Positions 1-64,000 are shown, numbered from the stretch's first letter. The stretch: DNA of 64,000 nt from a virus (IMGVR_UViG_3300023172_000011:32001-96000), one strand, 5' to 3'. A program made the numbers and translations. The notes: generated by a model not told the origin, from the letters alone.

Positions 1-2
1 CA

Positions 3-389
3 GATACTGGTGGAACATTTGCTTATGACCAGTCTCAATTTATGATTAGAACTGTTGCAACAAAGATTAATAATCAATCAAACACAGTTCTTCAGGTCAA
101 TGGCACTCCAGAAAATCGCCCTCATACTCTTGTTAGCAATAAGTCGAAGGGTGCAAAGACATCAACTGCTCATAGAAGTGGTTACTGGCGTGCGACTGGT
201 ATTACTGGTCAAAGAACAAATTGGAGCAGTGCTCCTGCAACTAATAATATTAGCTATGTCTTGCCAACTAACAATGCTTCTAATGCTGTTGATCAAGGTC
301 AATTTGTTACATATAGAAGTATTCCGGGTGAACTTGCTTATATGTATGGTGCTATTGATGCTGTATTGAAAGATTATCCAGCTAAGTGA
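3..389 (+). CDS. Hypothetical protein, 5'-truncated; possibly virion-associated (Asn/Thr/Ser-rich)
   Basis: The frame of ORF 42..389 stays open to the window edge (DTGGTFAYDQSQFMIR...). A strong hairpin follows it. Confidence 0.6.
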   Translation, partial: DTGGTFAYDQSQFMIRTVATKINNQSNTVLQVNGTPENRPHTLVSNKSKGAKTSTAHRSGYWRATGITGQRTNWSSAPATNNISYVLPTNNASNAVDQGQFVTYRSIPGELAYMYGAIDAVLKDYPAK

Positions 390-413
390 TTGATTCTTGA
401 CACTTTCTTTTAA

Positions 414-443
414 ACCCCTCTCCCGTAAGGGAGGGGGGTATTT
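414..443 (+). terminator. Probable intrinsic terminator or stabilising hairpin
   Basis: ACCCCTCTCCC-GTAA-GGGAGGGGGGT forms an 11-bp stem (one G-U) with a GNRA loop and a short ATTT tail. Confidence 0.6.
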
Positions 444-448
444 GGAGA

Positions 449-724
449 TTGAATATGAACGCATTACCTTGGACTACAGATCTAGGAATTGTAGGACTGA
501 CTGTTTCTTCGCTGGTTAGCTTACTCTTTTATGTGATCATATCTAGTAACAAAAGAGAAGATCGTAGAAATGCACAGTTTCAAAAAACTATAAATGATAT
601 TAATGAACTCCATCGAGATGAACGTTCAGAATGGAGAGAAGACGCATCTGCTAGACAGGATAAAACTAATCAGGCATTGTCCGAATTAACAAAAGCAATC
701 AATGAAGTTTTAGTGACTAGGTAA
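449..724 (+). CDS. Single-TM membrane protein with coiled-coil tail; holin-like (BhlA/UviB-type architecture)
   Basis: Hydrophobic segment LGIVGLTVSSLVSLLFYVII followed by a charged helical C-terminus. GGAG upstream; the true start may be ATG 455. Confidence 0.5.
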   Translation: MNMNALPWTTDLGIVGLTVSSLVSLLFYVIISSNKREDRRNAQFQKTINDINELHRDERSEWREDASARQDKTNQALSELTKAINEVLVTR

Positions 725-729
725 AAATT

Positions 730-1236
730 ATGAGTCTATCAATAACAGCAACTCCAGTAAACAAAATTTCATATACTCTTGCGTCAACTAATGGTAATCA
801 GACCGTCTCATTATCAGACAGTAAAAACATGAGTGTTGTTTATACGTATGGGTCTGGTGATAAGCAAGTCACCAACGCTGTAACTATAACAGGCGTTTTA
901 ACGTCTGGAGAGTCTACGCAAATTGATCTATACTCAATTAATCAAACTTCTTTTGATGCAACAACCAGCGTAGTTTTCACTGGCGTAAAAAATTTCACAG
1001 TATATAATGAGTCTACCACAGAGGGATACGACTTTGCAGTTCAGGCCACTGGAACAAATGCATGTACAAATTTATTCAATGGAGGAAGTGGCAACCTTTT
1101 AGTAAAACCCTACTCGGCATTTACATACAATGATCCATTCACTGGAGTTAGTGTAGGCTCCAGTCAGAGATATGTTCAATTAGCTGATCAGGGATCTGGT
1201 GTTACTTACAGATTAATTGTTATTGGTTTAGATTAG
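730..1236 (+). CDS. Hypothetical beta-rich protein, possibly structural
   Basis: 168-aa ORF rich in T/S/N/G/V, tightly packed with its neighbours. Confidence 0.6.
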   Translation: MSLSITATPVNKISYTLASTNGNQTVSLSDSKNMSVVYTYGSGDKQVTNAVTITGVLTSGESTQIDLYSINQTSFDATTSVVFTGVKNFTVYNESTTEGYDFAVQATGTNACTNLFNGGSGNLLVKPYSAFTYNDPFTGVSVGSSQRYVQLADQGSGVTYRLIVIGLD

Positions 1237-1246
1237 GAGTTTTAAC

Positions 1247-1453
1247 ATGAATTCAAAAGCGTTTACATTAAACGTAGCCGACCTAGTTGCACTCAGTAAG
1301 AATGCAGGACTTGTTGGCGTTGCAGCAGGACTAACTTATGTTGTACAGAATATTGGTACTGTAGACCTTGGAGCCGCCGGTCCACTTGTGGTTCCAATCA
1401 TAGTAGTAGGTCTTGATACTGTAATTAAGTGGTTAAAAGACAACACAAAATGA
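1247..1453 (+). CDS. Small two-TM membrane protein, holin-like
   Basis: 68 aa with two hydrophobic segments, a basic C-terminus (KWLKDNTK) and an AGGAG RBS. Confidence 0.55.
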   Translation: MNSKAFTLNVADLVALSKNAGLVGVAAGLTYVVQNIGTVDLGAAGPLVVPIIVVGLDTVIKWLKDNTK

Positions 1454-1463
1454 GGTACAAAAT

Positions 1464-1799
1464 ATGGAATCACTAATAGGATTAGGAATGTTATTATTTT
1501 GTGCTTGGAATGGTTTTCAGGCATCAACTGTAGATGGATTTGATTTTACTATACGATGGTATGCTCAAACAATCATTAGCGGTCTTGGAGGACTTTATAT
1601 TATGATTCCAAATATTAAGAGTATTCTGTCTAGTCTTGGCAGTGATAGTCCATCACTGCCAGACTATTCCGACAAATACCAGAAGGATTTTGAATGTCTT
1701 TCTTATCTAAGAGATAGATGTGTCGAAAATGGAAGTAAAGAGGGATTAGATTTAGTCATTCAACTAAACACGATTTTATTTAAAAAGACTTTACCATAA
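1464..1799 (+). CDS. Membrane protein
   Basis: Two N-terminal hydrophobic segments and a GAGG RBS. Confidence 0.6.
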   Translation: MESLIGLGMLLFCAWNGFQASTVDGFDFTIRWYAQTIISGLGGLYIMIPNIKSILSSLGSDSPSLPDYSDKYQKDFECLSYLRDRCVENGSKEGLDLVIQLNTILFKKTLP

Positions 1800-1810
1800 A
1801 AGGAAAAACG

Positions 1811-2266
1811 ATGGGAAAATATCAGTCATTTGCAAATGTCCTTCTAGGATTATTACTATTATATTTCATGTCATCCTTTGCTCTTTCAGGTAAGCTAACT
1901 CCCGAATCAGCACCTCAACAAATTGTAGTTACTGAAACTCAAGAGTTGAAAAAAGTTACAGAAGAGTTTAATAAAATCGAATCAAGAGACGATAGAGTGC
2001 TTATCTATAAACTGTTTGCTGGTGCGGCAGAGTATCTCAGTAACTGCCAGACAATGACTGAAACAGCACAGTTTGATCCACTTCTAGGAAAAGTGCAAAC
2101 TTCCTATGGATGGGATCGCGAAAGATACTCAGCGTTTACAGATGCGGTTTCTAACTATCTTGTTAGCGTAGATTATGACACTCCTAAGAAATTGGAAACT
2201 ATAGATCAACGTAAGGATTTCGCAAAAATCTTTCAAGGTTTAGCAGAGGCAACTAAATATGAGTGA
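1811..2266 (+). CDS. Exported or membrane-anchored helical protein
   Basis: N-terminal VLLGLLLLYFMSSFAL signal/anchor and an AAGGA RBS; overlaps the next gene. Confidence 0.65.
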   Translation: MGKYQSFANVLLGLLLLYFMSSFALSGKLTPESAPQQIVVTETQELKKVTEEFNKIESRDDRVLIYKLFAGAAEYLSNCQTMTETAQFDPLLGKVQTSYGWDRERYSAFTDAVSNYLVSVDYDTPKKLETIDQRKDFAKIFQGLAEATKYE

Positions 2267-3164
2267 CCTATCCCATTTAGGAGGATGGATAAATGATCCA
2301 AAAGGTGTAGATCTAGCAATGCAAGGCTTACCTTTTCCAGTATTTTCTATGCAGCATCAAGCAATAAAAGATACTGGTGCTGGAAAGAAGATGTTACTAT
2401 ATGACATCATTAGAAGGGTTGCCGGAACGTTTCCTGTGCGTACACAGAAAATTGGAGACTGTGTAGCTTTTGGTGCTGCTGGTGCTGTCGATGCTATTAA
2501 ATGTGTAGACATCTACCTTAAAAAAGAACCAGAACTATGGGTAGCAGAAACTGCCACAGAAGATATTTATTGGGGTAGCAGAAACGTTATCGGTAAAGGT
2601 CGATTAGGTAACGATGATGGATCTCTCGGCGTATGGGCGGCAAAATATATTAATGAATATGGCTCAATTCCAAGAGGCAAGTATGCCGATATTGACCTAA
2701 CCACGTATAGTGGCAGTAAAGCAAAGACTTGGGGCAACGCTGGATATAAATTATCTCAAGCGTTTGTAGATATTGTAAAAGAACATCCAGTCGTTACTAT
2801 TTCTCAAGTCAATTCATATGAAGAAGTGAGAGATCTAATTGTTAATGGATATTCTGTAACCATTGCTAGTAATCAAGGATTTTCTTCAACGCGAGATAGT
2901 GAAGGGTTTGCAAGACCATCAGGTAGATGGGCACATCAAATGTGGATCTGTGCTGTTGATGATGAATATAAACGTCCCGGAGTTTGCGTTCAAAATAGCT
3001 GGGGTAAATGGAATGGAGGTCCAAAACGTCACGACCAACCGGATGGATCTTTTTGGGTCGATGCTGACGAGATTGAACGTCGCGTGCTAAAAACTGGCGA
3101 TTGCTGGGCATTTAGCGGGTATACTGGCTTTAAGCCACAGAAACTTAATACGAGGATCATCTGA
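2259..3164 (+). CDS. Papain-like (C1 family) cysteine peptidase
   Basis: Q-x-x-G-D-C (TQKIGDCVAFG), catalytic His in WAHQM, Asn in QNSWG, and downstream GSFW. Confidence 0.85.
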   Translation: MSDLSHLGGWINDPKGVDLAMQGLPFPVFSMQHQAIKDTGAGKKMLLYDIIRRVAGTFPVRTQKIGDCVAFGAAGAVDAIKCVDIYLKKEPELWVAETATEDIYWGSRNVIGKGRLGNDDGSLGVWAAKYINEYGSIPRGKYADIDLTTYSGSKAKTWGNAGYKLSQAFVDIVKEHPVVTISQVNSYEEVRDLIVNGYSVTIASNQGFSSTRDSEGFARPSGRWAHQMWICAVDDEYKRPGVCVQNSWGKWNGGPKRHDQPDGSFWVDADEIERRVLKTGDCWAFSGYTGFKPQKLNTRII

Positions 3165-3844
3165 TGAAAAAGAGCACGATTCTATTACTATTACTACTTG
3201 CTGTATTTTTTATTCCAATTCCAAGTAATGAAAAAACATTTGCTATTGATACTTCAAGAAGTGAGGGATATGTAGCATTTATTGTAAATGGAGACCAAGA
3301 GCCTATTGACAATGAAACAGATACTGCTACAACATGTGAATGCAATGGTGAAAAAGTGATCGTTCATGGAGATGGTCACAAAACACCATGTCAATGTATC
3401 AATTCTGGTGACGGGGTATGTCGTTGCGAAGCTACCGGCAAATCATGGGAGCCAGATAAATCTACTTATCCAGAGGAGGTTAAAAAAAAAGTGGAACAAC
3501 AACCAGATGCTACAGACCAAGCCTTAGCGATAGAATTAAAAAAAACAATCCTATACTTTACCGCCTCTTGGTGCGGCCCCTGTCAAAGATTTAAAGCGAC
3601 GGAATTACCAAAGCTACAAAAGGCCGGTCTATCAGTTGGCGAAGCTAGAAATGGAGTACAGGACGATATGGAAATTGTCGATGTAGACAAGCATCCCGAT
3701 CTCTGGAAGGCCCACAAAAAGAATTCTGCTGGTATTCCATGTTTTATTGTTCTAGACTCGCAAAGAAAAGAAACATTCCGTACTAGCGGATACGTTTCTG
3801 GAATGCATCAAACCCTGCTAAGAGCCTTCAATGCAGCCAACTGA
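3164..3844 (+). CDS. Exported thioredoxin-family protein with a Cys-rich N-terminal domain
   Basis: Signal peptide MKKSTILLLLLLAVFF; CECNG...HGDGHKTPCQC...CRC domain; YFTASWCGPC active site; VDVD and cis-Pro loop GIPCF. Confidence 0.85.
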   Translation: MKKSTILLLLLLAVFFIPIPSNEKTFAIDTSRSEGYVAFIVNGDQEPIDNETDTATTCECNGEKVIVHGDGHKTPCQCINSGDGVCRCEATGKSWEPDKSTYPEEVKKKVEQQPDATDQALAIELKKTILYFTASWCGPCQRFKATELPKLQKAGLSVGEARNGVQDDMEIVDVDKHPDLWKAHKKNSAGIPCFIVLDSQRKETFRTSGYVSGMHQTLLRAFNAAN

Positions 3845-4118
3845 ATATTTTGAAATTGTTCAACAAATCTTTTCACAAGATGGGTTGACAATCGGGCCTT
3901 TAAGGATACAATGTTCTGGAGCCTTATCGGTACAAATTGAAAGCGTGCAGTCCGGAATCAAAATTATTTTTTCTGGTCACAAGCCAAAAGTAACACTGCA
4001 AAAAATTATAACATTTTCAGTGTCTGTAAATGGCATCCATTTTTCTCAAAATGGCGGCGTTTTAGAACTAGATCATTTTCCGGACCTACCTTTCTCGTAT
4101 AATCAAATATTAAAATAA
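3831..4118 (+). CDS. Hypothetical protein
   Basis: 95-aa ORF overlapping the end of the thioredoxin gene; last gene before a terminator. Confidence 0.6.
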   Translation: MQPTEYFEIVQQIFSQDGLTIGPLRIQCSGALSVQIESVQSGIKIIFSGHKPKVTLQKIITFSVSVNGIHFSQNGGVLELDHFPDLPFSYNQILK

Positions 4119-4133
4119 ATACAATTGACATAT

Positions 4134-4169
4134 ATGCCAGCAGCAATAAAAAACTGCTGGTATTTTTTT
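4134..4169 (+). terminator. Intrinsic terminator
   Basis: ATGCCAGCAG/CTGCTGGTAT stem with a 10-nt loop and a T7 tract. Confidence 0.75.
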
Positions 4170-4190
4170 CCACTTTGAAGGACGTTGAAT

Positions 4191-6416
4191 ATGCAAGTAG
4201 TTAAAAGAAATGGTGAATCTGAGGATTATAACGTTGAAAAAATTCACCAAGTGTTAGAATGGGCAACTGAGGGAATTAACGGTGTATCGTTTTCTGACAT
4301 TGAAATGAATGCGGGTCTCTCAATTTATGATGGAATTACTACACAGGAAATTCATCAAACTCTGATCAAATCAGCAAATGATTTAATATCAGAACAATCT
4401 CCAAACTATCAGTATGTCGCATCAAGACTACTTAATATGAACCTGAGAAAAGAAGTTTGGGGTTCTAACAATCCTCCCAACTTTCTGCATTTTATTCAGG
4501 TAAGAGTCGATAACGCTATTTATGATCCAGATATCTTAGATAAATGGTCAGAAGATGATGTAAATAAGATCTCTTCCTACATCAATCATAAACGCGATGA
4601 TCTGTATACTTATTCTGGCCTACAGCAGATGGTGGATAAGTACCTTGTTAAGAATCGTGCAACTGGTGAGATTCATGAGACGCCACAATTTGCATATATG
4701 CTGATTGCCATGTGCCTATTTGACAACTTAAAAGATGTTAAAGAAGCATATGATGCTTACTCTACTTTTAAGGTAAACTTGCCAACTCCTATTATGGCAG
4801 GAGTACGCACTACGATTCGCCAGTTCGCTTCCTGCGTGCTTGTAGATGTTGGTGATGATCTTGATAGCATCTTTGCCTCCGTCCACGCAGTTGGACGCTA
4901 TACCGCACGTAGGGCTGGTATTGGCCTTAACTTTGGTCGTCTACGTCCAATCAACTCACCAATTCGTGGTGGAGAAGTGATTCACACGGGCCTAATCCCT
5001 TATCTGAAAACTTTTGAGTCTACCGTTAAGTCTACTTCGCAAAATGGTATTCGCGGAGGAAGTGCTACAGTTCATATTCCGTTCTGGCATTATGAAATTG
5101 AAGACATTCTTGTTCTCAAGAATAATGCTGGCACTGACGATAATCGGGTTAGAAAGCTGGACTATTCTGTTCAGTTTAATAAACTTTTCTATGAACGACT
5201 AATTAATGGTGAAGATATTACGCTGTTTAGTCCAAACGAAGCTAGGGGTCTATACGACGCTTTTGCGGATAATGAAAAGTTTGAAGAACTTTATGCAAAA
5301 TATGAGCGGTCACGCAGTATTACCTTCAAAAAGAAAATTCCTGCAAAAAAGTTAGCAGAGATTTATGCTCGCGAACGTCTGGAAACAGGACGTATCTATA
5401 GCATGAATATTGATAATGCGAATACACATGGCTCATGGGATGTTCCTGTGTATATGTCTAATCTATGTCAGGAAATCATCCATCCTACTAAGCCGGTTAG
5501 CGATATTGAAGACTCAGAGGCTGAGATTGGTATTTGTATGCTATCTGCCATTAATCTTTTAGAGGTAAATACTGATGAAGATATTCAAACAGCCTGTGCA
5601 GTAGCGATTAGATCTCTTGATTCGGTCATTGACTATCAAGACTATCCAGTTGCTGCTGGTGAAAACTTCACTAAAAATAGAAGATCTTTAGGAATTGGAA
5701 TTACAAATCTTGCCGGATTTTTGGCTAAGCACAAAGTATTCTACCATGATAATGCGGCACTTCATCTTGTTCATGAGATAATGGAGAAAATCCAGTGGCA
5801 TTTACTAAACGAATCTTGTAAACTTGCCGAAGAAAAGGGTACATGTCCAAAGTTTGGTGAAACAAAATATGCTCAAGGATTTCTTCCAATTGATTGGTAT
5901 AAAAAAACTGTTGACAAACTTGTAAACCCTACTTACAATATGGATTGGGAGTATTTACGTGACCAGATCAAGAAACATGGTCTTAGGCATTCTACTGTCT
6001 CTGCTGTTATGCCTTGTGAATCTAGCAGTGTTATCCAGAACAGTACAAACGGAATTGAGCCAGTAAGAAGTCTATTATCATATAAAAAAGCAAAGAATGG
6101 TGTTTTAAAACAGGTTGTTCCAAACTACGCACATCGTAAGAACTATTACAGTCGTGCTTGGTCTATGCCAGATAATCAAGGCATGATTAATATTGCCGCA
6201 GTTATTCAGAAATTTGTTGACATGAGTATTAGTCTTAACCTATACTATAATTATGCGAATTACCCAGAAGGTAATATTCCTTTAAGCGTGTTGATCAAAG
6301 ATCAAGTTTATTCTTATAAGATGGGAATTAAAAACCTGTATTATTGCAATACACCTGATGGAGATGGTGAAACAGAAAAAGAAACAAATTGTGAATCAGG
6401 AGCGTGTGCGATATGA
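4191..6416 (+). CDS. nrdA: Ribonucleotide reductase class Ia alpha subunit
   Basis: N-terminal ATP cone (VVKRNG), PTPIMAG, FASCVL, SNLCQEI, MPCESSS and C-terminal CESGACAI. Confidence 0.97.
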   Translation: MQVVKRNGESEDYNVEKIHQVLEWATEGINGVSFSDIEMNAGLSIYDGITTQEIHQTLIKSANDLISEQSPNYQYVASRLLNMNLRKEVWGSNNPPNFLHFIQVRVDNAIYDPDILDKWSEDDVNKISSYINHKRDDLYTYSGLQQMVDKYLVKNRATGEIHETPQFAYMLIAMCLFDNLKDVKEAYDAYSTFKVNLPTPIMAGVRTTIRQFASCVLVDVGDDLDSIFASVHAVGRYTARRAGIGLNFGRLRPINSPIRGGEVIHTGLIPYLKTFESTVKSTSQNGIRGGSATVHIPFWHYEIEDILVLKNNAGTDDNRVRKLDYSVQFNKLFYERLINGEDITLFSPNEARGLYDAFADNEKFEELYAKYERSRSITFKKKIPAKKLAEIYARERLETGRIYSMNIDNANTHGSWDVPVYMSNLCQEIIHPTKPVSDIEDSEAEIGICMLSAINLLEVNTDEDIQTACAVAIRSLDSVIDYQDYPVAAGENFTKNRRSLGIGITNLAGFLAKHKVFYHDNAALHLVHEIMEKIQWHLLNESCKLAEEKGTCPKFGETKYAQGFLPIDWYKKTVDKLVNPTYNMDWEYLRDQIKKHGLRHSTVSAVMPCESSSVIQNSTNGIEPVRSLLSYKKAKNGVLKQVVPNYAHRKNYYSRAWSMPDNQGMINIAAVIQKFVDMSISLNLYYNYANYPEGNIPLSVLIKDQVYSYKMGIKNLYYCNTPDGDGETEKETNCESGACAI

Positions 6417-7492
6417 AAACGATTTTAAACAAGAAGAATGTCGATTACAGTAACCAGCCTTTGTTTCTTGGCGAAGATCTAGCTCTACAGAGATACGATA
6501 AATTTAAATATCCTGTATTCTTTGATCTCTTTAAAAAGCAGATGGAGTTCTTTTGGAGACCAGAAGAAATTGAATTAAAGAAAGATCGCAACGATTTCAA
6601 GGATGATAATATCATGTCCGAGAATGAGCGGTTTATCTTTACAAGCAATCTTAAATATCAGACTATGATGGATAGTGTTATTTGTCGAGGGGTTCCTACA
6701 CTTCTTGAATATGTATCAAGTCCAGAACTTGAAGCATGTATGAAGACTTGGGAATTCTTTGAGCAAATCCATAGTTATAGCTATACTTACATTATTAAGA
6801 ATGTTTATAACGATCCGTCTGAAGTTCTTGATAGCTGTCTAACTGATAAGGAAATCCTTAAAAGAGCAGACGTTGCTATTAAAGAATATGACGCATTGAG
6901 CAATCTCACAAAGAAAGGATCTACTAAAGATCTAAAGAAACAGATTTATCTTACACTTGTTAGTATCAATATTCTTGAAGCTGTAAGATTTTATGTTAGC
7001 TTTATCTGTGCATTTGCATTTGCTGAAAATAAGAAGATGATTGGCAATGCTGATATTGTTAAATTGATTAAAAGAGACGAGGCATTGCATCTTTACAATA
7101 CTCAAGAGATCCTAAAAATTCTACATAGCGTGGAAGATGAAGGGTTTATTAAAACTGCTAAGGAATGTGAAGAATTGGCCTGCGGGATGTTTGACTCTGC
7201 CGCACGAGAAGAAAAAGAATGGGCCTCTTATCTATTTAAAGATGGATCTATTATTGGGCTTAACGAAACCGTTATGCATCAGTATATCGACTGGCTATGT
7301 CAATCTCGACGCAAGGTAATTGGGCTACCATATGAGACTGGATTAAAGAATCCTATTTCTGGATGGACAGAGCCTTGGCTTAACAGTGAGGCTGTTCAGG
7401 TCGCACCACAAGAGCATGAGATTACATCCTACAAGATTGGTGCAAGTAAGAATGATTTAGACGATATGGATTTTGGAGATTTGGGACTATGA
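6413..7492 (+). CDS. nrdB: Ribonucleotide reductase class Ia beta subunit
   Basis: FFWRPEEI, YQTMMDS, EQIHSYSY (radical Tyr), LEAVRFYVSF, RDEALH, APQE. ATGA overlap with nrdA. Confidence 0.97.
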   Translation: MKTILNKKNVDYSNQPLFLGEDLALQRYDKFKYPVFFDLFKKQMEFFWRPEEIELKKDRNDFKDDNIMSENERFIFTSNLKYQTMMDSVICRGVPTLLEYVSSPELEACMKTWEFFEQIHSYSYTYIIKNVYNDPSEVLDSCLTDKEILKRADVAIKEYDALSNLTKKGSTKDLKKQIYLTLVSINILEAVRFYVSFICAFAFAENKKMIGNADIVKLIKRDEALHLYNTQEILKILHSVEDEGFIKTAKECEELACGMFDSAAREEKEWASYLFKDGSIIGLNETVMHQYIDWLCQSRRKVIGLPYETGLKNPISGWTEPWLNSEAVQVAPQEHEITSYKIGASKNDLDDMDFGDLGL

Positions 7493-7902
7493 CAGACGAG
7501 TATATTCATGTAACAGGATATGTTGATGATTCACCTATTGAGTTTTCAAAAACAGAAGGACTTAAAATGAGACAAGCCAGCGAGAAAGAATTGTTGTATA
7601 ATACAGTATGCGATTTGGTAGACGATATTGTTCAATGGCATTATGATAGAAACTTAATTGATGGAAGTTCTGATAAAGATCAAACACTAAAGCTGCTACA
7701 AGAACTTGGCGAACTTTCTGATAGTGTATGTAAGGGTAAAGATGTCCGTGATGATTTAGGTGATATGATGGTTGTTATGCTAAATATTATGGAGCGTAAC
7801 AAAATTACTCTCGCACAATGTTTAGAAACAGCATATAATGATATAAAGGACCGTAAGGGTAGGATGGTAGATGGTGTTTTTGTTAAAGAACAAGATTTAT
7901 GA
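7489..7902 (+). CDS. MazG-like nucleotide pyrophosphohydrolase
   Basis: QTLKLLQELGEL...DDLGDMMVV...CLETAYNDIKDRKG...GVFVKE, the typical phage MazG-like pattern. Confidence 0.85.
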   Translation: MTDEYIHVTGYVDDSPIEFSKTEGLKMRQASEKELLYNTVCDLVDDIVQWHYDRNLIDGSSDKDQTLKLLQELGELSDSVCKGKDVRDDLGDMMVVMLNIMERNKITLAQCLETAYNDIKDRKGRMVDGVFVKEQDL

Positions 7903-7911
7903 GGTTAAACT

Positions 7912-9111
7912 ATGCCAATTCCACAAAGAAAACCTGATGAAGACAGAACTGATTTTTTGTCCAGATGTATGTCTAATCCAAAAATGAACGAAGAATATCC
8001 AGACGCTTCACAAAGGTATGCCGTTTGTCAACAGTCATCTAAGGCGTCTACTGCTGATCAAGTAAAAGATAACTATTACGATCAAACATTTGGTTCAACA
8101 GAAATCATCACTGATGAATCAAAGATGTATATTCCAGCGGAAGACGAATATTTAGACTTTGGAGAAGAGTCTGAAGATTATTCGATTGCTGTACAGTATG
8201 GCAAACCTCCAAAGAATGATCCAAGAAAAACTCCAGCACCTAAAAAAGATCGAAAGAAGGGTTCCAAAAAGAATAAGCCAGATAGTGCTAAAGATGATAA
8301 GGGTAAAATTACACTAAGCAAAGAAACAATATCTAAACTACAGAGCAAAGTTTCTGAACATAATGCCAAAGTTTCTGAAAAAGGAAAGGGCAGCAAAGCA
8401 ACCCTTGGTCAGCTTAAAGCTGTGTATCGTCGTGGTGCCGGTGCTTTCTCCACAAGTCATCACCCAAATATGTCAAGGGATGGATGGGCTATGGCAAGAG
8501 TTAATGCCTTTCTTTATTTAATGAGAAATGGTAGACCAAGTAATCCTAATTACAAACAAGACAATGATCTTTTGCCAAAGTCGCATCCAAAAAGCACCAA
8601 GGCTGAATATGAAGAAGGGTCAATGCAAGTTGCACAAATTATGAAAATGCACATGCAGCTTATGGAATTAGTAGAAATGCTAGAAACTAAGCCTGTGGCA
8701 TTTGAAGAATGGACTAAGGATAAGATCTCTAAAGCTGAGCATTTTATTGAGGCTATTTTTGATTCAGTTATGTATGCTTCTTTGGATGAAGATAACGATA
8801 ATGATGAAGAAGAAGACGATGTTGAATCATTAATGGCGGAAAAAAAGAAGAAGAATGTTAAACTCAATAAGCCCTTTAGAACTCCAAAGGGTCCAAAGAA
8901 GTTTAGCGTTTATGTTAAAAATGATAAGGGTAATATCGTAAAGGTGAATTTTGGCGATCCAAACATGGATATTAAACGCGATGATCCTCAGAGGCGTAAG
9001 AATTTCCGTGCCCGTCATCAATGCGATACTAATCCCGGTCCTAAATGGAAGGCAAGATATTGGAGTTGTAGATTCTGGGAAGCTAAGAAAAGTGTTACAG
9101 ATTTAACATAA
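7912..9111 (+). CDS. Multi-module basic phage protein, possibly an internal virion or DNA-binding protein
   Basis: Concatenated small modules: MPIP...FLSRCM...QRYAVC; LKAVYRRGAGA...WAMARVNAFL; EEWTKDKISKAE; KKFSVYV...VNFGD...FRARHQC...ARYWSC. Confidence 0.7.
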   Translation: MPIPQRKPDEDRTDFLSRCMSNPKMNEEYPDASQRYAVCQQSSKASTADQVKDNYYDQTFGSTEIITDESKMYIPAEDEYLDFGEESEDYSIAVQYGKPPKNDPRKTPAPKKDRKKGSKKNKPDSAKDDKGKITLSKETISKLQSKVSEHNAKVSEKGKGSKATLGQLKAVYRRGAGAFSTSHHPNMSRDGWAMARVNAFLYLMRNGRPSNPNYKQDNDLLPKSHPKSTKAEYEEGSMQVAQIMKMHMQLMELVEMLETKPVAFEEWTKDKISKAEHFIEAIFDSVMYASLDEDNDNDEEEDDVESLMAEKKKKNVKLNKPFRTPKGPKKFSVYVKNDKGNIVKVNFGDPNMDIKRDDPQRRKNFRARHQCDTNPGPKWKARYWSCRFWEAKKSVTDLT

Positions 9112-9122
9112 GAAGCTAATAC

Positions 9123-9830
9123 ATGAGAAAAAAAAGAACAAGAAGACCAGTCAATAAACCAGATTTTAGACCAGTAAATAAAAGGAAAGATAAACAGTCA
9201 AGAACGGCGGTTAAATCCGTTACTGCTAAAACAGACAATCATCATAATTATATTATGTCGATTATTAATAATCCAATCACAATTTGTGTTGGACCTGCTG
9301 GTTCTGGGAAATCTTATATTAGTGCTGGGATGTTTGCCAATTTTTTGCATGAAGGAAGTTACGACAAAATTATTGCAACTCGTCCATTAGTATGCTCCGG
9401 AAAAGAATTAGGATCACTTCCCGGAGAGATGAATGAAAAGATTGCACCTTACCTAAAGCCTATTGAGGAAAATATTAAGAATTTTCTTGGTCAGGCTAAC
9501 TATGGCCTCCACTATAATGACGGCAAGATTCGTTATGAACCGCTTGAAGTCATGAGAGGTGCAACCTTTGATTATTGTTGCATGATTTTGGACGAAGCAC
9601 AAAACTGCACCTTGGATCAATTAAAAATGTTTATCACTCGCATGGGCAAGAATTCCAAGGTTATTATCAATGGGGATATCAATCAAACCGATTTAAGATC
9701 TCGTAGCGGGCTTGAAACTTTAATAAGAAAAGTTGGAAATATTGAAGGGGTTGGAGTTTGTTATCTAACCTATGATGACATTCAAAGAAATGGAATTATT
9801 GGGGAAATCCTGAGAGCATTGGAGGAATAA
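9123..9830 (+). CDS. phoH: PhoH-like ATPase
   Basis: GPAGSGKS, LGSLPG, MRGATF, ILDEAQN and GDINQTDL motifs. Confidence 0.93.
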   Translation: MRKKRTRRPVNKPDFRPVNKRKDKQSRTAVKSVTAKTDNHHNYIMSIINNPITICVGPAGSGKSYISAGMFANFLHEGSYDKIIATRPLVCSGKELGSLPGEMNEKIAPYLKPIEENIKNFLGQANYGLHYNDGKIRYEPLEVMRGATFDYCCMILDEAQNCTLDQLKMFITRMGKNSKVIINGDINQTDLRSRSGLETLIRKVGNIEGVGVCYLTYDDIQRNGIIGEILRALEE

Positions 9831-10171
9831 TGCCAACATATGACTATTTATGCTCAAATTGTGAAACCGAGCTAAAAGATGTATACCAAAGCATAACCGA
9901 AAAGGCTATAATATATTGTATCAGTTGCGGAAATGATACGCTTGAAAGAGTGATTCATCCCCCAATGGTATTTGTTCGTCAAGAGGCAACTACGATTGGT
10001 CAGCTATCTGAGCGTAACGCTAAAAGGCTTGGACAGTCAGAAGTTCAAGAGCGAACACTGCAAGATAAAGATTCTAAAAAATCTGCACTAAAAGAAGCAA
10101 AGAAAGAAATAAACTCTCAAATCAATAAAATGAATTCGGAGCAAAAACGTCGTTTCATAGAGGGCGGATAA
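9830..10171 (+). CDS. FmdB-family zinc-ribbon protein
   Basis: MPTYDYLCSNC...CISCG...LERVI. Confidence 0.8.
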   Translation: MPTYDYLCSNCETELKDVYQSITEKAIIYCISCGNDTLERVIHPPMVFVRQEATTIGQLSERNAKRLGQSEVQERTLQDKDSKKSALKEAKKEINSQINKMNSEQKRRFIEGG

Positions 10172-10434
10172 TGGAAGAATACAAAAGTGTAATTATGATA
10201 GTTCCATACATTGGAACCGTCACTAATGGAAATACCTTGCTACAGCCTTTGGGTAAAGAAGAAGTAGATTTTATCGGCTATGATTTATGTCGTAAATTTC
10301 AAATTGAAGAAAAACATGAGTCATACATTGATTGCATAAAATCTCTTAAAGAACGATTAGAACTTATTTTAAAAACCGATTTATTAATGGAGGATATAAA
10401 TGCCGACCAAAAAAACCAAAAGAAGAACGAATAG
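10171..10434 (+). CDS. Hypothetical protein
   Basis: TAATG coupling with the previous gene. Confidence 0.6.
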   Translation: MEEYKSVIMIVPYIGTVTNGNTLLQPLGKEEVDFIGYDLCRKFQIEEKHESYIDCIKSLKERLELILKTDLLMEDINADQKNQKKNE

Positions 10435-10768
10435 ACAACCTAAAGCACAAGAAAATGTCGAAGCCAAAGCAACTACTGACGAACTTTCTAAAGTTCAAAA
10501 ATTTTACATTGAAAGCAAATGCTCCAGTATGACTTTATCTGATGTTTCTTCTGATTTAGGACTTGACAAATCTGTAGTTTCATCGTACTATGATGAATGC
10601 AAAAACAAAGCTACTAATGATTTCACAGTTGATAAACTTATGAATATCAATTCTAAGCGTGGATACGCAGTAATGAGTAAAGAGGCTTCGGAGAAAGGTG
10701 ATGCATCAAAAAAACGAGCAGCAAAAAAAGACACAAATCACATCCACAAAATCCGAGCAGATAAGTAA
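10400..10768 (+). CDS. Hypothetical protein, possible HTH DNA-binding protein
   Basis: GGAGG RBS; MTLSDVSSDLGLDKSVVSSY resembles an HTH. Confidence 0.6.
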   Translation: MPTKKTKRRTNRQPKAQENVEAKATTDELSKVQKFYIESKCSSMTLSDVSSDLGLDKSVVSSYYDECKNKATNDFTVDKLMNINSKRGYAVMSKEASEKGDASKKRAAKKDTNHIHKIRADK

Positions 10769-11198
10769 GCAGCGAGTTGCTCAATGCACGGAAAAGACTC
10801 CTTATAAATCTATGCATAAGGCTGGCTATGTAACGCCCGGAAATTACATTGCGGAGTTGATATTCCAGAAAAGAAATGAGTATTTCAATTCTGGCAAAAA
10901 CGCAGAGAGTTTCTGGCTGCAAGGAAATAAGTTGCATGGTGCTTATAAGGGCGAAGTTATTGCGGCAAACAAACTACTGAAAGACTATCACGCCGACTCA
11001 GTAATAAAAGCAATAAAATCACCACAGGCTAAGTTTATATTGAAGTTATCCAAAAAAGAAAATAGGGATAAGCTAATTCCTATAATCGAAAAGTTTGAGA
11101 AAGAGCGTAAAGAAACAGAGATAGTAATTTCTGAAAATAATAAGACTGAAGTATCGAAACCGTTTGGGTATGGCAGAAATATATTGAAAGGCTTGTAA
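10698..11198 (+). CDS. Hypothetical basic protein (start uncertain)
   Basis: 166-aa ORF filling the space before recA. Confidence 0.6.
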   Translation: MMHQKNEQQKKTQITSTKSEQISKQRVAQCTEKTPYKSMHKAGYVTPGNYIAELIFQKRNEYFNSGKNAESFWLQGNKLHGAYKGEVIAANKLLKDYHADSVIKAIKSPQAKFILKLSKKENRDKLIPIIEKFEKERKETEIVISENNKTEVSKPFGYGRNILKGL

Positions 11199-11201
11199 TA
11201 A

Positions 11202-12245
11202 ATGGCAGACGATAAGAAAAAAAAGAAAGTGGATTTGAGCAACGACAAGGCTATTCAAAGAGCCTTCGGTAAAGTCGTATCTAAAGGATCAGAGCTAATT
11301 CAAAGCATGGCAGATCTAAAGTGCATCACCGTAAGTCCAAAACTTGATCTAGCTCTTAATGGAGGAATTAGAGAGGCGTCTTGGAATATTATTTCTGGAG
11401 ATCCCAAAACTGGAAAGAGCACAACATGTTTGCAGATTTGTAAAAATGCTCAAGATGATAATCGTCCAGTAATCTATGTTGATGGCGAAAGTCGATTAAA
11501 GGCTTATAATCTCTCTGGTACAGAAGGTTTAGATTTAAACAAAATACAAATTGTTCATAGTCCAGAAGATGGAGAGTCTCTATCCGCTGAAGACTTCTTA
11601 AATATTGCTGAAGAACTAATAAAGCGTCCTGAAAATAAAGGTGCTGTATGCGTGATTGACTCATGTTCTTCTTTAGTGCCAAGGTCAGAACTTGAAGAGA
11701 GTGCATCTGGTTCACTTCGTGCAACCCTTCCAAAACTATTGTCGCATTGGGTAAAAAAGACTTCGCAAACAGTAGTAAAAAACAAAATTATCGTATTGAT
11801 TATTACGCATTATATTACAAACACATCTGGATACGGTAAAGTCAAAATTCCAGACTGCGGTGTAATGATTCAGTATCAGGCTGATACTAGAATTGATATT
11901 GCAAAGATAGAACCATGGGAAGAAAATGGTAAAAAGATTGGACAGCTTGTTCATTGGAAAGTAGCATGTTCTTCTATGGGTGCATCTGGAACAGAATGTG
12001 TTAGCCATATTAGATATGGCAAAGGTATTGACAAAGAAAAAGAAATGATAGATCTAGCAGAATCATTTGGCATCATAGACAAGGCCGGGGCTTGGTATTC
12101 AATTCCATTCTTGGAGGGCAGCGAAGAATTTAAAGAGCCTCCTAAGTTTCAAGGACAGGCAAAGATTTATGAATTCCTTGTAGAGCGACAGGATATTTTT
12201 GATCAAGTAAAGGCACAGGTTAATGGTATGCTAAAGGATGTTTAG
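11202..12245 (+). CDS. recA: RecA/UvsX-like recombinase
   Basis: LDLALNGGI, Walker A GDPKTGKST, YVDGE, VIDS, LVPRSELE, GIIDKAGAWY and KFQG. Confidence 0.88.
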   Translation: MADDKKKKKVDLSNDKAIQRAFGKVVSKGSELIQSMADLKCITVSPKLDLALNGGIREASWNIISGDPKTGKSTTCLQICKNAQDDNRPVIYVDGESRLKAYNLSGTEGLDLNKIQIVHSPEDGESLSAEDFLNIAEELIKRPENKGAVCVIDSCSSLVPRSELEESASGSLRATLPKLLSHWVKKTSQTVVKNKIIVLIITHYITNTSGYGKVKIPDCGVMIQYQADTRIDIAKIEPWEENGKKIGQLVHWKVACSSMGASGTECVSHIRYGKGIDKEKEMIDLAESFGIIDKAGAWYSIPFLEGSEEFKEPPKFQGQAKIYEFLVERQDIFDQVKAQVNGMLKDV

Positions 12246-12663
12246 AGTTACTGGATTAGATGGAAAAGAACATAAGTTTAATTATGCTAAAAATAAGTCT
12301 AGGAACTTCAGATCCAAAAAATCATCATACCATAAACAAGCTAGAGAGTTAATTAAAGAGAATTGGCCTACCTACTCTTTATATGAAGAAGTCACTCTGC
12401 CCGGATCTAAACGTCTTGGCAGAGGCTCTTTATTATATGCCGACTTTTTCTTGCCTGAATTAATGCTTGTGATCGAAGTTCATGGTCAGCAGCACTATGA
12501 ATATTCTCCGTTTTTTCACAAAAATAAAATGGATTTTGTGCTTGCAAAACAGAGAGATTCCGATAAAATAGAGTGGTGTCGGTTGAACGAAATCAAAATT
12601 GTCACATTGCCATACAATGAGAGGTCAGAATGGAAGAACTTGATTCAACAGTCTCTGGAATAG
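12238..12663 (+). CDS. DUF559/Vsr-like PD-(D/E)XK endonuclease
   Basis: YADFFLPEL...IEVHGQQHY...QRD..K..WC...I. Confidence 0.75.
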   Translation: MFRVTGLDGKEHKFNYAKNKSRNFRSKKSSYHKQARELIKENWPTYSLYEEVTLPGSKRLGRGSLLYADFFLPELMLVIEVHGQQHYEYSPFFHKNKMDFVLAKQRDSDKIEWCRLNEIKIVTLPYNERSEWKNLIQQSLE

Positions 12664-13118
12664 ATGGACTGGACAAATTTACAGAATGGATTGATAACTT
12701 TTGTGCGGCTAATAATATTGTAGAGTACAAAGATAGTGATGAATATTCGCACATATTACATCTTCCGCCAGAAGAAATAATCAGTTTAACATCTGATGAA
12801 TGTTTTACAAATGCAATTACCCTGATGAATTATGGCGGTCTTCTTCAAAAGAAGCTAGATTTAATAAGTAGTCAGTATACTTGGTGTGTTGAAGCATTGA
12901 ACTATTTGTTTGCTAAACAATGGTCAAACTATGACAAATTTCTACCAGCAGAAATAAAAAAGCAATCTATAATTTCTGAGAATACTTACGCACAATCTAT
13001 TGAAAAGTCGCGTTTAAGACTGTATGCTGGTATTCAGATGTTGTCAGAAACCTGTCGTGATATAAAGAAGAGGGTTTCACTTTTTCAAGATTTAGGAAAA
13101 GCTAGGAGTTTTAAATGA
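12630..13118 (+). CDS. Helical protein, possible UvsY-like recombination mediator
   Basis: All-helical appearance and position after recA; the function is an inference. Confidence 0.45.
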   Translation: MEELDSTVSGIDGLDKFTEWIDNFCAANNIVEYKDSDEYSHILHLPPEEIISLTSDECFTNAITLMNYGGLLQKKLDLISSQYTWCVEALNYLFAKQWSNYDKFLPAEIKKQSIISENTYAQSIEKSRLRLYAGIQMLSETCRDIKKRVSLFQDLGKARSFK

Positions 13119-13654
13119 CGTTAACAGATTTAGTTGATAAAGTGCGGGAATTGCTCTATGATGGCATCATTGACAGTAATTGGGAATGTATATCAGAAGC
13201 ATATCAAATGATTTCCGGAGAAAAAGTAGATATTCCAGAGCCAGAACCTGTGGATGAATTATCCGCCAGTCTTAAAAATATGATGGAAAGACTTGAAAAG
13301 TTAGAGAAGCAAGATCCTCCCAAAAAGAACAGAAGGAACGGTAGATCTAAAACCAAAAAGTCAGAACCTAAAGTAGATGAAAATTTCTCAATAAAATCAT
13401 CCAAGCCAAAACGGTCGGTAAAGTCTTCTGGTCAAAATAAGTTTGAGTCAATGGCTGGAGTTTTAGAAGAGGCTGAGCAGGAAAGAGGCTTCAACAGTAT
13501 TGATGACTCTAACTCTCCTAGAGTAGAAAGAAAGCGTAGAGAATATCAAACTAAAAGTGTTACATGCTCACAATGCAATAAATCCTTTGATGTCAATCCA
13601 ATGTTTGCTAGAGAAAATTACATTTGCGACAAATGTATTTCGCGGAGAATTTGA
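13115..13654 (+). CDS. Hypothetical protein with C-terminal zinc ribbon
   Basis: CSQC...CDKC at the C-terminus; ATGA overlap. Confidence 0.65.
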   Translation: MTLTDLVDKVRELLYDGIIDSNWECISEAYQMISGEKVDIPEPEPVDELSASLKNMMERLEKLEKQDPPKKNRRNGRSKTKKSEPKVDENFSIKSSKPKRSVKSSGQNKFESMAGVLEEAEQERGFNSIDDSNSPRVERKRREYQTKSVTCSQCNKSFDVNPMFARENYICDKCISRRI

Positions 13655-13656
13655 TA

Positions 13657-15135
13657 GTGTCTAAAGAAACCGATTTGAAAAATGTAGCTTCTGAACGTGC
13701 TGTTCTTGCCGGACTTTTACAGCATGGTAAGGAATGCTTACTAGAAGTTGAACTCTTCGTAAATGAAGAGAGTTTCACAATCGAAAATAACAAAGTCCTA
13801 TATAAGTGCATTAAGCATTCATTCGAAAGTGGAGATGTTGTTGGTTATACAGAGATCCTGTCATCAGCAAAGAGTCTAAACCTAGACGAATTTGTTGAAA
13901 AAAATGATATGCTAAAACATATCACTGGAGTTATGAATACTCCGGTTAATATTAATAATGTCGCAGAGCACGCCAAAAAACTAAAGAGGCTTGAATTTGC
14001 CAGAATCATGCAGGGTAAGCTCAGAGACATTTATTTAAACCTGAACAAAGTTACTGGAGATGAGGACATCGCCAGCATTTTGTCGATTGCAGAAAACCCT
14101 ATTCAAGATGTATGTCTATCCTTCATGAAGGAAGATGATCTTTCTCCAAAATCTATTGGCGAAGGCATCCATGCATATCTAGAACATATCAAGAATAATG
14201 ATGGCAAGTCTATTGGTATTCCAACTGGTATGAGTGCATTCGATAAGGCTATTGGAGGCGGCTTGCGTCGAAAATGCGTAGACCTGATTGCTGCTCGTCC
14301 CAAAACTGGAAAATCTGTACTTGCCGATAATATTGCCTTGCATATTGCTGGAGAGTATGATATACCAGTACTTATGCTTGATACAGAAATGAGCACAGAA
14401 GATCACTGGAATAGAATCATTGCAAATAAAAGCGGTGTTGAAATTAATGATGTTGCATCCGGTAAATTTGCTACAGATCCTGAAAAAGTAGACTCTGTGA
14501 CAAAATCTGTAGAGACTATTGAATCTATACCTTATGACTATATTAGCATTGCTGGTAGACCATTTGATGAAACACTATCTATTATCAAAAGATGGCTATT
14601 AAAGAGAGTTGGCTATGATGAAACAGGAAGACTAAATGACTGCGTGATTATTTATGACTATCTAAAACTGATGACATCTTCTAGTATTAATAACAATCTT
14701 GCAGAATTCCAAGTTCTCGGTTTTCAGATCACTTCACTGCATAATTTTTGTGTAGAGAATGATTGCCCGTGTTTGTCATTTGTGCAGCTTAATAGAGATG
14801 GTATTACCAAGGAATCTACAGATGTAGTTTCCGGATCTGACCGTTTAGTTTGGCTCTGTACTTCATTCTCAATCTTCAAGGATAAGTCAGATGAAGAAAA
14901 AGTTACGGATGGAATAAACAATGGAAATAAAAAACTTATACCAATTGTTTCCAGACATGGACCCGGAATGGAAGACGAAGGTTATATATGCTTGCAAATG
15001 GACGGCAAGTTTGCAAAAGTAAGAGAAGTTGGCACTATTAGAGAGATTAAGAGTAATGCAAACAACAATCAACAAGGATTTGCAAATTCGCAAAATGCGA
15101 ATTTTGAAGAGGAAGATGGTGAAGAAGATTTTTGA
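13657..15135 (+). CDS. dnaB: Replicative DNA helicase (DnaB family)
   Basis: ERAVLAGLL N-domain, GIPTG, Walker A AARPKTGKS, DTEM, YDYLKLM, QLNR. Start taken as GTG 13657 after GGAG. Confidence 0.92.
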   Translation: MSKETDLKNVASERAVLAGLLQHGKECLLEVELFVNEESFTIENNKVLYKCIKHSFESGDVVGYTEILSSAKSLNLDEFVEKNDMLKHITGVMNTPVNINNVAEHAKKLKRLEFARIMQGKLRDIYLNLNKVTGDEDIASILSIAENPIQDVCLSFMKEDDLSPKSIGEGIHAYLEHIKNNDGKSIGIPTGMSAFDKAIGGGLRRKCVDLIAARPKTGKSVLADNIALHIAGEYDIPVLMLDTEMSTEDHWNRIIANKSGVEINDVASGKFATDPEKVDSVTKSVETIESIPYDYISIAGRPFDETLSIIKRWLLKRVGYDETGRLNDCVIIYDYLKLMTSSSINNNLAEFQVLGFQITSLHNFCVENDCPCLSFVQLNRDGITKESTDVVSGSDRLVWLCTSFSIFKDKSDEEKVTDGINNGNKKLIPIVSRHGPGMEDEGYICLQMDGKFAKVREVGTIREIKSNANNNQQGFANSQNANFEEEDGEEDF

Positions 15136-16120
15136 TCTCTTTGCCTTTTTTGAAATTAATGAATATTACGAGTCACATAACCTACTGATAAGTTCTTGTC
15201 CAGTCCATGAAGGAGACAATGTTACTGCATTCAATATCAATATTGACGAAGATCATGAAGATCACTGCGGTAAATGGTTTTGTAATACTCAGGGATGTCA
15301 CAATGAGAAGTCAACTAATGATATTATTTCTTTAGTCTGGATGCTCCTTGAGAATAAATTCAAAAAACCTTATAAGTTTCCAGAAGTTATTAAGTTCTGT
15401 CAAGATTTTTGCTCTGGCGTAAAAATAGACATTTCAATTACTTATAAGTCATCAGAAGCACTAGATAAATTACTGAAAAATACAAGAAAAGTTGAGAAAC
15501 TACAAAATAAGATAACAAGATCTACGGTAAGGAAACACCTTACCTTTCCTGCACAATACTATATCAATAGAGGATTCTCTCAAGAAGCACTAGATCTTTT
15601 TGATGTAGGATTATGCACTAGGCCCGATAGTCAAATGTACAAGCGTATTGTATTTCCAGTGTACGATGAGAATGATGAGTACATGGTTGGATGCGTCGGT
15701 AGAACTATAGGTAATGACCCTAGAAAATGGATTAACCAAAAGGGATTCAATAAATCCAACTTTTTGTATAATTACGGAAAAGCAATTGAGCATATTAGTA
15801 GAAGTGCGACTATAATACTAGCAGAGGGACAAGGCGATGTTATCCGTCTTTGGGAATCTGGTATTAGAAATGCCGTTGGAATATTCGGTTCAAAGATTAG
15901 CGATGCTCAAGAATTTCTGATTCAAAAGACCGGTGTTTCAAATGTGATTATTATGTCTGACAATGATAAAGCGGGTGACGCTTGTAAAAGAGACATATAT
16001 GAGCGATTGAAACTTTTATTTAATATTTATACTGTGGAAATTCCCAAAAACGACATTGGCGATATGACAGTCAATGAAGTCAATGAACTAATCAAGCCTC
16101 AAATTCAAGGAAAATTTTGA
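15116..16120 (+). CDS. dnaG: DNA primase (DnaG-like, CHC2 zinc finger plus Toprim)
   Basis: CPVH...WFC...C zinc finger, RIVFP, GR, EGQGD and DNDKAG. Start taken as ATG 15116 after GAGGA. Confidence 0.88.
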   Translation: MVKKIFDLFAFFEINEYYESHNLLISSCPVHEGDNVTAFNINIDEDHEDHCGKWFCNTQGCHNEKSTNDIISLVWMLLENKFKKPYKFPEVIKFCQDFCSGVKIDISITYKSSEALDKLLKNTRKVEKLQNKITRSTVRKHLTFPAQYYINRGFSQEALDLFDVGLCTRPDSQMYKRIVFPVYDENDEYMVGCVGRTIGNDPRKWINQKGFNKSNFLYNYGKAIEHISRSATIILAEGQGDVIRLWESGIRNAVGIFGSKISDAQEFLIQKTGVSNVIIMSDNDKAGDACKRDIYERLKLLFNIYTVEIPKNDIGDMTVNEVNELIKPQIQGKF

Positions 16121-16941
16121 TGACACAGATCATTGCATTATGCGGTAAAAAGCAATCAGGAAAGACTACTCTTTCCAACTATCTACATGGTCATGAGATG
16201 AAACGCCATGATATTGTTGAAAAGTTTCTAATTTCCCCGGAAGGGGAGCTTGTGGTAAACTGTACTTTTCATGATGAAAATGGAAAAGAGTTTGAAGAAC
16301 TTGGAGTTCTTGATCTACAGCAGCATACGGATGAATTTTTCCAATATGCCTCTCGTAGAATTTGGCCTCTTATTCGCGGCTATAATTTCGCAGATTCATT
16401 AAAAGAAATCTGTGTTATGCTATTTAATATTCCACCAGAATGTGTCTATGGAACAGACGAACAAAAGAATCAGATTCAGGAGCATCTATTATGGGAAAAT
16501 ATGCCGGGAGATACTAGCGATATTGGTCCCAACGGTAAGATATGTCATCATAAGGGACCAATGACCGCTCGTGAGTTCATGCAATTCTTTGGCACAGACG
16601 TTATGCGTAAAATGTACCAGCCAATCTGGTTGGAAAATTGCTTTCGAAGAATTGAAGCTGATAAACCAGAGATTGCTGTTATTGGCGACTGTCGATTCTT
16701 AAATGAGATTGAGGCTGTGCAAAAGCGTGGTGGAAAAGTTATTAGACTAACTCGCTCACTCTATGAAAGCACTCATCAGAGTGAAATTGACGCAGACAAT
16801 TATAATAAGTTTGACGCAATCATTGATAATTCAAATTTAGATATTAATCAATCATGCAAGGCATTCTTGGATGAACTAATTAACCTTGGTGTCACCAAAA
16901 AGATCAGAGAAATGGGCAAGTACACCGCATCAATAAAGTGA
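16117..16941 (+). CDS. Deoxynucleoside monophosphate kinase
   Basis: GKKQSGKT, FADSLK, REFMQFFGTD, DCRFLNE and HQSE (T4 gp1-like pattern). Confidence 0.85.
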   Translation: MMTQIIALCGKKQSGKTTLSNYLHGHEMKRHDIVEKFLISPEGELVVNCTFHDENGKEFEELGVLDLQQHTDEFFQYASRRIWPLIRGYNFADSLKEICVMLFNIPPECVYGTDEQKNQIQEHLLWENMPGDTSDIGPNGKICHHKGPMTAREFMQFFGTDVMRKMYQPIWLENCFRRIEADKPEIAVIGDCRFLNEIEAVQKRGGKVIRLTRSLYESTHQSEIDADNYNKFDAIIDNSNLDINQSCKAFLDELINLGVTKKIREMGKYTASIK

Positions 16942-16947
16942 TTTAAT

Positions 16948-17964
16948 ATGATTATATGTTACCATAGAAGCAGTTCATTAGGCACGTTTGAGATGTGCGA
17001 AATGAAATATTTCTTTCAGTACGTATTAGGCATGAAAGATAAAACGAATAAAAAGGCCGTACTAGGTACGGTCTTTCATCGTGTAATGCAGGTACTGGCT
17101 GACAAGAAAAAGGCTCAAGAAGAGAAGAAAAGAAAACTGAAGAATGATGACATTCAGGACTTAACGTTTGCTCAATGCGATGATATAGAATTCGTTACAG
17201 AGCTATGCTTTGAATACTACAAATATCATGAAGAAGATGTTGGCTTAGGACCAAAAGATCTACAGACATGTATTGGATGGGTATACAAAGCATTAGCTTA
17301 CAATGATGGCTATATGGACCCGAGAAATCAAAATATCAATGCCACAGAGCAATTCTTTGATATTGAGATTAAGCAAGATTGGGCTAAGTACCGATATGAG
17401 ATTAATGACAAAGTATTTGATGGATATCTTTCTATCAAGGGCACAATCGACGTAATTATCAAAGAGGATGATCTGTACTTCCAAGTCTTGGATTATAAAA
17501 CCGGCAAGCGATTGAATTGGGCAACAGGTAAAGAAAAGACCTACGAAGATCTTTGCTCTGATAAACAATTGCTACTCTATTATTACGCATTAAAGAATCT
17601 CTTCCCAGAAAGAAATTTCTATGTATCCATTTATTATGTTAATAATGGCGGGGTTTTTGATATTGTCTTTAGCGAAGAGGATTACAAGAAAGCAGAAGAC
17701 ATGCTTCGGGAAAAGTTTGAATACATCCGATCAGTTGACCTGCCGAGACAACTCTCTATAGATCAGCAAAACTGGAAGTGTACAAAATTGTGTAAATTTT
17801 CAGAAGAGTTTCAAGATTCTGGAAAAACTACTTGCCAATACTTCCATGATTTGATAAGATCTAAGGGTATGAACACTGTTGTATGCGAACATGCTAATTT
17901 GAATAAACTTGGAAAATATGGTGCTGGTGGAGGTAGACTTGGAGAAGATAATGAAAGTAATTAG
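16948..17964 (+). CDS. PD-(D/E)XK exonuclease, Cas4/AddB-like, with a probable Fe-S cluster
   Basis: SSS...CEMKY, GTVFH, GTIDV, LDYKTG, QLLLY and C-terminal CTKLC...C. Confidence 0.85.
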   Translation: MIICYHRSSSLGTFEMCEMKYFFQYVLGMKDKTNKKAVLGTVFHRVMQVLADKKKAQEEKKRKLKNDDIQDLTFAQCDDIEFVTELCFEYYKYHEEDVGLGPKDLQTCIGWVYKALAYNDGYMDPRNQNINATEQFFDIEIKQDWAKYRYEINDKVFDGYLSIKGTIDVIIKEDDLYFQVLDYKTGKRLNWATGKEKTYEDLCSDKQLLLYYYALKNLFPERNFYVSIYYVNNGGVFDIVFSEEDYKKAEDMLREKFEYIRSVDLPRQLSIDQQNWKCTKLCKFSEEFQDSGKTTCQYFHDLIRSKGMNTVVCEHANLNKLGKYGAGGGRLGEDNESN

Positions 17965-17996
17965 TAAAACTTGCTGTAAGTGTAAGGAATTGATAT

Positions 17997-19835
17997 ATGA
18001 TTAGAAATCACAGCCATTATTCATTACTTATGTCTACATCTCGATCTAAGCAGATTGCCAAAGCCTGCAAAGATGCTGGATATAGATATGCTGGAATTAC
18101 TGATGTAGCCACGATTAGCGGCTGCGTTAATTTCATACAAGCATGTAAAAAGGAAGATATCACCCCGCTCATTGGATCTGAGATTATCTTAGATGATAAT
18201 TCAAGACTAACTCTTGTATGTAGAAATATTGAAGCATGGGATGATTTACTTGGAGTTATATCTCAGGCCAATTCTAAAGATAACCATGATGGCACTCCAA
18301 AAATTTCATTTGCCGATTTGACACAAAGCATTAATCCAGACAACTTTATCTGCATTGATGGCTATGTCGGTAGTAAGCTATTTAATAAACTATTTCCAAA
18401 TATAGACTGCATCTTTGATGCTGCCGATATTGAAATGGTTAAGTCATGCATTGACAATAACTGGAAAGAAATACTCAATGATGAAATAGCGTTGATGCAT
18501 CAAACATTTGCTCATTATTATCTAGAAGTCAACAATCTTGACTCAGATACTTTCCCGATCTCCAAGGTAATGTCTGACATTCTATCCGTCTATGACAATG
18601 TAATTCCGAATACATCAAGTTATTATCCCGAAAGAAAAGATGCTGTTGATCATCGCGTATTAATCTGTACTAAGCTGAAGACAACTATGCGTCAACTTGC
18701 CGATAAGATTAGCAATGCTAAAGATATCGACTTGCTTAAATTTATTAGGAGTAGCTCATACCATATTAAGACTAGAGAAGCTATTGAAGCAGCATACAGT
18801 TCAGAACAGGTAGATAATCTTGACAAGATTACTGAATTGTGTGCCGACATTAATATCCTATCCAAACCTAAGCTGCCAAACTTTGAAACTCCGGATGGAA
18901 GCACTGAAGATGAATATCTAAAGGAGCTATGTCGTAAGGGATGGAAACGTCTCATTATGACTGGAGTAGATCCATATAAATATGATATATATAAAGATCG
19001 TGTACTTAAAGAGCTAGAGGTTATCGAAAAGGCAAATCTTGCCGGATACTTCTTAATCGTTCAAGATTATGTTAACTATTTTAGAAATCAAGGATGCTTG
19101 GTTGGTCCCGGTCGAGGTTCTGGTGGTGGATCATTAGTATGCTATCTCACAGGAATTACTCTAATCGACCCAATTGAATATGGCTTGATTTTTGAACGAT
19201 TCTATAATGAAGGTAGAAATACTGAAGATCATGTATCACTTCCCGATATCGACATTGACTTTCCGCCATCGTACCGTGATAAGGTTGTCGAATATCTAAA
19301 GAATAAATATGGCGATAGTCAAGTTTGCCAGATGCTTACATTTGGTAGACTTGCAGGAAGGTCTATTTTGAAGGAAGTGTTAAGAGTCAATGAGTCGTGC
19401 AGTTTTGACGAAATGAATAAGATTACGGAGAGGATTCCAAACGAAGCTGCCATTTCCGACCTGCTGGAAGAAATGGATAATCCATCAGTAATTCGCTGGG
19501 CTTTGGAAAATGACAGGAATTCTCTAATTGATTACTGCTGGCTTGACGATGACGATACTCTACAAGGCGAGTATGCTAAGGTGTTTGAGCAGGCAATGCG
19601 TATGGAAGGCGTCTTCAAAACTCAAGGCAAACATGCTGCTGGCGTTGTAATTGCATCTGATGACTTGACAAAAATCTGCCCTATGGTAAAATCATCTCGT
19701 AGTTCCGAGCAAATTGCGGGCATGGAAATGGGCGACTTAGAAGCTATTGGATGTGTTAAATTTGACATTTTAGGCGTTTCTCTTCTGGAGAAAATTTCAA
19801 ATACTGTTGAGGAAATTAATTATGAATTATCGTGA
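17997..19835 (+). CDS. dnaE: DNA polymerase III alpha, N-terminal half (PHP, palm and thumb)
   Basis: NHSHYSLL, GYFLIVQD, GPGRGSGGGSLV, FERF, PDIDIDF, GKHAAGVVI and VKFDILG; the ORF ends just after the palm. Confidence 0.93.
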   Translation: MIRNHSHYSLLMSTSRSKQIAKACKDAGYRYAGITDVATISGCVNFIQACKKEDITPLIGSEIILDDNSRLTLVCRNIEAWDDLLGVISQANSKDNHDGTPKISFADLTQSINPDNFICIDGYVGSKLFNKLFPNIDCIFDAADIEMVKSCIDNNWKEILNDEIALMHQTFAHYYLEVNNLDSDTFPISKVMSDILSVYDNVIPNTSSYYPERKDAVDHRVLICTKLKTTMRQLADKISNAKDIDLLKFIRSSSYHIKTREAIEAAYSSEQVDNLDKITELCADINILSKPKLPNFETPDGSTEDEYLKELCRKGWKRLIMTGVDPYKYDIYKDRVLKELEVIEKANLAGYFLIVQDYVNYFRNQGCLVGPGRGSGGGSLVCYLTGITLIDPIEYGLIFERFYNEGRNTEDHVSLPDIDIDFPPSYRDKVVEYLKNKYGDSQVCQMLTFGRLAGRSILKEVLRVNESCSFDEMNKITERIPNEAAISDLLEEMDNPSVIRWALENDRNSLIDYCWLDDDDTLQGEYAKVFEQAMRMEGVFKTQGKHAAGVVIASDDLTKICPMVKSSRSSEQIAGMEMGDLEAIGCVKFDILGVSLLEKISNTVEEINYELS

Positions 19836-20502
19836 CTACATTGTTTATGACTTTGAAACTACATCAGCTAATCCGTACACAACACAACCCGTACAGATTG
19901 CCGCTGTTGTTGTTCATGGTCGTAAACTTGAAATCAAAGAAGGTTCCGAGTTTCAGTCTTTAATGAAGCCAGAGCTAAACATAAAAAAGTGTGAAACACT
20001 TGGTGTTGACCCGCTTGAAGATGGTGCCGTTGCAGTTCACGGAAAGACCGCAGAAATGCTAAAGAAGGCACCAACTATTAAAGCCGTCTGGAAAAACTTT
20101 ACAGATTACGTCAATCAGTACAACTTCAAAGGAAGTAATTGGTCGGCACCAGTATCTGTAGGATATAATATCAAGGGTTTTGACTCTATCATCGTGAATC
20201 GCCTATGTACGACAGATCCGTGGAATTTTGGACCTGTAGATAACAAGCGTGGCGAGCAGGATTTGTTCAATCGAATTCATAGCATTGACATGCTTGACTT
20301 TATGTTTGCATTGTTTGAAAACAATAAAGATGTGAATTCACTTTCTGCCGATAATCTTGTCCGTGGATATATGGGTTACGATAAAGGGACGGCACATGAT
20401 GCAATGTCCGACGTTATTATGACAGCGGAATTATTCTGTAGAACTATGAGAATGTTAAGAAGCACAGCGTCTCGTAAAACGTTTAAGGGTGCATTTGCAT
20501 GA
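19822..20502 (+). CDS. DnaQ-like (DEDDh) 3'-5' exonuclease
   Basis: ExoI YDFETT, ExoII GYNIKGFD, ExoIII AHDAMSD. ATG 19822 follows GAGGA and overlaps the end of dnaE-N. Confidence 0.9.
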   Translation: MNYRDYIVYDFETTSANPYTTQPVQIAAVVVHGRKLEIKEGSEFQSLMKPELNIKKCETLGVDPLEDGAVAVHGKTAEMLKKAPTIKAVWKNFTDYVNQYNFKGSNWSAPVSVGYNIKGFDSIIVNRLCTTDPWNFGPVDNKRGEQDLFNRIHSIDMLDFMFALFENNKDVNSLSADNLVRGYMGYDKGTAHDAMSDVIMTAELFCRTMRMLRSTASRKTFKGAFA

Positions 20503-20539
20503 TTGAACATAAAGAAAAAAAATAACAAGGTCAATAAAG

Positions 20540-22099
20540 ATGCAGAAGATTGATATCACAAAATTGAATGAAAATGATCGTGCCGTTTGGGATATGATTG
20601 GCGAAGGCCGTGTCAAGGGATGCTTTCAAATTGAGAGTCATCTTGGCAAGACATGGTGCAGGGCACTGAAGCCTGATAATATTCTTGAATTAGCAGCACT
20701 GATTAGTATTATTAGACCCGGAACCTTAAAGGCTTTCGTCGATGGAAAGTCTATGACCCAGCATTATGTAGATAGAAAGCATGGTAAAGATAAAGTTCCA
20801 AGCCTGCATCCAGCTATTGATAAGCTACTTGAAGAAACTTACGGAGTTATTGTATATCAAGAACAGGCGATGGAAATCGCTGTTAAGATGGCTGGATTCA
20901 ACTTGAAAGAGGCAGACGACTTACGCAAGGCTATTGGTAAAAAGAAGGCGGATCTGATGAAGCAGGTTCGCGTCAAGTTTATTGATGGATCTAAACAAAA
21001 TAATATTGAAGAAAGCAAGGCTACTGAGATCTTTGACATGATCGAAAAGTCGGCTAGGTATTCATTCAATAAATCTCATGCAGTAGCATATGCTAAAATG
21101 GCCTATTGGTCAGCTTATATAAAAAATTACTATGTTGACAGGTTTATGAAAAACTGGCTACGAGATGCCGATGATAAGATTGATCCCGATATGGAAAAGC
21201 GTCAACTTATTATGGCAGCAAGAGCGGAAGGTCTTGAAATCAAAGGTCCAAGCATTTCAGTACTTGAGGAAAACTTCACTTTCGGAAAACGCGATGGTAT
21301 GTTTCCAGCTATTCATTTCGGCATTTGCAACGTCAAGAATGTTGGTGCAATTCATCTCCAACAATTAAAGGATAGTATCTCAAATATTTCAAGCATAAAC
21401 TGGTCCAACCTATTGGTTCATGTACTACCTAATGTAAATAAGAGAGCTATAGAAAACTTAATTAGCGTTGGTGCGTTTGCTGGTCTTGGCAAATCAAGAA
21501 CGGAAATGATTCATGAGTTTCACTGCTTTTCTGACTTTACCAAGAAAGAAATGCAGTCAATACAAGAACATCTCAATATTAATAATTTAACAGCGGCAGA
21601 AATTGTAAAAAATCTACTATCCTATGGAGTTAAAAAGGATGGAGGATTTATATCTACACAGAGCCGATACATGAAGATTGAGGATATCTTGATGAGAATT
21701 CAAAATCCCGGCAGGAATCTTGCTGACAACTCCATGACATATGCTAGAATAGAAGAAAAGCTGCTTGGATATGCGATTAATCACTCGGAACTCAACGCCT
21801 GTTCAGATGCATGTCACGCAAATGCCACATGTAAACAATTGACAGATGGCAGAGCAGACAATTGTGTTATTGCTGTAATTATTAAAACTGTTAGAGAGCA
21901 TAAAACTAAGAACGGCGACATCATGGCTTTTGTATCTGCCGAAGATGATTCTGGAGAATTAGAAAATATTGTTATTTTTCCTGATGTATACGAGCAAAAC
22001 AAAGATATAATATACGATAGAGCCACAGTATTATTATCTGGTCAAATAAAAGATAAAACCAGAAATTCATTTATTATTGATAAAGTTTTTAGCATTTGA
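20540..22099 (+). CDS. dnaE: DNA polymerase III alpha, C-terminal half (fingers, HhH, OB)
   Basis: GCFQIES, IRPG, TYGVIVYQEQAM, ADDLRKAIGKK, YSFNKSHAVAY, FGICNVKNVG and KTKNGDIMAF. Confidence 0.93.
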   Translation: MQKIDITKLNENDRAVWDMIGEGRVKGCFQIESHLGKTWCRALKPDNILELAALISIIRPGTLKAFVDGKSMTQHYVDRKHGKDKVPSLHPAIDKLLEETYGVIVYQEQAMEIAVKMAGFNLKEADDLRKAIGKKKADLMKQVRVKFIDGSKQNNIEESKATEIFDMIEKSARYSFNKSHAVAYAKMAYWSAYIKNYYVDRFMKNWLRDADDKIDPDMEKRQLIMAARAEGLEIKGPSISVLEENFTFGKRDGMFPAIHFGICNVKNVGAIHLQQLKDSISNISSINWSNLLVHVLPNVNKRAIENLISVGAFAGLGKSRTEMIHEFHCFSDFTKKEMQSIQEHLNINNLTAAEIVKNLLSYGVKKDGGFISTQSRYMKIEDILMRIQNPGRNLADNSMTYARIEEKLLGYAINHSELNACSDACHANATCKQLTDGRADNCVIAVIIKTVREHKTKNGDIMAFVSAEDDSGELENIVIFPDVYEQNKDIIYDRATVLLSGQIKDKTRNSFIIDKVFSI

Positions 22100-22108
22100 G
22101 GCAGTTAA

Positions 22109-22441
22109 ATGAATAAGTGCATATTCTATGGGCAAATACGTAGCAAGAATTTTGAGACAGATGTCGATTCCAGTATTTGTAAAATAACATTACAGCTTAA
22201 AATAGAAAATAGAAGAAGTACAAAGTCTAAAAACAAAAAAATTGATTATGAACTTTTGAACTTTGAAGCATGGGGTGGTGCAGCACTGACCATCGAATCT
22301 AATGCCGATCCCGGCGATTACATTTTGATAGTAGATTCAACGGCCAGATCAATATCTCATGATAATAGTGGTTCACCAACAAGTGAGCTAATTTGTTTTA
22401 GAATTAACGAGTTTAAGATTATTAAGTACGGAGGACGATGA
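22109..22441 (+). CDS. Single-stranded DNA-binding protein (OB fold) without an acidic tail
   Basis: MNKCIFYGQI...FEAWG..A...PGD.ILI matches the SSB pattern. Confidence 0.65.
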   Translation: MNKCIFYGQIRSKNFETDVDSSICKITLQLKIENRRSTKSKNKKIDYELLNFEAWGGAALTIESNADPGDYILIVDSTARSISHDNSGSPTSELICFRINEFKIIKYGGR

Positions 22442-22914
22442 TGGATTCTCAAGTTGAAAAAATGATTGAAGAGAACAAAAACCTTATCTACAGTATTGCA
22501 AATTCTCTTTATATCCCAAACAAGGCATTTAGCATAGAAGATCTAATCCAAGTTGGATTTTTAGCAATTTGCAAAAGTGCAAATAAATACAATCCAGAAC
22601 GAGGAAGGGTCTCAACATTTATTACGCACTGTGCTAAGAATGATATGATAAAGTTTATTAGAAAAAATAAGATTGGCCGTGAACTAATTTATAATGAATT
22701 AAAGAGCCTTAGTTATGATGAAACAGAAGAAATTCTCAAATCTGATGTATTGGATTATTATAATTTAAAAAATACAATTGAAGAAAAGATTGTGACACTA
22801 AAGAGAAATGGCGAATCCAATAGAGCTATTGGCAAAAAACTAAATCTAAACTCGAATAAAGTGTCTTCAATACTTTCAGAAATCAAAGAAAGGCTAGCAA
22901 CAAATAATGGCTAG
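22438..22914 (+). CDS. Phage-encoded RNA polymerase sigma factor (sigma-70 region 2 plus region-4 HTH)
   Basis: EDLIQVGFLAI.KS..KYNPERG..STF and a C-terminal GESNRAIGKKLNL HTH. Confidence 0.85.
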   Translation: MMDSQVEKMIEENKNLIYSIANSLYIPNKAFSIEDLIQVGFLAICKSANKYNPERGRVSTFITHCAKNDMIKFIRKNKIGRELIYNELKSLSYDETEEILKSDVLDYYNLKNTIEEKIVTLKRNGESNRAIGKKLNLNSNKVSSILSEIKERLATNNG

Positions 22915-24547
22915 AAAAAAAAGAGTACTCTTCATTAGCGAGGCCGCATATCTAAATACGGGATATGCAAAATACAGTAAGGAAGTAATATCGCGTCTAT
23001 ATAGAAGCGGTAAATACGATGTAGCGGAAATGTCTGTATATGGAGCCGCTAATGATCCAAGACGCTCCAGTATTCCTTGGAAAAATTATCCAGTTCTTCC
23101 AGATGAGCATAACGAAGAACAAATGAAATCGTATAATTCTAGTCCGGGCAATCAATTTGGAAGCTGGAGATTTGAAAGAGTTTGTTTAGATTTCGAGCCA
23201 GATATTGTTTTAACAATTCGTGATTATTGGATGGATGCCTTTGTATATCATTCTCCATATAGAAGAATTTTCAAATGGGCATGGATGCCAACTGTAGATG
23301 CATCGCCACAGAATCCAGAATGGATTGATTTATTCTGTGATGCAAATTATGTACTAACCTATTCTGATTGGGCTAAGAATGTCCTAGAAGAACAGGCTGG
23401 AAAGAACATAAATACAGTTGGCTCTGCCCCTCCATCAGCATCCGATGCTTTCATTCCTATGAATCAAAAATCTGTTAGAGATGAATTTGGCGTCCGCGAT
23501 GATATAAATATTATTGGTAGTGTAATGAGGAATCAACGTCGGAAGTTATTTCCCGCGTTGATTTCTGCATTTAGTAAGTATCTAAAAGAAACTGGCGACA
23601 CCAAAACATATTTGTATATGCATACCAGCTATCCAGACGCTGGATGGAATTTAGCAAACTTAATCCACTCTAATGATATCTCTTCTAGAGTTTTAATGAC
23701 ATACGTATGCGGAAACACAGATTGCAAAAATGTTGAAGTCTGTTTTTTTTCAGATGCCAGAAAAGTCTGCCTTAAATGTAATAAATTTAGTTCAATGCCG
23801 TCTAGTGTATCTAATGGCGTTTCAGATGAAATACTGGCAAAGATATATAACATTTTTGATCTTTACCTTCAGCCAGCAAATTCAGAAGGGTTCGGTCTTC
23901 CTCAAGTTGAGGCTGCTGCATGTGGAATACCAATTGCCTGCACTAACTATTCCGCTATGGAAGACATTGTTAATAAACTAGATGCATATCCAATATCTTA
24001 TACAAAGTATAAAGAATTAGAAACTGGATGTGATCGTGCTGTTGTTGATGAGAATAGCATAGTAGAGATCATAAAAACTTTTCTATCAGACAAAACTCAA
24101 AAGAGTAATATTCGTCAGCTATTTGAAGATCATTATAGCTGGGACAAGACTGCCGCAAAGTGGATGGAAGTCATTGACGACTGTGAATATGCTGACTGGA
24201 AACAGCCTGCAAATATCATTAGACCTTCAAAAATAAATATGGAAGAAAAGTCTAATGAAAGATTTGTGCGGGAGTTAACCGAACTATTTTGCTACTACGA
24301 GGGGCACAAAAACTCGTACTTTACGAGGAACTTAATGTCTGATCTAACAAAAGGATCTAGCAAGATTGCGTGGGATGATCATTTCTCTAATGAATTTACT
24401 CCATCAAATCCAAATAAACAAAGACCAGTTGATAGGCAGTCAATTATTAATGTATTTGGTCGGAGACTAGAGAATTATAATATCTGGGAAGATGTGAGAA
24501 TAAATAGATCTAAATTAAAAGACGGGAACGAATTATGGCTAAACTAG
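22907..24547 (+). CDS. GT4-like (GT-B) glycosyltransferase with a Cys4 insertion
   Basis: TGYA, RNQRRK, YNIFDLY, SEGFGLPQVEAAACGIP and YSWDK; insert CGNTDC...CLKC. Confidence 0.88.
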   Translation: MARKKRVLFISEAAYLNTGYAKYSKEVISRLYRSGKYDVAEMSVYGAANDPRRSSIPWKNYPVLPDEHNEEQMKSYNSSPGNQFGSWRFERVCLDFEPDIVLTIRDYWMDAFVYHSPYRRIFKWAWMPTVDASPQNPEWIDLFCDANYVLTYSDWAKNVLEEQAGKNINTVGSAPPSASDAFIPMNQKSVRDEFGVRDDINIIGSVMRNQRRKLFPALISAFSKYLKETGDTKTYLYMHTSYPDAGWNLANLIHSNDISSRVLMTYVCGNTDCKNVEVCFFSDARKVCLKCNKFSSMPSSVSNGVSDEILAKIYNIFDLYLQPANSEGFGLPQVEAAACGIPIACTNYSAMEDIVNKLDAYPISYTKYKELETGCDRAVVDENSIVEIIKTFLSDKTQKSNIRQLFEDHYSWDKTAAKWMEVIDDCEYADWKQPANIIRPSKINMEEKSNERFVRELTELFCYYEGHKNSYFTRNLMSDLTKGSSKIAWDDHFSNEFTPSNPNKQRPVDRQSIINVFGRRLENYNIWEDVRINRSKLKDGNELWLN

Positions 24548-25278
24548 GAACATTTTGTAATGAATGCTGTTTCTATAATCCAGATAAAAAAGAATGCAGT
24601 CATGGCCTTATAGATATGTTTACGCAGCGGGGAGCGACTATAGAATGGAATGATGACGGCCCATCAATAGATAGAGTTTGTAGATATAGAAGAACTCATG
24701 ACTGGAATGAAGACTTATCATTAGAAGAAAAAATAAAACTTTGTGAAGAAGAGGTATTTCTTTCCGGCTCAATAATTCTATTAGTTCAAGAGATTGATAA
24801 CGTCAAAGATATCCTCTCCAAATTAAAAGATGTAACAAATAATCGTTTTAAATTTATTATATCACATGAATGTAAGTTGAGTCCATTATTAGAAATCTCT
24901 AAAGAATTAGATATTCATGCTTCATTTGTTAGAAGCGTTGATGAAGATGTGTCTGACGAAAAACGAGTTTTTGATTGCTTAAAGCATCTGAAAAACGGGT
25001 ATGTCTTTCTTTTTAATTGTGATAAAGAAATTGACTATACTATTTTTGAAAAGGTCCATAAATTTACTACCAAGTTGATGCACCGTGTATTACATATCGA
25101 ACCGATTGATGAAAAGCTACATCAGTCCGTCAGTATGGTACATATTTATAAATGGCTTAATGGAGATATGATGGAATCGTTTTCTAATAAGCTAAAAAAC
25201 ATAGCCAGTGAAGAATCTAGCGACCCCCAAGTATTCAATTGGAAAGAAATCAATGAAGCATGTGCTAATAATCTATAA
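24535..25278 (+). CDS. Hypothetical protein with Cys-rich N-terminus; possible degenerate GT-A fold
   Basis: CNECCF...C..G...C.Y.R N-domain; lies within the GT cluster. Confidence 0.55.
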   Translation: MAKLGTFCNECCFYNPDKKECSHGLIDMFTQRGATIEWNDDGPSIDRVCRYRRTHDWNEDLSLEEKIKLCEEEVFLSGSIILLVQEIDNVKDILSKLKDVTNNRFKFIISHECKLSPLLEISKELDIHASFVRSVDEDVSDEKRVFDCLKHLKNGYVFLFNCDKEIDYTIFEKVHKFTTKLMHRVLHIEPIDEKLHQSVSMVHIYKWLNGDMMESFSNKLKNIASEESSDPQVFNWKEINEACANNL

Positions 25279-25828
25279 GATATTCTCAGATCTTAATCAA
25301 GATTACTTACAAAAAATAATAAATGGGTGTAAGTCAAAGAAGCATAATGTAACAATTAACTTCCATGATTTTACGCTGTCCAAAAAAATTAGATCTCAAA
25401 TTGAACATGTTGAGTTCTCTGACTTAGAAGCGATTAACATCTCTGATGAAAACTATGAAGATATTGAAAAATCAGATCAAATTATTGTTCAAAAACTAAT
25501 AAGTTATAGCCACTTTGATGTAGTCTCAATATTAGTGCATGATATATTACTAGATAATGCAATAGACCAAATTGATTTTTCGGTTTTAGAGAACAGCAAT
25601 GTCGCGTCAATTTATCCAGATAATAATACTCGGACACCATTTAGCACAAGGGTTTATGGCAGGTCGCATCCGTTAATGAATGCAGGAGTTAGGTGTTTAT
25701 TTGTAGACATGTCAAAGTTGTTCTCAGTCTTAGGTAATGAGCATCCTGTAGGAGAAATCTACAATAATTATCCGTCTTGTCATTTTCCAGAAGTACTATT
25801 CACTGCTAACGCATTAAAGAATGAATAG
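25253..25828 (+). CDS. Hypothetical protein, possibly GT-related
   Basis: Likely start MKHVLIIY at ATG 25253, overlapping the previous gene. Confidence 0.55.
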   Translation: MKHVLIIYKIFSDLNQDYLQKIINGCKSKKHNVTINFHDFTLSKKIRSQIEHVEFSDLEAINISDENYEDIEKSDQIIVQKLISYSHFDVVSILVHDILLDNAIDQIDFSVLENSNVASIYPDNNTRTPFSTRVYGRSHPLMNAGVRCLFVDMSKLFSVLGNEHPVGEIYNNYPSCHFPEVLFTANALKNE

Positions 25829-26516
25829 ACAAGAATGCATCCATACTATCAAGCAAACTCATCTTGATAAAGTAACATTTATTATATTATGCGGAGGCAA
25901 GTCTGGAGTTAAGGGTACTCAAAATATACCATTAACATGTATTGACTATAATAATACGGTAGTAGACCATCAAATACAAACAATAAATAAGAATTATGAA
26001 CATGCAGATATCATGTTAATGACCAGCTTTGAGTCAAAAAAAATAATCCAGCATATAGATGAAAAACAATATAGCAATGTACGCATATTTGAAAATAAAA
26101 ATTATATAGAGGAAAGCATAATAGATACTTGGAAACTTGCTGTAAATTGCTGTTCAGAAGGAAGTTTTTTTTTAATACATGGTGACAGAATCTTTAATAG
26201 CGATGCGATAACGCCATATGATGAAAATAGAATCTCTATTAGTGTTTATAACAATATTAAGAAAAACTATAATCTTGGCATAACATATGAAAACAATAAG
26301 CTAATAAATATGTCATATGGCCTACCAACCATCTGGTCAGAAATTCTTTTTGTGCCAAAATTATACTATAGAACTATCAAGTCAAAATTAAACGAGGCAA
26401 AAACCAAAAAAATTTATACGGTTGAAAAATTCTTAAATACTGTAAATCAAGAAATAGACATTTATGTTGATCGCAAAAATAAAATCAGCATTAAGTCATT
26501 AAAGGAAATGATATGA
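25821..26516 (+). CDS. Sugar/choline-phosphate nucleotidyltransferase-like protein (divergent)
   Basis: IILCGG..G.K...P, HQI, ENKNY and IHGD motifs of the NTP_transferase/LicC fold. Confidence 0.6.
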   Translation: MNRQECIHTIKQTHLDKVTFIILCGGKSGVKGTQNIPLTCIDYNNTVVDHQIQTINKNYEHADIMLMTSFESKKIIQHIDEKQYSNVRIFENKNYIEESIIDTWKLAVNCCSEGSFFLIHGDRIFNSDAITPYDENRISISVYNNIKKNYNLGITYENNKLINMSYGLPTIWSEILFVPKLYYRTIKSKLNEAKTKKIYTVEKFLNTVNQEIDIYVDRKNKISIKSLKEMI

Positions 26517-27292
26517 AAATCTTGTACTATATTGATAGTCACGACTCTAGAGTAAAAGCAATTGTAGATACAGTAAAGGCGGCTGGATATACAGTTGGAT
26601 ATATAACAGAATTAGATCAGAAATCAATCTATGAATTTAGTCCAGATATCATCATTCATAATATCCCAAATGCTGCACGATTCCCAATAGACGGAAAATT
26701 TGTATCAATTAACTTTAATGAGTCACAGTCGGAAAATTCTTTTACTTTTACAAATGAATTATCAGATAGATATATTTCCCCATTTGTATCTCTAAGAGAA
26801 ATTGATGTAGATGAAAAAGATCTCAATAAATATAAATCTGATGTTGTATACTTCGGGTCTCCACAGTCTTTTAATGAGTGCCTCAATATTGTATATGATA
26901 AAAAATTAAAGTTTAGATTCTTTCATCAGCACCCGCATAATATTTATGGTTATTGTGGAATGTGCAATGTTGATGAATATTTTAAACATTATAGACATGC
27001 CAAGGCTTCAATCGCAAATGGATTAAATGATACGGCAAGATTGCAAGATATTATTGTAGCTGGTGGGAATCCAATTGTATTTCTTGGTGACAAAGATGAT
27101 TTTACAAACAGATTAGAAAAGGCCGTGTACGAAGGCAAAAAATACACGATTGATGGAATGTCTAAACAGGATGTTCTTGATAAGAATACGGTATTTGATG
27201 CATCTGCCAAAATATTTAAGAAAATTGGATTGAATAAAATTTCCAAAGATATTGCACAAGTAAAACAAAAGATGATTGGAAAATATAGATGA
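26513..27292 (+). CDS. Divergent GT-B/CgeB-like protein
   Basis: MKIL start, PDIII, YKSDVVYFGS, RLQDIIVAGG and VL.KNT motifs. Confidence 0.5.
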   Translation: MKILYYIDSHDSRVKAIVDTVKAAGYTVGYITELDQKSIYEFSPDIIIHNIPNAARFPIDGKFVSINFNESQSENSFTFTNELSDRYISPFVSLREIDVDEKDLNKYKSDVVYFGSPQSFNECLNIVYDKKLKFRFFHQHPHNIYGYCGMCNVDEYFKHYRHAKASIANGLNDTARLQDIIVAGGNPIVFLGDKDDFTNRLEKAVYEGKKYTIDGMSKQDVLDKNTVFDASAKIFKKIGLNKISKDIAQVKQKMIGKYR

Positions 27293-27744
27293 AAACAATG
27301 ATATGCTTGGATCACTTAGCTTATTCTTATCAAAACTACGAACTGTTCCATTCTATTAATGAGGTCGTAGAAAATTCACTAGAGGAAGTATGTATTGTTC
27401 CATTCAATGCTAGTAGACCATTTATGAATATCAATACATCCATCTATAATGTTGGAGAAATGAGTTCGTTTAATAATGGGTTGCTTATCTCCAATAGCAT
27501 CAAGCATGTAGATAAGTTGCTATCGTGTCCATCAAATACAATCAAGGCGTTGTATCTATATGATTTAGAATGGATGTTTGAGCCAACCTTCTTTGAAGAA
27601 CTATATAGTATTTTCACTAATAAAAACCTAAAACTTATTGTAAGATCCAAAGAGTTCATCGAGCCAATACAATGTATTGCTGATAGAACGCCAGATGCAA
27701 TTGTACCCTATTTCAAATTGGAGAAGATATGGAATTCGCTTTAA
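27289..27744 (+). CDS. Hypothetical protein (GT-cluster associated)
   Basis: ATGA overlap; YLYDLEW and LIVRS motifs. Confidence 0.55.
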   Translation: MKTMICLDHLAYSYQNYELFHSINEVVENSLEEVCIVPFNASRPFMNINTSIYNVGEMSSFNNGLLISNSIKHVDKLLSCPSNTIKALYLYDLEWMFEPTFFEELYSIFTNKNLKLIVRSKEFIEPIQCIADRTPDAIVPYFKLEKIWNSL

Positions 27745-28556
27745 AAAACAAAGATAAATTACTACATATGTATGAAAAGGGCTATAGTAGCTATGAAATG
27801 GCTAACGAACTGAATACATATTCCACCAGAGTCCTACGTGCTTTAGCCTTTCTGGGTGAAAAATTTCACGGAGATAGCAAGTATTATAAACGAAGCTATT
27901 CTGAGGCACAAAAACTTGCTTTAAAAAATGGAAGATCGCAACATCCAACTAAAGGAAAAAAGCTAGATATTTCTCATAAGGAAAATATTGGCAAGTCTAG
28001 ATCGCAAGCGTATCACTCCCTTAGTGAGCAGGAAAAAGAACGACTATCTCAAATGAGTAAGGATAACTGGAAGGCTCTAGGAAAGGCTAAGCAGGAAGAA
28101 ATTAGAGCACTTGCTTTAGAGGGTGTAAGACAAGCTAGTAAGACCGGCTCGAAAACTGAAAGACATCTTCGTAATGGCTTGTCTCAGGCTGGTTATTCTA
28201 TTGAATTCCACAAGACGGGACTTGTTCCGGGAAGTAATCTTGAAGTTGACTTGTTTGTTTCAGAATTGAAAACCGCTATCGAGATTGATGGACCCGGACA
28301 TTTTTTGCCAATTTGGGGAGAAGAGAAGCTACAAAAACAGCAGTCAGCGGATACAATAAAGCAGGGCATTATTCTCAGTAACGGATATGTCATTTTGAGA
28401 ATTCGTCAAATTGACAAGAATATTTCATTGACAAGAATGAATTATTTGCTAGAATTAATCCTAAATGAACTTGAGAGGATTCGGGAAAAGTTTCCCGAAA
28501 ACAATAAACGGTTGATAGAAATTGAGGTAAAAGATGGCGAAGCAAGAAGAATCTGA
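27729..28556 (+). CDS. HTH/NUMOD3-like plus DUF559 endonuclease (homing-endonuclease-like)
   Basis: GYSSYEMANEL HTH; KGKK...HKENIGKS; SKTE...EVDLF...AIEIDG.GH. Confidence 0.7.
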   Translation: MEFALKNKDKLLHMYEKGYSSYEMANELNTYSTRVLRALAFLGEKFHGDSKYYKRSYSEAQKLALKNGRSQHPTKGKKLDISHKENIGKSRSQAYHSLSEQEKERLSQMSKDNWKALGKAKQEEIRALALEGVRQASKTGSKTERHLRNGLSQAGYSIEFHKTGLVPGSNLEVDLFVSELKTAIEIDGPGHFLPIWGEEKLQKQQSADTIKQGIILSNGYVILRIRQIDKNISLTRMNYLLELILNELERIREKFPENNKRLIEIEVKDGEARRI

Positions 28557-29235
28557 AGAAGCAGTAGTACCAAGCATTAATGATCCAGAATGGAGCGACT
28601 ACGCGATGTCGTTCTTTACTGCTAAGGAATTAATTGATGGCAATCCATTAGTTGCTGGACTAAGGCGTGTAGCAGAAATGTTGATTGGAGAAATTATCTC
28701 AAGCAAGCCAACTATGGTTGTTCATGCAGAGAACAATAGTCCTATTGGTAGAGCCACTGTTGTTTACGAAGTTCAGTTTCTATGTAGACGATGCAGTGGT
28801 GAAGAGTATATTAAAACGTATGCTGATGCAGCAGAAGTATGGGAAGGCAATACAGATGACCTGTTTGCTGTTCATGCTGCTGCTACAGCTAGTACTAGAG
28901 CGGAAGGTAGAGCACTACGCAAGGCATTGAAACTTCGAGTAGTTGCGGCTGAAGAACTATGCAAGAAAGATGTATCTAAGTTCTTAGGCGAACAGTCGGG
29001 ACAAAACGAAGACAGAATCAACAATGATCAGGTTAATTTCATTGACAATCGTTGTAGAAAGCTAGACATCAATGTGCTTGCCTTTGTTAATTCTGGAGAA
29101 AAGGAGTACAGAAGCATTTATGAGGTAAAGAAAGAAACTGCTGCAAAGATGATTAAAGAACTTAATAAATTATCAAATGACAAAAAACTAATCTCAGACA
29201 GTATTAAAGGTTATGATGAGGATTGGAACACATGA
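28534..29235 (+). CDS. Rad52/Sak-like single-strand annealing protein (tentative)
   Basis: GLRRVA, ATVVYEV and ATASTRAEGRALRKAL helix, plus a small C-terminal Q..FI...C domain. Confidence 0.5.
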   Translation: MAKQEESEEAVVPSINDPEWSDYAMSFFTAKELIDGNPLVAGLRRVAEMLIGEIISSKPTMVVHAENNSPIGRATVVYEVQFLCRRCSGEEYIKTYADAAEVWEGNTDDLFAVHAAATASTRAEGRALRKALKLRVVAAEELCKKDVSKFLGEQSGQNEDRINNDQVNFIDNRCRKLDINVLAFVNSGEKEYRSIYEVKKETAAKMIKELNKLSNDKKLISDSIKGYDEDWNT

Positions 29236-29591
29236 AAGTAGAATATCTTGTAAAGATTGGTGGTAAAGAAGTTGTCGTGTCACAAGAATGCGATACAGAT
29301 TGCGATATGTTTAAATTTCTATATCACATGGGAGAGTTGTTTGACAACTGCACTTGTGAGAGAAATGGACAAACTTCCGATAGAGTGAAGATTAATGTTC
29401 GCTCTGATAATGATGACAATGAATACTATGAAATGGTATGCTTTGATCCATCACAACCTGAATGTCATTATGCTAAGCGTAAGTTCGGGGTAAATAAGAA
29501 AGGTGGCGGATTGTTTCCAAAGAATAAGGACGAGGAAGGAAACTGGAAGCCTTGGACTAAATATAATAAAGAAACGGGTAAGGAAGAGTAA
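29232..29591 (+). CDS. Hypothetical protein
   Basis: ATGA overlap; YYEM.C...C.YA...FG..K.GG.LFPK. Confidence 0.65.
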   Translation: MKVEYLVKIGGKEVVVSQECDTDCDMFKFLYHMGELFDNCTCERNGQTSDRVKINVRSDNDDNEYYEMVCFDPSQPECHYAKRKFGVNKKGGGLFPKNKDEEGNWKPWTKYNKETGKEE

Positions 29592-29620
29592 TCACTTGCC
29601 GCTGGTTTAAAACCATGCCC

Positions 29621-29652
29621 GCCCCGCTGAGAATTCTTGGCGGGGCTTTTTT
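29621..29652 (+). terminator. Intrinsic terminator
   Basis: GCCCCGCTGAGA/TCTTGGCGGGGC stem followed by T6. Confidence 0.85.
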
Positions 29653-29672
29653 AAGATTTATAGGAGACTATA

Positions 29673-29906
29673 ATGAGGTACTATAGGTTAATATTTAAAA
29701 CAGAAAATGAAAAGGTAATGTTTAGTGAGATAGTTGAACAGTCAATATCTTCTTCTGAATTTGAAGGAATGAATTGGGAAGCACCAATCATTAGGCAAGA
29801 GATGGCTGGTCACGTTCACTTTATTGCATTAGATAGAGATTATCTTGATGCTATGTTATTAGGTGTTGGAACATATCAAAACTTGCTAGGAATAACTAAT
29901 GAGTGA
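29673..29906 (+). CDS. Hypothetical protein
   Basis: AGGAG RBS; 77 aa. Confidence 0.6.
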   Translation: MRYYRLIFKTENEKVMFSEIVEQSISSSEFEGMNWEAPIIRQEMAGHVHFIALDRDYLDAMLLGVGTYQNLLGITNE

Positions 29907-30354
29907 CAAAGCCAAAACTCAATGCGAATGTCCACTTGCTGGATTTTGTGAGAGACATGGAATTCAAAAAAGCTCTCATTATCATAAACTATGTCAGAAT
30001 CATTCTGGTTATTTTGCTCAATGGGAGGCATGTCGCGGTCCCGGACAAAACCCTAATAATTGTAAAGAAAATAATGATAACAAGTTTATACAGCAAGAAG
30101 AACCAGTACAAGAAGAATCAGTACAAGAAATGCCTAGTGCCATACAAATGGCTAAAAACTTTGCAAAATCCGCAGTAAATCATATATCCAACGGGATGAA
30201 AAATGTAGACGTTAATGTACAAACGCAGCGGTTAGAAATTTGTGCAGCATGTCCATTTATTAGTAAGGACAAATCTAGATGCACTAAATGCGGATGCTTT
30301 CTTCAAGCTAAAACAAAATGGGAATCTTCTTCATGCCCAATAAACAAATGGTAG
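29899..30354 (+). CDS. Cys-rich probable metal-binding protein
   Basis: N-terminal CECPLAGFCERH...LCQ; C-terminal RLEICAACP...CTKCGC...K...CP..KW. Confidence 0.7.
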   Translation: MSDKAKTQCECPLAGFCERHGIQKSSHYHKLCQNHSGYFAQWEACRGPGQNPNNCKENNDNKFIQQEEPVQEESVQEMPSAIQMAKNFAKSAVNHISNGMKNVDVNVQTQRLEICAACPFISKDKSRCTKCGCFLQAKTKWESSSCPINKW

Positions 30355-30373
30355 ATTGACTTAACTTTCATTC

Positions 30374-33300
30374 TCAGTCATAACCAGCTTCTGTAATTTC
30401 AAATTGAACTCTTGAATTAGTGCATGGAGATTCGGTTTTTGCCGTTCCTTCACAGTGACAGTCTTCAGTCCACCAGCCGCTATTGAAGGTTAATGCTGGA
30501 GGGGATGGCATGTCATTAATAAACCCATTTCCACAATCACAAGAGTGGAAGTCTACACACCGTTTGTCAGCACTACATAATCCATTTATCCAATCAACTT
30601 CACAGCTACATTTATCTGGATACATTATAGATCCAGCAGCAAATGACATATATTGATACTGATCACACTGCCAAACTGGAGCATATCCGGTGTCATCAAT
30701 TCTATAATATTTTCCATCGCAGGTATTTTTCATCCATCCGGCTTCTACACCAGTTGTTGCATAGGAATAAGAGACGGAGATTGTACCAGAGGGAGGAACA
30801 TAACAGGTGCCTATATTAGTTCCACCGTAGGTTCCTGAAAATTCTGGCATATCAACTAGATTGTCTGCACTAATCCATGCTCCAGTAGTTCCAATTATCT
30901 TTAGAACAGGGAATGGACCACTTTCACAGGTTGGATATGGACAACTTCCCGGAGAGGGAATGCCTGACGCACATAAGTAGTCAGCATTTGCAGATTCTCC
31001 AACATATGTAGCTAGTCTGAATTGCTGACACTGTCCTTTTCGGGGGTCAACATTATAGTTGCATTGACTATCACCACAAGAACATGGAGGATTTGCTATA
31101 TTGCCAAGACATGCTGTTGCGGGCCATTCTTGCACCCCTCTTAGCAATGTAGGAGGATCTCTCTCGACCCCTTTTCTAGCAATACGATTAAGTGAGCATT
31201 CCACATCTATCATTATTTTAAATGGGTTAAATAAACACTGATGATTTCCAGAAACAGGAGTTCCGCTAGCTCTAATTAGTCCCGTTTGTGACTCGTCTAA
31301 AGAAACTCCAAACCTATCAAGATAGTAGCCCATAGACTCAAAACCATTAGAAGTAAATGTTTTTGGCTGATGTATGCCCGCTAAGATAGTATGTTCACTA
31401 TGTAATGGTAATTGTGACACACATCCAGTTCCAACAACAGTACAGCTTTTAACATCTGAAGCAAATCTCCATCCGGGATGGACGACTCCAATTAAAGGTA
31501 GATAGTCATCTACTATGATTGTTACATCGTCAATATGAACTCCACTCTGAATCGTTGCTAATACTTCATCATCACACCAGTCTCTAAATCTCAATACCTG
31601 CTCTCGGTTTAAATCATCACCTTCTCCCGCACTTGTATACCCATCAAAACCATAGCCGGTTTTAAACTGACTTGTCGTAGTGCAAACACTAGGTGCGGCA
31701 AAAGCAGCTACCTTAGTTCCACTAGCATAGTGATGTCTTGGAAACAACATCTTATTGCACCATAGTTCACCACCACACTCAGATGAATCTTGAACGCAAC
31801 TGTGTTTTTTATTTGTTTCAAATATTCCATAAAAGTTAAGTGGATCATAATATTTTCCAGTTTCAAAAATTGTTGTAGAAACTGGCGGATCTGGTCCAAG
31901 GCCGCTACAATTGAATTGACCATCGCCATCTCTATTTATTGAAGGAATTAAATTTCCGGTAGTTACTGTCGGCAGATGACCACTTGAATAAAATAAATTA
32001 AAATAATTCCATACATGACTATATGAAGAACCCGGAGATGAAAATTGATAATCTTGATTTACATAAACACCCGATGACGGATGAATACTGCATGGAGCCT
32101 CATATGCTGGAGTAACAGTGTCTGCTTCTAAGGCATAAGGAATGATATGGCAAAGACCCTCTCCACTGTAGGCACCAGCAGCAACTGCTACACAAACTTG
32201 TTCTCCCTCCCCATCGACAATTTGCTCATACCAAGTTCTGTCGTGCTCATGGTATTCTCTAGAAAGGTCTAATCTATATTGTGTGTCTCCAGTAGGACCA
32301 ATAAAGCAGTCGATCTTATTTACAATTGCAACTTCGGGAGCACATCTTTTCTTGCGAACTTCAACGCCAGAAAATGGCAGTTCATCACCAACTAATCCGT
32401 GATATATTGGATTGCCACAACTTTTGCTTCCAACGTTAGAATCCTGACTGCAATCTACTGCTGAACATTCAACTACTGATCCGGGATAGTCTCCTTTGGA
32501 CATTTGTCCACACTCACCACCAATGTATGGTTCATTCAACTCATATTTAATCCCGCTGACTAATCCATTCACCCCATGATTCCAGTCCCACCAATCTGTT
32601 GAAGAAAAGGTGCCTAGATTAATACCCATGTATGGACATGGAGGGCCACAAGATAAATCTGTTGGTCCTATTACAGTTCCATTGGCTCCACTAGCTCCAA
32701 TCCAATAAATTGTCGCACAGCTACTTCCAGATGTTAAAACAGGCTGATGATTAGAATCAATTTCATATATAGCAGCTAATGTTGGATCTTGACAATCACA
32801 AAAACACGAATTAAATTGATAGTTTGACGGTGCCCTAGCGGGTTCTACACCTTCAAATCCAATTTGTTCATCACACAAACAAGAGATACCGCCACCACCG
32901 GGACGAAATGTTTCTATTCCCGTGGGGCATGTATTACATAATGTATTTCCACTACAAGGATTTTCAGATGGGCTTACTGGATTTGGACATCCATAAAAAT
33001 ATCTGCTTCCATTAGATGCCGTTAACTCACATCCATAAGCATAAATAGTATCTCCCGGACAAAATCCAAATAAATTGTTTACTTCATAAAAATCTCCAGA
33101 AGTAAGGCATCGTGCTAGGGTATCAATATGTCTTAAACCATAGGCAGTCATATTTCTAAACAAGTCTACATATTGAGGTACTACAGCATATAATGTAGTT
33201 TTTAATTCTAGATCTCCAGCAGAACCAACCCTAGCAGGATAATGGTGTTGACAAGAAGCTCCACCATCCCATAATGCAGCCACTGGATTACTTTCATATT

Positions 33301-36300
33301 TCGCCTCTGGATATCTAGGATCTATTAAATAATCGTGAAATCCGGGACATGCAAGCTCTACCTTTGCAAAAATTCTATAGCCGCATCCGGCTGTTTCTAA
33401 ATAATCCTGATCTAAGTACCTACTTTTATATGAAGCACAACTAACAACTTCTCCCAAGTCTCCACCACCGTCCCGACTGCTTCTCCATCCAATTACAATC
33501 TCGCTGCTGGGAATTACAACAGGCTCTAATGTTGCAGAAAATCCGTCTTCGGAGCTAAGGCATCCACAGGTTTCACCAGTATATGCATGTCCATATTCTT
33601 TACGTAATCCATCTCCGCTGGCACAATAATCATTTCCATATCCATCCGCACAGGTAAATAATCCCGGCTCTAGTTTCGGATTTAGAAATCCGGGATCACC
33701 ATATTTACAGTAGTTATGTCCGTATCTATCAGCCTCGTCCCAAATATATTCAGTCCCTAATCCACTAAATTTTATATGGAGCGGCTCGGCCTTCATGTTT
33801 GCACTAACACATCCAAGACATCTATCATCAACTTCCCATTCAATAAAGAACGGAACTCCATCAGTAGGCCATCCATTATGAGTGCCAAGAACATTTGTGT
33901 AAGTTCCACTAGCATCATAATCTATATGATTGCATTCTGGTGTCCCGCAGCAGCTAAATTCGCCACATTTTGTTGTAAAGTAAGGAGCAATTACGGCTTT
34001 GTTTGTGTCAGCTAATCCCCACCATCCATATCCACTTCCTCCATATTGGAAAAAGTCACCACCCTCATCGTCCCTGCTGGATGTTCCACTACTCCATAAT
34101 CCACTAGAGGGGTTGAATGGTGCTGGAATTGGGGCTGTGACACTCCAGTACATAGGCTCATCAATGTCTATTAACGGAGTTTGATTAGTGTAGGTTTTTT
34201 CATGATTTAACTTAGCAAACGCCTTAGTAATAACATCCTTTCTATTACGGTCTTCTTTACCGCATAAATTCATAATGTAACCATATGTAGTATATGGCTG
34301 TCGTATATTACAGGCACAGCAAGATGTATGTAGTGGATCACAAAATTCTGTGTTAGGATCAGTATAATTCGGACCTTCATATAGATTATACTGCTGAAGC
34401 TGATACCTTGCGTCCAAGCATCCATATCCAGTCGGATCAATATCGAAGTTTGGCAGTGTCGGGAAGGTCATTACTGAAGGAATAGATACATGTACTGGAG
34501 GTCGTTGTCCATCAGGCGGGTCTTCACCACAATCGCATACACAGGGAGATCCCGGTTTCCTACCGGCCCAAGCACGGGCAAGATTAATAAACATATGAAT
34601 TTCTTGACCGGCCAACTGCCTTTTTAGATCATTCATATCTGCCGGTTCAGAATTTTCCCATCCTCCCAGCGGAAGACCAGAGCTGTCAAATGAACACTTG
34701 TCATTAAAGTCGCATCCACGATAAACAAAAGCTAATCTAGGTAGTCGATTTTGTTTATATTTTTCCGTCTCGGTTTCACATTCATTATACTTATCAAATT
34801 GGGTTACACAGTCTGGAAATATTTCAAGGGTCGCTCTTTTGCTGTAACATGTAGCGTTTTTATTTTTCAGCCGCGTTTGTTTTTGTTCTAGTCTTTTTGC
34901 ATCATCACAAGCATCTACATTGAAGAAGGGGCCGTAATACGACATCTCTCTCTGTAAATATGGAATTCCGCTCATATACGATCCAGAAAAGGTGATTAAT
35001 TCTTCACCACTCTGAATAATTGCGTACCCACCACTCACTGATACATAATTTTGATCAAATCTTGGACTGTCGGCATCAACATTTGAAGTAATTGTATTAA
35101 ACAGTCCGTAATTGTATCTCCATTCTCTATCTCTATTAGACTGGCGAATATTTTTCGGATTATTTAAGACTCTCCTGAAGTCTACATGAAAGTCAGTATT
35201 ACAGGTAGATTTCCATCTATCATCAACTCCATATGCAGCCAGTCCGCAGCATGTGTCAGTATCATACGTATTAAATGCTATCCAATGATCACCACTTTCC
35301 GTGGCTAATCCAGATAAAGAGAAGATCTCTTCACCTTGAGTACCTACAAATTTTGCTGAAGTATAATTAGATTCATGGGTAACATCAAATAATGTATAAG
35401 ACCCATTAAATTGTCCACTAACGGTGTTATATAATCCTAAAGTCATTCCATTTTTTAAACCGCTGGCTGCACCATCGCCATAAGTGAAACGTGCTTGTAT
35501 AAAATCATCTTGGGCGGAACGATAAATTCCACTAGCATTTGTAAAACCACCGGCGTATTCTCCTGCTACTGCACCGTCAGGTCTACAACCGGATTCATAA
35601 TTATAGTAATTTGAAATACCAGTTAGCTTGGCTCGGTTTTGATTATGCTCGTACTTCTCAAAGCGGTGACTTTCTCTAGCAATATTTTGCTTAGGCTCCC
35701 CACTACAATCTAATAGGTATCCGGGAGGAGCGTATAGATCTTCAGTCTCATAACAGTTTTCTATACTAGATAGTCTCCATGCACCACTAAGGTTTTTAAA
35801 TATCTTTGTGCTGAAGTTTATCTTATTTCCCCAGCCAAAATTCTCTGGAGTTTTCTTAAAAACCTTGTTTGGGCTTGTAGTGTCGCAAGAATTTTCATCA
35901 GATGTTACATATTCTATAAGCCCTTTTGGTCTATCTACTAGGTAAGTCTCGGCACCTCCCCTGTCTTTTGGTGGAGTGCTGGTATCTAAATCTCCAGCCT
36001 GATCATAATGTTTTTTATATGTAGGGGCTAATGACGAGTCGTAAGGATCATAAACGGTCCTATAAAATACATCAGGACGTTGTTCATTCATAAATGGCCC
36101 ATAAGTCACACTGCCACATGTTTTTGTGGCTGAATGATCTTCGTCATGACCGTCAAAGAAATCGTAGTAGCTTGTACCCCATGTGGCCCAGCCAGATATT
36201 AAAACATTATCCTCTATAGTTCCAAAGCCCCAAAAGTCGGGGTTGGCTATGATCTTAACTTTTATATTCTTAGAAAGAGATATACCGTTTGATTCACTTA

Positions 36301-36397
36301 GGTCGTATGTGGCACCTTCACTACAAAATTCTACATTTATACATTGTTTGCCACATGAATAACAGGGAGTGTCCCCGCTCTGAGTTATAAAAGCCAT
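30374..36397 (-). CDS. Giant Cys-rich protein, probable tail-tip or receptor-binding virion protein
   Basis: 2007-aa ORF, last gene of the structural arm, with frequent CxC, CC and CxxC motifs. Confidence 0.7.
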   Translation of the reverse strand: MAFITQSGDTPCYSCGKQCINVEFCSEGATYDLSESNGISLSKNIKVKIIANPDFWGFGTIEDNVLISGWATWGTSYYDFFDGHDEDHSATKTCGSVTYGPFMNEQRPDVFYRTVYDPYDSSLAPTYKKHYDQAGDLDTSTPPKDRGGAETYLVDRPKGLIEYVTSDENSCDTTSPNKVFKKTPENFGWGNKINFSTKIFKNLSGAWRLSSIENCYETEDLYAPPGYLLDCSGEPKQNIARESHRFEKYEHNQNRAKLTGISNYYNYESGCRPDGAVAGEYAGGFTNASGIYRSAQDDFIQARFTYGDGAASGLKNGMTLGLYNTVSGQFNGSYTLFDVTHESNYTSAKFVGTQGEEIFSLSGLATESGDHWIAFNTYDTDTCCGLAAYGVDDRWKSTCNTDFHVDFRRVLNNPKNIRQSNRDREWRYNYGLFNTITSNVDADSPRFDQNYVSVSGGYAIIQSGEELITFSGSYMSGIPYLQREMSYYGPFFNVDACDDAKRLEQKQTRLKNKNATCYSKRATLEIFPDCVTQFDKYNECETETEKYKQNRLPRLAFVYRGCDFNDKCSFDSSGLPLGGWENSEPADMNDLKRQLAGQEIHMFINLARAWAGRKPGSPCVCDCGEDPPDGQRPPVHVSIPSVMTFPTLPNFDIDPTGYGCLDARYQLQQYNLYEGPNYTDPNTEFCDPLHTSCCACNIRQPYTTYGYIMNLCGKEDRNRKDVITKAFAKLNHEKTYTNQTPLIDIDEPMYWSVTAPIPAPFNPSSGLWSSGTSSRDDEGGDFFQYGGSGYGWWGLADTNKAVIAPYFTTKCGEFSCCGTPECNHIDYDASGTYTNVLGTHNGWPTDGVPFFIEWEVDDRCLGCVSANMKAEPLHIKFSGLGTEYIWDEADRYGHNYCKYGDPGFLNPKLEPGLFTCADGYGNDYCASGDGLRKEYGHAYTGETCGCLSSEDGFSATLEPVVIPSSEIVIGWRSSRDGGGDLGEVVSCASYKSRYLDQDYLETAGCGYRIFAKVELACPGFHDYLIDPRYPEAKYESNPVAALWDGGASCQHHYPARVGSAGDLELKTTLYAVVPQYVDLFRNMTAYGLRHIDTLARCLTSGDFYEVNNLFGFCPGDTIYAYGCELTASNGSRYFYGCPNPVSPSENPCSGNTLCNTCPTGIETFRPGGGGISCLCDEQIGFEGVEPARAPSNYQFNSCFCDCQDPTLAAIYEIDSNHQPVLTSGSSCATIYWIGASGANGTVIGPTDLSCGPPCPYMGINLGTFSSTDWWDWNHGVNGLVSGIKYELNEPYIGGECGQMSKGDYPGSVVECSAVDCSQDSNVGSKSCGNPIYHGLVGDELPFSGVEVRKKRCAPEVAIVNKIDCFIGPTGDTQYRLDLSREYHEHDRTWYEQIVDGEGEQVCVAVAAGAYSGEGLCHIIPYALEADTVTPAYEAPCSIHPSSGVYVNQDYQFSSPGSSYSHVWNYFNLFYSSGHLPTVTTGNLIPSINRDGDGQFNCSGLGPDPPVSTTIFETGKYYDPLNFYGIFETNKKHSCVQDSSECGGELWCNKMLFPRHHYASGTKVAAFAAPSVCTTTSQFKTGYGFDGYTSAGEGDDLNREQVLRFRDWCDDEVLATIQSGVHIDDVTIIVDDYLPLIGVVHPGWRFASDVKSCTVVGTGCVSQLPLHSEHTILAGIHQPKTFTSNGFESMGYYLDRFGVSLDESQTGLIRASGTPVSGNHQCLFNPFKIMIDVECSLNRIARKGVERDPPTLLRGVQEWPATACLGNIANPPCSCGDSQCNYNVDPRKGQCQQFRLATYVGESANADYLCASGIPSPGSCPYPTCESGPFPVLKIIGTTGAWISADNLVDMPEFSGTYGGTNIGTCYVPPSGTISVSYSYATTGVEAGWMKNTCDGKYYRIDDTGYAPVWQCDQYQYMSFAAGSIMYPDKCSCEVDWINGLCSADKRCVDFHSCDCGNGFINDMPSPPALTFNSGWWTEDCHCEGTAKTESPCTNSRVQFEITEAGYD

Positions 36398-36407
36398 TTT
36401 TAAATTC

Positions 36408-38168
36408 CTAATTATTTATAAGTGCCGTGTCTTCTCCACACCACTCACAGGTCTTATATCCTTGTGTTTGTAATTTTAATGTACAGGATTGTAAAGTGCC
36501 ATTATCACATTCTACATGCGTAACAACTTGCTGAGATTTAAACTCTGCCTGAGTCACCCAATGTATTGGTAGACTCTCTGTTTCAGCAGTTGCATTATTT
36601 GCATAGATTTGAACGGGACATGTTAATCCATAATTTGTTAAACCAGTGTTTGGATCTAACGTTCCGCTTGTTAGTTTACCATCAGAAAATACTAAACTTA
36701 GACTAGCACAAATATCGCAACCAGAATATAGTGCAAATCCTCCATAAGTATAACCAGATCCAGACGAGGTGACTTGAAAAGAGCCATTACCGCTTGTATC
36801 AATCACGATTTGACCACGAGCATTTTCTCCAGATCCGCCAATAAAAGACCCTGTATTTACATTTTTTCTACGTCCAGTATCTACAGTGAATGCTAAATCT
36901 CCAACATCAAATGATTGACGTAAAGGATTTTCTATCAACACTCTTTTACCAGTAGAATCGCTACCATGTTGTGTGCCGCATCCACTATTTGTAATATGTC
37001 CACAGTCTTGACAGTCATTGGTCCATATATTATAATAATTTTGACCTACCGAATCTTTAGTTTCGCGAATAATAAATGCTTCATAAAATGGAAACTCTAA
37101 ACTTGTATAATCCAGTTGTTCATAATAATTTTTGTTATCTTCATTTGCAGTATATGCTAGATATTCAGGATCATATATAGCCTCGGTAGAATCAAAAGCC
37201 CTCATATTTTGTGGGGCATTTCTACTATATTGATCTCTGCTATTACTTCTATCAACCTCAAACGAAAAACTTGGGGGAGTGTAAACGTTGGTTAATTTTA
37301 CTAAATATATCTTAGTAGTATTTCCTCCGGTCCAAACGCCTCTCGCATCATCCCATCTTAAATCAACAGGTCCAGACTTCCACAAATGCGGATTGTACAT
37401 TGCTTGTGGATGAAAAGTACTGCCACTTGATGGAACGGGATTACCTCCAGTATCGTATCCCCATCCAGTTAAAACCATTGGTGCTTTAAAGCCAACGCCT
37501 CTAATGCCTTCAGTTTCTACTATATGTCTGCCCCAATGATCCTTTTCAAAATAAAAGTCAATAGGAGACCCAGATCCGCTAGGGTAAATCCCAGTGTCTC
37601 CAACAAATCCGCCACTTCCATTTATACCAGAATCTTTTGGATTATAATTTAAAGCCATTGCAATATTATGACCGCTAGACATCCACGGATCATTAGCAAC
37701 AGAATATCCGCCCTTTGGATTTATTCCATCTAAAACATTGAATGGATTGAATGGATTTAGCTCTCTTGCAGTTGGATCGCCGCCTTCCGCTTCTGTAGGC
37801 TTTGTCCAATATGGTAGCCATTTTCCCGCTCTGTATTCATCCGTTTGAGTTGTATACGGATAAAATACCGCATCTAGACTTGTAGCACCAATAAGATTCC
37901 AAGGATGTCTTCCAGAATATGCAGTTTCCGTAGATGGTATTTCATTAAATTTTCTAGCACTGTTCGCAAATTCACTATACTGCATGAATCCAACTTGTGC
38001 CTGTGGAATTTCATGATAAGTTGCACTTTTAACTGGCGAATCAGCGGTCGCATTTATTCTAGTTCCAGTGGCAGAAACATTGCCCTGTGCCCGCAATGCT
38101 TCAGTAATCTCGCCTACAAGAATTAAAGACGCTGGATTATATGACCAACCTAACTGTTCCTTAGTCAT
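36408..38168 (-). CDS. Tail-tip/baseplate-associated protein
   Basis: Position after the hub gene; GWGYD..G.PVP...WKSGPVDLRWD motif and a GSGY fibre-like segment. Confidence 0.6.
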   Translation of the reverse strand: MTKEQLGWSYNPASLILVGEITEALRAQGNVSATGTRINATADSPVKSATYHEIPQAQVGFMQYSEFANSARKFNEIPSTETAYSGRHPWNLIGATSLDAVFYPYTTQTDEYRAGKWLPYWTKPTEAEGGDPTARELNPFNPFNVLDGINPKGGYSVANDPWMSSGHNIAMALNYNPKDSGINGSGGFVGDTGIYPSGSGSPIDFYFEKDHWGRHIVETEGIRGVGFKAPMVLTGWGYDTGGNPVPSSGSTFHPQAMYNPHLWKSGPVDLRWDDARGVWTGGNTTKIYLVKLTNVYTPPSFSFEVDRSNSRDQYSRNAPQNMRAFDSTEAIYDPEYLAYTANEDNKNYYEQLDYTSLEFPFYEAFIIRETKDSVGQNYYNIWTNDCQDCGHITNSGCGTQHGSDSTGKRVLIENPLRQSFDVGDLAFTVDTGRRKNVNTGSFIGGSGENARGQIVIDTSGNGSFQVTSSGSGYTYGGFALYSGCDICASLSLVFSDGKLTSGTLDPNTGLTNYGLTCPVQIYANNATAETESLPIHWVTQAEFKSQQVVTHVECDNGTLQSCTLKLQTQGYKTCEWCGEDTALINN

Positions 38169-38172
38169 TGTA

Positions 38173-41100
38173 TTACCTTAATTTAAGTTTCTTTAACTTA
38201 TTAGATATTTTAGTTATATTCTTCTCAATATCTCTATTATTTTTGCCAAATCTTGGAGAAATTGTCTTAAAAGTATAAGTAGTGTCAATCTGGTCTGAAC
38301 TTACATTGATTTTAATGTCTGTAACTTGTTGCAGTCCGTAAAGACCGTCTCCAATTCTAGTAATTGCTGGAGCACCCGGAATGGAAAAGCTGCCTTCTTC
38401 AACTGCAAACAAAGCAAAGTCATCAATAGCATTTGCTCTACCCTGTGCGGCAAGATTCATTCCGGTCAATCCGCTAGTTTGAGACAAGTCATAAGATCCA
38501 AATGTTCCAAATCCCACTGGAATTAGAAAGTTCTCTGGAACCAATGATTCGTCTTGCTCATATTCTATTTTACCTCTGAATGGAACATATGGTAGACTTG
38601 TCATCCAAGGACCATAAACATATCTCGTAGAAATTTGAGCATAATTTATAGATTTAGGAGAAACGCATACTTTAAATGGCTGAAGGTTTTCTACAACATC
38701 GTCGGATGTTATTTTATATTGTCTTGCTTTACCGCTTGCTGCAAGATAAGATGTCTCCCATGTTGAACAGCCATCTAAGTCTCCAGCGTTAACATCCGTA
38801 GCACCAATAAATCTCTTGAATGCATCTGCACTTGGCACATTGGTTAAACCCTTTCCTTGTGCAAGCCCCGGCTTAGGCTGTGGCAAGAAAACTCTGTCAG
38901 TAGTAAACTTTACGAACGGGAAACAGAATCTTCCATTGTCACTATATTCTAAGCTAGTTAATGCTGGAACAATGGCATTCAACCATTCCGGCTGTGTTTC
39001 TCTTGGTATTCCAATTACTCCACTATAAGCAAAATATCCAGATGGTGTAGGATCGCCGTCAGCTATAGACCTACAAACTGAAGGAGTGCATTGTCCATTA
39101 TTGAGAGTATAGTTTGATAAATTGTTTGAGGTGTTAGTACTTCCAGCCTTCGTGACACTCTCTGGGCCAAGTCCAGATGAGCTATATTCCTGAAAATACC
39201 GTCTATGTCCAGTTACAATAGAACTGAAGGGAAGTGATGCTCTAGTATAAATAGCATCATAGCCATATGGTAAAAAGCTGTATTGATTTTCAATATTAGA
39301 CGGAGATGCGTGTAAAATAGAGTAACTGCCATATTTTGTAATACATAGAGAGTCTAGATTATATTCTGAAAAGTTAAATACCTTTACATTTGCACCGTTG
39401 AACAAATTTTTCAAGTCAGCGGCATAATTCTCGTCCCATCCAGCACCATCTCCAATAAAACTATGATCATAGTTAATAAATGGAGATACCTTGCCGTCAT
39501 TGATAAACATATTGCTCTGTGGAATTTGCCTAGCATAATACTGAGAAGGTTCTACATATGCTGAGTCAGTTAATTCCCAAGAACGTTTAAAGTTTCCAAC
39601 TAGATTATCGCCATTTAAATCTTCTATAGTTTTTAAATAAGGTACTGGTGCATACCATGATTTGCCGTAATGGGTATCCCCAATAGTTTTTACACGCTCA
39701 TAAATTAATGGCAAAATATAGTCTCTTATCTGTGCATTAGCAAAAGCACATGTTAATACTGGTGGACATTGACCAGTAACTTCTACATCGCTATATACCG
39801 GATTTCCATCGTCATCGCATCCAGTCAATTGTTTTTCAATATACGTAGCTGCCGGAACTTCTGTTCCATCTTCAGTTAAGCATGGTTGTGGCTGACCATC
39901 AGGATCATAGGTTTCTGTAACTATACTTTGAGTTGTGAGACTCTGAGTAAATAAATTTCCAATACCTAATATATCACAAGCCCCAGCATAACCGATGCCT
40001 CCAGCGGCATTTTGTTTTTTAGTAGACTCTTCTTTATCTTCTTGCGAACTTTCATCTTCACCCGTTGGAGGCACAACACAATTAGGATAAAAATGCTCTC
40101 GTAAATTAATAAACTTCTTGCTTTTATAATCATTAAAGAATGCATCCCAGCTACCCTTGCCGGTCATAGCACATCTAATTTCTAACATAGATGCCGCATA
40201 GATACCATTTTTAAACACTCCCGGAACTGTTAATCCTGCAAAGTCACTACGCATATCAATTAAAATAAAATCATCAACATCTCTAGGATCTAACATGTTT
40301 GTAATTACTGGAATTTTTCTAGTAGACGTTTCATTTAGTCCTAACGAATCAGTAGCAGTATCAGCAGTTTCTCTAGGATCTGAAGCATTTGGTATAATAA
40401 TATCGCCCCAGTATTGACGAAGATATTTTCTAGGAACGCTAACTAATCTTGTTTGATAACCTCCCGTAACAACTTTCATTGTTGTTAAATCGTTTAGTTT
40501 GATAGAAACGTCAGAATTCTTTATCTTTAGATCAGATAGTTTGCTAGAATCCCAATATCCTGTAGCAACAGGAAAAGTTCCACCGTTAGCAATTGATTGT
40601 GTACCTACTCCAGTAAAGCCTTCATCGGCAGAATCTATACCGCTAGAATCTAATGGATCAGAATATGTTGTATCATTTAGATCCGCCAATCCATAATCTG
40701 TATTATTGACTGGTCTCTTTCCGGGGTGTATCCCATCTTGAGTAGTCCAATATGAATCTTTAATATCTGGAACTTCTAAACCAATAATGTTATAAGCAAT
40801 ATTACTAAAAGGTCTAGATCCATTAAAAAATGAATTCTTATTTAGAACTTTGATTCTTATCGTCCCGCCGTATTTGCCGCCTTCTTCTGTAAACTTGCTA
40901 TTATTTAAAGGCCAGTTACATATAGCGTTCTGAGTCCAGTTGGGATCATCCTCCTGTAATGTAGGATCGCCAATAGGATTACCATCAATATCAGTATTTT
41001 TATTCAAGTCAATATAGCAGAAGTATTCTAGATTTGCTTCTTGACAAATTTCAGACACTATCTCTGCTATGCTTTTACTAGATCCGCCCACTCTAAATTG

Positions 41101-41922
41101 AGGGCCAATATTTGGTGAGGCATCAATAACTTGATTGTAAAAACCAATAGCGTCAAAGTGATAGTAATAAGGTATACCTTCATCATCTCTAATGACATTA
41201 TAATTATGTCTACCAAACAGTAGATTTCCGCCATGCGTTCTTTGTCTCTGTTCTTCTGACAATGTTGGTAGATGATTAACGCCCATATGTAAAGCCCATA
41301 TCAGCTTTATTAAGGGGATACCGTCTGCACTTTTTCCGCTGTAACCAAAATCGCCGTATGAGTCTGTAGCGAATGGGACACGATAATTTGGATGATCATT
41401 TTCCAGAATACCCAAAACATTGATAAGATTAGAGACATTATGCCAATGATATTGTCCGGGACTGTTATCTACAGTAATTAGACTATTATTGTGTCCGAAG
41501 TCATAATAACTGGTTCCGCTAAAATCAGAATTTGCTTCTAAAGATCCGCCAAGTCCGGCAAATCCATCCATAATAACTTGGGTGGCATTTAAAATAGTTA
41601 GTGGACTTGTTAAGCTGACAGAGTATGTTTTGCTATTATTTGATGATCTACTAAAAGAATCAACTAAGCCAATATACTCAAATAGAACATTCCCGCTGGT
41701 ATCTTTAAGTTCAAATATATGAGGGCTTCCAAGAACTGGAATAACCAGTCTATCGCCATCGCCTTCATCTTCAATTAATCTAAAACTTAAACTACCAGCT
41801 TGAGATGACCAATCTGCTGAAACATTAAAGTCAACGACGGTACATCCAAATGCTTTGATAACGGCTAAGTCTGGAGCAGCTTGTGAAGATGTTGTTCCAA
41901 AAGGCTGAATGTCTGTCGGCAT
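38173..41922 (-). CDS. Baseplate hub/Tal-like tail protein
   Basis: 1249 aa, second gene after the tape measure. The N-terminal LSFRLIED...F.G.V.S and C-terminal GSFSIPGAP...VTDI...TTYTF patterns are hub-like. Confidence 0.55.
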   Translation of the reverse strand: MPTDIQPFGTTSSQAAPDLAVIKAFGCTVVDFNVSADWSSQAGSLSFRLIEDEGDGDRLVIPVLGSPHIFELKDTSGNVLFEYIGLVDSFSRSSNNSKTYSVSLTSPLTILNATQVIMDGFAGLGGSLEANSDFSGTSYYDFGHNNSLITVDNSPGQYHWHNVSNLINVLGILENDHPNYRVPFATDSYGDFGYSGKSADGIPLIKLIWALHMGVNHLPTLSEEQRQRTHGGNLLFGRHNYNVIRDDEGIPYYYHFDAIGFYNQVIDASPNIGPQFRVGGSSKSIAEIVSEICQEANLEYFCYIDLNKNTDIDGNPIGDPTLQEDDPNWTQNAICNWPLNNSKFTEEGGKYGGTIRIKVLNKNSFFNGSRPFSNIAYNIIGLEVPDIKDSYWTTQDGIHPGKRPVNNTDYGLADLNDTTYSDPLDSSGIDSADEGFTGVGTQSIANGGTFPVATGYWDSSKLSDLKIKNSDVSIKLNDLTTMKVVTGGYQTRLVSVPRKYLRQYWGDIIIPNASDPRETADTATDSLGLNETSTRKIPVITNMLDPRDVDDFILIDMRSDFAGLTVPGVFKNGIYAASMLEIRCAMTGKGSWDAFFNDYKSKKFINLREHFYPNCVVPPTGEDESSQEDKEESTKKQNAAGGIGYAGACDILGIGNLFTQSLTTQSIVTETYDPDGQPQPCLTEDGTEVPAATYIEKQLTGCDDDGNPVYSDVEVTGQCPPVLTCAFANAQIRDYILPLIYERVKTIGDTHYGKSWYAPVPYLKTIEDLNGDNLVGNFKRSWELTDSAYVEPSQYYARQIPQSNMFINDGKVSPFINYDHSFIGDGAGWDENYAADLKNLFNGANVKVFNFSEYNLDSLCITKYGSYSILHASPSNIENQYSFLPYGYDAIYTRASLPFSSIVTGHRRYFQEYSSSGLGPESVTKAGSTNTSNNLSNYTLNNGQCTPSVCRSIADGDPTPSGYFAYSGVIGIPRETQPEWLNAIVPALTSLEYSDNGRFCFPFVKFTTDRVFLPQPKPGLAQGKGLTNVPSADAFKRFIGATDVNAGDLDGCSTWETSYLAASGKARQYKITSDDVVENLQPFKVCVSPKSINYAQISTRYVYGPWMTSLPYVPFRGKIEYEQDESLVPENFLIPVGFGTFGSYDLSQTSGLTGMNLAAQGRANAIDDFALFAVEEGSFSIPGAPAITRIGDGLYGLQQVTDIKINVSSDQIDTTYTFKTISPRFGKNNRDIEKNITKISNKLKKLKLR

Positions 41923-43667
41923 TAAGAACTCCTCTCATAAGTCCATTCAATACTATAAGTATAACTTCTTGTTCTTGCGTCCCAGCTTTCATTTGGTGCT
42001 GAATGGAAGCATTTGCCAGCAGTCACATTAAGGTCATTTGCTGGATTCGCAGCTTGATAAATTTCATTAAGTTCGCCAGTATTAGTAATACTTGGTTTTT
42101 TATTAATTAACAAGTCTTTAAGGATATCTCTTCTTGTTAAAGCTCCACCCGTACCATCAGATAACGTTCCGCTTCCATTGACTTGATCCAGACTCCACGA
42201 TGGAGCCTGAGTACCCATTACAATATTAATAGATAAATTTCTTTTATATTCACTTCTTGAGTTAAGATATTGTAAAACTGGCTGGCTACGACCTATGACT
42301 GGAGTAACAGAGAAAATTTCTCCCGGATACGTATCGCTAATTTGAATACTTTCTGATACACTTCCCGGAACAAGATTTGGCGGTCTATCATCAAAATTAT
42401 ATGAATAAGAAATTGTTCCAGCGGCAAAATCTCTACCAACTGATCTACTTAATGCTTTTGGATGCAACCAGCTACCTGCTGGTAAAGCACCAAGTGCATG
42501 ATAATAAGCGACAGCGGGAACACCTGTTGAAATTGTTTCCCAATATCCAGATGCGTTTGTGTAAGCATTAGTTGAGATAGAGAAGCCATCAGCAGTATTT
42601 AACCCCTGAATATTTCCTTGTATACTAAATGTATTAGATTCATTTTCGCCAACATCTTGATTAATACTAATGGTTTCAATTACTGGATAGTTGCCGCTAT
42701 ATGCAGTATAGGTTTCAGTGAGACTATATGTTCCACCCTCTTTATCAACTGTTTCTTGATATACGGTGTTTCCAACAGAATAGCTATTGCCTAAATATTG
42801 TCTTAATTCAGATCTTATCTCTGGAATATATCCACTGCCAAGGCCAAGGTGTTCATAAATAAAACCGCTGGCCTGTTGCCACGGAGCTAATCCACTGACA
42901 TAAGCTCCGTCTTCATCATATACCGGAGATCCTACCGCAGAGATAGAACGGTTAATTGTATAAACTTTATTTGCACTTTGGAAAATTTTATGTCCATAAC
43001 TAGCGTCGGTGCCAAACTGCAATGTCTTCTGACCATCTTCTTGGATATCGAAGTTTTCAGTTAAACTAGAAATTTGATACTTCGGGGCATTTTCATTTGT
43101 ATAATCAGAAAACTCATTGAGATTTGCACTTGTTAGAAAGTTGCTCATCCTCATGTTTACTGTATAGCCGCCGGGATTAACGCCTCTCCCATCAGGATCA
43201 AAAGAAACATCATCCACAAAAGCATTAAAAGATAGGCCACTTCCTCCATAATCAGCGTCGTCCCATCCACGAATGGCAATTTTGATTGGGCGGGCAACTC
43301 CACTAACTAATGGATTACTAAATAACCATCGAACCTTTTCTTGTTTTCTAATTGTTGTATCTAAAAGATTAGCTTCAGTTAATGGGTGATTTTCAATACT
43401 ATCGCTATCAACTCCGCGATTACGGAATATCCCGTCAGCATCATCATCATTTTTTAACCATTCTACTGGAGATGCATCTCCGCTATAATATGGATTTCCA
43501 AGCATTGGAACTAACGTGCCCTGTAAAGAAACAGAGTAGTCAGCCCCAAACCCCGGACGACCTATATTATTATATGTTTGTTTATTGAAAGATACTAATG
43601 GAGCCGGAACCAGATAATAATCATATTCTGTTCCATTAGAATCTGCTTTTGTTATTATAACTGGCAT
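41922..43667 (-). CDS. Distal-tail-like structural protein
   Basis: Directly follows the tape measure gene (TAATG coupling); beta-rich. Confidence 0.55.
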   Translation of the reverse strand: MPVIITKADSNGTEYDYYLVPAPLVSFNKQTYNNIGRPGFGADYSVSLQGTLVPMLGNPYYSGDASPVEWLKNDDDADGIFRNRGVDSDSIENHPLTEANLLDTTIRKQEKVRWLFSNPLVSGVARPIKIAIRGWDDADYGGSGLSFNAFVDDVSFDPDGRGVNPGGYTVNMRMSNFLTSANLNEFSDYTNENAPKYQISSLTENFDIQEDGQKTLQFGTDASYGHKIFQSANKVYTINRSISAVGSPVYDEDGAYVSGLAPWQQASGFIYEHLGLGSGYIPEIRSELRQYLGNSYSVGNTVYQETVDKEGGTYSLTETYTAYSGNYPVIETISINQDVGENESNTFSIQGNIQGLNTADGFSISTNAYTNASGYWETISTGVPAVAYYHALGALPAGSWLHPKALSRSVGRDFAAGTISYSYNFDDRPPNLVPGSVSESIQISDTYPGEIFSVTPVIGRSQPVLQYLNSRSEYKRNLSINIVMGTQAPSWSLDQVNGSGTLSDGTGGALTRRDILKDLLINKKPSITNTGELNEIYQAANPANDLNVTAGKCFHSAPNESWDARTRSYTYSIEWTYERSS

Positions 43668-46600
43668 TATGGACTTACTCCTACTGTTTGAGTATTATTT
43701 GCCGCATCTTGCAATGCCAACGCAACACCTTCTGGAGATGTAGAACCGTCTATCTTGTCAGCAGCCGTCTTAAACACTGATGCAACTGCGGAATAAACCA
43801 TTCCCGTAATTTCTTTGCTGAAAGCAGCTTGAACGTCTGGCATAGCAATAGTAATTTGTTGTGATCCTGTTATTTCAAATTTAGGAATTTGTTCAACGGA
43901 AGATCCTCCCGCCGGTGTGGTAACTGAAGGAGTTAATCCCGCCACGGACTGAGGAGGAGAAGCAATAGCAGGCATGACACTTGGCCCCGGTGACACTGAC
44001 GGGGTGGTATTATTCACTCCCTGATCAATCGCCGTCGTCGTTTGCGGTGACACTGGCAAAGCGGAGGCTTGTGCTGCTTTTGCTTCCAAAGCCTCCAACT
44101 CTGCCTGTTTTGTGTGCATTGCATCAGATGCTGCCTGTCGGACTCTAGCTGCTTCTTTCTGTTGTCTAACTAGAGTCGCTCTCGTGTTACTTCCCTTACC
44201 GGAACGGGAACGCCGGACAGGCATTGAATTTAATTTCTTAGTTATGTTATGTTCATCTTGTGCTGCTTTTCCAGCCGCTGCCTTCGCTAATTGTACCTCT
44301 CTTCGTTTATCTGCTATTTTTTTCGTTAATTCAGGATCTTCTCCTTTTTCGGCTAGACCTTGTGCCTTCTTAGTAGCGTTAATCTGATTCTGTCTAGCAG
44401 CATTCATTCCATTAGCAATCGCGTCAGTCAGATCCTGACCTAACTTCTTCTCTAGATCAGCTACAGCGGTAGCAAATTGACTTACAATCCCAGCCATGTC
44501 TTTAGTATTTTGCAATTCCTGATTCAACTGTGCCTCTTTTAATGCTCTTTCTGACTCAAATAGTCTTTTAATAACCTCTTCTTGATTTTTAATACCTTCC
44601 GCTAATTTTTGATCAATCGGCACAGCTTTCTTAGCGGCTTTGGCGGCAAAGTCTGCTTTTTGAGATCTGCTGATCAGACCGGCACGTACAGCTTCCTCGG
44701 CGGCAATATCTCCCTTAACCTGAGCACCTGTTCTACCGCCAAATTGTGCTAGACGAACATCTGAAAATTGATCTAAGAACGAAGATACTTGACCACGCAT
44801 TTCTCCACTAAGACCAGCAAGACTTCCTTGTGAAGCCGCCATTTGTGCAGCGTTTGCACTTCTTAATAGATCCCCACGCTGTTCATCCGTGCCAAATGCA
44901 AACTGATTAACTAGATCGCCCTGTGCATCGCGTAGAGCCTGTGTTGCGTCACGTTGAGCAATAGCCTGTTCACGTAAAGCATCGAGCTTAGTCTTTTCTG
45001 CATCAATCTGATCGTTAATTATCTTTAAATATTCTGGACCAACTTGTTTAAGTTTCTTTGCGTCAGCAACAATTACTGCAACATCTGCTGCTATCTCGTT
45101 CTCAGCCGAGGCTCCAAAACCAAACATTGCTGCGATAGTCCCAGCAGCTTGCTGCCCCGGACGGACATCCGCACGAAAGCCAAATGATCGCCTAGCCTGT
45201 GCAACTCTACCTGCTTGTTCTTCAGCAAATTTAATATTTCTAGCAGCAGATGCTTTTCTACCTCTTGTTGTTTGATCTACATCAAAAAAGTCTTGACTTT
45301 CTTTAATAAGAGACGCTATCTTCATGCTAGATTCTTTTTGAATATCATATAGCTGCTTTGCATCTGCAACACGCTTGGCAGCTACTTCAAGCTCTTTGTC
45401 CTGAAGCTCCTGTCGTTTTTCCTGTAGCTTTTCAATGTTTTCCTTTTGTTCCTCAAAAAATCTAGCAGCGGTTTCTCCAAGCTGTTTCTTTACCTCATCA
45501 GCAGCAACGGTGGCATCTAAACTACTGGCAAGTTTTCTAGCGTATTCAAGCAGTCCAGCTTCCAATTCTGTACTTACATTGCCGCCCAACTGTTTGATCA
45601 ATTCGTCTTTTAGGGCTGTGATTTCAGTGTCTGCCAGCCCCTCGGCAACTTTGCCCTTATCATCTGCTGTAGTGCTAACTCTTGCTGCTTTTTGTGCAGC
45701 AAGGACTTTTTCGGTAACAGATTGATTTGTTGTCAATATGTTTTCTAACTTATCAATAGCTGCAAATTCATTTTGTGTTCTTCTTAGAAAATCTTGCCTA
45801 CCAGTGCCTAAATTATTTGCTGCGGCAGTTCTGTTAATAGACTGAAGCATTTCTTCAAAAGCGGTACTGTCGCGAAGTATCTGTTCACCACTCATACCCA
45901 TTGTACGAGTAGAAATACCAGTTCCGGCCAATGCGTCTTCATTAGTTAATTGTCCAGTACCTATTTTACTAAACTTATCAGAAAGATTTGAAAATTCTGA
46001 AATAGTGTTATTAATACTATCTTGACTTTCCTGCCATGATCTATTAAGTTCAATAATAGTACGTATTCTTTCGGCCTCGATCTGCCTCTCTTTATTTAGA
46101 GCTGCCTGCTGAGCGATTTGTTGCTGAAGTTGTGCTATTAACTGTTTATTTTGTTCTGCGGATTTCTTCTTTTCTTCCAGTTCTTTCTTCTCCATTTCCA
46201 ATCTAGCCTTAGCCTGTTTAGAAGCATTCTTAGTCCAAGGAAACCATCTAGTTTCTATATCAGCGGCCTGATCAGATATGGCTTGATTTTGCATTTCTAT
46301 TGCTGCCGCCGCCTCCTCTGCTGCGACTTTTTGTTTTTGATATATTGCTTCTACATCTGCTGCACTTGAAACATCTACATCGCCAAACATATCAGCAAAT
46401 GCTTCATCTCCAAACTGATCTTTTAATTGTGCAAAAGCGTCTTCGTATGTTCCACCAGCAGCAATCACCTTAACAGCCGCTGAAGTCATTTCATTAGCCA
46501 CCTGTAGCTGTATATCTCTTTGTGCTTGCCCCGCCGCTTGAATGGCTTTTCCGGCTTCTTCATAACCTTCTATAATCGCCTTATGGCTTTTGCCCAGAGA

Positions 46601-49600
46601 TGATTTTAAGGCCATTGCACCGCCAATTAGACCACCAGCCACGGCTCCAATACCTGTTCCAATAATGGGAACAAAGCTTCCTATTGCTGCTCCAGCTATA
46701 GCACCACCAGCAGCTCCAGCAAGAGCATCTGCCCCTGCTTGTTTTCCAGCACTAGCTTCAGCTAATTTTGTTTTTGTTGTATCTATTTTAGATCGAGTGT
46801 TAGAAATAGCTCCTTTAGCTTCACTATAAGCCGCTTTAAATTCTCCCCTATCTCCACGAATGAAAGCATCATTGATGCTTTTACTAGATGACACCATCTT
46901 TTTATCTAGGGCAACCACAGACGCTTGCATTTCAGCAGTTGCTTTAACAACTCCGCCAATGCTAGTTTCCCAAACTGGTAAAAGCGACTGCACTGCGGAA
47001 AGAAATCCTCCAATAACTGGAATGCCTCTCAACATGGACTGATTATATTCGTTAAGTGCTGCAACGCCAGCAGCTTGAGCATCTCCTAGTTCAATTGCTT
47101 GTTCTTTTTGCTTTCCATAGTCTTGACTAAATAATGAATCTGCAAAGCCTCCTACTAATTCAGCCCACATAGCTACATTAAGACCTTTAGCCAGTCCTGC
47201 CGCACCTTTGACAATCGCAGTAGAATTTTTACTTATTCCAACTGCTAAGCCCTGCAAAGGCTTACCAACTTTGTTTGGCAGTTTTTTCCCAACATCAAAC
47301 AAGGTTCTACTAAATGCTTTCACGTTATTTTTGTCAACCCTGCCTAATATATCAGCCGTTCCTCCAAATTTACCCGCTTTAACTTGAGCAGTATCCAATG
47401 CTGCTTGATTGAGATTAAGGCCAGCAAAGTTTTTCAAACCTGAAGTAAGTGCGGCAAATCCAAAGATAACTTGAGCACTATTTAGGCTTAGCTTTTTAGC
47501 CGCCTCGGCGGCTTTGTCCTGAGCGTCTGCCGCTTTCTTTCCAGATTGCTCAACTTTAATCAAGGCATAACCAGATTTGCTTGCCGCATCAACTAAACCC
47601 TCTACTTTCGTGGTGGCTAATTCAGTAGCCTCAGCCTCTGCTTTCTTAGCAACAATAAGTCCTCCACCGACCCCGCCGCCTCCAGCACCACCGCCGCCTC
47701 CAGCACCACCGCCGCCTCCAGCACCACCGCCAATACCAGCAGAAATTCTTTCTAAAGCCGCGTTCATTTTTTCAAGACGCTTATTTGCTATGTCTCTTAC
47801 TCTTATATCATCTTTGAAGGTTTTATCATCTCCACCCGCTCTATCTGGATGTGATCTAATATAGGCAACTTTATTTAATTTAACAAGTTCTTGCAATAAT
47901 TTAATTTGCTGCTTAATAGCATCAGCGTCGGATGTATCTATTTGAGTCCTCTTGTCTCCCTGATTTGTCAGTTTAAGAAGTTCACTTATTCTTCCTCTAT
48001 CAACTTCGCCACCTCCCGCAAATCTTTGTACAATGCCTCCTTTAGCATACTTATTAATGTTTTTGAGATTGTTATAACCATAAGCCTGAGCAGACTTTTT
48101 ATTGACAACAAATTCACCGGGAGTTAAGAGTGCGGGAACAGTATCGGTTCCTGCACCAGAAATTGAACCTCCAACATTTTTTTCTTGTATATATTGACCA
48201 AGGTCTTCCAAGTCCCATGTAAATCTTTCATCCGATCCTTTTTCCATAATAGCAACACCAAAATTTTTCTTTCCGGGCGTCCGCTTTCGTCCATCCCCTG
48301 ATAAAAATCTTGCAATTTTACTTAATATGTTTGCTCGCTCGGGTCTAGTTTTTTTGGCATCAGTTGGCATAGCACCTCTACCAACTAAATTAAAATAGCT
48401 ATTTTTAAGGCCGGTAGGAAAATCAAATGGTTTTAATGGATCATCATTGTCGGTAAAATTACCACCAGAAGCTCTTGATAAAGCCGCTTCAAATAATACC
48501 CCAACAACTGATTCATATTGAGGTATATTTTTAATAGTTCCTCTAACTTTTTTTGAATCCTTATTCATAGACTTTGCTAAATCATTTACTGCTTTAGCCA
48601 TACCAGCGTTTAATGTGTCTTCTGCAATACCGTCCCTCTGTGGTCTATCATAGATAATCTCTCCACCATCCGCATAACGATTTATCTTGCCCAAATTAGC
48701 AGCACCAAATGCCTGCACAGCACTTTTTCTAACTACAAACTCTCCCGGCGTCAGCATAGCTGGGACCGTATCACCATTGCCACTTCCCGGAACAATACCC
48801 CCTCTAGCAAATCCTTTAGGAGCTACAGCAGCCTCTTTCAATCCCTTTAAACTAAACCCTCCTGAAATAAGAGTTCCTAAACCTTTGCCAATCTTAAATG
48901 CCGTCAGAGTGGCTAAAATAGGAAGTAATGGCTTAAACGCAGCCGTTAAGCGAATCACAGTTCTAGCAATTGATATAAAGGTTTCAGCAAGAAACTTGAA
49001 CGAGCTAGAGTCAACAAATTCGGCAATTAATGCACCAAATTCTTGACGCAACACTCCTAATTGGAAGCCAAGACCCTGTTGTGCCTTTTCTATGTCTTTG
49101 GTGCTTTCAGCACTAGCTTGGTTTTGTAGATCTAATGCTCTTTGTGATTTATTAAATTGTTCGAGCAATGGCACCACTTTAGATAGCTGTCGAATACCAC
49201 CAATTTGTTCTACGACCTGTGCAAACTGAACAGAGCCTGCACGAATGCCAAGTTCGTCTAACCCCTCGCTAATTCGTTTGATGGCCTCATATGGCCCAAT
49301 GAATTGACCTTCGGCAGTTTGTAACTGAATACCTAATTCCTTAAAGTATTCAATAGTTTTAGGTCTCTGTAAACGACCAAAAATAGTACGGAAACCAGTA
49401 GCAATAGTTTCAGCACTTTCACGAGAAGTAGATCTAACAGATGTGAACAATGCAATCAGTTCTTCAACATTACCACCCGCCGCACTAAATGCACCACCAG
49501 TTCTTCTAATTGCTTCAACAATGTCTCCAGATTCAACAGCAAACCTTTTTGAAACAATGTTAATTTCTTCAAGTACTTTTGAACTAGAAGATACCGTAAG

Positions 49601-50185
49601 GTTAAACGTCTGCATAACAGCAATCAAACCTTCAGTAGTAGATGTTAAGTTATCAAAAGATGCTAACAAGCTAGTTCTAGCAAGTAATTCAGCACCCTTA
49701 GCGGCTTCTCTAAAAGAAAGGCCGGTCTGAGTTAAAGTTCTAGTTAACTGTGCAATCTTAGTAATATTAACATTATAGGTCTTTGAGATATTGAGTAGTT
49801 CTTTACCATATTCTTTAGTTTGAGAGATAGTATCTCCGGTAACTTGAGATATTTTAATTAACTCGGTCTCATATTTAACGGCTTCTCTAGTAGCTTGTGC
49901 CACAGCACCAGTTAATTTGAGAACTGCTGTGCTGATTGCCGTAAAAGTGGCATAATTAGCGGCTCTGCCAGTGAGAGCTTGAAAAAAAGATTCACTGGCT
50001 TTCTCGCCTTTTTTTAAATTGTTCCTAGTTTTTTCGATTTCACTATTGGCTTTGGCAAACCCTTTAGTGTCTAAACCACCAATATTTATGCCGCCAAGAC
50101 CAGCCTCTATCTGCTTCTTAACGCGACTTATGTTAGCACCAGATGGTGCTTGCATATTCATCTGCATATTGAAATCGTAAGCCAT
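43667..50185 (-). CDS. Tail tape measure protein
   Basis: 2172 aa, Ala/Lys/Glu helical; TP901-type core (EAIRRTGG...ELIALFTSVR...IATGFRTI..RL); two DTVPA.LTPGEFVV motifs; position after the tube and chaperone genes. Confidence 0.9.
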   Translation of the reverse strand: MAYDFNMQMNMQAPSGANISRVKKQIEAGLGGINIGGLDTKGFAKANSEIEKTRNNLKKGEKASESFFQALTGRAANYATFTAISTAVLKLTGAVAQATREAVKYETELIKISQVTGDTISQTKEYGKELLNISKTYNVNITKIAQLTRTLTQTGLSFREAAKGAELLARTSLLASFDNLTSTTEGLIAVMQTFNLTVSSSSKVLEEINIVSKRFAVESGDIVEAIRRTGGAFSAAGGNVEELIALFTSVRSTSRESAETIATGFRTIFGRLQRPKTIEYFKELGIQLQTAEGQFIGPYEAIKRISEGLDELGIRAGSVQFAQVVEQIGGIRQLSKVVPLLEQFNKSQRALDLQNQASAESTKDIEKAQQGLGFQLGVLRQEFGALIAEFVDSSSFKFLAETFISIARTVIRLTAAFKPLLPILATLTAFKIGKGLGTLISGGFSLKGLKEAAVAPKGFARGGIVPGSGNGDTVPAMLTPGEFVVRKSAVQAFGAANLGKINRYADGGEIIYDRPQRDGIAEDTLNAGMAKAVNDLAKSMNKDSKKVRGTIKNIPQYESVVGVLFEAALSRASGGNFTDNDDPLKPFDFPTGLKNSYFNLVGRGAMPTDAKKTRPERANILSKIARFLSGDGRKRTPGKKNFGVAIMEKGSDERFTWDLEDLGQYIQEKNVGGSISGAGTDTVPALLTPGEFVVNKKSAQAYGYNNLKNINKYAKGGIVQRFAGGGEVDRGRISELLKLTNQGDKRTQIDTSDADAIKQQIKLLQELVKLNKVAYIRSHPDRAGGDDKTFKDDIRVRDIANKRLEKMNAALERISAGIGGGAGGGGGAGGGGGAGGGGVGGGLIVAKKAEAEATELATTKVEGLVDAASKSGYALIKVEQSGKKAADAQDKAAEAAKKLSLNSAQVIFGFAALTSGLKNFAGLNLNQAALDTAQVKAGKFGGTADILGRVDKNNVKAFSRTLFDVGKKLPNKVGKPLQGLAVGISKNSTAIVKGAAGLAKGLNVAMWAELVGGFADSLFSQDYGKQKEQAIELGDAQAAGVAALNEYNQSMLRGIPVIGGFLSAVQSLLPVWETSIGGVVKATAEMQASVVALDKKMVSSSKSINDAFIRGDRGEFKAAYSEAKGAISNTRSKIDTTKTKLAEASAGKQAGADALAGAAGGAIAGAAIGSFVPIIGTGIGAVAGGLIGGAMALKSSLGKSHKAIIEGYEEAGKAIQAAGQAQRDIQLQVANEMTSAAVKVIAAGGTYEDAFAQLKDQFGDEAFADMFGDVDVSSAADVEAIYQKQKVAAEEAAAAIEMQNQAISDQAADIETRWFPWTKNASKQAKARLEMEKKELEEKKKSAEQNKQLIAQLQQQIAQQAALNKERQIEAERIRTIIELNRSWQESQDSINNTISEFSNLSDKFSKIGTGQLTNEDALAGTGISTRTMGMSGEQILRDSTAFEEMLQSINRTAAANNLGTGRQDFLRRTQNEFAAIDKLENILTTNQSVTEKVLAAQKAARVSTTADDKGKVAEGLADTEITALKDELIKQLGGNVSTELEAGLLEYARKLASSLDATVAADEVKKQLGETAARFFEEQKENIEKLQEKRQELQDKELEVAAKRVADAKQLYDIQKESSMKIASLIKESQDFFDVDQTTRGRKASAARNIKFAEEQAGRVAQARRSFGFRADVRPGQQAAGTIAAMFGFGASAENEIAADVAVIVADAKKLKQVGPEYLKIINDQIDAEKTKLDALREQAIAQRDATQALRDAQGDLVNQFAFGTDEQRGDLLRSANAAQMAASQGSLAGLSGEMRGQVSSFLDQFSDVRLAQFGGRTGAQVKGDIAAEEAVRAGLISRSQKADFAAKAAKKAVPIDQKLAEGIKNQEEVIKRLFESERALKEAQLNQELQNTKDMAGIVSQFATAVADLEKKLGQDLTDAIANGMNAARQNQINATKKAQGLAEKGEDPELTKKIADKRREVQLAKAAAGKAAQDEHNITKKLNSMPVRRSRSGKGSNTRATLVRQQKEAARVRQAASDAMHTKQAELEALEAKAAQASALPVSPQTTTAIDQGVNNTTPSVSPGPSVMPAIASPPQSVAGLTPSVTTPAGGSSVEQIPKFEITGSQQITIAMPDVQAAFSKEITGMVYSAVASVFKTAADKIDGSTSPEGVALALQDAANNTQTVGVSP
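47673..47731. repeat. 18-bp tandem repeat (CCGCCGCCTCCAGCACCA, about 3 copies) encoding a GGGGGA hinge in the tape measure protein
   Basis: Directly visible tandem units. Confidence 0.85.
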
Positions 50186-50196
50186 TTATCTGCCTA

Positions 50197-51072
50197 TCAT
50201 GCTGTTGCTTCTTCAGCCGCTGCTACTTCTTCTTTTTTTTTAGCACGCTTAGCTGAAGATGCTCGGGATTTGCTAGCTGGTTTGACATCCTCTACGGCAT
50301 TGTCCAAATCATCTTCAAATTCTAGACTATCAATAACATCATCTTCTAAAACTGGATTATTATTAATGTCAATGCGGTTGCCTTCTTTGTCAATTCTGGC
50401 ACCGTCTTTGTCAAGCAAGTTACCCTCTATATCTACTCTATGGCCTTGCTTATTTATTAGCTGGCCTTTATCATTAAGTAAACCTAGCTTATCAAGTACT
50501 CTATTTTCTAATAGCTTATCTTCGTAGTTATCGTCTAGACCATAAGCAAAGTTGGCATATTCTTCAGCACATTTGATGGCTAATTCAGAATCCGCCTGCT
50601 CTATATATTCCTCTAAAGAAGAGAAGACTCGCTTTTGTGTTTCATAGTCAATAACAGATGCGGTGATTAGATAGAAGAATCTTTGATTATCTGCAATACC
50701 ATCAGCGGTTGCAGAGTCCATTGAATTTCTTACCATAAGCAAAGACGCAAGCTCAGAGCGAATTCTTTTAAGTTCAAAGCTCTTATCTTTAAGCTGAGAA
50801 GCTAGCTTATATTGCCCGCTTTTAATTTTATATTCGATCTCCGCACTTTTCTTAATAAGGCGGTCGTATTCTTCTTGCTTGTCATCATCCCATAAGCCCT
50901 GACGACGCATATGATCCTCAAGACTTTTCTTGAGAATAGCACCTTCTTCTATTGCTTTCTTGAAGGCTTTATTGTACACTTTCTGTGCCTCAACAACATC
51001 GGCGGCACTTGCTGGCCTAACAATGTAGTCCTTGTCTTTAAATGTAAAACGTTTTTCATCTTTCTTAGCCAT
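50197..51072 (-). CDS. Putative tail assembly chaperone
   Basis: Lies between the tube and TMP genes; start MAKK after GGAGG; contains 7-aa D/N-x-x-G-x-x-I/L repeats. Confidence 0.5.
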   Translation of the reverse strand: MAKKDEKRFTFKDKDYIVRPASAADVVEAQKVYNKAFKKAIEEGAILKKSLEDHMRRQGLWDDDKQEEYDRLIKKSAEIEYKIKSGQYKLASQLKDKSFELKRIRSELASLLMVRNSMDSATADGIADNQRFFYLITASVIDYETQKRVFSSLEEYIEQADSELAIKCAEEYANFAYGLDDNYEDKLLENRVLDKLGLLNDKGQLINKQGHRVDIEGNLLDKDGARIDKEGNRIDINNNPVLEDDVIDSLEFEDDLDNAVEDVKPASKSRASSAKRAKKKEEVAAAEEATA

Positions 51073-51082
51073 TGTTTCCCTC

Positions 51083-51406
51083 CTAATTTTCATTCATTCT
51101 TTTTAAAGGTAAGTTTATATGATACTTATTCCACACAATATCATAATTTTCTATTTCGGCTTCTGAGTTACGAATTTGAGCATTGCCTTTATCTAATATC
51201 TCAGTTCTTAACTCTTCAAACACTTCTCGAATTTGTAATTGCTCCTTTGTTAGTTCTGATTCAGAACCCTCTCCCCAAAGAAAGCCAAAAAACTTTTCAA
51301 CACTTGATAAAGATCCAATCATTGTTGTTTGTATTCGTTTTCTTATTTCTTTTTTTAATCTTGTCTTGGATCTTTCATTCAAGATTTGATCTTTCCTATT
51401 TTCCAC
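51083..51406 (-). CDS. Hypothetical protein (tail assembly region)
   Basis: 107 aa, GTG start after AGGAG. Confidence 0.6.
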   Translation of the reverse strand: MENRKDQILNERSKTRLKKEIRKRIQTTMIGSLSSVEKFFGFLWGEGSESELTKEQLQIREVFEELRTEILDKGNAQIRNSEAEIENYDIVWNKYHINLPLKRMNEN

Positions 51407-51408
51407 AA

Positions 51409-52434
51409 TTATCTCCTTCTATTACTATGTTTGGACATTTCCGCAGCTTGCATTTGTATACTTTGTCTTGTACTTGTTAAGTCTGCTTCGGATAATGAAC
51501 CCCGTGTTTCTAAGTCTTTTTTTAGTGATTTCAATTTGGCTTTTCCAGCCCCATCGTTTAGTGACATAACATCTTGAGCTTCGCGTTGATTTTTAACTGG
51601 TATGAATATTTCTCCAGCATCTGACATATTTTTAGGCAACATCTTTTCGGCATTGCGTTGTTTTTCTTCTTCTTTTCGTTTTCTTCGTTGAGAAATAGAC
51701 CATCCATCTATTGCTATATCATCTTCTATTATTTCATCGAATGGCTTATCCATTGATTGATAAACGCCTTCGTAATAACTTGACCATCCAACTACCGACA
51801 ATTGAAATCCAGTTAAAGTAGAATGTTTATTATCGAAAACCTCATGCTTTAGAGAAAACCAGTAGTTTTTCCAAGCATCAGATTTTGCTACCTCTCTAGC
51901 CCTTGAACCAATTAAGTATGTTTGATCTTTAAATTTAGAAACTAATTTATGTATGGAAAACTTATCAGAAGCTAATTGTCCGTTTGATAAAAATGCATTC
52001 TTTGATAAAACATGGGATTCAAATGCATAGGATTTTATATATTCACATGTCTTATCATAAAATGTATGCTTGGTAGTATATAAGTTATTTACTTTATCTT
52101 CTATTCCGCTAATAGCCCGCTTGATATACTCTTTGGTTTGACTGTTATAAAACTGATTAAAGTAGTCAAGTTTCATATTGTCAATATTATCTCTTAACTC
52201 TTTTAATTTATCATCGTCCTCTTTATTCCAATAACCTAGTTCAATCAAATGATTTTCAGCATCTTCTTGAGTCCATATTCCATCAATTAAAGCATCGTCA
52301 TATTGCTCTTGTGAAAAAAAATCCGCAAAAGTTTTATCTTCTGCGGAAGGAGGCTTGCAATAAATATATTCCTTCCCGATGCGAAGAATAACAATGCCTG
52401 AAATCACTGCATTAACTAAGTCCAGTTTTTCCAT
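51409..52434 (-). CDS. Hypothetical protein, possible tail assembly chaperone
   Basis: 341-aa helical ORF right after the tail tube gene. Confidence 0.55.
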   Translation of the reverse strand: MEKLDLVNAVISGIVILRIGKEYIYCKPPSAEDKTFADFFSQEQYDDALIDGIWTQEDAENHLIELGYWNKEDDDKLKELRDNIDNMKLDYFNQFYNSQTKEYIKRAISGIEDKVNNLYTTKHTFYDKTCEYIKSYAFESHVLSKNAFLSNGQLASDKFSIHKLVSKFKDQTYLIGSRAREVAKSDAWKNYWFSLKHEVFDNKHSTLTGFQLSVVGWSSYYEGVYQSMDKPFDEIIEDDIAIDGWSISQRRKRKEEEKQRNAEKMLPKNMSDAGEIFIPVKNQREAQDVMSLNDGAGKAKLKSLKKDLETRGSLSEADLTSTRQSIQMQAAEMSKHSNRRR

Positions 52435-52445
52435 CCTAAAATCCT

Positions 52446-52475
52446 AAAAATCCCGGAGGGGTTTCCCCCTCCGGA
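52446..52475 (-). terminator. Intrinsic terminator after the tail tube gene
   Basis: Minus strand reads CCGGAGGGG-GAAA-CCCCTCCGG then GATTTTT. Confidence 0.85.
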
Positions 52476-52494
52476 ACTGTTTAACTAATTTATA

Positions 52495-53760
52495 TTAACC
52501 AAAGTAGTCTTTCCAATAATCAGCGGAGTTGATAGGAGCCGGATCTCCAGAATGAAGAACAACAAAGTCGTTAGAATTAGTGAAGCTATAGCTTACCGTG
52601 GCATTTCCTCCACCGGCATCTCCTCCACCATATGAAACGCTTGTTAGCTTATTCTTATTACCTAATTGAATAACTGTACTATCATCAAGAACAAATTGAA
52701 TTGAGTGATTAGCAAGGTTTTTACCAACTGGAACACCAATGTTTTTGCCTGTACCAGCACTTGGATAGCCTTCTTCATAAGCATCAATATTATCTCCACC
52801 CACGGCAATGACTTCAATATCACAAGTCACATCTACAGGGAAGGAAACATAGCGATAGTAAGGTGCTTTCTTACCAAGCTGCGAAATGTTTTCACGACCA
52901 AGATCAACACTTACACTAGCAGATTGTAGATAAGGTCCAGTAGCACTATCAATATAAGTTACATTAGTATACAGACCAGTATATGCTCCTCCTTCAACGC
53001 CAGTAGCACCGGGAGTACCTCCTTCGATAAAGGCTGGCACAACTGTTCTAAAATTGACTGAACCACTGCCAAATGATTTGCCAGTACTTCCTGTAACAAC
53101 ATTTTGACGACGCAAAACGCTATTAGCTTCACCAACTGGTGCATCATTACCAAAGACGCTAGAGCTAAATGCCGAGGCAATAGTTCCAGTTCCAGTTACC
53201 AGTAATCCACCTGAATCAGTATCTGTCAACCATTGCTTATCATTACCAACAAAAGTGGTTGATTCAGTAAAGTTGCCATCTGTGCTCAAGCTATAAGATA
53301 CAGAACTGATATAAGTACCAGAGCAATAAAGTTCTGCTACACCGCTATTGGTTCCGCCCTCTTGAATTTCATCAGATGTGTCGTAGCCAATAACCATTCT
53401 GATATCTGATCGAGGTGCTGCACGACCAGTTAGTGTTGCGTTTGCCGCAGTAGGGGTTCCAGCATGATATGCTAAAGTATAACCATCAAGAATCTTCTCA
53501 AAGCTAACTTCGATTTCTGGAATTTCTTCGTAGTTTTCATACAAAGAAAGCTGTCCAAGTTCAAAGATTTGCTCTAAATTAAAGTTGGTTGATACTCCGA
53601 TGGACTGCAAGCCATGCATAATCATGACCTTTCCAGTACCATCTAAATCACCGTCTCCGGGTTGCCAACTATCGACAATGCTTGTTGCCGCTCTGTCTCC
53701 TAATGCTACACCTTGTGTAGCATAGAAGACTCTATTGTTTGTATTTGTTACGTATGCCAT
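52495..53760 (-). CDS. Major tail tube protein
   Basis: Follows the tail-completion gene and has its own terminator. Internally duplicated beta motifs (QSIGVSTNFNLEQIFELG / QSASVSVDLGRENISQLG). Confidence 0.7.
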   Translation of the reverse strand: MAYVTNTNNRVFYATQGVALGDRAATSIVDSWQPGDGDLDGTGKVMIMHGLQSIGVSTNFNLEQIFELGQLSLYENYEEIPEIEVSFEKILDGYTLAYHAGTPTAANATLTGRAAPRSDIRMVIGYDTSDEIQEGGTNSGVAELYCSGTYISSVSYSLSTDGNFTESTTFVGNDKQWLTDTDSGGLLVTGTGTIASAFSSSVFGNDAPVGEANSVLRRQNVVTGSTGKSFGSGSVNFRTVVPAFIEGGTPGATGVEGGAYTGLYTNVTYIDSATGPYLQSASVSVDLGRENISQLGKKAPYYRYVSFPVDVTCDIEVIAVGGDNIDAYEEGYPSAGTGKNIGVPVGKNLANHSIQFVLDDSTVIQLGNKNKLTSVSYGGGDAGGGNATVSYSFTNSNDFVVLHSGDPAPINSADYWKDYFG

Positions 53761-53801
53761 AATTTAAACTCCCATTATGGAAAAAATGTTACTTTTCTAG
53801 A

Positions 53802-53817
53802 TACTATACGCCATGAA
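53802..53817 (-). promoter_or_regulatory. Candidate late-promoter motif, copy 1 (TTCATGGCGTATAGTA)
   Basis: 14/16 identical to the copy at 57252..57267; upstream of the tail tube start. Confidence 0.35.
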
Positions 53818-54757
53818 CTATTAGTTCAGTCTTTAATTTAACTGTACCAACATGTACATTTGGCGTAAGCGAATAAACAGAATCAATACTCGCCTCAATT
53901 AATCTTATATGCCTGCCTTCATAAGTAGACAAAAGATCTGGATACTGCAAAGCACCCGATACGGGAACACCTCTGTAATCTAAAGGAAAAGCATTGTTTG
54001 TCGCAATTTGGTCCAAATCATATGCTTTTAAAACCTTTTGATTCTGCATAGTCACAATGTCAATTAGGTGATCTCGCGTATAGACATCTTCCGCAACGCA
54101 ATGAAACAGAAAATCAGTGAATATTGTCTGTCCACCGCCAAGTGCATAAGGTGTCATTTTTCTTGAATTAACTAATTCCACACCAATAGCAGGTAATTGT
54201 AAACGATTGTCGCCTAGTATCGCCCATTCACCACTATTGTTGATAAAATTTGAATTGTCAGCACGTTCAGAATTTTTCTGCACTTGCTTAAACCATTCCA
54301 GTCCATCCGCTTGTGCCACATTAACATATTTGTAACTATACTCACATGTTACAGTAGCATCTGTATCAATCGCCGTATCAAAGATAACCCTTCCTAAAGG
54401 ATGATTAATATAATGAGCGTATGCTCCCGCAGTAGATGTTGGATAAAAGTCGCCACCAACATAAACTCCAGAAACTCCGGGGTAAGCACTATCAGTACTG
54501 GTCAATGCACCAAGCCCACTTTCCCATACCCAATTTGATCGAAACCCCTCCCAAACTTGACCATATGTATATCTAGGATCGTCAACGACCCTAAGTTGAT
54601 GTTCTGATCCACCGTAATATCCAACGGTTGGTATTTCAACATTAATATATCCAGACTTTTCTATTAAGCCATAGTCTAGCCATGATATTAAATTCTCTCT
54701 AATATCTGCCGTAATCGTTGCATCGCCAAATAAAGTAAAGCCTTTTAAGTATGTCAT
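53804..54757 (-). CDS. Tail completion/terminator-like protein
   Basis: Position between the neck and tube genes; QLPAIGVE...PYALGG...RD.LID motif. Confidence 0.55.
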   Translation of the reverse strand: MTYLKGFTLFGDATITADIRENLISWLDYGLIEKSGYINVEIPTVGYYGGSEHQLRVVDDPRYTYGQVWEGFRSNWVWESGLGALTSTDSAYPGVSGVYVGGDFYPTSTAGAYAHYINHPLGRVIFDTAIDTDATVTCEYSYKYVNVAQADGLEWFKQVQKNSERADNSNFINNSGEWAILGDNRLQLPAIGVELVNSRKMTPYALGGGQTIFTDFLFHCVAEDVYTRDHLIDIVTMQNQKVLKAYDLDQIATNNAFPLDYRGVPVSGALQYPDLLSTYEGRHIRLIEASIDSVYSLTPNVHVGTVKLKTELIVHGV

Positions 54758-55425
54758 TCAAGCACCTTTTTAATTTCTTTTGCAACCATTTCAACAATTT
54801 GAGGAAATGCTGGTTCTAACGCTCTTGTTACAAAGTTGCTAGCTTCTGTTCCGGCATGTGATGGATCGACGCGAAAAGGCTCGCTGGAAGATAAGTTTTT
54901 TAATGGAACCATTACTGTTCTACCTCCGGAACGTGTGCGGCCACGAGCATGTTCAAATAGCGAATAATCACCAATAATAATTTCTGTGCCACGAGTTAAT
55001 AACCATTCGAGCCAATCTACATTTCCTCCAGTTGATTGATATGACCCGCCAGCAGAAAGTGATGATAAAGAAAAATCAGCAGGTAAAATCTCAGCAGATA
55101 ATCTTGCTACATACTGATTAGACCCAGCTAATACTTTTATTTGAAAGTTTTCTGCCAAAGCATCAATAATTCCCCCAATAGCACTTGTTACTTCTGCTGG
55201 CTTTAAACCAAAGTCATCTCTTAATTGCCCGCCAAGTAATTCTGTAACTGTTTGAGAAGACATCAACTGAACACTAACAACTGAAGATATGCTTGGACGT
55301 AAATTGTTAGTGATTGTATTAATCTTTCCAAAAAGAGCCTTAATAAGTTCTTTTCTTATAGCGTCTTGAAATACATTATCTCCACTAACTATTTTTAAGT
55401 TGGCTTTGGTTCGGAATCCAGCCAT
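54754..55425 (-). CDS. Neck/tail-completion protein (HK97 gp10-like position)
   Basis: Start MAGFR at a TAATG overlap; WLEWLL.RG and AGT...NFVTRA motifs. Confidence 0.5.
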   Translation of the reverse strand: MAGFRTKANLKIVSGDNVFQDAIRKELIKALFGKINTITNNLRPSISSVVSVQLMSSQTVTELLGGQLRDDFGLKPAEVTSAIGGIIDALAENFQIKVLAGSNQYVARLSAEILPADFSLSSLSAGGSYQSTGGNVDWLEWLLTRGTEIIIGDYSLFEHARGRTRSGGRTVMVPLKNLSSSEPFRVDPSHAGTEASNFVTRALEPAFPQIVEMVAKEIKKVLE

Positions 55426-55904
55426 TATGCACGACCCCAAAAACACATAAAATATTTTTGATCTAATCCATGAAGTACTGGCTCGCCATTCTTTGTGAAT
55501 CGCCATTCTGCATGACCAGTTCTATCTGTATTTATAAGCAAAGCCTTTGCTCTATTTATTTTTTGTAGATCAGCATAAGCTCCGATAGTCATTATTCCGC
55601 CATCTGGAACTTCAATATTTCCAAACTTCTTGAAGTCTTTTTTATCCCAGTAAACGCGGAGTGTAATATCTTCTGTTGTTTCTACAGTCTTGAAACTTGT
55701 TGACCCCCTCTTAAAGCCGGAATCTGGAGAAGTATTCTGCAAGTTCATTAACTTACGCTGTTTGATATCCGGAACGACATCTACAATTGTTTCTATCTTT
55801 TCTGTATATACCAACTTACAGGACATGCCAAATCCACTTGATGCTAACATAGCATCAGCAAATTCCGCATATTTTGTAAACACGCCAGATGGAATTGTAA
55901 CCAT
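55425..55904 (-). CDS. Head closure/stopper-like protein
   Basis: 159 aa in the neck module; function inferred from synteny. Confidence 0.45.
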   Translation of the reverse strand: MVTIPSGVFTKYAEFADAMLASSGFGMSCKLVYTEKIETIVDVVPDIKQRKLMNLQNTSPDSGFKRGSTSFKTVETTEDITLRVYWDKKDFKKFGNIEVPDGGIMTIGAYADLQKINRAKALLINTDRTGHAEWRFTKNGEPVLHGLDQKYFMCFWGRA

Positions 55905-56107
55905 TATAGAATATCATCTCCAGTGTAGTATCTAACATGCTCAAATCTAGAATCTAAAACGCCGCTTTGAGTTGGTATTTGTGATGTCTGATTGTTTACT
56001 GTATCTAATGTATGATTCGTAACAACTCCAAGAACGTTAACGGATACAACAGCCGTTCCATTCTTATAATCATTACCTCCAATAATCTTTTGAAGAACAT
56101 CTGCCAT
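55904..56107 (-). CDS. Hypothetical protein
   Basis: 67 aa, GAGG RBS, TAATG coupling. Confidence 0.55.
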   Translation of the reverse strand: MADVLQKIIGGNDYKNGTAVVSVNVLGVVTNHTLDTVNNQTSQIPTQSGVLDSRFEHVRYYTGDDIL

Positions 56108-56118
56108 GATTTTTACCT

Positions 56119-56646
56119 CTATCTAATGTATTGTCTAAAATTACCATTGTATCTATATACAACGTCACTGCCGGGAGCGTAAGGACTAAGAATTGCTTTG
56201 CCAACTGCATTATTGCCAGCGGCGTAATTAAACTTGTATTCTTCGTATGTTTTACAGGAATATTCGTATAGGTATTTAATATTTGCTGCTACTGCGGTAT
56301 AATCAATGCTGCTTGGACCATCGCTGACTCTAACAGCATTAAGTGCCTGTGTTTTCATTTCACTGCCCATAATCAAGCAGGCAGTTTTAAGAGAAACTAA
56401 ATTAATAAAAGCATCGTCCTTATTTACAGTCGATAAGCCAGTTGTAGGATCTGTAGGATCTGGACTAAGATAGCATTGTTCTACATCAATCGTGTAGGTG
56501 TTTTCAAAATCTACTTCGACAAGCACAATTTGTGCAGCGACTAAAATACTGGTCTCTAAACGCTCATTAGAATAGCTATAGTTTGTAGGATCGACATCAC
56601 TTATTAAATATCTAACTATTGTAGTCATTTCACCTTGCCAAGACAT
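56119..56646 (-). CDS. Head-tail connector/adaptor-like protein
   Basis: VRYLISD.D...YS...L N-terminus typical of adaptor proteins; synteny. Confidence 0.55.
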   Translation of the reverse strand: MSWQGEMTTIVRYLISDVDPTNYSYSNERLETSILVAAQIVLVEVDFENTYTIDVEQCYLSPDPTDPTTGLSTVNKDDAFINLVSLKTACLIMGSEMKTQALNAVRVSDGPSSIDYTAVAANIKYLYEYSCKTYEEYKFNYAAGNNAVGKAILSPYAPGSDVVYRYNGNFRQYIR

Positions 56647-56657
56647 AATTTTACCCC

Positions 56658-56963
56658 TTAAAGGTTACAGTAAACTTTGAAATCTTCTATACTGGTATAA
56701 TAAGTCCCGCTAGGCATAAATACTCTACCCTGAAGTTTATAATTTCCAGCAGCATTGAAATCGCCACTGACGGATGTATAATACATTTTACCGTCTGTGC
56801 CATCAGTATACAAAAGGCCGGATTTTTCATATGAAATGCCATCTGGTTTTTTTATAAATACATCTAAATCGCTAGCAGTAGATATGTCTACAACTACCCC
56901 ATCGTCCTTAACGGTCATAATGAGTTTAGTGCCAATATCTCCAACATGTATTTGACTAGCCAT
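56658..56963 (-). CDS. BppU N-terminal-like Ig-fold virion protein
   Basis: GDIGT...VDIS.A...KPDG...DG...Y....GDF...G.YKLQ. Confidence 0.6.
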   Translation of the reverse strand: MASQIHVGDIGTKLIMTVKDDGVVVDISTASDLDVFIKKPDGISYEKSGLLYTDGTDGKMYYTSVSGDFNAAGNYKLQGRVFMPSGTYYTSIEDFKVYCNL

Positions 56964-56975
56964 TTAGCTCTCCCG

Positions 56976-57230
56976 TCATCTAATAATTATAAAATCTTCG
57001 GATATAGATTGTTGAATATCCAGATTAAATACATCCTGTTGCTGAACATCAATGGAGAAACTTTCATCTTGTTGAATGTCTATGGAAAAACTCTCATCTT
57101 CCTGAATTTCAATGGAAAAGCTCTCATCTTCCTGAATGTCGATATTAAAGTAAAATATTTCCCCGTTTGACACAACATATGTGTCGATATCAGAAAAAGT
57201 GCTGCCACAAATAGGACTATCGCAAAACAT
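56976..57230 (-). CDS. Small acidic protein with five 10-aa repeats
   Basis: FNIDIQEDES/FSIEIQEDES/FSIDIQQDES/FSIDVQQQDV/FNLDIQQSIS; AGGAG RBS. Confidence 0.7.
   Translation of the reverse strand: MFCDSPICGSTFSDIDTYVVSNGEIFYFNIDIQEDESFSIEIQEDESFSIDIQQDESFSIDVQQQDVFNLDIQQSISEDFIIIR
57000..57149. repeat. 30-bp tandem repeat, about 5 degenerate copies
   Basis: CTCTCATCTTCCTGAAT-type units recur every 30 bp. Confidence 0.8.
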
Positions 57231-57251
57231 TATTATCTCCTAATCTATCCT

Positions 57252-57267
57252 TAGTATACTCCATGAA
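57252..57267 (-). promoter_or_regulatory. Candidate late-promoter motif, copy 2 (TTCATGGAGTATACTA)
   Basis: Intergenic, 22 nt before the first neck-module gene; contains TATACT. Confidence 0.35.
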
Positions 57268-57279
57268 TTTTAAATAAAG

Positions 57280-57699
57280 TCAAATTATAGATATTCTTGC
57301 CTTTAAACTTGAAGTTGAGATATCTCTGGTATACGGAATATAAATTAATAGTATATTATTAATGTCCAACCACTCTTGAGTAAACTGCATTTGCTCGTAA
57401 TAGTCTTTCTTGCACCAGTCATCGCCAATTGCTATAATGTCTGGCTGAACTGTTAATATTGCTGGTTTGCTATCGTGACCACCAATATTTTCAACAACTT
57501 TTATATTTGAGTCAAAACACTCAATACTTTGTTTTCTTTCATGATAAGATAAAATTGGGGCTTGATTTTTATAAGAAAATACGAACTCGTCAGTATTTAG
57601 AGAAACAAAAACTTGACTGGAAATCTTTTGACAGGCTCTTAAAAATTTCATATGCCCGTAATGGAAAAGATCAAATGTTCCTCCAGTGTATAGCTTCAT
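57280..57699 (-). CDS. TagD-like (glycerol-3-phosphate) cytidylyltransferase
   Basis: YTGGTFDLFHYGH (HxGH), LNTDEF, ER, GDDW and YTRDISTS motifs. Confidence 0.88.
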   Translation of the reverse strand: MKLYTGGTFDLFHYGHMKFLRACQKISSQVFVSLNTDEFVFSYKNQAPILSYHERKQSIECFDSNIKVVENIGGHDSKPAILTVQPDIIAIGDDWCKKDYYEQMQFTQEWLDINNILLIYIPYTRDISTSSLKARISII

Positions 57700-58553
57700 T
57701 TTTTAAATGCTTCCACATAAAATGGCACTAACTTGTGAGACATTCTCCATCCCAATAAATGATGGAATATACAATCATGTAGGCATAGCTTCTGCATAGA
57801 CCAAGTTATCATATCCTTAAATTCTATTTCTTGTGGATATAGCGGATCGCCTATATTATAAGTTGATGAACATATTTTGTTATTTGGATATTGACCAGCA
57901 AAATTACACGGAGGCTCTATTGTGTAGCTTTTATAATTATCATTCTCTTGTAGAAAAAAGGATATTAAATGTTCATCATTAATTATTTGTTTTTCATCCT
58001 TAATTCGTAACTGGTTGTTAATGCTCATACAATGAAGTAACCCTATTTCTGACACAATATCTAATTCTCTACTTATTAAGTAATCAACTAAATTTTGACA
58101 AAACTCTCTTGTGTATATTGCAAAGCCAGTATCAGTATTAAGCACTTTATTATAATTATCGGAAAAAAATAATCTTGTGATATCTGTTTTTGTTTTCAAC
58201 CACGGCCTGTCGGGATTATCGCCAAAATCTACAAATCTCCAGTGCATAAAATTTTTGTCTTGCGGTATTAATCCGTTAATGTCTTCTTCTAGTTTTAGTA
58301 CTACAGTGTCTAAATCAATAAAAATACCAATATCAGCCTGAGATTCTAAAAAACTATAAATTCGCGTTAGCTTTCTAATGAACGGATGATGATCAATGTT
58401 AGTATCAAGCATCTTTCTAACAAAGTAATTATTTTTGTCAATAACACGTAGCGTTACTCCATGTTTAGTAAAATACCTATTGAGGCTAGTAATTGAAGTT
58501 CTATGCCAATCTTTAAATTCATCATAGGTATTTAGGACATACGCTTCTATCAT
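57696..58553 (-). CDS. GT-A-fold glycosyltransferase-like protein
   Basis: FIDLD (DxD), LNTDTG, DE..I and C-terminal HH. Confidence 0.6.
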   Translation of the reverse strand: MIEAYVLNTYDEFKDWHRTSITSLNRYFTKHGVTLRVIDKNNYFVRKMLDTNIDHHPFIRKLTRIYSFLESQADIGIFIDLDTVVLKLEEDINGLIPQDKNFMHWRFVDFGDNPDRPWLKTKTDITRLFFSDNYNKVLNTDTGFAIYTREFCQNLVDYLISRELDIVSEIGLLHCMSINNQLRIKDEKQIINDEHLISFFLQENDNYKSYTIEPPCNFAGQYPNNKICSSTYNIGDPLYPQEIEFKDMITWSMQKLCLHDCIFHHLLGWRMSHKLVPFYVEAFKK

Positions 58554-58555
58554 TA

Positions 58556-59083
58556 TTAAGCCTTATTAAGATGTGGCAAACTACATTGTGGAATATCACA
58601 TTTTACACAAATTTCCCACCATTGTTCGTTTAGTTTGTAGTAGTCAAATATCTCAACACCAAGATCTTCTCCATCATAACCTTTAGTAAACCAAGCTAAA
58701 TCTTGTTTTCTTTGAATATCCCAATACCATTCTTTATCTTCAGATGATAATACTTTTTTCCATCCATCAGCACAAAGTGGAGACTCATGAACGCCTAAAG
58801 CAATATCTTTATCTACTAATGCTTTAATGCTATTAAGTCTTTCTTCTTCTGGTCTATAAATAGCAAACTTAAATATATCATCCCACTCTGTTATGTATTT
58901 TTTTAAAACACAGGCTCTTGTATGTCTTGCAAAATGCCACCAATGCGGTATAGAATGTGCCCCTGTTCCTATGAAAATATCAAAATTATTTCCGGCACAA
59001 GCGGAAGCTATAGCGTTAGTTATTGAATTTCCAGCGGCTCTTGGCACATGTATAAAAACCGCCCTTCCCGGAAGGTAGATCAT
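58556..59083 (-). CDS. Sulfotransferase-family-2-like protein
   Basis: FIHVPRAAGNSI (PAPS-binding loop), FKFA..RP..R..S and LPHLN. Confidence 0.7.
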   Translation of the reverse strand: MIYLPGRAVFIHVPRAAGNSITNAIASACAGNNFDIFIGTGAHSIPHWWHFARHTRACVLKKYITEWDDIFKFAIYRPEEERLNSIKALVDKDIALGVHESPLCADGWKKVLSSEDKEWYWDIQRKQDLAWFTKGYDGEDLGVEIFDYYKLNEQWWEICVKCDIPQCSLPHLNKA

Positions 59084-60105
59084 TAAAAGTAAACCCCATC
59101 ATTTGGACAAATAACACAAGTATTTGGAAATGTTTCTTTAATTATTTTTGCCTCTGGCATTTCACTCTCAACAAAAAATTTAGCAAACATTTTTTTGGCA
59201 ATTTCTCCTTTATATTGACCAACAACAAAATGATGCCTTAAATTACGTTCTTCTTCTCTCTCTGTTGGAAACATAATTAGCTTATTATAATTAAATCCAT
59301 GTCTTTTAAGCCAAGCCTCCGTCACATCTCGATATCTTTCTAGTCTTCCAGTTACTAATGCCTTAGCTTTAAATAATTTGGGTATTCTCTCAAGATATGG
59401 CTCAACTGTTTCAAGCCATGCAATATGCTTTTCTTCATCGTTTAATATTTCAATTGGAACGTTCTTGCAAAATATACCGTCGATATCAAATAATGCGTGT
59501 TGGACATGCAGGCTGTTAAAAAAGTTCCATTCTAATATATGTGGATTCTCTAATATTTCCCCGTAATGATCTACATGATTAGTGCCAACAGATGTTGAGT
59601 AAGTAACGGCAAATATTGATTCCGGAAATAACTCCTTTATATTTTTAGCGGCAAAACCAGAACTACTTGTATCGTCAATAAATATCAGGCAATCCCCAGA
59701 TTGATTGAAATGCTCCATACGACATCCACCATATTCAGAAAATGAAGAGAGTAAAACCAACTCTTTTCCATTAAAAGAATAAAGCGGAAGATTTAACTCA
59801 ACCGCTATAATTGATGCTGTAATTAATCCTGACCTTGGCACACCAACAATTCCGGATATATTATATTTCTTCAATTGTGGAATTAGCTTGGTTTTTGTTG
59901 TATTTATCAACGCATCAAGCGTTATTATCTTTCCAGATGGAGATCTTTTTCTTTTTGTTTGTATTCCAAGATCAGATCTTTGTTTATATGCCTCTCTTTC
60001 TTCAGATGTAGCAGATTGACACCATTGCCAACTTGGTGGGTCTGCCGTCATTTCTTTATTGAAAAACTGGCAAAATCCGGGTCCGTCACAACAACATTCT
60101 TCCAT
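59083..60105 (-). CDS. Phosphoribosyltransferase-HAD phosphatase fusion with an N-terminal Cys tag
   Basis: GVPRSG and LIFIDDTSSSG (PRPP loop); LFDIDG and LVTGR...TEAWL (HAD); N-terminus CCCDGPGFC...WCQ. Confidence 0.8.
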   Translation of the reverse strand: MEECCCDGPGFCQFFNKEMTADPPSWQWCQSATSEEREAYKQRSDLGIQTKRKRSPSGKIITLDALINTTKTKLIPQLKKYNISGIVGVPRSGLITASIIAVELNLPLYSFNGKELVLLSSFSEYGGCRMEHFNQSGDCLIFIDDTSSSGFAAKNIKELFPESIFAVTYSTSVGTNHVDHYGEILENPHILEWNFFNSLHVQHALFDIDGIFCKNVPIEILNDEEKHIAWLETVEPYLERIPKLFKAKALVTGRLERYRDVTEAWLKRHGFNYNKLIMFPTEREEERNLRHHFVVGQYKGEIAKKMFAKFFVESEMPEAKIIKETFPNTCVICPNDGVYF

Positions 60106-60108
60106 ATA

Positions 60109-60600
60109 TTATCCTAGCATAAATTGTGAATTTAATTCCCTTGCAATAATATTTACATCTACTGAGGCACCATAAGCGTCATACTCATAATGGAGTGTAT
60201 CTGGATCAACGTCGCCGCCAGATGCCGTATCAATGATATATTTTACCGTTACGGTGGCAGAACTTGCAGAAGATGAAGATATTGCTGTAATATCATATCT
60301 ATACCATTGCTTAGCACCTCCAGTAGAGTTGTCAATATCATCACCAATAATTAATTTATCGCCAATTTGAATTTTTGTAAGACCATCGGATGTGGCATTA
60401 TCATAGACTAAAGTAACTGTATAAGTTGGACCAAATCCAGTAGAACTGCTAATATCCAAATTATATTCCGGCATAGCATCTGGATCGCCACTACCTCGCA
60501 ATACATCAAATATTTGATAGTTATGAAAACCTAATGCTCTTACTTCAGCATCCGTCATATACGACAATGGAGGTCTATGTGTATATGTTTGTTCCGGCAT
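60109..60600 (-). CDS. Hypothetical protein, possibly virion-associated
   Basis: 163 aa, acidic and beta-rich. Confidence 0.6.
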   Translation of the reverse strand: MPEQTYTHRPPLSYMTDAEVRALGFHNYQIFDVLRGSGDPDAMPEYNLDISSSTGFGPTYTVTLVYDNATSDGLTKIQIGDKLIIGDDIDNSTGGAKQWYRYDITAISSSSASSATVTVKYIIDTASGGDVDPDTLHYEYDAYGASVDVNIIARELNSQFMLG

Positions 60601-60609
60601 AATTTAATC

Positions 60610-60909
60610 CTAAACTTGTGGATCTGTAATATTTACACTTGTATCAAGAGAATTAGCAGCCTGCTCTTTAGCAAGTCTCACCTCATAAGCGGAAACATTA
60701 TCTGATAAAAACTTTCTAACCATTCGATTAGCAAATACTGATTTAGATTCAGGATTTTCAATTAGTTCTGGATTTGATACTGGATCAGTAGGTAGAGATG
60801 AATTGAAATCCGGATTCTCTACTTGATCTGGTCTGCCATAATTAGCTGCCACTGCATCCAAAACTCTTGTAATATCTTGATCTGCTATTTCTATTGAAAA
60901 CTGTGCCAT
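60610..60909 (-). CDS. Hypothetical protein, possible fibre-associated chaperone
   Basis: 99 aa directly after the tail fibre gene; NPD...NPE motifs. Confidence 0.55.
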   Translation of the reverse strand: MAQFSIEIADQDITRVLDAVAANYGRPDQVENPDFNSSLPTDPVSNPELIENPESKSVFANRMVRKFLSDNVSAYEVRLAKEQAANSLDTSVNITDPQV

Positions 60910-60926
60910 AATATAACCCTTTTAAA

Positions 60927-63900
60927 TTATAGATTGTATCCTATTACAAAACCGTCATAATTTCCGGCTGAAGTACAAATAAATCCAAATACATCTGTTT
61001 TACCGCCAGTTGTAGTTAATGTTGGTACTAAGCCTCCCGGCCACTTAATCGTACTGAACCAAGTTACTGTACGAGTGCCAGTCCCATCTTGAACTAACCT
61101 AATTACAAATCTTTGACCAACATCAGCATTAGATAGTGCTAAAGTCCTATTACCTCCAAGTGTAACTGTATGAGTATCAGCTTCATCAAGATCAAATGTA
61201 ACTGTTGCTCCATCTGATTCGGTATTTAAAGCACCTTTAGCCGCCTTATTAAAATGCCAAGTTCTATCAGTTGTTACATCCGTTCCATTATCCGGGGCAT
61301 AAAGAACATGATTGCCAGCCGCATAATCGTAAATAGCAAATCTTGACTGGTTCGCTTGAAGCCCAACCCTCCATTTTGTCACACTTGCTGTTCTTAAAGC
61401 TAAATCCGCCCAATCGGTTGTTCCGCCGCGATCAAGTTCCACATAGGCTTGACCATCACTATCAATTTCTACGCCAGCCCAGCCGTTTGTACCGGGAGTG
61501 ACTGTTTTAGCTGTTATTTTTACGTTATCGCCAGCACCCTTTTGTAGTAGAAAATTACTCGTATCTGTAGTTGGATAGACTTTAGCTACAACCGTATCAG
61601 AACTATCAGTAGCTTCAAAAAAGCTCGCAGATTGTGAAGCTGCACCTTTAGCGGTTAAAGCTACATTTGTAGATAGACTTGCTTCACATTGAGCGTCTAA
61701 AATCTGATTTCCATTTAGATCTAAGTCACCTCCAAGCTGAGGGGTTGTGTCTTCAACTATATTAGAAAGATACCCAGCGGTAGAATGATCGCCCCATCCA
61801 TAAGCAGTGTTCCAGTTTGTAGAATTGTCAGTAAGAATGCTATATGTTCCAGCACTAGCACCTCTTAACATAATACCCTGAGAGCCAAAGTCTCCATCTA
61901 CAACAACGTCAGCATGGGATGTCTCCGAAGTTAAGTATCCAGCACTAGCATGATCGCCCCAGCCATAAGCAGTATCCCACTGACCAACCTTTGCATCGGT
62001 TATGGTATAGGTTCCCATATCAATAATATTGCCATTTGCATCAAGTGTTCCACCAAGCTGCGGAGTTGTATCTTCCACAACATTAGAAATGCCGCCCCCT
62101 CCAGCACCGCTTTCCCACGGAACATTAACTACCAATTGATCACTAGCATTTCTTTGTATGGAATAGGTTCTATTTGCTGTAGTCGTAACACTTTCTGCCG
62201 CAGTTGTTTGAGTTGTGCCATCTACAAGATTAATATCAAAAGTTGTGCCATTTAAAGTTATGCCGGTTCCAGCGGTATAGGTAGTATCAGTTACAGTCTC
62301 TGTCGCTGTCGCAATTCCAGTAACGTGACCATTACTATCAAGCAAAATGTCTTGAATATAGGTTCTACCACTATTGTCTGAAGAAGAGGCGGCAGAAATG
62401 GTTGGGTGTGCTGTAAGGTATCCAGCGTCGTTAACTGCCTTTGGCGTTAAGGCTTTATCTTGATCACTATTAATTGTATTAGTGAGAATTGTGATTCCAC
62501 TGCCAGATGTAGTGGCGGTTAAAGCCTCAAAAACTGTACCATTTAACTGTAAACCACTACCGGCAGTATAGGTAGTATCAGTATCTGTTACAGTTTCCGT
62601 CGCTGTTGCAATTCCAGTAACGTGACCATTACTATCAAGCAAGATATCTTGAATATAGGTTCTTCCAGAATTATCGCTACTGCTTGCAGCAGAGATAGAT
62701 GGATGTGCAATTAAATATCCAGCATCATTATTCAATAAAGAGACATTATCGCCAGATTGTATTACCGTATTGTCAATATTGAATTCTGTACCAACAAGAG
62801 TTAATCCCGTACCAGCGGTGTAGGTAGTATCTGTATCAACGACAGTTTCTGTCGCGGTTGCGATTCCTGTTACGTGACCATTAGAATCTAAAAGAATATC
62901 CTGAATATAAGTTCTTCCAGAGTTGTCGCTGCTTGAAGCTGCGGAAATGCTTGGATGTGCTGTAAGATATCCAGCATCATTAACTGCTTTAGGCGTTAGA
63001 GCTTTATCTTCATCACCATTTATAGTATTAGTTAATGTAGTTATACCAGAACTGGAAGTAGTTGCCGTTAAAGCATTAAGTGTGACATCTCCAGTAGTTC
63101 CACCACCAGATAAACCACTTCCAGCATATACAGCAGTAATATCTCCACCACCACCACCACCACCACCACCTCCAGTACCACTTTCCCAAGGAACATTGAC
63201 AACTAGGTTATCACTACCATCTACTTGAATAGCATAAGTTCTATTGGCAGTAGATGTAACACTTTCAGCAGCAGTTGTTTGCACTGTTGCATTAACGTTG
63301 GCGTCAAATGTTGTACCATTTAATGTCAAGCCAGTTCCAGCCGTATATGTGGTATCAGTATCTGTTACAGTTTCTGTAGCCGTTGTTATTCCAGTAACGT
63401 GACCATTACTGTCAAGCAAGATGTCTTGGATGTAAGTACGTCCAGAATTATCGCTACTGCTTGCGGCAGAGATAGATGGATGTGCTGTTAAATAGCTTTG
63501 CAAGTCTACAATCTGTGATTCAGTAATTCTTATTGCACCAGAATGTTGAACAACTGATGATTCAGTAATGTTAGCGTCTGGTACATCTGCCCATGTTACA
63601 TTTGCCGTTAAATCGTTAAGCTCTGTATTAATATATCCAGAATCATTAACTAATAAACTAATATTATCGCCTGATTGCACCACAGTATCGTCAATGTTAA
63701 ATTCTGTACCAACAAGAGTTAGTCCAGTTCCTGCGGTATATGTTGTATCTGTATCAACAACTGTTTCTGTAGCAGTAGAAATGCCGGTAATATGACCATT
63801 GCTGTCAAGTAAAATGTCTTGGATATAGGTTCTACCACTATTGTCTGAAGAAGAAGCGGCAGAAATGGCTGGGTGTGCTGTAAGGTATCCAGCGTCGTTA

Positions 63901-63998
63901 ACTGCCTTTGGTGTTAGTGCTTTAGTTTCTGTAGAATCAATAGTATTAGTTAGTGTTGTTATGCCGGAACTCGAAGTAGTTGCTGTCAGGGCGTTGAA
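60927..63998 (-). CDS. Tail fibre protein, 5'-truncated
   Basis: Frame open to the window edge. Repeated shaft units, VEDTTPQLGG.LD.NG twice, W.TAYGWGDH..AGYL twice, and a C-terminal QDGTG.RTVTW...KWPGG..PTLT domain. Confidence 0.85.
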   Translation of the reverse strand, partial: FNALTATTSSSGITTLTNTIDSTETKALTPKAVNDAGYLTAHPAISAASSSDNSGRTYIQDILLDSNGHITGISTATETVVDTDTTYTAGTGLTLVGTEFNIDDTVVQSGDNISLLVNDSGYINTELNDLTANVTWADVPDANITESSVVQHSGAIRITESQIVDLQSYLTAHPSISAASSSDNSGRTYIQDILLDSNGHVTGITTATETVTDTDTTYTAGTGLTLNGTTFDANVNATVQTTAAESVTSTANRTYAIQVDGSDNLVVNVPWESGTGGGGGGGGGGDITAVYAGSGLSGGGTTGDVTLNALTATTSSSGITTLTNTINGDEDKALTPKAVNDAGYLTAHPSISAASSSDNSGRTYIQDILLDSNGHVTGIATATETVVDTDTTYTAGTGLTLVGTEFNIDNTVIQSGDNVSLLNNDAGYLIAHPSISAASSSDNSGRTYIQDILLDSNGHVTGIATATETVTDTDTTYTAGSGLQLNGTVFEALTATTSGSGITILTNTINSDQDKALTPKAVNDAGYLTAHPTISAASSSDNSGRTYIQDILLDSNGHVTGIATATETVTDTTYTAGTGITLNGTTFDINLVDGTTQTTAAESVTTTANRTYSIQRNASDQLVVNVPWESGAGGGGISNVVEDTTPQLGGTLDANGNIIDMGTYTITDAKVGQWDTAYGWGDHASAGYLTSETSHADVVVDGDFGSQGIMLRGASAGTYSILTDNSTNWNTAYGWGDHSTAGYLSNIVEDTTPQLGGDLDLNGNQILDAQCEASLSTNVALTAKGAASQSASFFEATDSSDTVVAKVYPTTDTSNFLLQKGAGDNVKITAKTVTPGTNGWAGVEIDSDGQAYVELDRGGTTDWADLALRTASVTKWRVGLQANQSRFAIYDYAAGNHVLYAPDNGTDVTTDRTWHFNKAAKGALNTESDGATVTFDLDEADTHTVTLGGNRTLALSNADVGQRFVIRLVQDGTGTRTVTWFSTIKWPGGLVPTLTTTGGKTDVFGFICTSAGNYDGFVIGYNL
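62260..63895. repeat. At least five dispersed ~55-aa repeats in the tail fibre
   Basis: YLTAHP.ISAASSSDNSGRTYIQDILLDSNGH.TGI.TATETV...TTYTAG copies at about 62260-62430, 62550-62725, 62805-62980, 63330-63495 and 63725-63895. Confidence 0.9.
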
Positions 63999-64000
63999 AG

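What the first reader, a model, noticed from the sequence alone, without database searches (positions are those of the whole stretch)
449..4118. Candidate non-canonical lysis or envelope-breaching cassette: holin-like proteins, papain-like protease and exported WCGPC thioredoxin
Seen: a block bounded by hairpins (414-443 and 4134-4169) with four membrane or exported proteins, a C1 cysteine protease with no signal peptide, and a translationally coupled thioredoxin. The thioredoxin has a signal peptide and a WCGPC site. I recognise no lysozyme, amidase or M15/M23 endolysin anywhere in the window. Established: holin-dependent endolysins lack signal peptides; WCGPC is the reducing-type thioredoxin motif; Cys-rich, disulfide-linked proteinaceous envelopes are described for Planctomycetes and Chlamydiae. 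Inference: the protease sits in the endolysin slot, and the exported reductase either opens disulfide cross-links of a protein wall or keeps the catalytic Cys reduced outside the cytoplasm. That would be a reduce-and-proteolyse lysis system.
Basis: partly seen in the sequence, partly recalled or inferred. Interest (0 to 1): 0.75.

Follow-up and report, generated by a model that had tools for sequence, protein, structure and literature searches.

The report
Phage papain-type protease with exported thioredoxin
An uncultured salt-marsh phage carries a conserved gene block of small membrane proteins, a papain-family cysteine protease and an exported thioredoxin that most likely acts on the host cell envelope, probably as an unusual lysis system.

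Summary
Window 449-4118 has eight tightly packed + strand ORFs between two stable hairpins. ORF6 is a papain-fold cysteine protease without a signal peptide. ORF7 overlaps its stop codon (TGATG) and is a signal-peptide protein with a Cys-rich knuckle and a WCGPC thioredoxin domain.

New evidence:
- ORF3-ORF8 keep their order in most of 38 related viral loci.
- The protease/exported-redox-protein pair recurs in 40 of 71 more distant viral loci.
- In 31 of 87 distinct viral protease ORFs the protease has a twin-arginine (Tat) leader, and in 4 a membrane anchor. The family therefore works outside the cytoplasm.
- No common endolysin family scored over its cut-off in 24 protease-carrying viral records, 8 of them at least 96% complete. 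A control weakens this: only 3 of 8 cultured phages scored with four of those families.
- A ClpP-type protease sits in the head-gene arm, so ORF6 is not the obvious prohead protease.

Best reading (about 0.5): an envelope-directed lysis module. The protease fills the endolysin slot and the exported redox protein protects or activates its catalytic cysteine. The "protein wall of Planctomycetes" idea has no support, and the host is unknown. The protease family is also an intein hot spot at its catalytic residues.

The parts
3..389 (+). 3' part of the upstream gene (203 aa in full, G000 31778-32389). It is the first gene behind a promoter-like motif and has no family match.
   Evidence: ORF. No PHROG or NCBIfam hit for the full protein. 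The motif TGGCGTATAC lies 82 nt upstream, outside the window. A homologue lies upstream of the module in 16 of 38 loci.
414..443 (+). G+C-rich hairpin between the upstream gene and ORF1. It is a possible attenuator or terminator with a weak T tail.
   Evidence: -26.6 kcal/mol, z -4.5. RNA-library contigs over the upstream gene stop at 401-550 in 3 of 4 runs, which is a weak hint only.
449..724 (+). ORF1, 91 aa (probable start at ATG 455): one N-terminal transmembrane segment and a charged C-terminal half. It is holin-like (BhlA type) but below threshold.
   Evidence: PF10960 E 0.001, 19.4 bits against a cut-off of 22.6. phrog_2429 at 1.6e-5. TM at 13-31. Found in only 2 of 38 loci by blastp.
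730..1236 (+). ORF2, 168 aa, no hydrophobic segment and no family. Its position varies among relatives.
   Evidence: Found in 15 of 38 loci, in some of them downstream of ORF7.
1247..1453 (+). ORF3, 68 aa, small membrane protein with two hydrophobic stretches and a charged KW-KDNTK tail. It is the best holin candidate.
   Evidence: Alignment of 27 sequences. Found in 33 of 38 loci. No family hit.
1464..1799 (+). ORF4, 111 aa: two weak hydrophobic segments, a variable linker and a conserved C-terminal domain of about 40 aa.
   Evidence: Found in 25 of 38 loci.
1811..2266 (+). ORF5, 151 aa: an N-terminal anchor (with a lipobox in some homologues) and a compact five-helix bundle. An N-terminally anchored protein also stands just upstream of the protease in distant loci.
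   Evidence: Model pLDDT 87.6. No PDB match at E <= 0.001. A lipobox-like ...G-C is seen by eye in L010, L025, L030, L037 and L039. Found in 34 of 38 loci. Distant loci.
2259..3164 (+). ORF6, 301 aa: papain-fold cysteine protease (Q63, C68, H226, N246-S-W-G) with no signal peptide. It is the candidate envelope-degrading enzyme.
   Evidence: Homologue P0214 matches PF00112 at 30 bits against a cut-off of 20.7. The family has 1843 cluster representatives at E <= 0.001.
3164..3844 (+). ORF7, 226 aa: signal peptide, an EGYVAFIVN motif, a Cys-rich knuckle (C-x-C-x-G...HGDGH-x-T-P-C) and a thioredoxin domain with WCGPC.
   Evidence: The start overlaps the ORF6 stop. Found in 37 of 38 loci. An ORF7-like gene lies just downstream of the protease in 40 of 71 distant loci.
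3831..4118 (+). ORF8, 95 aa, with no hydrophobic segment and no family. It is fused to the ORF7 homologue in L022 and L023.
   Evidence: Found in 34 of 38 loci. Fusion seen.
4134..4169 (+). Stem-loop followed by seven T: an intrinsic-terminator-like end of the block, ahead of nrdA.
   Evidence: -14.3 kcal/mol, z -3.8.

Best explanation
The block is an envelope-directed late module of a large tailed phage, most likely its lysis system.

Shown:
- ORF6 is a papain-family cysteine protease.
- ORF7 is an exported Cys-knuckle plus thioredoxin protein.
- The two genes are linked across many phage lineages.
- Many homologues of the protease carry Tat or membrane-anchor export signals.

Inferred:
- In this phage the signal-less protease accumulates in the cytoplasm.
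- It reaches the periplasm when a small membrane protein opens the inner membrane. ORF3 is the best candidate and ORF1 the second.
- There it cuts the cell wall peptide or wall-tethering envelope proteins. It thus takes the place of an endolysin.
- The exported redox protein ORF7 keeps the single catalytic cysteine reduced in the oxidising periplasm, or reactivates it.
- ORF4, ORF5 and ORF8 are accessory envelope proteins of unknown role.
For: 1. Fold and catalytic residues. There is a sequence bridge to Pfam Peptidase_C1 through homologue P0214.
2. Conserved order: by blastp, ORF3 is in 33, ORF4 in 25, ORF5 in 34, ORF6 in 38, ORF7 in 37 and ORF8 in 34 of 38 related viral loci. Several of those loci are cut short.
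3. In 71 further loci an ORF7-like gene lies just downstream of the protease in 40. It is a signal peptide plus thioredoxin with W-C-x-x-C, a short thioredoxin, or a signal peptide plus Cys knuckle alone.
4. Export: of 87 distinct protease ORFs in viral loci, 31 have an RR-x-F-L-type leader, 4 a membrane anchor, 47 none and 5 could not be judged. The query was Tat-bearing, so the shares are biased. At least 16 of the 150 listed cluster representatives carry Tat, signal-peptide, lipobox or anchor N-termini (partly judged by eye).
5. No lysin family: 11 families gave nothing at E <= 0.01 in G000-G003. Seven families gave nothing over the cut-off in 20 more records, of which 7 are at least 96% complete.
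6. The ClpP-type protease in the head arm fills the maturation slot.
7. In two complete relatives (L049, L091) the pair lies 0.9-1.1 kb upstream of the terminase large subunit gpA. As I recall, that is where lambda-like phages keep their lysis genes.
8. The motif TGG[AC]GTATA[CG] occurs 6 times in G000, always 32-82 nt upstream of a same-strand gene. These genes include the one ahead of this block and three in the structural arm. The relaxed pattern TGGNGTATA stands 55-81 nt ahead of the upstream-gene homologue in 6 related loci.
9. The block holds the densest cluster of membrane proteins in the record.
Against: - No test of activity exists. A papain C1-type enzyme acting as an endolysin is not documented in the papers I could search.
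- The protease is far more conserved than endolysins usually are. It shows 57-100% identity over the best 120 hits and is about as conserved as nrdA in the same loci. It also hosts inteins at its catalytic residues. This suggests a strongly constrained core enzyme.
- Holin calls are weak.
- ORF5 models as a compact helix bundle, not a spanin-like coiled coil.
- The block lies in the replication arm next to nrdAB, not beside the structural genes, in this phage.
- The promoter-like motif also precedes two non-structural gene groups, so late timing is not shown.
- The missing-endolysin argument is only moderate. With four of the families, only 3 of 8 cultured phages scored over the cut-off. In addition, G000 is only 75% complete.
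- A Tat-exported lytic enzyme would need a brake, and none has been identified.
Confidence: 0.5

Rival explanations
1. A periplasmic envelope-remodelling module that is not the lysis enzyme. The protease, with its redox helper, would cut host surface or periplasmic proteins during infection. Possible purposes are destroying receptors, blocking superinfection or disabling an envelope defence. Lysis would be done by an unrecognised enzyme.
For: Export signals on many homologues would deliver the enzyme before lysis. Conservation is unusually high and inteins are present. The block sits in the replication arm next to nrdAB. 5 of 8 cultured phages also lack hits to four lysin families, so an undetected endolysin is plausible.
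Against: Receptor-directed functions usually vary with the host, whereas this enzyme is conserved across many lineages. No other lysin candidate was seen in 24 records. The pair lies next to the terminase gene in two complete relatives.
Confidence: 0.2
2. The exported thioredoxin reduces disulfide cross-links of a cysteine-rich protein wall, as described for Planctomycetes or Chlamydiae, and the protease then digests it.
For: The protease and the reductase-type motif WCGPC are linked and are both directed at the envelope. No peptidoglycan hydrolase was found.
Against: No host evidence at all. The thioredoxin domain is absent in 6 of 30 aligned ORF7 homologues. The C-x-x-C dipeptide varies widely, for example CGPC, CEPC, CNPC, CAPC, CSVC and CVYC. 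An exported thioredoxin has no evident electron source. Early promoters look like ordinary sigma-70 sites, which fits many bacterial hosts.
Confidence: 0.07
3. The thioredoxin is a reductant for the neighbouring ribonucleotide reductase, like T4 NrdC. On this view the protease and membrane proteins are unrelated neighbours.
For: ORF7 lies directly upstream of nrdA/nrdB. It matches phrog_22, a thioredoxin domain family filed under nucleotide metabolism.
Against: An N-terminal signal peptide or lipobox is conserved in the 30 aligned homologues. The gene stays with the protease in loci that have no nrdA nearby. A terminator-like hairpin separates the block from nrdA.
Confidence: 0.03
4. ORF6 is a virion or prohead maturation protease.
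For: It is a highly conserved protease of a tailed phage. A promoter-like motif is shared with structural genes.
Against: A ClpP-family protease lies in the head-gene arm. ORF6 lies among membrane and exported proteins, and 35 of 87 distinct homologous ORFs carry export signals. Export is incompatible with work inside cytoplasmic proheads.
Confidence: 0.03

Closest known systems
Holin-endolysin(-spanin) lysis cassettes of tailed phages, e.g. lambda S-R-Rz/Rz1 (recalled)
   Same: Small membrane proteins stand next to a signal-less hydrolase in one tightly coupled operon. Relatives of the hydrolase exist both in signal-less and in exported forms, as in lysozyme-type endolysins. The pair lies near the terminase gene in two relatives.
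   Different: The hydrolase is a papain C1-type protease, not a lysozyme, amidase or M15/M23 peptidase. No spanin pair is recognisable, since ORF5 is a compact helix bundle. A dedicated exported redox protein is part of the unit.
Cysteine-peptidase endolysin domains CHAP and NlpC/P60 (papain-like clan; PMC10318531, passages read)
   Same: Cys-His peptidases of the papain-like superfamily that cut peptidoglycan peptides and serve as phage lysins.
   Different: ORF6 groups by fold with C1 enzymes such as xylellain and cathepsins B and S. It keeps the C1 motif N-S-W-G and the oxyanion Gln. PF05257 and PF00877 did not match ORF6 in the Pfam scan, but I did not search the genomes for them.
Xylellain, cysteine protease of Xylella fastidiosa (PDB 3ois)
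   Same: Best structural match (E 5.6e-10 to 9.6e-10, TM 0.55-0.65). It is a bacterial C1-type enzyme. As I recall, it has an N-terminal stretch that covers the active site.
   Different: 16-17% identity. There is no phage context and no linked thioredoxin that I know of. The role of ORF6 residues 1-60 was not resolved, because pLDDT is low there.
Periplasmic protection of single catalytic cysteines by DsbG/DsbC, and disulfide caging of the P1 Lyz SAR endolysin (both recalled, not checked in papers here)
   Same: A thioredoxin-fold protein in the periplasm that keeps a catalytic cysteine of a wall-active enzyme reduced, and a lysis enzyme whose activity is gated by thiol-disulfide exchange.
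   Different: Here the redox partner is encoded by the phage next to the enzyme. It often carries a DnaJ-like Cys knuckle. No interaction could be shown.
T4 NrdC-type phage thioredoxin (recalled)
   Same: A phage thioredoxin gene beside nrdAB.
   Different: ORF7 has a conserved signal peptide and a Cys-rich domain, and it travels with the protease rather than with nrdAB.

Membership tests
Peptidase C1 (papain family, Pfam PF00112) | Papain fold (two-lobed alpha + beta) | tested here: met
   The model (pLDDT 84.3) matches 195 PDB chains at E <= 0.001. The top matches are xylellain, (pro)cathepsin B and cathepsin S. In BFVD the top matches are 'Peptidase_C1 domain containing protein' entries.
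Peptidase C1 (papain family, Pfam PF00112) | Catalytic Gln-Cys...His...Asn with the Asn-Ser-Trp-Gly motif | tested here: met
   Q63, C68, H226, N246, S247, W248 and G249 are invariant in 23 sequences. The match to papain numbering is recalled.
Peptidase C1 (papain family, Pfam PF00112) | Sequence match to the family profile over the curated cut-off | tested here: inconclusive
   ORF6 itself has no hit at E <= 0.1. Homologue P0214 scores 30 bits against a cut-off of 20.7, and P0242 scores 17.5 bits.
Peptidase C1 (papain family, Pfam PF00112) | Secreted C1A hallmarks: conserved disulfide pairs and an I29-type propeptide | tested here: not met
   C68 is the only invariant Cys. There is no Pfam inhibitor or propeptide hit. 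ORF6 is thus a divergent branch and not a classical C1A enzyme.
Phage endolysin (functional class) | Degrades the host cell wall at the end of infection | not testable with these tools
   Needs enzyme assays and genetics.
Phage endolysin (functional class) | Reaches the wall through a holin or through its own export signal | tested here: inconclusive
   ORF6 has no signal. Homologues have Tat leaders or anchors in 35 of 87 distinct ORFs. The holin candidates are unproven.
Phage endolysin (functional class) | It is the phage's only wall- or envelope-degrading candidate | tested here: inconclusive
   0 of 24 protease-carrying records have a hit over the cut-off to the lysin families tested. However, only 3 of 8 cultured control phages scored with four of those families.
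Thioredoxin (Pfam PF00085) | Profile match over the cut-off, a C-x-x-C motif and the cis-proline | tested here: met
   29 bits against a cut-off of 23.5. C137, P139, C140 and P192 are invariant in 18 sequences. Reading P192 as the cis-Pro is recalled.
BhlA holin family (Pfam PF10960), for ORF1 | Profile match over the cut-off | tested here: not met
   19.4 bits against a cut-off of 22.6, E 0.001. phrog_2429 matches at 1.6e-5. The architecture is similar only in outline: an N-terminal TM and a charged tail.
Spanins (i-spanin / o-spanin), for ORF5 and ORF7 | An inner-membrane protein with a long periplasmic coiled coil, paired with a small outer-membrane lipoprotein | tested here: not met
   ORF5 models as a compact five-helix bundle. 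Lipoboxes occur only in some homologues of ORF5 and ORF7. No family hit.

The most novel reading that the evidence does not exclude
A redox-gated lysis system built on a new endolysin class. A papain C1-type protease is either released by a holin or pre-exported by Tat or Sec. In the oxidising periplasm its lone catalytic cysteine is oxidised or blocked, so the enzyme stays inert. It is switched on by the phage's own exported thioredoxin / DnaJ-like Cys-knuckle protein, once membrane permeabilisation lets cytoplasmic reductant reach the periplasm. This would also be the first Tat-routed phage lysis enzyme that I know of.
Probability: 0.15. Interest if true: 0.85.

Novelty: new variant of a known kind. 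Interest (0 to 1): 0.7.

Why it matters
If the protease is the lysis enzyme, a large and widespread group of environmental phages lyses its hosts with an enzyme class not counted among endolysins. The group comprises 1843 protein clusters at 50% identity and at least 572 viral contig stretches. A dedicated periplasmic redox partner would be part of that system.

This would explain why no endolysin is recognised in these genomes. It would add a new scaffold for enzyme-based antibacterials. It would also give a concrete system for studying how a cysteine enzyme is kept active, or kept in check, in the oxidising periplasm.

Independently, the family is one of the densest intein hosts I have seen outside DNA-metabolism genes, with insertions at each catalytic residue. 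That bears on how homing inteins choose their sites.

Tried and rejected
- Direct Pfam, PHROG and NCBIfam scans gave nothing for ORF2, 4, 5, 6 and 8, and only a sub-threshold NCBIfam row (E 0.061) for ORF3.
- tblastn of ORF6 against 50,697 phage records gave no match. phmmer against PDB sequences gave only a chance hit at E 2.3.
- Host search. The genome-contig scan found only two phage-like contigs in MAGs labelled SAR202 and Aureispira. The DUF1501 protein of the record has only unnamed, apparently phage-borne close relatives. No tRNA lies in the window. The host therefore remains unknown.
- Complex prediction of ORF6 with ORF7 residues 28-226 returned no answer (score 0.00, mark 0.32). This is no evidence either way.
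- The ORF5 model has no PDB match at E <= 0.001. The best rows are generic helix bundles such as Csm2, at E 0.1.
- The protein-atlas search gave no usable hit for ORF8 or for the upstream gene.
- Fusions of the protease to wall-binding domains: 10 longer homologues showed none, only inteins and Peptidase_C1. Some BFVD structural neighbours are named 'Peptidoglycan binding-like' or 'N acetylmuramidase'. I could not inspect their architectures, so I do not use them as evidence.
- RNA-library contigs of four salt-marsh runs cover pieces of the block. The tool warns that DNA can be present in such libraries and that depth cannot rank genes. I treat this as a hint of transcription only. Uncovered parts mean nothing.
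- Literature searches found no description of a C1 protease / thioredoxin lysis module, a Tat-routed endolysin of this kind, or inteins in such a protease. I saw search listings only, except for passages of PMC10318531, PMC12753301 and PMC5968864. Supplements were closed and may hold relevant gene tables.
- I rejected the RNR-reductant and prohead-protease readings (see the rival explanations).

Full report
WHAT IS THERE

The window is bases 32001-96000 of a 118,642-base IMG/VR virus record that is judged 75% complete. Bases 449-4118 hold eight + strand ORFs with gaps of 12 nt or less, or with overlaps.

Two hairpins flank the block:
- The stretch 405-452, which holds 414-443, folds at -26.6 kcal/mol (z -4.5).
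- The stretch 4125-4175, which holds 4134-4169, folds at -14.3 kcal/mol (z -3.8) and is followed by seven T.

ORF5/ORF6 overlap by 8 nt, ORF6/ORF7 share one base (TGATG) and ORF7/ORF8 overlap by 14 nt.

A hydropathy script gives clear hydrophobic segments in ORF1, ORF3, ORF5 and ORF7 and weaker ones in ORF4. It gives none in ORF2, ORF6 and ORF8. I had no SignalP or TMHMM, so the topology statements are inferences.

THE PROTEASE (ORF6)

ORF6 has no Pfam, PHROG or NCBIfam hit and no tblastn match in 50,697 phage records. It does have at least 500 close homologues in metagenomes, and the best 120 show 57-100% identity.

In an alignment of 23 homologues Q63, C68, H226 and N246-S247-W248-G249 are invariant. 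This is the papain pattern as I recall it.

The AlphaFold model (pLDDT 84.3, pTM 0.86) matches 195 PDB chains at E <= 0.001. Xylellain 3ois comes first (5.6e-10), followed by procathepsin B and cathepsin S. In BFVD the top matches are phage proteins named Peptidase_C1.

A profile search of 1.84 billion cluster representatives found 1843 relatives at E <= 0.001 and 799 at E <= 1e-30. One of them, P0214, matches Pfam Peptidase_C1 over its cut-off (30 bits against 20.7). ORF6 is therefore a divergent papain-family enzyme. It lacks conserved disulfide cysteines, since only C68 is invariant.

THE REDOX PROTEIN (ORF7)

ORF7 matches Thioredoxin (PF00085, 29 bits against a cut-off of 23.5).

Aligning 30 distinct homologues shows a constant N-terminal architecture:
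- a signal peptide, or in L019 and L022 a lipobox-like L-G-C / F-G-C;
- an EGYVAFIVN motif;
- a Cys-rich knuckle, C-x-C-x-G-[ST]-x(4)-HGDGH-x-T-x-C.

The thioredoxin domain follows in most homologues. It is missing in six (L013, L017, L019, L029, L032, L039). In L022 the thioredoxin part is replaced by ORF8-like sequence, that is, a fusion with ORF8; L023 holds the same 230-aa ORF.

In 18 homologues that have the domain, C137, P139, C140 and P192 are invariant. In distant loci the knuckle reads C-x-x-C-x-G-x-G. As I recall, this is the DnaJ zinc-finger motif, and some proteins carrying it have disulfide-isomerase activity.

LINKAGE

Thirty-eight related viral loci were fetched. By blastp on their ORFs the counts out of 38 are:
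- ORF3 in 33
- ORF4 in 25
- ORF5 in 34
- ORF6 in 38
- ORF7 in 37
- ORF8 in 34
- ORF1 in only 2
- ORF2 in 15

The order is the same throughout. Several loci are truncated, so the misses are partly technical.

A second scan used an alignment of Tat-bearing homologues. It found 572 viral stretches that encode a relative, and 80 loci were kept. In the 71 new loci, profile HMMs built from my alignments found an ORF7-like gene in 40, ORF3 in 9, ORF5 in 8, ORF8 in 7 and ORF4 in 4. The ORF7-like gene always lay just downstream of the protease in the loci I printed.

An N-terminally anchored protein of unrelated sequence stands just upstream of the protease in most of the 11 loci I inspected. The conserved core is therefore anchored protein, then protease, then exported redox protein.

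WHERE THE ENZYME WORKS

Among 87 distinct protease ORFs from the viral loci:
- 31 carry an N-terminal RR-x-[FL]-[LIV]-type leader followed by a mildly hydrophobic stretch (Tat-like);
- 4 carry a strongly hydrophobic anchor;
- 47 carry nothing;
- 5 could not be judged.

The second scan was seeded with Tat-bearing sequences, so these shares are biased upward.

Among the 150 listed cluster representatives I saw at least 8 Tat-like leaders and at least 8 signal-peptide, lipobox or anchor N-termini (partly by eye). One protein, P0263, continues after the protease domain into a second hydrophobic segment and a Cys-containing tail.

The same catalytic domain thus occurs with no signal, with Tat leaders and with anchors. 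This is the pattern known from endolysin families (soluble versus exported or SAR forms, recalled). It argues that the substrate lies outside the cytoplasm.

IS THERE ANOTHER LYSIS ENZYME?

Six-frame searches covered G000 and three relatives, one of which is 162,690 bases and 98% complete. The families were:
- Phage_lysozyme
- Amidase_2
- SLT
- Peptidase_M15_4
- Peptidase_M23
- Glyco_hydro_19
- Glyco_hydro_108
- Amidase_3
- Peptidase_M15_3
- PG_binding_1
- Glyco_hydro_25

They gave 0 matches at E <= 0.01. The built-in control was silent for GH19 and GH108, so those two are uninformative.

Seven of the families were then searched in 20 further protease-carrying records, 7 of them 96-100% complete. 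There were 0 matches over the cut-off and three sub-threshold rows.

A Pfam scan of 122 G000 ORFs of at least 70 aa listed no lysin family. In two of the four batches only 25 of 31 and 25 of 32 families were shown.

Control: four of the families were searched in eight cultured phages chosen by nrdA or DnaE similarity. Only three scored over the cut-off (W01, W04, W06), and one more scored sub-threshold. Absence is therefore suggestive, not decisive.

OTHER CONTEXT

- The record encodes a split DnaE, DnaB, RecA, SSB, PhoH, nrdAB, two sigma-70-type factors, many sugar-nucleotide and glycosyltransferase genes and a 2172-aa tape measure protein.
- A ClpP-family protease lies at G000 107077-107751, in the head-gene arm.
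- The motif TGG[AC]GTATA[CG] occurs six times, against 2.5 expected for the 10-base core TGG[AC]GTATA. Each copy lies 32-82 nt upstream of a same-strand gene. One copy precedes the gene just upstream of this block, three precede genes in the structural arm and two precede other gene groups.
- The relaxed pattern TGGNGTATA stands 55-81 nt upstream of the homologous upstream gene in six related loci. The block may thus be read from that promoter through the first hairpin, but the timing is not shown.
- Early regions show ordinary TTGACA...TATAAT sites.
- In two complete relatives the protease/redox pair lies 0.9-1.1 kb upstream of a gpA-type terminase large subunit.
- The stretch occurs in salt-marsh, seawater, estuary and mangrove metagenomes. 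Pieces of it occur in salt-marsh RNA libraries.

MECHANISM

Most likely (about 0.5) the block is the phage's lysis module:
1. A small membrane protein (ORF3, perhaps ORF1) permeabilises the inner membrane.
2. The protease then reaches the periplasm and cuts wall peptides or wall-tethering proteins.
3. The exported redox protein protects or reactivates its single catalytic cysteine in the oxidising periplasm.

Steps 1-3 are inference. What is shown is the fold, the residues, the export signals and the linkage.

Points against this reading:
- the enzyme's unusually high conservation;
- the weak holin calls;
- the compact helix-bundle model of ORF5, which is unlike a spanin;
- the position of the block in the replication arm;
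- the control result above.

The main rival (about 0.2) is a periplasmic remodelling or exclusion function. The RNR-reductant and prohead-protease readings are unlikely (about 0.03 each).

NOVELTY

Searches of the paper library found no description of such a module. Papain-like CHAP and NlpC/P60 lysins are known (PMC10318531, passages). I rate the finding as a new variant of a known kind: a holin/endolysin-type lysis system with a new enzyme family and a dedicated redox partner. It remains unproven.

SIDE FINDING: INTEINS

Of the 150 listed representatives, 37 carry at least one insertion of 100 aa or more. The insertions fall at three sites:
- directly before the catalytic Cys (28 proteins);
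- after His226-x-Met (10 proteins);
- after Asn246 (4 proteins).

Five proteins carry two insertions. The inserts begin with Cys and end with His-Asn followed by Cys. They hold LAGLIDADG and intein-splicing domains.

Noticed in passing
Homologues of window 2259-3164: loci L005, L006, L007, L028, L030, L034, L037 (insertion before the catalytic Cys) and L035 (after His226-Q-M); proteins P0122-P0266: The protease family is an intein hot spot. 37 of 150 cluster representatives carry inserts of 100 aa or more at three sites, each next to a catalytic residue (Cys68, His226, Asn246). Five carry two inserts. The inserts start with Cys, end in His-Asn before a Cys, and contain LAGLIDADG-type domains.
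   Followed up: partly
G000 positions 6638, 9704, 31696 (+ strand) and 85813, 89263, 105076 (- strand), i.e. window -304, 53813, 57263 and 73076 for four of them: A promoter-like motif TGG[AC]GTATA[CG], often preceded by TTCA, lies 32-82 nt upstream of a same-strand gene in 6 of 6 copies. It may be the site of one of the phage's two sigma factors. The relaxed pattern TGGNGTATA precedes the homologous upstream gene in L008, L010, L030, L034, L037 and L038.
   Followed up: partly
window 17997-22099: The DnaE-type polymerase is split into two ORFs (612 and 519 aa). A 231-aa RNase_T-family exonuclease gene lies between them.
   Followed up: no
G000 1-32000 (loci L042, L043) and window 22907-29235: There is a large set of sugar-nucleotide and glycosyltransferase genes (DegT aminotransferase, epimerases, GDP-mannose dehydratase, dTDP-sugar isomerase, GHMP kinase, cytidylyltransferases, radical SAM, several GT1/GT2). 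There are also two adjacent DUF1501 genes (E 9e-111) whose closest relatives are all unnamed metagenomic, apparently phage-borne proteins.
   Followed up: partly
C-termini of ORF7-like thioredoxins in L054, L056, L058, L061, L063, L049 and L092, and of protease homologues: Many of the linked thioredoxins end in an aromatic motif such as P-D-Y-K-I-W or Y-E-L-W. Several protease homologues also end in hydrophobic or aromatic residues. The meaning is unknown.
   Followed up: no
window 397-402 and 4125-4130: Both flanking hairpins are preceded by TTGACA and followed by TATTT. I did not test whether this is a shared regulatory element or chance.
   Followed up: no
G000 9773-9973 (locus L042): A 66-aa ORF with a lipobox-like L-S-G-C and a proline-rich tail, behind a copy of the promoter-like motif. 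It superficially resembles an o-spanin but could be a plain membrane anchor.
   Followed up: no
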